Of a DNA stretch of 39,070 nucleotides, positions 1-39,070 are shown piece after piece; positions within the stretch are counted from its first letter, which is position 1; each line of letters starts with the position of its first letter. The position numbers and the translations under genes are program-made. The notes below the pieces were generated by a model. The model was given only the letters and a program-made list of their open reading frames with translations, did no database searches and was not told the origin of the DNA. The stretch lies in the NCBI GenBank assembly GCA_013115125.1, contig JABANN010000326.1, positions 1-39,070 of the forward strand. The letters run 5' to 3'. The stretch is from Perkinsus olseni. Its lineage: Eukaryota.

Positions 1-883
1 CCCCTCGTTGCCGCTATCGGCTCAGTTGCCCAACACAACACCCCTACTGATGTAAGAGACTCTAAAATGGCTAATGACCGGTGGGGGTCGAAAGACGTCG
101 ATTGGAAGAGCGTGCTGAGACCCACCGGTGGTTCCTCAGGATTACCCGCCGCCTGACGAAAACGCCAACTTCGACGCGAAGAACGACGCTGCCTACTGTA
201 GTTTTAATAACAAACGTATTGACGAGATAAGCCAATCAAAGCTGCTTCACATCGACGTTAACAGCAGCAGAATACATATGCGGAGAATCCATTGCCCCAA
301 GGGAGGGAAGCATGAAATCCTCCAGATAGGGTGAGGGGTTTCCTCCAGCAGTCCGCGTTACCCGACCTCTGCTTTTTGCAGTTTCTTCGATGAGAACGCT
401 CTCACCTGGTATTCCCGAGGTCACGACGTATTCCCAGACAGACGTATCTTCACTTTTGACGCCCTTCCCGGAAGCTTCCCACCCGAGAACACTGGTTTGG
501 ATCCGTTCAGGCACCTCAACGCCTCGACGCTTGCTGATGCTATCACCGAACTGTCCTCAGCCATCGTGAGGGCTTTGGGACGCACTAAACTGTATGAACA
601 CCCGAACTTGCGGGACAATACCGAAGCTGGACAATCTGCGAGAGGAAAACTCGCTCAGTTGTGTGCAGACGCGGTGACAATTATATCTCAGGAATTTGGT
701 AGTTTTGATGAATTGTGTGACTCGTCCCAAAAAGTCGGAGAGGGAACCCTTCATGCTGCTATAAACTCGGTGTGGCACTCTAGAGTAGAAAGAGCCAAGA
801 CACTCACCTTGACTAAATTAACGCCGCCACATAGACAGTTGGGGAAGATTATACCTCATGCTGTTCAACCGGTGAAGCATTAG
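1..883 (+). CDS. Secreted family A, copy 1 (apparently intact; 5' end lies outside the window); unknown function
   Basis: Exons <1-51 (PLVAAIGSVAQHNTPTD|gtaag), 140-330 (cag|DYPPPD...CPKGGKHEILQIG|gtgagg) and 382-883 (tttttgcag|FFDENALTWY...NTGLDPFRHL...EFGSFDELCD...AAINSVWHSR) join in frame. Intron positions and phases match the paralogue at 12910-13836. Confidence 0.75.
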
Positions 884-1508
884 AGTGGTTGACACTACTG
901 AGACATCTGTCGGTATTACTGATTTCCTGCCCGTCTAAGACTTGTAGAGGTCGAGGACAAAGGAGGTTGGAGAGGATATTCGGTGATGTTCCATAATAAT
1001 GTCGTAGATGTTGCGTGCAGCTACCCGAATGTTGCGTTGTCGAGTGCGAATGAGCGAATCTTATGCACGATGAAAGCGCTGCGTATTTGCCGGTTGTGCT
1101 GTCTTCTCGGCACTTCAGAACGAAAAGCTGCCATCTTTCTTCTGGCGGGCCTCGTGAACTGTTGCGTCCACTCGCCTGAATGCTGCCGAGGGTGAACCCC
1201 TTGAAGCAATCTTAGCCACAGTAGCTCTCATCATCAGCTTTGAACTTGGATTTTGCATCATGATAGGCGAAACGGCCAGCCTACAACAGTCGGACGTCAG
1301 AATCCGTCACTACAGCGAAATAGAATCTACTACCAGCGAAATTCATTTCCGCATTTCGTCGGAATTGAACTTACTTCGGGTGTGCCGGCGAAATTGATCT
1401 TACTGATCGCGAAGTAGGCATTTGAAAGGTGTATAAAATCTATTGAATACCTTGCTTGACTCGACTATCTTTTTGTGTAACGGTATTTCAGCCCTTCGTC
1501 GTTCCCAG

Positions 1509-2189
1509 GGCTACCTTTTACAAGATGGCGGGTCAGGCATCTCTCTCGAGGAAAACTCCGACACTTCCGTCACATATCGGACGTTTTGGGGAGGTGCTGG
1601 GCCGGTGGAGGGGGGTATCGGGGTGCGCATCGTGACGTCAAGGCTTCAAACAGCATGGGTTCGCTGCCCAGCGACCGGCAATCGGACCGCATTCTTGGCG
1701 AAGTAAGAGGGAGAAGATATCATTATCATCCTCACTCCCTGTCATTTTCAAGTTACTGCGTCACCTGCGGACGGCTGTATCGTTATTCGACCGGTGATGC
1801 TCGAGCCCTCCGCCTGCCTCTGTACAGTTTTCGTGATAAACGCACTTCTCACAACACTGGCCGAGATCCCCTTAGGGCGTTGAGGTACTCGGCTATAAGC
1901 AGTAAGATTGATAACCTATACTCGGGCTGGTTTCGATAATACTACTCTCAATGAGTATGACCCAGGGGCTCCTCAGACGGAAGCTAGACGATTCGCGATT
2001 AGTAAACTCAAGGGGACGCGCTCGGTTGTGCTGAAGGTTGTTGAGAAAAGATACCCAACTTTCGGAGGACTGTGCACTAGGTTCTACAATGAGACCCAAG
2101 GAGCCGTTGACGCAGCTGAAAGGGAAGACTGGGAGTTCAGGCATCTCACTCCCGATCACGTCGACATAGCTCCTCGTGAGTGGCACTGA
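1509..2189 (+). pseudogene. Family A, copy 2: exons 2-3 only, frameshifted
   Basis: Exon 1509-1702 (cccag|GYLLQDGG...VRCPATGNRTAFLA|gtaag), intron 1703-1752, exon 1753-2189. NTGRDPLRALRY and TFGGLCTRFYNETQGAVDAAEREDW lie in different frames, with the shift near 1925-1940. No signal exon is recognisable between 884 and 1508. Confidence 0.7.
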
Positions 2190-2371
2190 GAAGGAAACTC
2201 ACCGGATGTTTCATGAATTCAACTTTTTCATTTATCAATTTCCTTCATCACCATTCCATGAACGCTGGGTAAGACAGCCGGCAAAAAATGACGTTGATGA
2301 TGATATTGTTGAGAGGGAGCACGGAGCTACTGCGTTCGCATCTGTCACGGTGAGGGGAAACCTATAAATAT

Positions 2372-2445
2372 GCTGTATCGAGGAATCGAACCGGAGTCGC
2401 TCGATGAGCGGCCAAGAGGCCTAACCCGTTGAGCTAAGCAAAGGC
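2372..2445 (-). other. Degenerate tRNA-like sequence (tRNA pseudogene or tRNA-derived SINE head)
   Basis: The minus strand carries A-box-like TAGCTCAACGGGTTAG and B-box GGTTCGATTCC at tRNA spacing, but the acceptor and anticodon stems pair poorly. Confidence 0.45.
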
Positions 2446-3206
2446 TGACGGTGCACGGCAGCTCGAATGGGGAATCTTCGTCTTCTCTCTACTCCCGGTA
2501 ATTCCAGTGCGGTATGCTGATGAAAGCATATCCCGCTCGCACCCGAAAGATTTGTTGATTGTGTGAAACGGCTGTCCCTTGATCATGTACAGTTAGACTA
2601 CTGCCTCGGCCATATCGGCTTCCATTTCCTCTGCTCTGCGCGGTATCGAGAAGTAGGTTGTGAAGGTAGTGGCGTATGATTCTCTGGGATTCTCTTTCTC
2701 CCATTCGCGTGCCTAACGCGAATTTTACATTGTAAAATGAGTTTTTCTATTTTACCAGTCGAACCTCATTTGTTAACAGTGTGAGGTTGCCATTAAAATA
2801 CCTAGTCCTTGAATTTTATCAGATTGAAACTGTCCTTAATGACGAGCAATACATGAATTAGTCATCACGTCTTCCTGCTCTAGGCTTCGACCGACTTCTT
2901 CTGCGTCTTCCTCCCTACCCGCGAACGCGTCAACGAGCGTTAGGGTGCTTAACAAAAATAGGAAGCGGCCCAAGGCGCTGCCTTGAGCCACCCCTCTTTC
3001 TATCGTTGTATTTTACCGTGGATACCGGATTTTCATGTTCCTGCTTCTGGGGCAATGGCAGTGTGGGAATCTGCGGGTCCGTATCAGCCCGGTTGTTCTA
3101 CAGCTGACAGCTGCCTCCAGGATCGTTAAATCCTGGGAACTCTCCGGAACCACCCGAACGGCCTGATAGATTGTTTGTCTCTTTTCTTTCCTTTCCCTTC
3201 ATTATT

Positions 3207-6070
3207 ATGGACCCGGCGGCCTACCCTACGGGCGTCACCGCGCCACAAAATTCGACCACTACGGTGCTCTCCCCTGAACAACATTGGTATATTCTAGCTG
3301 ACCATTTGGTCGGAGATGTCTCCCACTGGCTGGACGACCAAAACCAGATCGTACTGTCCATCGCTGTTTGCTTCATCGGGCTATGGATAATGGTCCTCGG
3401 AGAAAGTAATATCGGGTTTGTGAAATTTTTTTAGTAATATTTCGCTGAAAACGGCGGCTGAAGTCAATTCTGCTTTTTATGGTATGATTCCTAGTTGAAA
3501 AACGCTGCCAGGGCGATTCGATCCTGGGGCCTCTGAGGTCTCTACTGAATACTGGAATTTCAATTCGGTATGGTAGAAGAAATTAAGGAAAAAGTCGGGT
3601 ATTTTTTGGCCGCTAGTATTTCCTGGCGCGGCGGTAAGCGCTGTTAAAGAGTGGTAGTCATTTCTTCTTGCAGTAACGCTACAGTTGGCCTGGCTGGCGG
3701 TGGGCGCCCTGTCTGGATTTTATGTATGGTATCTTCCCGTCACCGAGTGGTACCTCCCAAGCTTGGCCACTCCCGAAGCGTTCCGGATAATAACGGCCGT
3801 TGTTTGCGGTGGCCTTGGCGGATGGATCGCATATTTGTTCAGACTGGGCGCTCTGTAATACGATGAGGGGAAGGGGCGGTATTATTCTCTCTGAAAGCGG
3901 TAGAATTGTCGTGAATTTTACTTTCTCATGAACAGTTTAGTTCGATTTACGGTGAAAAATATTGCGAAAAAATCTGCATATCTGCAAAAATTTAATTATT
4001 CCAGCCACTTCAGTTTTCTAAAGTGACAGACGCTGTGCTGCTCCCGAGTGGGTGCTCTTCATCGGTCTGAAGGAATTTTTCCAACCGACTGTTTTATAGC
4101 AATTCTCGTCCGCTCTTCAAAATGCCATAAAGGAGAAGCATCGTGTGAAACGGTTATAGCAAAGTCGAGGTATTTCATCTACTTTAGTTGTCTCTGTAGT
4201 CCTCGAGGGTATCGTCAACGTTAAGCTGCTCTTGAATGGGCGATTCTTATCAGCCTGAAAGTCGTCTCGCCGCTCCAGTTTGCCTGGCCGCTCAGGTGGT
4301 GATTTCGTTGAAAAAGAGTTTTTTTCCAATCCCGTCGTCCTGTATTCCCCTCTTTTCAAGCTTGGATTTGCAATAGGTTTTAGTATTATTTTTCGGTTTT
4401 TTTCGGATTTTTTTGGAGCGGGAACGACCGAAAATTTTGGTACCCCATTTCACTTGTATCATTGATCGTGTCGTTGAGACCTCCGGAAATTCGCGGTTTC
4501 GCTTGAACTGGCATATGGGATACCGTTTTCCCTCTTCTGTCTTGGTCTAGCCAAGCTCGGCATCTTCACCTGCGTCGCAACCACGTCTGCTGTAGCGAAA
4601 ATCGGCCGCCTCGAAATCGATCAATGACTTGTATGTTACTCGTAAAATGCGAGGTTGGGATGATGGCCTTCGGAGCGGGGGGAGAAATTTCCTTCGGAAT
4701 TTTCTGTGCCCGATCTGTAATTCAGTGTCCTCTTGCAATCTGAAAAAATCGTGGAATTCGCATCCCGGGAGCGGCTGCAGAGAGAAGTAAATGCGCCCTT
4801 CGGTGGGATACCGAGACGAATCTTAGGTTGAAGCTAGTCCTAGACGAAGAGAACCTCGAGTTGAGCCGTCACGCGTGGCTGTGAGATTTTTGAGCTCCTC
4901 CTGTCGCAAAGGCTGATCGTTGGCTAACGGATTATGGTTTGGTCCGTGCTTTGTCTTGATTAATTTCCATTTTCAGCATGTGGAATCGCGATTTTTTGGT
5001 AACTTTTTCGCCTGAATTTCGCCTTTCAAGAAATAATTTGTGCCGGGATCGAACCTGGGTGGTTAGGTGGTTGAAAAGTTACCTCCAGTATTTCAGGTTC
5101 ATCGTGAATCTTCTCTTCATCGCTCCGCTCACGTTCCTCATTCTTACAGCCTTCATCGACTTATCCCCCTCGCAAGATTGGCTTCAAGTGAGAATCTTTC
5201 TTACAAAATCGGCGGAGCGAAGCGAAAAATTTTTTGTGTTCAGATCCGCCTTGTATTGTCTCTCCTCTTTGGGACGATCGTGAGTGCAGGAGTAGTCAAG
5301 GGGCGGAAAATCGTACGTATTTTGTGGCGCGTGACGAATTTTGTGGCGCGTGACGGGTTGTGTCTACCTCAGGGCCTTCGTGTTATATGTGTACTGAGCG
5401 GCTCCTTTCTAGTAGCGACGACGGCGGGTTTCCTCGCGGAAGAAATTGAGGATACAAATTATGGTAAGAAAACTGGAATTTCGTGGAATTTCCCGGAATT
5501 TTCGGGAAAATTTTTGGAATTTTTTTGGCCGTCTGCCTCGAGTCCTCCTCGGCAAAGGAACAGGTTGCTAACGCCCGCTCATTTTTGAGAAATCTATTCC
5601 GAAAGCGGATTTTTCTTCCCGATTTTCAATGAGTTTCCCCTTTTTTCAGAGGATAGTCAACCTATTTTATGGCGCGGGTGCGTTGAGAGCTGCCTTGTGG
5701 ACGCCCCGGAAGTGCTGTCGAACCCGTCCGACGCTGATGTGAGCTGTTTGACGTTTTTTATGGTATGGACGGTGTTGGCGATATCAACGTAATATGCCGG
5801 GATCGAACCGGGGACCTTGTGATTACCGGCTTTTTGTTAGGTTGCTATTCCAGTTCATCACGCAAACGTCCATTTGTTGTGCGGCGAAAAATCGGGCAGA
5901 GCAACGCGTGCAAAACCCGACGACTCTATCAAGGCCGTTATTGAGTTCACGGTAATCGATCAAAATGGCGTAGCGAGATGTGCAAACGTCTACTATTTTG
6001 CAGGACACCCCAGCAGCGTCGAAGCTCCAAGCCGAAATGGGTACCTCAGTGTTGTGTGGAATTCTGGTAG
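3207..6070 (+). CDS. 7-TM membrane protein, DUF4203 / TM7S3-TMEM198-like
   Basis: Exons 3207-3405, 3674-3854, 5097-5187, 5244-5312, 5373-5463, 5650-5788, 5841-5951 and 6004-6070 join in frame via GT-AG introns. There are seven hydrophobic segments (IAVCFIGLWIMVLG; LAWLAVGALSGF; ITAVVCGGLGGW; FIVNLLFIAP; LVLSLLFGTIV; VICVLSGSFLV; FMVWTVLAISTLLFQ). Family call is by pattern only. The gene could instead stop at 5955. Confidence 0.65.
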
Positions 6071-7095
6071 TATACGGATATAACCGTTGTGATGAAATGG
6101 GTAAAAAATTCCGGTCCAAATCGTTCATACCGGATGCCCGACGAAATTGCGTACGAGCAAGGCTGCGTAGAGGATTCTCGTCGTCGTTGATGATGATCCG
6201 GTCGAACCTTCGGCCTGGCGAGATGCGCTCGTCTCAAAGATTTTCACTGCATATGGCGACTCGCCATTCTAGTATCAATAGGAGATGATTTCTGTGAGTT
6301 GTCGAATTTGATTGGGAGAAAATTAATTTTTCACGAGACGGTTCAATTGCTTCTAGCGTCGTCAAGAACCTCTTCCGCAATTTCTGGAACGAACAGTTTT
6401 GGGCGAAAAATTCCGAAAGTGTGAATTATTTTCCCATTAGGTATTCGCTACGTTTTTGCGGGCTTCGCGTTATTCCGACGTGCTTCTACACGATTTACTA
6501 CGCTTGCGGTGGATGCCTCCGAGTTTGCGCCTGTCTGGACTCAACGCGGACGAATATTGGGTAGTATCTTTCGGGAAGTGGAAAAATTGGTGGAAATTCT
6601 GGAATTTTCTGCGCTTTTTTCGTGGAAAATTAGATTTTTTTATTCTGCTCAAGAGTGGATTTTTCGCTGAAATTTCATGAAAAAAATTCGCCTCTAGCAT
6701 ATTTTTCCGGCGGCGTGTAACGCTGTGGTGAAACGGTTGATCGATTATTTTTGTTCAGATCCACCCAAAGATTGTCGAATTCAATTCCTCCGCCTGCGCC
6801 GCAAAATTCCCGTAATCGTAATAGTAATGCAGTTCCGAGCGCCCCGTCATTTGGCGAAGCGAAACCGTCGTATGATATTGAAGAAGGAAAGGAAAAGAAG
6901 AGTTAATTTATTTGTGCAATAGTATTGGTAATATTGCAGTAAAAATGACAGATGCCGGGATTGAACCGGACACCTCGAATAAGAGCGTTTCTTTTGATGA
7001 TTCTGTGGTGTTTTAAGTGCAGAGAAGAGAACCAGCACGGCGGAATTTTGTGGCGCGCGAAATATCATTTTTCAGTACCAATATCACTTTTTTAA

Positions 7096-8871
7096 ATGGC
7101 CGCATCAATTTGTTACCCAACATGTCTGGACTTGGCGGAAATGTTCTTTTCGCATCCGAGAGGATCATCAGCACGGACATCATCGGTAATAATAATCGAT
7201 CAGGTGATCGATTTGTGCAATCTGAAGGTTTTCCGCTGAAATTTCGCAAGATACTCCTTTTTTACGGATGGGGAAAATTGTTCGATAATTTTCCCCTCAA
7301 ATCTGAGACCCAGTAGGATAGGAAAATTCTGAAAGATTGCGATTCTCGGAAAAATTCGGCGAAAGCTCTGAGCTACCATTGATTCCGAAAAATTTAGGAT
7401 TTTTCGGGAAAATTTTCTCTGATTTTTCTTTTTCTTAGGATCGTTCCGTAATTTCCGCTCTACACAGTGCCGGCGGTCCGAGTGGCATCAGAATTTCGGG
7501 GTATCTTTATAAACAGTCAAAATTCATAAAAAGATTCCGGCGAAGATACTGTGTAAGAAAAAATGATCGATTTTGTTTCGCTCCGCTATCTTGTCGATAA
7601 TAGTGCCTGATTGGTGACAAGCTCTTCACGTTCAAGCGACCCGAAGATTTGGCGAGAGGATGGTATACTGAGGTAGGACTTGAGGAAATGCAAGATGAGC
7701 AAGATTTGTGATCAGGTGTTGGAGTTGGAGAGCGCCGATTATCTGGTTGAATGGGATGTTGTTCCTAACATTCATAATGTGAAACAAATTGAAGGAAAGT
7801 AGGAAGTCGCCAATCGTGCCGGTGATTAACCTGTTTTGTATCTTACCTGGTTCGACCTTAGATACGCCTTTGAAATTGGCACTGATGCCGAAACGCCGGC
7901 GCGGAGAGAGTGGATGTTCGCTGTTGATACTGATGTGGAGCGAAGAAGATGGGTTCACACCCTAGGGAGCTTCTGCAAGTAACCAAATCGATCGCGCGAT
8001 CGATCATAAACTTGACTAATTTCGCTTTCACGAATCTACTCGTCGGTATTAATAATAATTTTTCGATCTATTTTTTAAAAATTATTTTTACTCCTCATTT
8101 CCTCGATTTTCCAGACATTTTTGGGAAAAATTTTTTCCGCATAAAAATTTCCCAAAATTTTACATAAATGTTAATCATAGAATATTCTTTCAGGCAAGTA
8201 TGGCGACCGGATGAAACGGGTTTAGAAGGCCAGCTGAGAATCTTGAGGGTGAAGTCCACCAAAGATACGCCACAAAAAACGTATCTTATGCATAGTGATG
8301 GCAGAGCCCCGATAATAGGAGACGGCGATAACTGTAATATCGGAGAGGGAAAATTAGTCAAGATTTTTTTTTATTTCGGCCGATTTTTTGCCGAAATTTT
8401 CCTCTGTTTTTTGGTGCTTCTCCGGAGGAGTGTGAAGCCTAGCTACTTTTTTCTTTGGACCGTACTTTCTCGAGGGGAATCAGCTTTGCACGCATGCACA
8501 AGACGATCGGCGCTAAAGTATCACCAGTTCTCGACATTTTTTTCCTCAGCTGAAAACGGTTTCTCCCTGCCATCGCGTTCAACTGTGGCCAGCGAATCTT
8601 TGGATGAGCGCACAGCGAAGAATTGTCAAGATTCCACCGCCAACGATAAAATTATCGACCTCACTTGCCTAGCAGATCAGAACCATACTTGCAGTATATG
8701 CTTCAAAGATCTGGAGAACGAGAAAGTAAGTAGCGCGCGCCCTGGCGATCGATTTGTATTTTTCCTTCGCAGGTATGGGAGCTGACTTGTGGACATTATT
8801 TCTGTTTGGATTGTATCAAGGAATGGTCGAAGTTCAAGCGCACCTGCCCTGTATGCCGAGAAGTATTCTAA
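7096..8871 (+). CDS. PH-domain protein, probably joined to a C-terminal C3HC4 RING finger (putative E3 ligase)
   Basis: Spliced exons from 7439 to 7978 give ISGYLYKQSKFIKRFRRRYC|CLIGDKLFTFKRPED...|KYAFEIG...REWMFAVDTDVERRRWVHTL, a canonical PH pattern. Exons 8550-8725 and 8773-8871 give CSIC...CGHYFCLDC...CPVCREVF*. Exon 8194-8333 is phase-compatible with both. The start codon and the PH-RING fusion are inferred. Confidence 0.75.
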
Positions 8872-9251
8872 ATCGATCACCGGGGCGCGCGCTTTTCGCA
8901 TCGATTTCCAAGCGGGGTTGTTATTGGACGGGGGTCCATTTTCATTGTGTATTTTTTTATGATTGAAACTGTAGTATATGTGATTGGGTCCCGTCACTGC
9001 GCCACGAAATTGGACTCTATATTATCACTATTACTCTGATGAAAGTTGCATGGTTGGCAGATAATTTTGTGGCGCAGGCGGAGCGAAGCGATTCGTTTCC
9101 CCCTCATTTTTGGGAAGTGTTCAAAATTTCGACCCAAGCCGGTCGGCGGGTGGTCCGATCGATTAATTGGGATTTCGGAAGATACTCCGAGTTGAGTTGA
9201 AGTATCTTTGCAGGCGGAGCGAAGCGATTTTTCTTTTCCAGTTGTTTTACG

Positions 9252-10731
9252 ATGTCGTCATCACCTCCGAATAGAGGGGCCGATCAAGACGCGATCGATG
9301 AATCGATTTCGTCGTTGCGAATCAATTTGGATGTCATCAATGAGGCCATGCGGCAACCAGCCACCTCGGAGAGCGTCGATGTTGTTAGCAGTTTGATGTT
9401 AGAAGTAATAATGAGAGAATTTTTTGGCAAAAGACGGAATTTTCCACTGAATTTTTCGGACTTTCGACGGAAAATTTCCGGATTTCATTTAGTGGTGAAA
9501 ATGGCCATCAGGGGGCGTGAAGAATTCCTGAGAAAATTGTTCCTGAGAGATGACGTTATCGAAGAATTCAAAATTACTTGTTTCTTAGAAAAAATTTTTC
9601 CGGTCTGTAATACTATGTTGTATTGTGATACACATAATGGTCACAATGGTCATTACCCATGCGTGACTGTTGAACTTCTTTCGTAATTTTTGCCCGATTT
9701 TTTCCGTTTTAGGTTCAACAAACGAAAGATCAGCTTCAGGCGGAAGCGGAGCGTCTGGTCGAGGGCGGCCAATACGGCAGTACTGATAAAATTTTTGAAG
9801 CAATTTCTGAGGTAACTTTTCGGAGCCCGTATTTTTTTAATTTCCGCGTGACGGGAATCGGGAGCTGCAGCGGACGCCACCCGAAACCTGCTAGAAATTT
9901 TGTTTCCCAGGAATTGCGTAAATTGCGGATTTTTGGAGGAATTTTTCGGTGGACACGATGAAAATTTTCCACTTATTGGTGGAAGAAATGTGTGAAAGAA
10001 ACGAGAGGTATTTCGCTCCGCAGGTTTCTCACGTCGAGTCTGAGTTTGGGGAGTGGTCGAAGGCGGTTGAAGTCGCGTCCCGTCATCCCCAACCTCATCA
10101 TGGTGACACGGCAGAGAGTCCGGCCGTGGAGAACGCTGGTGGGGAAGGTCGTGGGGTCGATTCCGGCATATGGCGTTATTTTGACAGCAAATTCACCGGC
10201 GCCCGTGGTCGAGGAACCTGCGAAAAAAGAGACCTCGTCGCAGCGGAGCGGAGCAGCGCCGGAAGGGCAAACTGGCGAAGTAGGAACTCGGTAATTTCGT
10301 GGCGCGCGGGATAGTTTCCTTTGTTCAGGTCAATGCGCCACAAAGTTCCGGTGAAGCGAAGATTTCCGAGAAACCAAAAGATTCTGCCGGGGAAAATACT
10401 CAACAAGTTTTCTGGCCGGCCGCCGTAGCGACTCGCGGTAGAAGTCGTAGAGGAGCTCGTGGGGCTGCTAAGAGGGGTAAATCTCGGGATAGAAGGTAAT
10501 GAAAAGAGCGCGCGCCCTGGTGATCGATATGAACTTAGACATAAGGGCGGAAGAGACCAGGCCAAAGAGACTGGTGAAGCGGCTCCTGCGGTTTCCCAGC
10601 CAGAGGATCTTGGCTGGCCGACCGCGAAAATTGTAAGTTATTTCCGATGTTCTTCAAAGACAAAATTTACTTCAGACGACCAGTCCAGCAGCGAGTGCGC
10701 AAGAGGCCATAGCAGCGGTAAGGATAACTGA
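9252..10731 (+). CDS. Multi-exon hypothetical protein (helical N-terminus, low-complexity C-terminus)
   Basis: Coding-like blocks (MSSSPPNRGADQDAIDESISSLRINLD; VQQTKDQLQAEAERLVEGG; VSHVESEFGEWSKAVE; ANSPAPVVEEPAKKE) are separated by GT-AG A/T-tract introns. The exon chain is not fully resolved. Confidence 0.5.
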
Positions 10732-11035
10732 ACGCGCTCGCCCTGATGATCGATTTCGTTCAGTGGGACGCTTTTGCTGCACCTGATCTTGCGAACACTA
10801 CCTCTAAACCGGATGACATGAAGAATGATTCCGCAGCGAACCAGAGCCGGAAAGGAAGTAAGGCGACCAAAATCGATCATCCGATCGATTTCTTTCCCTT
10901 GGAGTAATTCCTTCACTTCCGTCTTCTCTTCGTTCTGTTCCTATTATATTCTGTCATGTATCCAGACTCTCGAACGAGGTAGTTGCTTCTTTTTTCGCAT
11001 CATCCGCAATTCTCAACGCGGCTTTCATTTAGCCG

Positions 11036-11678
11036 ATGCTCAGTGTTCGACTGAGTATGATGATTGACACTGGTACTCTCCAGCTGCGAAATATCGTAAA
11101 ATCGCGGAAAATTTGCGAAAAAAATCATCAATATATTTGCCAGGAGCCAAATATGTTTTTTCTCTCAGGTGTAGCGGTGTCATCGGCGTTGGGCGTGTGG
11201 GGTACGGACCAGCAAAAGAATATGACCGACTCACCACCGTCTCCTCCGACGTTGCCGATCCCGTCTAAACAGAATTCATCCAGCTCGGTTGATGCGCCTC
11301 CCAGCGTCCAGGCGGCGACACCGGTCGAAGAGGACAGACCCAAGCCTGGTGAGTTTGAGCTGAAAGGAAATCTTCGCCGTGCGGAAATCAAAGATACTCG
11401 ATCAGACGGGGTTGTGAACTCAGCGGCCCCTCCGGTTGTAACCTCGCCCGCATCATCGGCGTCGGGGAGAATGAAGATCTCGCTGAGCTGGGATGATGTT
11501 AAAGATATGTACGGCTCTGACAAAGAGAAGGCGAAGAAAGCGATACAAGACCAGTTTGTTCAGGTGGGTATCTTACAATCTTGCGACATCTTGAATTTCC
11601 TCAATTTTCTTTTAGGCAGTATCGTCGTCGCTTCACATAGATCCGTCAAGAGTTCGGGTTAAGAATGTTGCTGTATAG
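11036..11678 (+). CDS. Small Pro/Ser-rich protein with a compact C-terminal domain; possible signal peptide
   Basis: Exons 11036-11072, 11169-11348, 11406-11563 and 11616-11678 join in frame, ending KISLSWDDVKDMYGSDKEKAKKAIQDQFVQ|AVSSSLHIDPSRVRVKNVAV*. Confidence 0.55.
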
Positions 11679-12094
11679 TTGTACGCTGTTGTTGTCATTA
11701 CTGTTACTAATCGATTTCAAGACAGTGTGACCGTTTCAATCATTTACTCGTTGAAAACGAGGAAATGTCGAGTTTGACATAAACTGAAGTTTCGAGAGAT
11801 GACAGTATGATCACGAGGTAACCGGCGGAAAGTAATCGCGTAACCTTCGAACACTCTTTCGGTAGCCGACAATTTGTAAGACGCCGAGAGAGAGGGAAGG
11901 CATCGGGGGAGGTAATCGATAACTCCACTGAGAAAAACGATGTTTTCACAACATTTATTAACTCAACACCTTCCAAGCTGCACACAACAACAACATTAAC
12001 TACATCATTCATCAAAATCGTTAATACGGAAAAGAACTCGATGACATACAGTGATGTATTATTGATAATAAGAAGACGAGTACTGTTCCTCTCC

Positions 12095-12662
12095 CTACTT
12101 CCGAGGGGTATAATACGTAGTATTGGTGAACTTGTCTTCCTTCTTCTGCCACATTTCACGATTGGCTGCCTTCACGGCCTCGTCGTACTCCTGATGGAAC
12201 TCGTTGCACAGATCTTTGAAGGTCCACAGGTTTTTAAGGGCCCGTTTAACAGTAGAACAATAATCTTCAATAGAGTAATCCTCTTTGTCATACTTAAGCA
12301 CTCGAAGGGGATCACGGCCAGACCAATGTTCCTGGCGGGCGGAAGCTCAACCCGCCCTGCCTGGATATGGAGATGGGCTACCACAACTCGTTGACTCGGC
12401 CCCCAGAGAAGTAATGCCCGGTAACTTATTTTGGTATTCTACTGAGTATTCTCCGAGAAGTCCTCGTCACCCGTGTTAAGAAGGAGATCATCATAGATAG
12501 CGGCGCCATTTCACTGGCTCTGCTATGTACTATTCCCTCAGTGTGAATCACCCTACCATCCTCTGCAACATGGGAACGATCTGATGAGACAATGCCAGAG
12601 TCTTAGGAAACAATGCCAGTCGATGCCGAACACGCTGACGTTTATCAGGTAGGGTGTTGTTG
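12095..12662 (-). pseudogene. Family A, copy 4 (most diverged, internally deleted)
   Basis: GRDPLRVLKY and TFKDLCNEFHQEYDEAVKAANREMW match copy 2 (GRDPLRALRY; TFGGLCTRFYNETQGAVDAAEREDW). The ~30-aa middle segment is missing and there are upstream stops. ccaacaacaccctacctgat at ~12643-12662 resembles a relic exon-1 end. Confidence 0.55.
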
Positions 12663-12909
12663 GTTTGCAGCCCTGCGGCTCGTTTCACGTAGGAAGCGAC
12701 AGCCCAGCTTCTCAACTACCCTCATGTCTCTGAAGCCACAGGCCTCACCTCAGCTCAACTCATGTAAACGCAATAATTCAGTGCTCGCTCATAACAACAT
12801 TAGCATCAGCATCATTTTCTGTGGATTCTTTCAGCCAGCGTTAATAAGATAACCATGGGACAAATTGATAAATAGCGATGAATTCATGGAAAAGCCGGGG
12901 AAGTCCCCC

Positions 12910-13836
12910 TCATCTCCTTCGGGGGAATATCTCGACAGTCTGACGGTCGATATCCCTGAACTCCCATTCTTGACTTTCAGCCGCGTCAACGGCACCTTGG
13001 GTCTCGTTGTAGAACCGAGCGCATAGGGCAACGTAACTCGGATAATTTTTCTTAACAACCCTCACAGCCGAGCACGTTCCCCTGAGTTTCTCGATTGCAG
13101 ATCGCCTAGCTTTCGTCTGGGGAGCCTCTTTTTCGTCTTCATGAAGAACAGTGGTAGATCCTATCTTTCTCACGGCCGAGTATAGCCTATCAATTTCACT
13201 GCGTAAGTCGAGGGGTTCAACTCCCTGAGCGGAACCCGGCCAGTGTTATTGGGAGTGCGTCCGCCGATAAAATTGTGTAGAAGCTGGCCGGGAGTCCGAC
13301 CATCACCGCTGTTATACCACTCCAGACCAGAGATGGCCCCGTATCTTTGACATGACAGGAAATGAGAATAATGATACCTCTTCCTCTTACTTCGCTGCGA
13401 ATGTGACCTGGTTGCCGGCCTCTGGGCAGCGAACCCATGCTGTTTGAAGCCTTGACTTCACGATGCGTATCTCGATACCCCTCTCCACAGGCCCAGCGCC
13501 TCCCCAAAACGTCCGATATGTGACGGAAGTGACGAAGTTTCCCCCGAGAGAGATGCCTGACCCGCCATCTTGTGGAGGGTAGCCCTGAGAACGGTCACCA
13601 ACAGGGATGAGGGCCGGAACTACAACAGCAAGCGAATCGCGGAATCTAACATATGCATTAAACCCCCACCGGTGGATAACAGACATTAGTCATTTTAGGG
13701 TCTCTAAGAGACTGTCTCTTACATCAGTAGGGGTGTTGTGTTGGGCCACTGAGCCGATAGCGGTAACGAGGGGTGAGTTGGAGAGTAATGCAGCAGCAGC
13801 TGACACTCCGATGATGATGAACTGTTTTGGGGACAT
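12910..13836 (-). pseudogene. Family A, copy 3: complete three-exon gene with a 1-nt frameshift
   Basis: Exon 1 13836-13723 encodes MSPKQFIIIGVSAAAALLSNSPLVTAIGSVAQHNTPTD (signal-peptide-like). Exon 2 spans 13584-13391 and exon 3 runs from ~13344. The frame breaks near 13203 (act tac gc agt gaa att) and resumes in ORF 12910-13173. Confidence 0.75.
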
Positions 13837-14479
13837 TCAGGAGGGTCGACTTTAACGCTGCTTGGTTGTATGACAAAGGTCGAGTGGCGCAGTAGCCCAC
13901 CCCCTGTCACTGCTCATGACACCCCCTCGGGTCCGAACAACTCATTCAAGTCATATCAGTCGCATTTGATATAACCCTCCCGCGGTACCCTCATTGGGAT
14001 GTTGGAAGTTGAGGAAAAAACACCGCTCGAAGGGACATGCGCCCGCTCGCCTTCTCGGGCGAACGATCGATACGTAATCGATTATGTATCGTTGTGCGGC
14101 GGATTCTCGTTCCTGACAGTGATCGACCACGGCTGATCGACGAGAGTGAAATTGAGAGAAGACAGGTGGTTGTGTAACAGGCATCTTCCGCACAAGCGAG
14201 GCTAGTGTGGATATTCAAACAATACTAATGAACAATCCATGTCGTTTCAAACGACTTGTTTGTCTTCTGGTGTTCACCAGACCTTGGTTAGTTTCCGGGC
14301 CCTTCTCTGCCCGGCAGAGAACAGTCTGTCGGCAGACTGTCTGCCCCATCCCTCGATGTAATGGTGGGACTAGAGTTTGTCTTCAACGATGCTTCAAGTA
14401 TGTCCGCGAGTCTTGGACTAAAGTCTGGACACTCTCAGTTGACTAGACACTCTCAGTCCTGATAGATGTCCGTTGTCTG

Positions 14480-17400
14480 GAGCGTGGTGAGTTGCAGTCA
14501 ATGGTTGTGCCTACTTGGTTTAACAGCGCTTTCAACAGTAACGTCTACAAAAGTCCTAGCCTAACGACCCTACGAGTAGCTTCACGCCTCTCGATGCAGC
14601 GTCGTCAGTTTGTGCATAACGCTGATGGCGTTTCAAGAAGTCGGGAAGTGGCGCTCGCATCCTCAGTTGGGGAAGGGTCAGTCGGTGTGAATAGTGAACG
14701 GAGTCAGTTTGAAGTCAACAGCAGCCGTTCGACACCCATAGCTGAGCTTAGCTTGAACTCATTCGGAAGTTCCAAGTAGGAACCAGCAAGAAGGTTCCCT
14801 TGAACACAACTCCAGGTATCAGCACGATCGACTTCCGGGGGGTGAGTTCACCGCGGGAACAGTGATTATCAATCATGACTCATCATTGCTCTTCATGCAA
14901 CCACAGCGAATTTTTTCCATCATTTCTGCATTTCTCCTCCAGTACGACGAACGCAGCTCGGCGATTGAGTACTTCGGGCTTCAACTCTTCTCTTTCGGCC
15001 AGGCGTGTGACGAGGCTGACAAGTGAATGTTGCGAAGTGCCGGTGCGCCTCCCTCTGGCTGCCTGGTGAGGAACGGTTAGCACGTGCGGGGGCTCCCAAT
15101 ACAGGGCTTTTATAGAGTCTTCTATTCAATATTTCTCTCATCATTTGAAAACTATGCGGGTGATTGTGTTCAGACGTGAGGAAGTTGCTTCTCAGAGAAG
15201 CGATCTTCTTGCGCATGAACACACGAGGAGGTTTCTCTTCCGCGAGTCTGGGCTAGTCCGGTCCCTCAGCATGGTGCCGGAGAGATATCTTGTACTCTTT
15301 AACGACACTTACCATTTGTTGGCCGCGGCAATTAAACGCTCCAAGAGCCTCAGCACCGCCTCCTGAAACGGCTTATCCCGAAATATTTTACAGGAATGCG
15401 GGCTACCATTTCGTCATCATCGAACTGATCGCAGATCCCTCGGGTCACGATGGACGCCCCCGGGAAGTAGGCCTCCAGACAACCCGTCATGTCGATATTT
15501 TCGAACCCTGAACTTCGACAGTCAAGCGAAGCGCGAGTCTTGTCCTGGCGTCTCACAAGCACTCGGATTTTCCTGTCCATTTTCTAAGGCGTCGATGGCC
15601 CGGTCAAAAGCTGTGAACTTTCTTTCTTGCTCGCTTTCCCCATCGGCTGTCCACAAATTCTCTAGGATCTTTGAAGTCCTGTTTTCGATAAGTTTTTCAG
15701 TCCATCGAGAGAGTTGAGGACTCCAGCAAGCCAAAGCCTCTCTGCATAGCTCAAATAATTGGAGAATCTTCGTTTCCTCGGATGTAGCTCGAGCTCGGTC
15801 GCAGCCTGCAAGCTTGTCGAAAGATTCCTCGGACCCGACGTAGCGGAGTGCCTCTCTCAGAAGGGGCTCCAGATGAGACTCTCGCAAAGTTTCGTAGTCT
15901 CCTCCGAACGCTAGCCTAATGAGCACTAGGAGGATTGACTCAGACTCCATAGGAGAGGGGGATCACTCGAGGAAATTCGTAGCTGTGAGATTTTCCTGCA
16001 GGGCGCTCGCGCGCTCACAGTCCCCCACAACTCGGAGTGCTTCACAAACGGCATCCCTGAGAACTGTCTGCGCGTCCACTGAGGCTTCTTTCCAACACGC
16101 TCACCTAGTCTTGAGGAAGCTGCTGCAGAGGTGTCGGTCCGGGCCTTGTCCCGAGGCAGTCCCTCGGCCTGACGCCGAGCTTTCTCTGCCTGATAAAATC
16201 AATTGCAATTGATTCAATTTCGGCATATCCCACGAGAGCGTCAACGTCGGGAAGGCGCGGGGAGCCGTTCACAATTCACCCCTACCCCCTGCCAAACCGC
16301 GATACTGCTAGCCTAAGTGAACGCTCGGGGATGCGCACCATACGCCACGTGAAAGCGCTACACTAGGAGAAACCTGGAAGAGCAGTTCTGTAGTGACCCA
16401 CATGGACCTTCCACGGCCGATGAAGATGCGAATTCACGCCAGTGGAAGTCATATCTGAGGTTGATGCATGCTTATCGTATCGTCGCGCGTATCCCGGACA
16501 TCTACCCCTCGAGCGCATCTCCGGGCGCTGCGACTCTGAAGAAGGTCGTCGACGGCACAGCTGTAGAACCACGACCAACTCCCACAGCGGCACCGAGAAG
16601 GCGGGCGAAGAAGCCGTCCATCGGATGGCTGCTTGAGCCCGTTCCAGTCTCAGCGTCCGTGTAACTAGCCACTCAGCTTAGTGAGTTCATCGTGGGTGAG
16701 CTGAGCCGTTACGTGCCGCCTCGACGGTACCGCCAACCGTGGGGTAATGGGCAGAAGGCTACTAATCTGACGAGATTCTCTGCAGTTCAGCGAGACGTGC
16801 TACCCACTTTAGAAGGCAGATCTGAGGTGCCTGTAAAGTGGTCACGTCCACGCTGAAGAACTTGGCAAAGGCCGCCATGACCCGAGGGTTGAGAAGAGGA
16901 AATTCTCGATGAATCTGCCCAGAACTCTCAAACCCTGTTCAGGACGGAGTCAGCAGAATCTCAGAGCGTTCGTCTAACCAGTTCGTGATTTCACTCAACT
17001 CATTTACTGGAAGGTGGATGACGGTTTTGGCCGGAATTACCCGAACCTTCAGAGAGTCGGCCTTCGACTGTGTTTCATCGAGGCTTGAAATGTGCTACAA
17101 AGACATGCTTTTTTCGGAGGAACAATTGCGGCTGTAAACTCACATGATCTGAGGCGTTCGTTGCTGAAAGTACGGGGCGATTCGACAGGAACGATGTAAA
17201 TGACGCGGCCGCCTTTCTTCTCTGCTGGTGTCTACTGATGAACAGAACTGCGGCTCATGTGGGGTACAAAACCCACAGCCACAACTGCCCTCCAGGAAGG
17301 GACTGGAGATTTTCCATCTCACAGAGCTTGGTGATGAGCTCACGCTCTCGCGGGTGTTCCCACTGGGCCTCGCCGGTCTCGGCATTGTAATAATATCTGA

Positions 17401-19264
17401 CTCATGCGCTTGGCTAAACCGTACTGCCGAACACTCGCGATACACCAGCTGTGTCGAGTTGTCCCCTTCGGCCGTTGGACAGTCGTGCCACTTGTCGGGT
17501 AGCTCATCGCAAAGGAATCGTCGTACCAGAAGTACGGCTTCGGGATTGGCTTGCCGCCTGAGAACAGAATGTAGAACCCTCAGGCAATAATGAGGCTTCG
17601 CTGTTGGTCTGACCAACTTGGTCAGGAGGCCTGAAGATTCCGCTGATCCCATATTGCTCCAATAAGATACTAAGCTGAAGCTCAGCAAGATGGCGGATGA
17701 CCATTGAACCATTGCAAGCAGCATAACTCAGGTGCTGGGTTCTCAATCAGTCGGTCTCGAACAGGTTAGGGACTGCATTCATGGCTTAGCCCGAATGACT
17801 CACAAATCAATGCCGAGGTGGATGCAATACTCCACCAGACGTCTCAAGTCATCGTCTCTGTCAGTGCTGGTGGTTTGTATACCGTCTTTTCCCTCCAAAG
17901 GCTCAACATCACCGCTTTGAGTAGCCCTCGTAGCCCAGGTGCGGGCCGCTGAGTACGCCGAAGTTAAATGCGAGGTCAACCACGTGGCAGTCGTCGCTAT
18001 TTCGCTCGTCTGGGGATGCTCCTCTCGAGGAGGGAGGATCGGGACTGATGCAACGAAAGCAATGCTTATACCACAAATTGCGCTACTCCTGATCTCCTAC
18101 CATCATCAGCCCATGCAGTCGAGGGAGGGCCGCCGCGGAGGCGAGGTGGGGGCGGTAGCGCTGAATTGTCGGCGATACCGACTTTACTGGTGGACGTGCC
18201 AGGGAGTCTCATCAACTAACAAGAGCTTTCTCTCGGATGACTCAGCCCGGTCGTTGGTTTCTCGCGTGACGGTAGTCTCGCCCATTGCACGATGCAGAGC
18301 AGTTCGGGATGATGCAATTTGCATCACCTCGAACTGCTCTTTCCCTTGGGCGACCCGCTCTGCATTCTTCTTGGAGGAGAATGCCACACGTTACGCAGAA
18401 CAGAGCCCGTGGACTAGGAGCAACGTCAACTTAGCAACGTTAAGCATCGAATGCTTCCTTCCGCACGAATCGGGCTTCGGGCTCGCCATCATGTAAACTA
18501 ATGAGAACTCGAAACCTGAGACTTCCTCTCGAGGTATGGACGATGTCACATACCGTCGGTGAAGCCGGCCGTGTGGGGACATTCGACACAAAGGTGCAGC
18601 AATGAGACACCAGCTGCACAGCAGCTAGCGCTAGTATCAGACTCTGTTTCTGCCTTCGGTTACTTGAGTTGAGTTGATTCATTTGCATTCGGGAGGAAGG
18701 CGGCTGCGTCCCTGCGGAGACGCGTGGGTCGCGCCGCCAGGCCTCTCTTTTCGTTTTATCCACCCTCCCTGAACCTTCAAAACCGAAAGTGTGGGTGAGC
18801 TCGTCATCATCCAAAGGATGGGGCGGGCTGGACGTATCGAGTGCCGTTACCATGGCAAGGTGCTTGGTCGGATACTGAGCTTTCATGGGCCAGCAAGTCC
18901 GTGATCGCTTGGGTTTCGGCAGTTCCGGGATACCTTGTTGGATAGTAGTTTCTCCAATATTGCACACTAGTTTTGTATCAATGGTGAGGGTATCTGTGGT
19001 ATCGGCTGGCTCAATGGGTGACCAGACCTTCCTCCTACAGTTTCCGCTACCAACTTCTTCGACGTTGCGCGACGCTTTACGTTCTCTGACAACGCCACCT
19101 ACCGTGACCTGACCGGGCACGACAGTCGTCGGACGACGGTAGCTTAGCCCGGGTGGCCGAGTTCGGAAGTCGTTCGAGTTGACTAGACTGGACGACAAGC
19201 TCGGCTGATCCTCTTCCGAGCGTTCGATGAACCCACTAGGGCCAGCCCGCACCGAGCGGTGCAA
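14480..19264 (-). pseudogene. Long decayed coding-like region of unknown origin
   Basis: A series of protein-like minus-strand fragments (15522-15950, 15350-15580, 14883-15083, 17140-17724, 18440-19264) is broken by stops and frameshifts. I recognise no domain; bounds are approximate. Confidence 0.3.
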
Positions 19265-19954
19265 ACGACCTGCATCCTAGGAAGGTCTGGTCTTAACGAG
19301 GAGAATCCCTAGGGCAAACCGGAACGAGTCTTTATGGTTCGCTCGAGAGATCCTACTCGCGGTCGTCGCGCGAGAAAATGACAGGGGTATCCCGCCGCCC
19401 ACTGACAAACTCGATTCAATGTTTTTGATCGCTTCGAAAAAGAGACAACAATGACTGCAAGAGACGACAGTCGACAGAAGAGATATACACTGTTGCGATA
19501 AGCACCGTACAGTGAGCTTGTACCGACAAAAACATTATTTCGACCGAACACCTTCGTGAGTCACGAATCGTGACTATGTCCGCGCTGGGAGTACCCACAT
19601 TGACGGATATCCCGAGAGCAACGATTGACTCTGACAGAATTTTATAACATGATTCCACCGACTGGCGGCCACTCAGAACAGCCGCTTCGCCCTTTTCGAT
19701 GATAGTAGTAAAAAATTGATTACACGATAAGCAATTTCAGAGCATCAGAAATTTCAGACAACACCGACGAGAACGTTCAATACATAAGACGAGACCAGGC
19801 GGAGATTTGCGCGCTCCTCCTCCTGTGCTATAAACAATTCCTCCTTTTCATAGGAGGCGGTTGGTCGGTACAGAATATACGCCTTGGTGAAGTCAAACAA
19901 CAGGCCGAAGGGATTCTCATCCTTCGTACAAAAAGATTACTACGTGCTACCCAG

Positions 19955-21331
19955 TCAACCATTGATGAGATCATGCAGCAAGCCAGTCAGACAAAGAGGG
20001 AAGAAAGCAAGACTCACAATGAGGAGCACCAAAGCCCCATGCCACTCGAGGGACTGATTCCGCAGCTTCTTGAGAAGGCTCACCTTCTCACCTGGCTCCT
20101 TGATCTTTACATCGGAGACATCGTGCAGACCTCCCACTTCATCTTTGTTGGGCTGCTCGACTGCGCCCTGTACTGGGGTATAGCAGATGTTGAGGTAGAC
20201 GAAACAGGGGATAACGAAGGCTAGGAAGTTGGTGCCGATGATACCAATGAATTGGATGGTAGCACCGAGGTCCTCGAAAATGATGGCCAACACCGTACAG
20301 ATGACCAGAAAGGCCACAGTCGTCCCGATGTGGAGCTTGAGAGTATCTTGTAGGCGAGGGAAGAAGTAGGTGATGACACTCGAGATTGATTGCCTAGCTG
20401 GTAGGAGCAACAAGGGGAAGGCCGTGAGGACGGCGAATGGTAAAACTATATAGCCGATATGAATAGCGATGTTGGAGACCGGCAAGTTGAGGTAGAAGTT
20501 GGACTCGATCGTATGTCCGAAGGCGTAGTACGGTCCTACCATGACCGCAAGGTAAATGACAAAAACGAAGGCGATGGCTAGCAACGAGGCGATGTCCAGT
20601 TTCTTCATGCTCCGATTGACCATATCTTCGGCAACCAGAGGCATCGCGAAATGGCAGGAATAACCGAAAATGAAGATTGGGACCACCGACAGGATTGACC
20701 ATATGCTAGACGTTGGGGGTATACCCACATACCGCTCCCCGAGCTGCTCGTCCACACTGAAGCAGTAGATAACGGCGGCTAGGATAGCATAGAGGAAACA
20801 GCTGAGGCCGATGATATTGGTAATCGCGGTGTTGGTGATTTGCTTGAGGAAGCAGACCGGCAGGAGAAGGACGACGATCAGGCCGATAAGACCAACTCTA
20901 ATCAAGAACCTGTTCCCTTCAGTAGAGCCGGGGGACCAATTTTCGAGGAGGGCCAAACCAAGGCTAGCAAAGACCTGTAGGTAGGCGGTATCAATACCCG
21001 CATTATGGATGAACATGATGAAATCGATGAAAAGGGGCATCCTCGGGTATCCAGCAGCCACAGCGAAGGTGCTGTAACTCAGCCTCTTGCCGGGCATCTT
21101 CATGGCACATCTGCTGATCAGATGAAGCGAAAAGTAAGACAACACGGCAAATACGAGCAGAAGGACGATACCCAATGACCAACCGCAGACGGCTTTTGCT
21201 CTGGCATAACTGAGCATGCCGGCACCGATGATACAGTTGGTCAGGCAGGTCCATGCCGTAAGGATATTCCCTTTAGGGATAACCGGAGCAGAGTTGAAGT
21301 CCGCCAGACGATTGTCTTTCTCGGCTGACAT
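19955..21331 (-). CDS. Amino acid transporter, AAAP / Aa_trans family, intronless
   Basis: 458-aa ORF with ~11 hydrophobic segments and the family motifs NCIIGAGMLSY and IFIFGYSCHFAMPLV. Confidence 0.93.
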   Translation of the reverse strand: MSAEKDNRLADFNSAPVIPKGNILTAWTCLTNCIIGAGMLSYARAKAVCGWSLGIVLLLVFAVLSYFSLHLISRCAMKMPGKRLSYSTFAVAAGYPRMPLFIDFIMFIHNAGIDTAYLQVFASLGLALLENWSPGSTEGNRFLIRVGLIGLIVVLLLPVCFLKQITNTAITNIIGLSCFLYAILAAVIYCFSVDEQLGERYVGIPPTSSIWSILSVVPIFIFGYSCHFAMPLVAEDMVNRSMKKLDIASLLAIAFVFVIYLAVMVGPYYAFGHTIESNFYLNLPVSNIAIHIGYIVLPFAVLTAFPLLLLPARQSISSVITYFFPRLQDTLKLHIGTTVAFLVICTVLAIIFEDLGATIQFIGIIGTNFLAFVIPCFVYLNICYTPVQGAVEQPNKDEVGGLHDVSDVKIKEPGEKVSLLKKLRNQSLEWHGALVLLIVSLAFFPLCLTGLLHDLING

Positions 21332-23230
21332 GTTTGGTATTTACAAAGCGTCTGGTTTAAACTTACAAGCGCAAGCTTTCAAGGAATCGCATGCGTGCTA
21401 CTTGCACGCGTGCGCATCGCGCACGCGCACTGCGCAACGGGCAACATCGAAGGTTGTCTGCGTGATTTCGACTCTGTGGTCCTCTCGAAAAGTGCACAGC
21501 ACGTTTAAGGAGAGCGAACGCCGCCTGGGAGCACAAACCGATTAACTCTGTACAAGAGAGAGCCAGGGCTACCCTCATCGCTGTGTCGCTGTGACGGCTT
21601 TGCTGCCGCGGGCGAGCGCGAAAAGCATCTACCAGTATGCTGAGCGTATTTTCAAAGTGTCGGCCGTCTTCTTTAGAGAATCATAGGCTTACCCTTCTCC
21701 CATCAGCATCATGGTTACTAACAGATCCCAGATGACGTGACTTTACACTCGGAAAGCTCCCGCTGCAAGATTTGCCTGAAACTTGAAATCTTGCAATACT
21801 TGTAACGCTGGTGGCACGCATGAGCATATGAAGGAGTCTCAATGTTGGCCCAAAATGATTCAGACGTCTTTGGAACAGTAACTGTAGGTGTTAGGGGAGT
21901 CGTAGGAGCACTATATCTAGCAGGACCAGTCCGCGATAGGCCGGGAAGAGCCAGCACATGAAAAGGAGCAACTACGAGAGTAGCTAACTCGTAAAGATCG
22001 ATCAACTTCATATGTGTACGCATACACATTGGCGCGCTGAACCTGGACAGCTCTACTAACAACTCTAACAGTAGGCAACTACTGGGATTCATATGCGATG
22101 ATTTCCTGCGGGGTCACAATAACCAACTATTAGCCAACACTGCAATAGGAGAGTTGCACGCGTGCACATCGCCGGCAAACCCCGGGTGCTGTGAGGCTCG
22201 CAGTCCACGTGGGGCATCCGATGATTCGATTCTCGAGTAACTGATCACGCAGCGTCCGTACAGGTAGCTCACGAAGATGGGGAGCGGCATGGGTGTTCTG
22301 GCGGGTCGATGCGACAAAGCCTGCTCTCTGCTCGATGGTCTCACTCATTTTTATTATCCTAAACCAGGGTGACTGCCACTTTCAGCGTTTATGAAGGTTA
22401 ACTTGCTCCGACCACGTCCCACCTGCCGTGACCCAGATGGATATTTAAGGGCACTAGAAAACGATTGGCAACTGAGCTCACAAACCAGAAGTCGGGGGGC
22501 CGCGCGGTTCTGAGAGATGTACTCCCACGATCAACGAGCCTTTTACGTGCTGAGGCCAGCCTCGGGCTGTCGGCGCGCCCGACAAACCAAGAACAAATCC
22601 TGAGGCTGGTTCTCGACCGCCGCCGAAACCACAGCCGTGTCACAGTTAGAGCGGCTATACTCGTGCTTGTGACCGATGACACTGTATGTACACGATGCAA
22701 GCCTCGGTATCATTGAACTCAAACTCGAGGCAATGTGAACTGACGAGAGCGGGGAAATATTAGGAAACCGGACTGACAGAAGCTGCCAACGAGACCCCGG
22801 TTAGGGACAGATAACAGATAAACTGAGGACACAGCTTGGCGTTCCTAAATCCCGAGTCCAAATCGGAATGCCATATGGTCTCCATAGTCAGCGGCGGAGC
22901 TGCGGGTATATCTTAATCGGCTGCCAGCAGGAGCCGCGCTGGTCTGTTGCTTAGCCTTTCCGCTTCCATAGCAAATCGACAATAAATACAAGGTAAGGCG
23001 ATAAAAATACGATTTAGGATCATCATGACGATGATGAGGTCACAAGGCCCTATTTGATCAGGCTTCGCCTCGCCGGGTAGGCTGCGTGACGAACAGTGAA
23101 GATTGGTCGTAACACTGACACAGAATCAGCCTGGCAAGCGAAAAGCCTGAAATGTGCCCTTTACGGGCAAACTCCCAGCACGAGTGATGAAGCTCGAAGA
23201 ATATTAATATCAAGTCCGAGTGAAGCCATC

Positions 23231-24045
23231 CTAGTCCGCAGTGAGCTTGATCCTTGGTTTGGATTTGTCGTTGGGGACGAAGTACACCGCGTTTTCCGCA
23301 GAGTTGAAGACGAACTCTGCACTGATTTTGAGGAAGTCCGAGGTGAGACCGATGAGAGGGTTGCTGAACTTGAAGATCTCACCGGCGGCCTCCTTCTGGA
23401 GCGCGTACTCACTATCACCTGTGACATATTCAAATGAGCATTCGGAGGCGTCCCAGAGTGTGGCGCCTGCCCAGCTGGTCGACAATCCCGGAGTAGCAGA
23501 GAATTCGATAGCGTTGCCATCAGGACCCGGGACCGCCGAATATTTCCCCAGTGGCGGTGGCCCGTCGGTCACAGTAGATGCCAACTCCCTTGATGCGGTC
23601 GGTCGTGGCTGGACACATTTTGCGGTCGTCGATCCAGGCGGCGCTGTGCAATCTCGGTGAGATTGTAAGAATAAAGCGCTTTCTTAGCAACCATCTGAAC
23701 GACGCCAGGGCTCGAAGGTGACCATCGCAGGTCGAAGCCAACGTCAAAGTAGGGGAACAAGTCAGGACCTTCAGTGCGCCAGTGACGTTTCAGAATGATC
23801 TTGTCGCCCTCGAACGTGACGTCATTATACCTCAGACTGTATCCGTGTATGCCGAAGTAGTTACACACTAGTTGAGCACTTCTGTAGCGGTCAACTTGGA
23901 AATACATACAGGTGTAAATCTCGTAAGAAGGGTCGTGGTTTCTTCTCACGAACTGGTACGCGCAGTACTTCCCGGGTTGAAGCGAGGGGCAACCGTTCGT
24001 GAGTACAGCGAGCAAGCAACCAACCACGAATGAGATGGGGACCAT
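23231..24045 (-). pseudogene. Secreted family B, copy 1 (1-nt deletion near 23655)
   Basis: Signal peptide MVPISFVVGCLLAVLTNG and motif TEGPDLFPYFDVGFDL. 'acc ga gat tgc' lacks one base; restoring it gives TxDCTAPPG and joins ORF 23231-23584 (GEIFKF...AEFVFNSAENAVYFVPN). Confidence 0.8.
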
Positions 24046-26059
24046 TCAATGGGACAGAGTCGAAACTACTGAGAGGCTTCCTCATCGCGAGAGAGTCTTT
24101 CCGTTGAGCTTGCAAATAGAGGTCGATTCCTCGATGAACATGTCTGACGACATCAGAGCGTCTTTGGATCATAACACGGCAACGATGAAACCGATCATGT
24201 CACCGAGAGACAGATGGCTGTCTAATGATTACTGTAGACTTCGCCGCAAGACTAGAAGAGTCCTCGTCTGGAACGACTCAATCGAAGTAATACGAGAAAC
24301 CTCGTATCGATGTGAACGGCATTGCACATTCTCCGTGCGTATCAAGCTCCCAAATACCAGAAATCGCCACGTGACTGCGTGGAATTGGGAGACAGTCCGG
24401 CAACTACACCATCAAATATCTTCGTTGATCACATCTATTTCGCATACACGGGAAGCCTCACGATGGGCGATCGAGCCATCAATGGACAGGCATCGATGTC
24501 GACCGGCGACCTTCGACTTATCTTCATCGCAGCATTCTAGCACCACAGCCCTGCGCCGCGTCAGTAAGCCGCGCTAGCAGAACGAGTAAGAGCGCCATCA
24601 CTGGACTATGTTGGAAGGAGTCTCGCACCGGCGCTGAATACTCCATTAAAATGAGAAAGACTCGCCTGTTTCATCTTCTCCATTGTCGAGTGTTGCGTCC
24701 CAAAAGGACGCAAATGACGGAGCCCCGACAATTGTGTAGATTGTCTCTTTTTCCCCCACTCTGATGTGTTCGGGTCATTCTGTGGGTGACTTAAGTATCC
24801 TAACGCTAGTACGCTAGCTGTGGATTCAATCATTAATCATTAAGTAAAGCTGTGATTACGCATTACATTGGTGGTTATCATCTACCACCTACGTCGTTAT
24901 ATATTGCGGTAGAGATTGGGTATTCCCTATCATAGTGGTTATTGATATCGTTATTACTATAAGTCTGGATCAGTGTTTTCAGTTGTTAATCTGGAAGACC
25001 GTGGAATATATTAACGAAAGGGTTCACAGAAGGCGATCAACACGAGTATTCCGGGACGAGTATCAAGTCACCGCCGGTGACTTGATACTTGCTCTCGTTT
25101 TCAGGATCGCTCAGACTCCCTGGCGCTTGGCGCGGATGCCTTTATTAGGGACCCATTCCACATCATGATAATTTTCCTCGGCTTGAGTGTTTCGCAGTCC
25201 GAAATTCGGAGCCCGTTGTGATGACTGCCTCCTCAGTACACTGCCCAAACATTGGGTCAAGTTACAGTTACTTTCAGCGCCCTTATGATATTGCTATCTC
25301 TAACGAGACGTTATGTCGAAGCTCATCTCAATTAGAGTACAGTCCGGCGAGATCGGACGAGTAACGGTTGAATGAAGGCGGCCGTACTGGATGACCTCCA
25401 GTGGAGGCTATGATCGATGACCTTGTTTGTATTCGAGAAATTCTCAAAAGCATTCTCGACGAGAATGCCTTTGACGGGAAACATTCTTGCAATAGTACCA
25501 AGCTCTAACTCAATGCAGTGTAGTGAGCCGTTGAAAGCGTAATGACGAGAAGAGAGCGGACTAGCAAAGCGGCCGACGAGGTCCTCAACACAAACCTAGA
25601 CACGCAAGTGCTCAGAAGGAGATTACAGGTAGACTGAGCAGATGCCGTCTGCCAGGCGACTTTGTGTTCTTAGGAGTACGGATCCGACAAAATGAATGGC
25701 GTGTCTACAGCGACACCGGCATGGACCCTCAGCAGGACTCTCGCAAATCTTTTGGTCAATCTTCTCTCCTTTATTCCATACAAAGGCAGCAACGACAATG
25801 AATGATGAAATACAAGGTACATTAATAACTATCCCACTCGGGATCATATCGACGATAATGAGGTGACAAGACCAGACAGGATCAGGCTCTAAACTGCTCG
25901 CTAGGCTGAGTCATAACTGTTGGAGATTCATCACAATACATCAATACTGTCACAGCCTAGCAAGCGAGAAGCCAAAAAACTCGTCTCTATGTGCGTGGAC
26001 TTCCTTCCACATCCACTATGAAGCACAAAAAGTATTACCATCATAAAACTTAAGCTGTC

Positions 26060-26873
26060 TTATTCCAGAGTCAACTTGATCCTCGGGTTCGATTTGTTGT
26101 TGGGGACGAAGTACACCGCGTTTTGGGCGGAGTAGTAGACGAACTCCGCATCGATTTTGAAGAACTGGAACGTGAGCTGAGTGAAGTTGGTCTCAAACCG
26201 GAAGATCTCACCGGAGGCCTTCTTGTCAAGCGTGTAATCATATTCACCTGTTATGTAATCCAAGGTAGTTGCGAAGGCGTCCCAAAGGAAGGCGATTCCC
26301 CGGCTACCCGGATCAACATAGAACCGGATAGCGTTTCCATTAGGACCCGGAACCGCCGAGTATTCTCCCTTCGTCTCCCTTCGGCTGCTTTTCGTCGGTC
26401 ACAACGTCTCTCAACTGTCTCGATGCAGCCCCACGCGGCTCAGCACACCTTGCTGTGTATGATCTAGGTGGCCGCCGACAATCCTTGGTGAGAGTGAAAT
26501 TGTATAGCCCTTTCCTGGCAACCATGTGAACGACATCGGGGCTTGCGGGGGAAGTGAGGAGGTCGAAGCCAACTTCAAAATAGGGGTACAACTCAGGACC
26601 TTCAGTCAGCCCTTGACGTCTCAAAATGATCTTGTCGTCCTCGAACGTGACATTATCATAAGTGAGAATGTAACCGCTTCCGCCAAAGTAGTTGTACACC
26701 AGCTTGGTCTTCCTCTCGGAGTAGTAATGAAAGTACATACACGCGTAAGTATCATAGGATGGGTCGTGATTCCTCCTCACGAACTGGTACGCGCAGTACG
26801 CCGCGGGTTCAAGGGAGAGGCCACCACCAGTGAGCACAGCCACCAAGCCAGCCACGAATGAGATGGGAGTCAT
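26060..26873 (-). pseudogene. Family B, copy 2 (10-bp tandem duplication causes a frameshift)
   Basis: tctcccttcg is duplicated at 26364-26383. Removing one unit gives a single ORF through KGEYSAVPGPNGNAIRF...AFLWDAFATTLDYITGEY to 26060. Confidence 0.8.
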
Positions 26874-28594
26874 TCAACGGTAAGTCTGACAGTAAAAGTT
26901 CGCCTGCCTGGGCTCACGCAGCTCCAATGAGGTCGATCGTGTCACGGGGAGACAGGCCCGGCGTTTCGCGAGCGGGTGCTGTCTACCGATTACCATAGAC
27001 TTCCGGATTTTACGGGGGAGTTTCCCACGAACAGCCTTGGCGAGAACTACAAAATACTGTTTATGGCCATCTGAACGACGGCCCAATTCTTTGACATGTA
27101 TCAAGCTCCCGCCTCCGGAAAATTGACACGTGATTGCTGGGATGGGAGACAGATTCACAACGACACTGCCAGACTCGCCTGTTTATCACTGAAGTGAGCT
27201 CAACGAAGGGACTACTTGAGCCAAAAAGAGCCAATGCTACTACTGCTGGTTGTGAGCACTACCCTGGGACAGAAACGAGGGACCAAATGCACTTGTACAA
27301 TCCCTCGCAATCACTGGGCGTCTATCGTCAGTTGATCGATATTCGGTTTACCAGTTTAAAGACGAGGCCAGTCGTATTAAGCCAGTGAAGGTTTGATTTC
27401 TTCTTACTAACCTCAGACACAGAGAAACCCTCAGTACGGACCGGGAGGATATGTTACCAATGGGAACCAGTCGAGTGGTCAGGAGGTAAATCGATGGAGC
27501 AAAACGCGCGTGCCCGCACGCACGAATCGATCCAGCTATACCGCACACCGATGCCAAACGGTGCGATGCGCCGTGCGACTACTCTGCCGATGCGTGCAGA
27601 GTAGTCTGGGCATAAGTTTTTCTCACAAGCTCTCTTAGGCCTTGTGATTCACGCAGGAGTAAGAAGTAATAAACGACGCCCTCAGAACATCGCGAAAAGC
27701 GGAAGCAAGATGGAACGGGAGACACCTCAAGGAGCGCGGACAGCAGTGATAGTTATGGAAATCCCTTGGCTATCTCACCATAGTATAACAAGAAGTTAGC
27801 CGTAAGATTCTTACTTAAGGTCCTACAACGCTCCCCAGGCCGAGTTCCCACGGAGAACGAGGCCCTTCGAGTATTGCTCACATCTTGATGCATGACATTC
27901 ATAATGATTGTCACAGTGCAATGGTCACATAGTGAATGATTCCTCGCGTGTCCTCCGCTCTCGTCCGTTGATCTCCGATATGTCAGCCTTTGGTTATGAT
28001 TGTAGGGTAGCTCCTTTGAAAATTGCTGCTCGATCAGATCCTTGCATACCTGTACTGCGAGGGCCGTAGACAATGCTTCTACGTTTCGTAAGGATTATCT
28101 ACAACTCTATCGGAGGTAGCTCCGCGCTCATTCTTCCAAACCATGGCGGTGTCGCTACCTGACACCAAACCTTGAACCCCTTACATAGGGGAAGTTGTTC
28201 GTGGTCTCTTGAAATCGATTTGGGAGCTACGGAAGCTCACGTTGATCCGACCTCTACTGGTGAAATTGCTATACTGGTTGTATTCCATACAACAATGGCT
28301 GAATGGTCCCAAACAGGCAGAATCTTTTATCAGTTTGCGCCAGAATGTTGGATTTGAGCAAGGAAATACGGCGATGTACCGGAGATGCCCCTAGAGCGTC
28401 AATTCTATGTGATTTAAGGCGTATATTTTATGCGCTGTTCGCGTGGCGCTCCCCAAGGAAACGTCCCAGAAAGAACTTTCGCACGCTGAGGTGCGTTACA
28501 TCATCTTGTGGTTGAGGAGAGGAGCGAGATAATTTACAATTTTTTCATACAAGCTCTTCATTTGTTAATAACCAGGAAGCGGGAGATGCAGATC

Positions 28595-29263
28595 CTACCA
28601 ACAACGGGCATTGTTCAACAGGGTCAGGCGGGTGACCCCTTTGGTACTACTGTCGTATGAGTAGTACCAAAAAGTGTTCCTCTTAGAATCGAAGTGGCTG
28701 GTGTATCCGTAGTGGGTGGTTGAGTTAGCACCGAGGATGAAAGCGTGGTTGTTCGGACCAGGGACCGCTTGATACGTCCCATCCGGCTGCCTTTCTTCCA
28801 ACGAAGAGCGACGTCGCTGCCTTTGCTCGTCGTGGATAGGATTGGAGCAACTAGCCGCTTTAACCCCAGGGGGCGGTTTGCATCCCTTGGTGAGAGAATA
28901 AGTATATTTGTCATTCTTAGCTACCACCCTGACGACATCAGGCTTATCAGATGACACCTTGAGGTCGAAGCCGACGTCAAAGTAGGGATACAATTCAGGC
29001 CCCTCAGTGTGACCATAACGTGTCATAATAATTTTATCATCCTCTAACTTCACATTATCATATCCCATGGCGAAAAAGTGTCGGTCGAAGTAGTTATAAA
29101 CGAGGTAAGCACTCGTCGGGGAGTGGTACTCGAAGAACAGGCACGTGGCGAAGACCCTGAGCTTCACTGGAAAAGCACAGTATTTTCCAGGCTGAAGGGA
29201 TGGACCACCAATAGCGACCACAATAACAGAGAGCATCACGCATAAGAAGACAGATGACAGCAT
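28595..29263 (-). CDS. Family B, copy 3 (open 222-aa ORF with a shortened or replaced C-terminus)
   Basis: Signal peptide, SLQPGKYCA, EGPELYPYFDVGFDL and GTYQAVPGPN are present. It lacks the GEIFKF...YFVPN segment found in the other three copies. Confidence 0.75.
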   Translation of the reverse strand: MLSSVFLCVMLSVIVVAIGGPSLQPGKYCAFPVKLRVFATCLFFEYHSPTSAYLVYNYFDRHFFAMGYDNVKLEDDKIIMTRYGHTEGPELYPYFDVGFDLKVSSDKPDVVRVVAKNDKYTYSLTKGCKPPPGVKAASCSNPIHDEQRQRRRSSLEERQPDGTYQAVPGPNNHAFILGANSTTHYGYTSHFDSKRNTFWYYSYDSSTKGVTRLTLLNNARCW

Positions 29264-29479
29264 GTTTTGAGAACGAGTCAGAACGACTTAGAAAAAAATT
29301 GACTGTTTTGAGCACCAATCTTCCGCAGATACATGCTTTCTTCAAACTGACCTCGAAACGACTGGCAGTTTGAGGAGCCAAACTCCAATGTAGCTGTGAG
29401 GTTTAGCTGTTCTCGCTAGCGAGACGGGACGTGCTCAAGCTGTGGCTAGAGGTATGCGCGGTGCCTCTCAGCTCAACAC

Positions 29480-29991
29480 CGATATTTCCGCGTGGTCACT
29501 TTAGGGCGACGTGGCCAGTAGCAATACTCACGTATTGGTTTCGGACTTTCATTGCAATTTCTTCGCTCCAAATGTCTAACTCAGTCGTCCCGCGGCATGG
29601 GTCGGCTGCCTTGGGGTTTTCCGCTCCGGGAACCTACGGGACGGCGTAAGGTGACGCATCCAGGGCTCGCCACTAGGTAGCAGAAGGTCATTGATCCCGA
29701 GATTCCTTTTCACACATTCTTCGCTTCAATAAAGGACCTCTTGAGGTAGGCATGCGGCCGATGCTATGCATCGTACCCTCCGAGGGGGGGAGTCCTTCAC
29801 TTGAGGCGAGCCTGATCTCGCGGAGACATCTTGGCGAGATGGTGACTATCACTGCGCTTATGCACGTGGACAGCATTCCTAGCTCCGCACCGTCGGGCGG
29901 CAGCTGCGGATTTACTGTAGGGCTCTCTCGTGTAACTTCTTCTTTTGACAGCCCGACTCTTAGCGATAAACCTTTTCCAGTCCTTGCTCAT
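29480..29991 (-). mobile_element. Possible relic of a pogo/Tigger-type transposase N-terminus
   Basis: Frameshifted fragments KRRSYTRE...AAARRCGARNAV, PPSEGTMHSI and GRP...ELD recall the helix-turn-helix N-termini of pogo-like transposases. Pattern match only. Confidence 0.3.
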
Positions 29992-30544
29992 AGCCTCTCA
30001 CGTTCCGATAACAACGACGGGCCAGATCATTGGTAGATTCATTCGCGAAGGGAAAGATTTCCGTAAGCTCTGCGATTCTGTAACGCGTGTAACGCGAGTT
30101 TCAGTGTACTAGTAGCTAGCGTCATACTAGTAGCGTGTGGTAAGATCGGGTTTCTGCGCGTTTGGGTGTTTGGCTGCCAATCTATGATGGCCAGCACTCA
30201 AAGAAGCAAATTTTCCATTCCGGAAACCATACTCAACATCTCGGGCACAAACTCCCCCTAACGGTAACTAACGGTCTCGGTCTGTGGTCTTGCAAAACCA
30301 TCGATGGCGATGAGACGAAGCCCAGTCAGCAGACCGATGACAGCGGAAGCTCCTCCGACGAAGACGGCGATCCGGACGATATCCTCGCAGAAGCTGAGTC
30401 GGACTGGGATGCTGAAGATATTGATGACTCATCAATGATGAGTCTTCTGTCGGTTAGAATCTGACCTCGCGTGGTCGCGGGGTGTAGAAACAGCTGATGA
30501 TAGAAGATGTCGGTAGTCGGGCGTTGCCCTTCTGAAGGCTCGCG

Positions 30545-31926
30545 CTAACGGTCGTCCTCCGTTGCGAGCAGCCTACTGTCTGAATGCATGAGATCCGAAG
30601 GTATTGTAAGGCAGCGAGTCAGACTCGCCGAGTCTGCCCCCAGGACATCAACATCCGTTGGAATAGCATCTACCGCATGGTACAATGGTATCTGGAATAT
30701 CGACAGGTGTTCAGCCTCTTCCAAATCCGTTGTCAAGCTCTGCCGAAGTCGGACAACTTGCAAAAACATTTCCGCAAGTTCGCGTTGACTGTTGGCGATT
30801 TCGAGTCTCTGCAGAACTTGGCGTCAGTTCTCTGCCATTTCGAGGATGCCACCCGCCTGTTGTCTGGATCGTCGTACTGTACGCTCAGTCTCGTAAGACC
30901 GGTGGTGAAGGGCCTACTCCAGAAGTGCAGCAGTTATGCCGGATCAAGGACCGTGTGCATGAGAGCTTGAACAATTATTTCAAGTTTTGCTTGATCGAGA
31001 CGGGCCCGGGCATTCTTTACCATGCCTGCGTCGCTGCATCGTATCTTCATCCTGCATTCACCGATACGGAGGACGAGGACTCTGCTCAAGATTCTATCAG
31101 AGAATGTATGGCCTCCTTTGACATCAACGACAGTACTGTCAACAGTGTTGACTTAACACTGACGACTGCGCATCAACAGTTGATGATCAACTAGTAAGCA
31201 GGGGTCGGAGAGTACTCTACTGAGTGCCCTCAATCGCAGGGATCTCAGGAGGACAACAACGACCGTCAGCGGTCTGTCTCGCGAGTTGATCGCATATGAG
31301 CAGAGGTTGAGATCCGACTCTACTGCGCACTCGAATTTCCTCGGCTCCTGGTCTGGCTGCCCAGATTTGCCTATTCTCACTAAGGTTGCTGTTGCCCTTG
31401 CCAAAATTCCTGGGAGTAGTTGCAGCTGCGAAGAGAGCTTCAGCTTGGCTGGATACGTATCGAGGAGCAGAAGATCCAGATCATCTGACAGCACTTTACG
31501 AGCCTTAATGCTTTTGAAGGGCCATTAGCTCTGCTACCGGCCCTTACTATTTTTTTGATATGTATTAGCTTCCTATTGCTGTGTGCCTCCCTTGTCTTTA
31601 GTAGTGGGATTATACCACTACTAAAGACCAGGGAGGCACACACTTATACCACTGGTATAAGTGATATCATAGCATGATTTGCAGGAGTTGTTTCGCGTGT
31701 TTTGATGAAAATGTGTTCTGACCAAGGGAGTCGAACCTTTCGACGCTTGTTCGTGATAGCCTCAGGCTGTAGCTAGTGGCAGTTCTGCAATACTAAGCGC
31801 GCAAGTAGCCTAAGCTAGAAAACCTGCCGTCAACCGTAAATCGCATCCGTAACCGTAAATTAATATACTTTACGACGCGTAAACCGTAGCGGAATTCGTA
31901 ATTTACGGCGATTTTGCCCATCTGTA
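30545..31926 (+). mobile_element. Degenerate hAT DNA transposon (3' part of the transposase plus one terminus)
   Basis: QDINIRWNSIYRMV (hAT RWNS motif), FEDATRLLSGSSYCTLS, ASYLHP and the C-terminal dimerisation motif LPILTKVAVALAKIPGSSCSCEESFSLAG...RRSR. Frameshift near 30950. Sub-terminal CCGTAA repeats at 31834-31908 and a TIR-like end TTTTGCCCATCTGTA at 31912-31926. Confidence 0.85.
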
Positions 31927-31945
31927 GGCCAAACTAGACGATTGT

Positions 31946-32172
31946 ACAATCTATTACAGTGGCAGCACAGTCTACTGCAGTGGCAGCACAGTCTACTGCA
32001 GTGGCAGCACAGTCTACTGCAGTGGCAGCACAGTCTACTGCAGTGGCAGCTNNNNNNNNNNNNNNNNNNNNNNNNNNNNNNNNNNNNNNNNNNNNNNNNN
32101 NNNNNNNNNNNNNNNNNNNNNNNNNNNNNNNNNNNNNNNNNNNNNNNNNCACAGTCTACTGCAGTGGCTGCA
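31946..32172. repeat. 21-bp minisatellite (GCAGTGGCAGCACAGTCTACT) spanning a 98-N assembly gap
   Basis: At least four units lie left of the gap (32052-32149) and one lies right of it. True length is unknown. Confidence 0.95.
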
Positions 32173-32632
32173 AATGCAGGTGTAGGTTGACGAACGCAAT
32201 ATGCGTTGGGTGTAGATACAGACGATGAAGAGATGCGATGCAAATGCAAGAGTTTTGTTTGGGGGCCGCACGGGATCCTCGTCATCCTAGTGAGCACAAG
32301 GACTGTTGTCTACGAACAATCCTTCGCACAGCCTGCTTCAGTGACCACGCCGACTATTAGAGGTAACCCGCATTGTGAGGGCAACACGTTTACAGGGACA
32401 TTCCGTACAGTTTACAAGTGGTAGCACTCCATTGCTGCTACGACGTAATATCAGTTCTACGGTTCAACCGCAAGTCTCCCACCGCTGTGAGAGTAACCGT
32501 GACGGTTGATCTCTCTGCGCGCTGTCTCCATTCATCCCAGAAGTCGCGTGCTTGCTCCGGTAGTCACCCGAACGAAAACGATATCAGGTTTCTCATTCTT
32601 TAAGACCCGTGTCCCATAGTGATCGTTATACC

Positions 32633-34443
32633 ATGACTATGAGGTTCTCAACCGGTGGCATCGTTATTCTCCTCGCTGTCCTGGATGGGTCTCATGCCAA
32701 GTCTCTCAGAGATAAGTTCGAAGACTTCAAGATGCGGTGAGTAGCCCCATCTTCACAAATCGTACAAGTCTGCGAAGTGCTACGTTGCCAGGTACTCTGT
32801 CAACTTTCCAAGCCAGGAGGAGGATGATTACCGGTTCGAAGTCTTCCGTGAAAACCTAGAGTTCATCGAGGAAACGAACAGGAGAAGTAAATCTTCAGCG
32901 TTTGGCGTCTTGCAGGATGATCCTGAATATTGGCAACGCCGTATGATGGAGAGTATACATCTAATAGACTCAGCTGATAGGCTTCGACTAGTGCTGTATT
33001 GACTGAATCAGACAGGCTCTCCTCCCCTCTTCACCGATGAGTCGTAGCTTGTGCCTGTGTCCGAATCAGACCTTTCCTACAGCCTGGCAGTGAATGCCTA
33101 CGCTGCTCTGACTAGAGACGAAGTTGGTGATATCCGCAGTTGCAGCGACATGGCTGCTGAAGGTACCTTTGTCTGGATAGTGCGGATATCATCAGTTCAC
33201 TGCTACAGCCTCGCTTCGACATGGTCTGCGGACTCATTCAGATGATAGCTTCCTGGAGGTGCCTGCTACTCCTCCAGAAAGCGTCGGGGATTGGCCGAGC
33301 GAACTCAACTGGGTTACAAGGGGCGCTGTGAACACACCTAGGGATCAGAAGAAATGTGGTTCTTGTTATGCTATTGCAAGTTTGGGTGAGTCGACTAGTC
33401 AAGAGCCTAGCTTTCCGTCGGCTTCTCTTATTCGCTATTCGCTGTACGTAGTGCTGTGCAGGTGCACTGGAAGGAGCGCTCCAAATCCGTACTGGGAAGC
33501 TACAGAAGCTCTCGGTTCAGCAGGTTGTGGACTGCTCTAGCACCAGGCCATGGGGAAACTTGTGAGAAACCACCGACCGGGATATACGTCGCAGTTCACG
33601 GGACGTGATATGGCCTCGTCTGTGGCTGCTGGTTCAACTAACGAACTCCTCGCTGTGGCAAGTGCAGGTCTCGTCTTTTCAGTGGCTGTCTTGGTGGTCG
33701 GAGACTTCCCACCTTCAAGTACGTGGCGGACGAAGGAATCGTCTCGGACAAGGATTACCCCTACAAGGCTAAGCAAGGCCCTTGCAAGCCTGTTACACAA
33801 GATGTTAAAAAGCAGATTCTCCATGTAATAGCGATAATCATTGGATGATGAGAATTATCTAATGGTCATCTTATTCCAGAAAGGAGATTTAGCATACGAC
33901 TCGACCGTCCGCACTAAGCCACTCCATCCTGAGGAAGTCATGAACGAGCTGCAGCACGGACCAGTCGCTGTCGGGATCTTCACTAATACCCCGGAGTGGG
34001 CGCACTACAAAGGCGGAATTCTGGACTGTACGCGTGGACCTTTGGCCGTGTAACGTGTAACAGTCGTTTTTTGTCTTTAGCCTTCACATGCCGTGGTGAC
34101 CCGGGTCATGTGATGCTACTGGTTGGGTACGGCGTCGATCGCGGCAAAAGGTGCGACATTAGCGTCGGGAACTCAGCTCTACCCTGAGAGAACCTCCTCT
34201 CAGTTACTGGTTGCTACAGGACACTGAGGGTCCGAAACGGGGTGAACACGGCTATGTGAGAGTCGTGAGAGATCCGGAAAACAAGCCAGGCCCAGGTGGG
34301 AGGACAAAGAGCTGATGCCAATGTTATGGCGGGCGCGCTGAAGGCGCAAGTCAATTCAAGCATGTTGCTCGAGAGCAGCGTATCTACCCTCACTTCAGGC
34401 TTCTGTAACATGTTCGAATCCGGAGCATTTCGACCGGTGTTAG
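32633..34443 (+). CDS. Papain-family (C1A) cathepsin L-like cysteine protease with I29 propeptide, ~9 exons
   Basis: Signal peptide MTMRFSTGGIVILLAVL; ERFNIN-like EEDDYRFEVFRENLEFIEETN; LAVNAYAALTRDE; mature region LNWVTRGAVNTPRDQKKCGSCY, LSVQQVVDCS, GCLGG, DYPY, GPVAV, GHVMLLVGYG, YWLLQDTEGPKRGEHGY. The last exon is uncertain. Confidence 0.88.
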
Positions 34444-34819
34444 CTCATCGGATTTGAAGATTCCCTGGAAAAGTTTGACCAGCTCTCTATCGTAAAGTTC
34501 GACTGCCGACCTGACAACTGCAGCTGCCGAACATGCGTGCTCTGATTAACATCACTCATCCGCATTTCTATCATCAGCCCTTTTTGAGCCATCACAAGTA
34601 TTGATTTCGGAAAGAGATTTCGAGAATGCCTTAAGCTCTCGCTTAACAAGAGCTTCTTCTCTTCACTTGGATCCGAGTTCTTTCATAGTGAACCTCACTG
34701 GGTCAAGGGCGAAGGGAAATGAGCGAGTGACGGTACGGAAGTGCAGCCGGGCAGCGTGCAACCTTCCCGATGTCCCTCACGCGTCGACACAACTTAGGAA
34801 TATTCAATATTCCTAAATT

Positions 34820-35453
34820 TAGGGTGGCCGAAGGCTGAGGAAGAATCATTCTTCCCTTCCCCAATAATTTCCGTTTTAGTTCCCGGGAATAATGGCCGGC
34901 GTGGATGGGGACGAATGGACCTCATTCGGGGAACTATCGTAGAAATTGTCCTTCGCCCCTGCCAACCGAAGTTCAAAGCTCGGGAAACGCTGAGCATTGC
35001 TCGGGATTCGGCCGACAGGGTTACCAAAATGGCTGCTCAGTGAGCAACCATTTTGGTAACTCTGTCGGCCGCTACGCCGAAGAGAATCAGCGAATTCACC
35101 TTCCACCCTGTCATTTTCAGTGAAAAGTTTTCACGAATCGACCATCAGGGCGAGGGCGCGACGAAGAGCGCAAGTACTGGGCCCCTAGTGTGACACTCCT
35201 TTAGCTAGCCTCTTATCATCAACGACACCGCGGACCGATAAGGCACGTTTTTATCGGAGCCAAGTCCCTTCATATAAGCACGATAGCAATGAAGGCATCA
35301 TAGTCGCTCAGAAATATAGGTTCATCGACATTTCATACACAATTTCTATAATTCCCGAAAAGGCAAATACTATTTCCCGAAATAATTCCTTTCTTCCCTT
35401 CCCCGGAAATATTCCCGGGAACTATGAGGATAATTCCCCACTTTCAGCCACCC
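34820..35453. mobile_element. Non-autonomous hAT-like MITE
   Basis: Imperfect TIRs (TA)GGGTGGCCGAAG ... CTTTCAGCCACCC. TTCTTCCCTTCCCC and TTCCCGGGAA occur near both ends. AATATTCAATATT lies on both flanks. Confidence 0.55.
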
Positions 35454-36065
35454 AATATTCAATATTGAGGTCGAAAAGTGTCGAAAGTCGGAGACCGGAG
35501 GGACACAACCGAATCAACTATTTGAATGGATTCGTGAGCTGAGCTCAATTAACCGACTTCAATGCCAGCAGTGGTCGCCTGGCCATCCACGTTGACCGTC
35601 TACACTGACTTCCTACATACCATCGTTAAAATGATGCGTTGACGGTTGACAGATGGCAAGTAGTGGGACAAATCTCTTTTTTATATTGTTTAAACATGTC
35701 ACGGATCGAGTTACCGAACAAAAAATTTTTTGTGCATTTTCCACCCGACCCGCTCATCGTCAATCGTCGAAGTATGACATAACTCGTCTTGCATCGTCTT
35801 CACATCGTGCTGTTGACGAAAGGCCGTTATAGGACGCTACGCACTTCAATGCAGTGCATAGAAGAGCCATCTGGGAACGTATCCGAGGGCGTGACTCGCT
35901 CTTGGTAAGTTCCACGGCGAGTGACTGGTCTAATGGTCTCGAGTTCGAGTTTGGAAAACGCTCCCCGCCTACGACCTTCAATGAAGTCGAGCTCGACTCG
36001 CAACTACACCGCCCAACAGCATTGTACGCAGATGCCGTGGGTGAGTGCAAACAGAGACAGTGTCC

Positions 36066-37607
36066 AGCGGTACAGGTAGGTTTTCGCACAGCACACTTTC
36101 GGTACGCAGCTTCTCGGTATTAGTCGCTCCCATCTCTAGACACGCCGTACAGTGAGAATTCGCACAGTTCCACCTCTGACAGCGGCTCCTCGGCCCGGAG
36201 CAACTCGTACAGTTCTAATTAGTACAGTGCTACTCGGTACAGTGGGCCTCTTCCACTAACCCCTTACTTAACTTAGAACAGTAAAAAACTTAAGAAACTA
36301 AGGTAAGATCGTTTCACTAAGGGGATGAGAAGCGGTAAGTCTACTTGAGTCCCTCAGGCTCACCCTTAAGTTAAGAATCCTTAAGATCTAACGCTAGTTT
36401 CTTAAGCGCGGTGAGCGAGGAAGTTAGTTCGCTTCACTAAGGCACGTTCTTAAGGACATACTTAAGATTTCGGTAAGGCTCGACCGATCAGCTTTTCCCC
36501 GGCCTAACCCCCCGAAAGTTAGTGAAAGTGCATTACTACGCTCCGCTGAGAACTATACCCCCCGGTTTCTAGGCCGCGTCAGTACGAATCACCCAAGATA
36601 CGATTTTACAGTGTTTCCCTGACTTGCGCATTTTCGATCGAAAAAAATCGATAGGATCTTTGCGCAGCGCGGGGATTCAGATTTGCGCACAACATCTATC
36701 TCAAGTCGTCGACTACATCTTAAGATCACGCTTAGTCCGAACTTAAGATCTTACTTAACGTCGTTCTTAAGGTTAGTCCCCTTACACTTAAGGCTCAGGG
36801 ACTTGTGAAACGTTCTTAGAGTTTTCTTAAGTTTGTGAGGTGAGGTCTCTAACCTTAAGATTCGTCATTCTTAAGGGGTTACCAACCCCGGGTTAGTAAA
36901 AGAGGCCCAGTATCAAGAGGTACAACGCAAGTTGGTACAGCTTCAGTTTGTGCAGGACCACTTCGAGCAGTTTCAATTCGTACAACGTAACCTCCCACAG
37001 TTCCATTTCGTGGTCAATTACGTCATTTCGTAGTTTCGCAGTGGCACTTCGTACACTGTACGACGTAGACGTGCAGCTTTAGCATATGACGACCCGAATC
37101 CAGGGTAGTAAATAGCTCGGAATTCACAAGTCCGCCGTAGACGTGAATTCATGGGCAAGTGTAGCTGGAGACTCTATTATTCTTCTATAGAAGTTGGCTG
37201 ATCACTTAACCGGCCTCTCCTGGGATGGGAGTCCTGGCTAACCGGCCGGCGGTCCTACTCTATACTATAGAGTCTATAGTATAGAGTCTATACGCTATGA
37301 CTTGGGCTCAATAATTGAGCCTCAATTCATGGTGAAAGCTGAGCGAGAGATATGGCAGAAAAATAACGCAACTGTACTGGCAACTGGGGTAGTACCCCAG
37401 GGGTGCTTGCTGGTACTGTACGACATTAAAAAAAACTAGTTGGAACTATACGAGTCGAAACTGTATGAAGCGAGACCGCACTGATTTATGTTGTACTGGC
37501 TGAAACTGTATCAGTTGAAACTGTTCGGAGTAAAACTGTACTAGTGGCTACTGCGCGAGCTGGGAGAAAACTAGTTAACGGTACACCAATTGCAACTGTA
37601 CGACCTG
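36066..37607. mobile_element. Foldback-like element with modular ~15-bp repeats in inverted arms
   Basis: The left arm has degenerate TCGTACAGTT-type units (36066-36243, 36912-37060). The right arm has the reverse complement AACTGTACGA-type units (37370-37607). Termini are not defined. Confidence 0.5.
36244..36908. mobile_element. PIF/Harbinger-like MITE nested in the foldback element
   Basis: TIRs GGGCCTCTTCCACTAACCC / GGGTTAGTAAAAGAGGCCC, a 3-bp TSD AGT (36241-36243 and 36909-36911) and many sub-terminal CTTAAG motifs. Confidence 0.8.
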
Positions 37608-38230
37608 AATGATTAAGGTAGACTTGAGTTCAGTTTCAACTTTGGCAGATTCAGGCTGAATCTGCTCAAGTTGAATCTGCACTGAAGTGCGTTGCAGTAA
37701 TATGGGATCTACGGGCTAGCACTGTAGCATGGGGTCCCCACCCGACACACGGCCGGCCCGTGCCGTGTTACATAGTAGTTGGCGTCCCTGAAAACAGTGC
37801 ACTATAACTCGGAACGGCCGAAGATGAGTAGAACTGGGGGAACGAGGGACTTCGCCAACATCCACAATCCGTAGCAAGAGTAATAGCAGCAAGAGAAGCT
37901 GCACGACGAAGAACCAAGTATACCGCCCGCGCATTGACGAGAACATACCAATCGTCAGCCTTCTGAGATTCCATCCGGCGGATGGAAAAATGAAGCAAAA
38001 GGTGGTCAAATAGCGGCGCTATTTGATAGGCAAAGAAGCCTAGAAAAATGATGGCTGAGCCAACAAAGAATGTGATGAGTCTTCACTGATGACCGTGGTC
38101 GCGACCATGGCCGCAAAGTTGTACAAGTGGTTGATATGGAAGCAAAACAAGGAGTGATGACTACGGTCACAAAGTCGTATTAGTGGTCGAAGTGTTCACT
38201 TGACGACTCGGTGAGGTAGTATGAGAAGTG

Positions 38231-39070
38231 TCACTGTTGTAAAGGTGCGTCGATATGAGGCAGGGACTTGTTGTTCGGTACGAAGGACACCACGTTCCTC
38301 GTCGAGTCGTAGACGAACTCTGCGGGAATTTTGACGAACTGTGACGTGACCTTGACGTAGGGGTTGTTGAACTTGAAGATTTCACCGGAGCTTCCCTCCT
38401 CTAGCTTGTACCCTGAATAACCAGACTGGTACTGAAAAGAACTGGGACGTTTCGTGGCATCGTAGAGGTAGGTGTACCCATAGTTGGTTGATGAGTCAGC
38501 GCGGACGCTGACAGTATTGAAGTTCGGACCAAACACTTGATAATGACCATTCGGCTGCCTTCCTTCAGACGCAGAAGAACGTAGCTGCCTTCCTCTAGGT
38601 GCAGAAGAACGTAGCTGCCTTCAACTTCTGGAGAAAGGCACAGTGCAATCGGCCACCGTTCCCGGTGGTGGGGTGCATCCTCGAGTGAGAGTATAAGCGT
38701 ACGTTCCATCCTTAGCAACCATCTCAACGACATCAGGTGTATCGGATGTCACCTTAAGGTCGAAGCCGACGTCAAAGTAGGGGTATACCTCAGGACCTTC
38801 GATATGACCATAACGTTTCAAGATGATCTTATCATCCTCGAACGTAACATTGTCATATCGCATGGCGAAAAAGTGCGCAGTGAACAAGGTATACACAAAT
38901 TCAGCACTCGACTCGGACTTGTAGTCAAAAAACATACATCCCGCGATGTCATCTCTTTGAGGTATTTCCTTCCAGACCGGGAACGCACAGTACCTTCCTG
39001 GTTCGAGAGATAGGCCACCACTGGCAAGAACAGCAATAGAGACGATCACGAATGAGATGGATGATAACAT
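38231..39070 (-). pseudogene. Family B, copy 4 (single in-frame TGA at 38621-38623)
   Basis: ORFs 38621-39070 and 38231-38536 share a frame: FSRS*RQLRSSAPRGRQLRSSASEGRQPNGHYQVFGP. The TGA sits where the neighbouring 30-bp repeat units have GGA. Confidence 0.8.

What the first reader, a model, noticed from the sequence alone, without database searches (positions are those of the whole stretch)
3400..11680. Gene island whose introns carry ~10-bp phased A/T tracts (PATC-like)
Seen: non-coding DNA here is built from periodic An/Tn clusters, e.g. 5476-5530 ggaatttcgt ggaatttccc ggaattttcg ggaaaatttt tggaattttt. Similar stretches are at 6571-6690, 7321-7440, 8070-8165, 9415-9490 and 9890-9970. Introns outside the island (family A, cathepsin) lack this. 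The island holds ordinary-looking co-oriented genes among pseudogenes and transposons. Established: periodic An/Tn clusters in Caenorhabditis protect genes from silencing in repeat-rich chromatin. Inference: a convergent DNA-bending or nucleosome code in an alveolate lineage.
Basis: partly seen in the sequence, partly recalled or inferred. Interest (0 to 1): 0.75.

Follow-up and report, generated by a model that had tools for sequence, protein, structure and literature searches.

The report
Phased A/T blocks in Perkinsus introns
The long introns of three neighbouring, expressed genes of the shellfish parasite Perkinsus are padded with short A-then-T blocks spaced about 11 bases apart, a real pattern that resembles, but does not match, the 10-base anti-silencing DNA of nematodes, and whose function is unproven.

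Summary
AA/TT in 3400-11680 is periodic above shuffled controls (z 8.5). The period is 11.1-11.2 bp (bootstrap 95% range 10.9-11.9), not 10. It keeps register for only 3-4 repeats.

RNA contigs of two runs show three co-oriented, spliced genes; two of them carry what looks like a spliced-leader tail. The signal sits in their 11 long introns (186-1242 nt). It is absent from their 14 short introns and their exons. It is almost absent from the other ~30 kb: 46 of 296 against 6 of 3017 80-bp windows.

The unit is a G/C-clamped A-run-then-T-run, roughly GGAAAATTTTCG. The introns share only a ~20-nt core, not a transposon body. The DNA is native Perkinsus and correctly assembled.

Best reading (0.5): intron filler made locally by slippage of 10-12-nt units plus a regional, strand-biased mutation pattern. 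It probably gives stiff, nucleosome-unfriendly DNA as a by-product.

A selected, PATC-like mechanical signal remains possible (about 0.2). PATC membership fails on the 10-bp register and the long-range coherence. No whole genome was available, so generality is untested.

The parts
3177..6987 (+). Gene 1: a multi-pass membrane protein of about 403 aa. Long introns are 3406-3673, 3855-5096, 5464-5649, 6067-6440 and 6561-6758. Short introns are 5188-5243, 5313-5372, 5789-5840 and 5952-6003.
   Evidence: RNA contig record 9 (X12) and the joints support the model. The introns inside 5244-6066 are inferred from the contig length and an open frame. All 26 solutions contain an intron over about 5483-5649. 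Loose letters before 3177 fit the tail of a spliced leader.
7074..9148 (+). Gene 2: a PH-like plus RING-finger protein of 290 aa. Long introns are 7186-7438, 7979-8193 and 8334-8549. Short introns are 7553-7603, 7673-7715, 7799-7861 and 8726-8772.
   Evidence: All 7 introns appear as GT..AG joints in X7 and X12. The spliced frame is open. A Perkinsus olseni protein, P0012, carries RING Pfam families and matches the exons from 7604 onward at 75-100% per tblastn piece.
9252..11677 (+). Gene 3 coding region: a low-complexity protein of about 425 aa. Long introns are 9405-9712, 9812-10023 and 10858-11168. There are six short introns of 38-57 nt.
   Evidence: Joints 9404/9713, 11347/11405 and 11561/11614 are listed. 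The other introns are inferred from GT..AG sites that give one open frame.
4375..4445 (.). Phased tract inside the 1242-nt intron. It includes a 10-bp tandem array at 4389-4417.
   Evidence: TRF gives period 10, 2.9 copies, 89% matches. Power peaks at 11.2 bp, p 0.010. The whole intron gives z 7.5 at 11.0 bp.
5473..5530 (.). Phased tract that is also an outright tandem repeat with a GGAATTTYSK unit.
   Evidence: TRF gives period 10, 5 copies, 73% matches. Letter identity at lag 10 is 63%. Shuffle p is 0.026.
6571..6690 (.). The strongest phased tract. It is periodic in A/T versus G/C composition only.
   Evidence: Power is 5.04 at 11.0 bp, with 0 of 1000 shuffles reaching it. The intron gives z 11.9. 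Letter identity at lags 10-12 is only 0.31-0.33.
7321..7440 (.). Phased tract at the 3' end of intron 7186-7438.
   Evidence: Best period is 9.9 bp, p 0.059. At exactly 10.0 bp p is 0.011.
8070..8165 (.). Phased tract in intron 7979-8193.
   Evidence: Best period is 11.9 bp, p 0.009.
8340..8412 (.). Weaker tract at the 5' end of intron 8334-8549.
   Evidence: Best period is 11.5 bp, p 0.077.
9415..9490 (.). Phased tract at the 5' end of intron 9405-9712.
   Evidence: Best period is 10.6 bp, p 0.008.
9890..9970 (.). Phased tract in the inferred intron 9812-10023.
   Evidence: Best period is 10.9 bp, p 0.071.
11085..11135 (.). Short tract in the inferred intron 10858-11168.
   Evidence: Best period is 10.2 bp, p 0.011.

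Best explanation
The 11 long introns of three adjacent, co-oriented, expressed Perkinsus genes (two with a spliced-leader-like tail) are padded with low-complexity DNA. It consists of G/C-clamped A-run-then-T-run blocks (about GGAAAATTTTCG) that recur every 10-12 bp, mean 11.1.

It is not a transposon family and not a conserved sequence. It is a pattern of alternating A/T and G/C stretches.

It most likely arises and grows in place. Replication slippage or duplication of 10-12-nt units lengthens the introns. A regional, strand-biased mutation pattern then keeps making AA/TT runs and CpG-rich spacers while removing TpA.

The inferred physical consequence is a string of rigid A-tracts out of register with nucleosomal DNA, which would disfavour nucleosomes and give a coiled rather than planar bend. 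I take this to be a by-product, not a demonstrated function.

Shown: the pattern, its period, its place in introns, expression and splicing, the lack of homology between tracts, and the regional dinucleotide signature. Inferred: the slippage and mutation-bias origin, and the effect on chromatin.
For: - Two tracts are outright tandem arrays of 10-11-bp units (63% and 49% letter identity at lag 10).
- Contigs of a 2-5% diverged strain (X11) that cover tract-bearing introns differ in length by 11 letters (5304-5979) and 22 letters (7159-7452), which are multiples of the unit (table 8).
- Periods vary from 9.75 to 12 bp between introns, as expected for independent local arrays.
- blastn between the 10 long introns compared (10858-11168 was left out) finds only matches of 68 nt or less at 65-94% identity. 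An alignment of six tracts shares only a core of about 20 nt.
- DNA depth in tract-only bins equals the single-copy level, about 213-228 against 203. So this is not a repeat family at 85% identity or more.
- No 16-18-bp or 35-bp component is present.
- The whole block, including exons and short introns, has a distinct dinucleotide signature: AA/TT 1.18-1.42, CG 1.15-1.52, TA 0.55-0.74. Elsewhere the values are 0.91-1.09, 0.79-1.06 and 0.62-0.84. This points to a regional mutation regime.
- T exceeds A on the sense strand in 11 of 11 long introns, and G exceeds C in 8 of 11. That is the usual signature of transcription-linked asymmetry.
Against: - A/T-versus-G/C periodicity is about twice what residual letter identity predicts. 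In a simple neutral-decay simulation at matched identity excess, the class-identity excess is 0.031 against 0.062 observed. Plain decay of old tandem repeats is therefore not enough. A bias, or selection acting at the A/T-versus-G/C level, is needed.
- Other AT-rich non-coding DNA in the window lacks the pattern. A-then-T to T-then-A counts are 83:12 inside and 39:43 outside. A genome-wide mutational tendency alone would not explain that.
- The same ~20-nt core recurs in six different introns.
- TRF calls only 2 of the 9 tracts tandem repeats.
- The positions of the 11- and 22-letter length differences in strain X11 were not listed, so their link to the tracts is inferred.
- Only one window could be studied.
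Confidence: 0.5

Rival explanations
1. A selected DNA-mechanical signal analogous to nematode PATCs. Arrays of A-then-T blocks in the long introns would keep the gene bodies nucleosome-poor or topologically responsive. That would protect a constitutively transcribed gene cluster from silencing spreading in from neighbouring repeats.
For: - The sequence style and context are PATC-like: A/T clusters in unusually long introns of expressed genes.
- High-copy repeats lie next to and inside the block (depth 37x at 2734-3100 and 17x at 8239-8605). hAT debris lies at 31187-31525.
- The periodicity is held at the A/T-versus-G/C level, beyond what letter identity explains.
- It is locus-specific compared with other AT-rich DNA.
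- A-then-T blocks outnumber T-then-A blocks 94:16 in 3001-10000. From recalled classic work (Hagerman), A-then-T is the bent arrangement.
- In PATC genes, introns lengthen together with the signal (PMC4947018, section 14).
Against: - The period is 11.1 bp, and 10.5 bp or less in at most 2.4% of bootstraps.
- Register is lost after 3-4 repeats.
- Only 15.5% of 80-bp intron windows pass power 1.5, against 58.6% in a PATC-like metagenome contig measured the same way.
- One long intron (6067-6440) has no signal, p 0.745.
- The odd dinucleotide signature also covers the exons, which fits mutation better than selection on introns.
- There are no chromatin, bending or silencing data.
Confidence: 0.2
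2. Decayed remains of a small mobile element, or of a transposon-borne minisatellite, that hopped locally into the introns of these three neighbouring genes and has since eroded to a ~20-nt core plus A/T-rich debris.
For: - A ~20-nt core (about GGAWTTTTCGGGAAAATTT) occurs once in each of six introns.
- A second dispersed motif, AATTTYGTGGCGCG, is also confined to the block: 13 of 14 hits against 3.1 expected window-wide. One copy is shared with 16-19 other genomic contigs.
- Contigs from elsewhere in the genome join pieces of these motifs with A/T-block letters in between (table 5c).
- Nematode PATCs derive from Helitron minisatellites (preprint 10.64898/2026.08.08.743475, section 5).
Against: - There is no extended homology between the introns.
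- No terminal repeats or target duplications were seen around the tracts.
- Depth in tract-only bins is single-copy.
- There is no longer-period unit.
- Single-centre palindromes, which earlier notes on this genome read as hAT scars, are under-represented in the block: 13 of 100.
Confidence: 0.12
3. Arrays of protein-binding sites, that is, intronic regulatory modules. Candidates are heat-shock-element-like inverted GAA/TTC units or another factor that reads TTTTCSGGAAAA.
For: - Three perfect three-unit GAAnnTTCnnGAA sites occur in the window, all inside the tracts (5496, 6597, 6669). The chance expectation is 0.75; 5 of 100 shuffles reach 3.
- The conserved ~20-nt core is a near-palindrome.
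Against: - Any G-clamped A-then-T block produces GAAnnTTC by construction.
- Enrichment is marginal.
- The core sits at no fixed distance from the splice sites (coordinates).
- The three genes have unrelated products.
- The presence of a matching factor in Perkinsus was not tested.
Confidence: 0.07
4. An RNA-level role. The self-complementary A/U blocks would fold the long intron RNA and bring the splice sites together, in an organism whose introns are normally about 50 nt.
For: Sense-strand folding energies are below the shuffle mean for 7 of 7 long introns tested, with z from -0.7 to -2.6.
Against: - The z-scores are weak. Only 3 of 7 fall below -2.
- The antisense strands score nearly as low. 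That is what a strand-symmetric DNA pattern gives.
- No Rfam family matches.
Confidence: 0.05

Closest known systems
PATCs (periodic An/Tn clusters) of Caenorhabditis (PMC4947018; preprint 10.64898/2026.08.08.743475)
   Same: Both are clusters of short A or T runs separated by G/C-richer spacers. Both sit in non-coding DNA, mainly in unusually long introns of expressed genes, with repeats nearby. In both the A/T versus G/C pattern matters more than the exact letters.
   Different: - The period here is 11.1 bp, not 10.
- Register holds for 3-4 repeats and tracts are 50-120 bp, not up to 1 kb.
- The blocks are mostly A-run directly followed by T-run.
- There is no trace of a 35-bp or 16-18-bp precursor.
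- The host is an alveolate. Table S4 of PMC4947018 covers protists but has no Perkinsus.
- Function is untested.
About 11-bp A/T periodicity of bacterial genomes (PMC4132750, abstract only, from a search listing)
   Same: It has the same off-helical period of about 11 bp. That period is commonly read as matching underwound (negatively supercoiled) DNA.
   Different: The bacterial signal is weak and genome-wide, largely in coding DNA. Here it is local, strong and confined to the introns of a eukaryote with nucleosomes.
Degenerate micro- or minisatellites (slippage-derived low-complexity DNA)
   Same: The units are 10-12 nt. Two tracts are scored as tandem repeats by TRF. Length differences between strains are multiples of 11.
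   Different: Most tracts keep the A/T versus G/C rhythm without letter identity. The same unit type recurs in 9-10 separate introns of one block and nowhere else in 30 kb.
Synthetic curved DNA of the (A4T4N2)n type (Hagerman; recalled, no call)
   Same: The unit is a G/C-clamped A-run followed by a T-run. This is the arrangement that bends, unlike T-run followed by A-run.
   Different: The natural tracts here are irregular and spaced about 11 rather than 10 bp apart. Curvature was not measured or modelled here.

Membership tests
PATC (periodic An/Tn clusters) | Clusters of 3-5 adjacent A or T in non-coding DNA | tested here: met
   Long introns hold 85 A-runs and 131 T-runs of 3 or more in 3783 nt. 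A/T tracts of 4 or more peak at a centre spacing of 10-12 bp.
PATC (periodic An/Tn clusters) | Register of 10 bp (one helical turn) | tested here: not met
   The peak is at 11.1-11.2 bp, bootstrap 95% range 10.9-11.9. It falls at 10.5 bp or below in 0-2.4% of bootstraps. At exactly 10.0 bp, 2 of 6 named tracts reach p<0.05.
PATC (periodic An/Tn clusters) | Register kept over an extended region (hundreds of bp up to 1 kb) | tested here: not met
   The autocorrelation fades after lags 31-34. Tracts are 50-120 bp. 15.5% of 80-bp intron windows exceed power 1.5, against 58.6% in contig L080.
PATC (periodic An/Tn clusters) | Lies in introns of expressed genes, with lengthened introns | tested here: met
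   Spliced RNA contigs appear in two runs. There are 11 introns of 186-1242 nt beside 14 of 38-63 nt.
PATC (periodic An/Tn clusters) | Protects from silencing in repressive chromatin | not testable with these tools
   No chromatin or reporter data were available.
PATC (periodic An/Tn clusters) | Descent from a Helitron 35-bp minisatellite through a 16-18-bp stage | tested here: not met
   Letter identity at lags 3-80 exceeds block shuffles only at lags 10-12. No Helitron protein domain is among the Pfam hits in the window.
Tandem repeat / minisatellite | Head-to-tail copies with letter identity at the unit lag | tested here: inconclusive
   2 of 9 tracts are called by TRF at score 30 or more. 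The others have 0.23-0.45 identity at lags 10-12.
Mobile element family (MITE-like, introner-like) | Alignable copies with defined ends; more than one copy in the genome | tested here: not met
   blastn between the introns gives matches of 68 nt or less. Only a ~20-nt core aligns. Depth in tract-only bins is single-copy.
Heat-shock element arrays | Three or more alternating nGAAn units | tested here: inconclusive
   There are 3 perfect sites against 0.75 expected; 5 of 100 shuffles reach 3. The presence of the factor was not tested.

The most novel reading that the evidence does not exclude
Perkinsus marks constitutively transcribed, trans-spliced gene clusters embedded in repeat-rich DNA with off-helical (about 11-bp) arrays of bent A-then-T blocks in expanded introns. 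This would be a sequence-encoded chromatin or supercoiling signal that arose independently of nematode PATCs. It would be tuned to underwound, transcribed DNA rather than to the nucleosomal 10-bp repeat.
Probability: 0.15. Interest if true: 0.75.

Novelty: new variant of a known kind. Interest (0 to 1): 0.4.

Why it matters
If the pattern turns out to be genome-wide and tied to expression or chromatin state, it would be the first PATC-like sequence-encoded signal outside animals. It would also be a natural test of whether DNA mechanics alone can insulate genes.

It would have a different period, 11 rather than 10 bp, which would bear on whether such signals act through nucleosomes or through supercoiling.

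If it is only slippage-made filler, it still shows how introns grow from about 50 nt to several hundred in a genome where earlier notes of this scan describe several other ways of building introns.

Tried and rejected
- **Whole genome.** None is held for this window, so no genome-wide scan was possible.
- **Earlier notes of this scan.** Look-ups by place, by words and by two sequences gave nothing on this pattern.
- **Spliced-leader or Sm-site origin of the AATTTYGTGGCGCG motif.** Passages of PMC3101222 place the Perkinsus Sm-like site inside the leader exon and give it a different sequence. Dropped.
- **snRNA, tRNA or other RNA genes.** Rfam gave only two sub-threshold chance hits and ARAGORN found none.
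- **hAT excision scars as the source of the blocks.** Single-centre palindromes are rarer in the block than outside, 13 of 100. Not supported for these tracts.
- **A longer hidden repeat unit (22, 33 or 35 bp).** None found.
- **An 11-bp signal in the exons.** None found; the band maximum sits at the edge, 12.5 bp, power 0.19.
- **Metagenome scan with the 19-nt core.** It returned 86 single hits, mostly unrelated DNA and none recognisably Perkinsus.
- **Literature.** Searches found nothing on Perkinsus intron periodicity. Table S4 of PMC4947018 has no Perkinsus. Some supplements of that paper could not be read because of size. The supplements of the preprint are closed and may hold a wider species survey.
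- **Parts of the stretch without RNA cover** are not used as evidence.


Full report
**Source and integrity**

The window is nuclear DNA of a Perkinsus species. An intronless amino-acid transporter ORF (19958-21340, minus strand) is 87% identical to a P. olseni protein and 78-82% identical to P. marinus and P. chesapeaki proteins.

A DNA contig of 6901 nt from a run of another study covers 2885-9785 without a single difference. Shorter contigs continue to 12976. The left junction of the 'island' is therefore bridged and the block is not a misassembly.

An RNA contig ends at 3177 with loose letters that fit the tail of the Perkinsus spliced leader. A second ends at 7074 with only six such letters directly behind sequencing-adapter letters, which is weaker. 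PMC3101222 (passages) describes the TCTT variant of that leader; the rest of the leader sequence is recalled. The genes are native.

**Gene structure**

Two RNA-type runs, X7 (RNA by guess) and X12 (RNA on record), show 14 GT..AG joints. Neither DNA run shows any of them. Together with contig lengths and open frames they give three plus-strand genes:
- G1, 3177-6987: a multi-pass membrane protein.
- G2, 7074-9148: a PH-like plus RING protein of 290 aa. A P. olseni protein with RING Pfam families matches its exons from 7604 onward at 75-100% per tblastn piece.
- G3, coding 9252-11677: a low-complexity protein.

Ten of the 25 introns are inferred rather than seen as listed joints, because the joint table was cut. 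Intron lengths are bimodal: 14 of 38-63 nt and 11 of 186-1242 nt. G1 ends 86 nt before the trans-splice acceptor of G2.

**The observation**

- AA/TT autocorrelation in 3400-11680 has peaks at lags 11-12, 22-23 and 31-34. It is nearly flat in the other 30.8 kb.
- Local spectral power peaks at 11.25 bp, z 8.5 against 100 dinucleotide shuffles. At 10.0 bp z is 3.3.
- Per kilobase, 56 of 280 100-bp windows in 3001-10000 exceed power 1.0, against 20 of about 1279 elsewhere.
- On one common scale, 46 of 296 80-bp windows of the long introns exceed 1.5, against 6 of 3017 outside the block.
- The spliced coding sequence has no peak near 11 bp.
- Shuffling within each long intron, six of ten tested are significant at p<0.05: 3855-5096, 6561-6758 and 7979-8193 strongly, 7186-7438 and 9812-10023 at p 0.04. 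Intron 6067-6440 has no signal, and 10858-11168 was not tested whole. Note that one search counts 3406-3673, 5464-5649, 8334-8549 and 9405-9712 as not significant at 0.05, so the count of clearly significant introns is five of ten, with 9405-9712 at p 0.055.

**Period and coherence**

The period is 11.1-11.2 bp by three different indicators. The bootstrap 95% range is 10.9-11.9, and it falls at 10.5 bp or below in 0-2.4% of bootstraps. Single tracts range from 9.9 to 11.9 bp. Register fades after three to four repeats. So the pattern is real, but it is an 11-bp, short-range quasi-periodicity.

**Anatomy of the unit**

- The blocks are an A-run directly followed by a T-run, clamped by G/C. In 3001-10000, A-then-T outnumbers T-then-A by 94 to 16.
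- In AT-rich segments the counts are 83:12 inside the block and 39:43 outside (odds ratio 7.6). AT-richness alone therefore does not explain the pattern.
- Eight-letter words such as GGAAAATT (8 against 3), GGAATTTT (7 against 2) and ATTTTTCG (6 against 0) are tens of times enriched in 3.8 kb of long introns. The comparison is both strands of 30 kb outside.
- T exceeds A on the sense strand in all 11 long introns.

**What it is not**

- Not a transposon family. blastn between the 10 long introns compared (10858-11168 was left out) gives only matches of 68 nt or less. Six tracts share only a ~20-nt core. DNA depth in tract-only bins is at the single-copy level.
- Not a decayed longer minisatellite.
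- Not an RNA gene.
- RNA folding is only weakly better than shuffles, and nearly as much so on the antisense strand.
- Heat-shock-element-like sites are marginally enriched: 3 against 0.75 expected, with 5 of 100 shuffles reaching 3. They follow from the unit itself.
- Palindromes with a one-letter centre, which earlier notes on this genome read as hAT excision scars, are under-represented in the block at 13 of 100.

**Origin**

For slippage:
- Two tracts are true tandem arrays of 10-11-bp units.
- Contigs of a diverged strain that cover tract-bearing introns differ by 11 and 22 letters. The positions of those differences were not listed.

Against simple decay of old arrays:
- In the six tracts that TRF does not call, A/T-versus-G/C identity at lags 10-12 exceeds shuffles by 0.062, while letter identity exceeds them by 0.053.
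- A crude neutral-decay simulation gives about 0.031 at that identity level.

Something therefore maintains the A/T-versus-G/C rhythm itself. The whole block, exons and short introns included, has raised AA/TT and CpG and lowered TpA compared with every other part of the window, including a bona fide gene. This fits a regional mutation regime in a strongly transcribed unit. Selection on DNA mechanics cannot be excluded.

**Comparison with PATCs**

PATCs are defined by A/T clusters in 10-bp register over long stretches. They lie in the long introns of germline-expressed genes in repressive chromatin, they protect transgenes from silencing, and they derive from Helitron 35-bp minisatellites remodelled by transcription-coupled mutation. 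My sources are PMC4947018 (summary, section 14, legends, Table S4 searched) and preprint 10.64898/2026.08.08.743475 (abstract, sections 5 and 13, passages).

Here the cluster type and the intronic, expressed context are met. The 10-bp register, the long coherence and the Helitron precursor are tested and not met. Function cannot be tested.

A metagenome contig found by chance, L080, shows what a strong signal looks like on the same scale: power 1.15 at 10.7 bp, with 58.6% of windows above 1.5. The Perkinsus introns reach 0.55 and 15.5%.

Table S4 of PMC4947018 lists protists but no Perkinsus. My literature searches found nothing on this pattern in Perkinsus.

**Verdict**

This is a real, locus-specific, roughly 11-bp A-then-T quasi-periodicity confined to the long introns of three expressed neighbours. 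It is most likely self-generated intron filler shaped by slippage and regional mutation bias. It resembles PATCs but is not a member of that class.

Its generality and any function need the whole genome and chromatin data, neither of which was available here. The scan's earlier notes on this genome describe other kinds of intron-building repeats, but not this pattern.

Noticed in passing
window 3239-10345 (for example 5320-5331, 5339-5350, 7046-7057, 9065-9076, 10295-10306; minus strand 3239-3250, 8998-9009, 10334-10345): The motif AATTTYGTGGCGCG, often followed by GTGACGGG, has 14 hits at 2 mismatches or fewer, 13 of them inside the gene block (3.1 expected window-wide). It occurs on either strand, in introns and in exons. 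One copy lies 17-30 nt before the trans-splice acceptor of G2. It starts two short introns right after GTA. The copy at 8992-9011 is shared with 16-19 other genomic contigs. Its meaning is unknown, and a link to the spliced leader was not supported.
   Followed up: partly
window 5040-5063, 5794-5817, 6952-6975 (also 3509-3540): There are pieces that resemble a tRNA T-arm in reverse orientation. One makes up most of the inferred 52-nt intron 5789-5840 (family D5). This agrees with earlier notes on tRNA-derived introns in this genome. ARAGORN finds no whole tRNA.
   Followed up: partly
window 8726-8772, 10496-10538, 10718-10763; inverted copy 8870-8901: Three short introns in two genes share a core, GCGCGCCCTGGYGATCGAT. 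An inverted copy lies in the 3' end of G2 (D9, I2, I3). This looks like an introner-type element.
   Followed up: no
window 9012-9211: A 200-bp stretch between G2 and G3 is replaced by six letters in some contigs of three runs, DNA runs included. It is a presence/absence variant. It is bounded by the GTGGCGC motif and by a 20-nt direct repeat (9074-9093 and 9210-9229, D7).
   Followed up: no
window 3177 and 7074: RNA contigs end here with loose letters that fit the tail of a spliced leader. Only 86 nt separate the end of G1 from the acceptor of G2. The three genes may form one transcription unit.
   Followed up: partly
window 1-60 / 13714-13773 and 1500-2336 / 12767-13593: Inverted paralogous segments (96.7% and 73% identity) flank the gene block. 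Further copies of a gene family lie at 22984-24052, 25808-26880, 28688-29247 and 38264-39057.
   Followed up: no
whole window: Palindromes with a single-letter centre and arms of 5 or more number 100. Those with no centre number 53. Most lie outside the block. This fits earlier notes on odd-length palindromes in this genome.
   Followed up: no
window 2734-3100 and 8463-8513: These are high-copy dispersed repeats. Summed DNA depth is 37x and 17x the single-copy level, and many contigs break there. The second lies inside intron 8334-8549.
   Followed up: no
L080 1-1595 (metagenome contig): This contig comes from an unknown organism and is almost wholly made of GGAAAATTTTCCG-type blocks. It has 50 A-then-T against 5 T-then-A blocks and an AA/TT period of 10.7 bp with z about 29. 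The word CAGCCG recurs, in one part every ~141-146 bp. It is a far stronger PATC-like sequence than the Perkinsus tracts.
   Followed up: partly
window 278-604 versus protein P0012: The public P. olseni protein P0012 joins an N-terminus resembling window 278-604 (73% identity) to the G2 exons from 7604 onward. This is either a merged gene model or a different arrangement in that assembly.
   Followed up: no
window 8334-8549: This 216-nt intron is open in frame with its flanking exons (ORF 8168-8782). Intron retention would therefore add 72 residues rather than stop translation.
   Followed up: no
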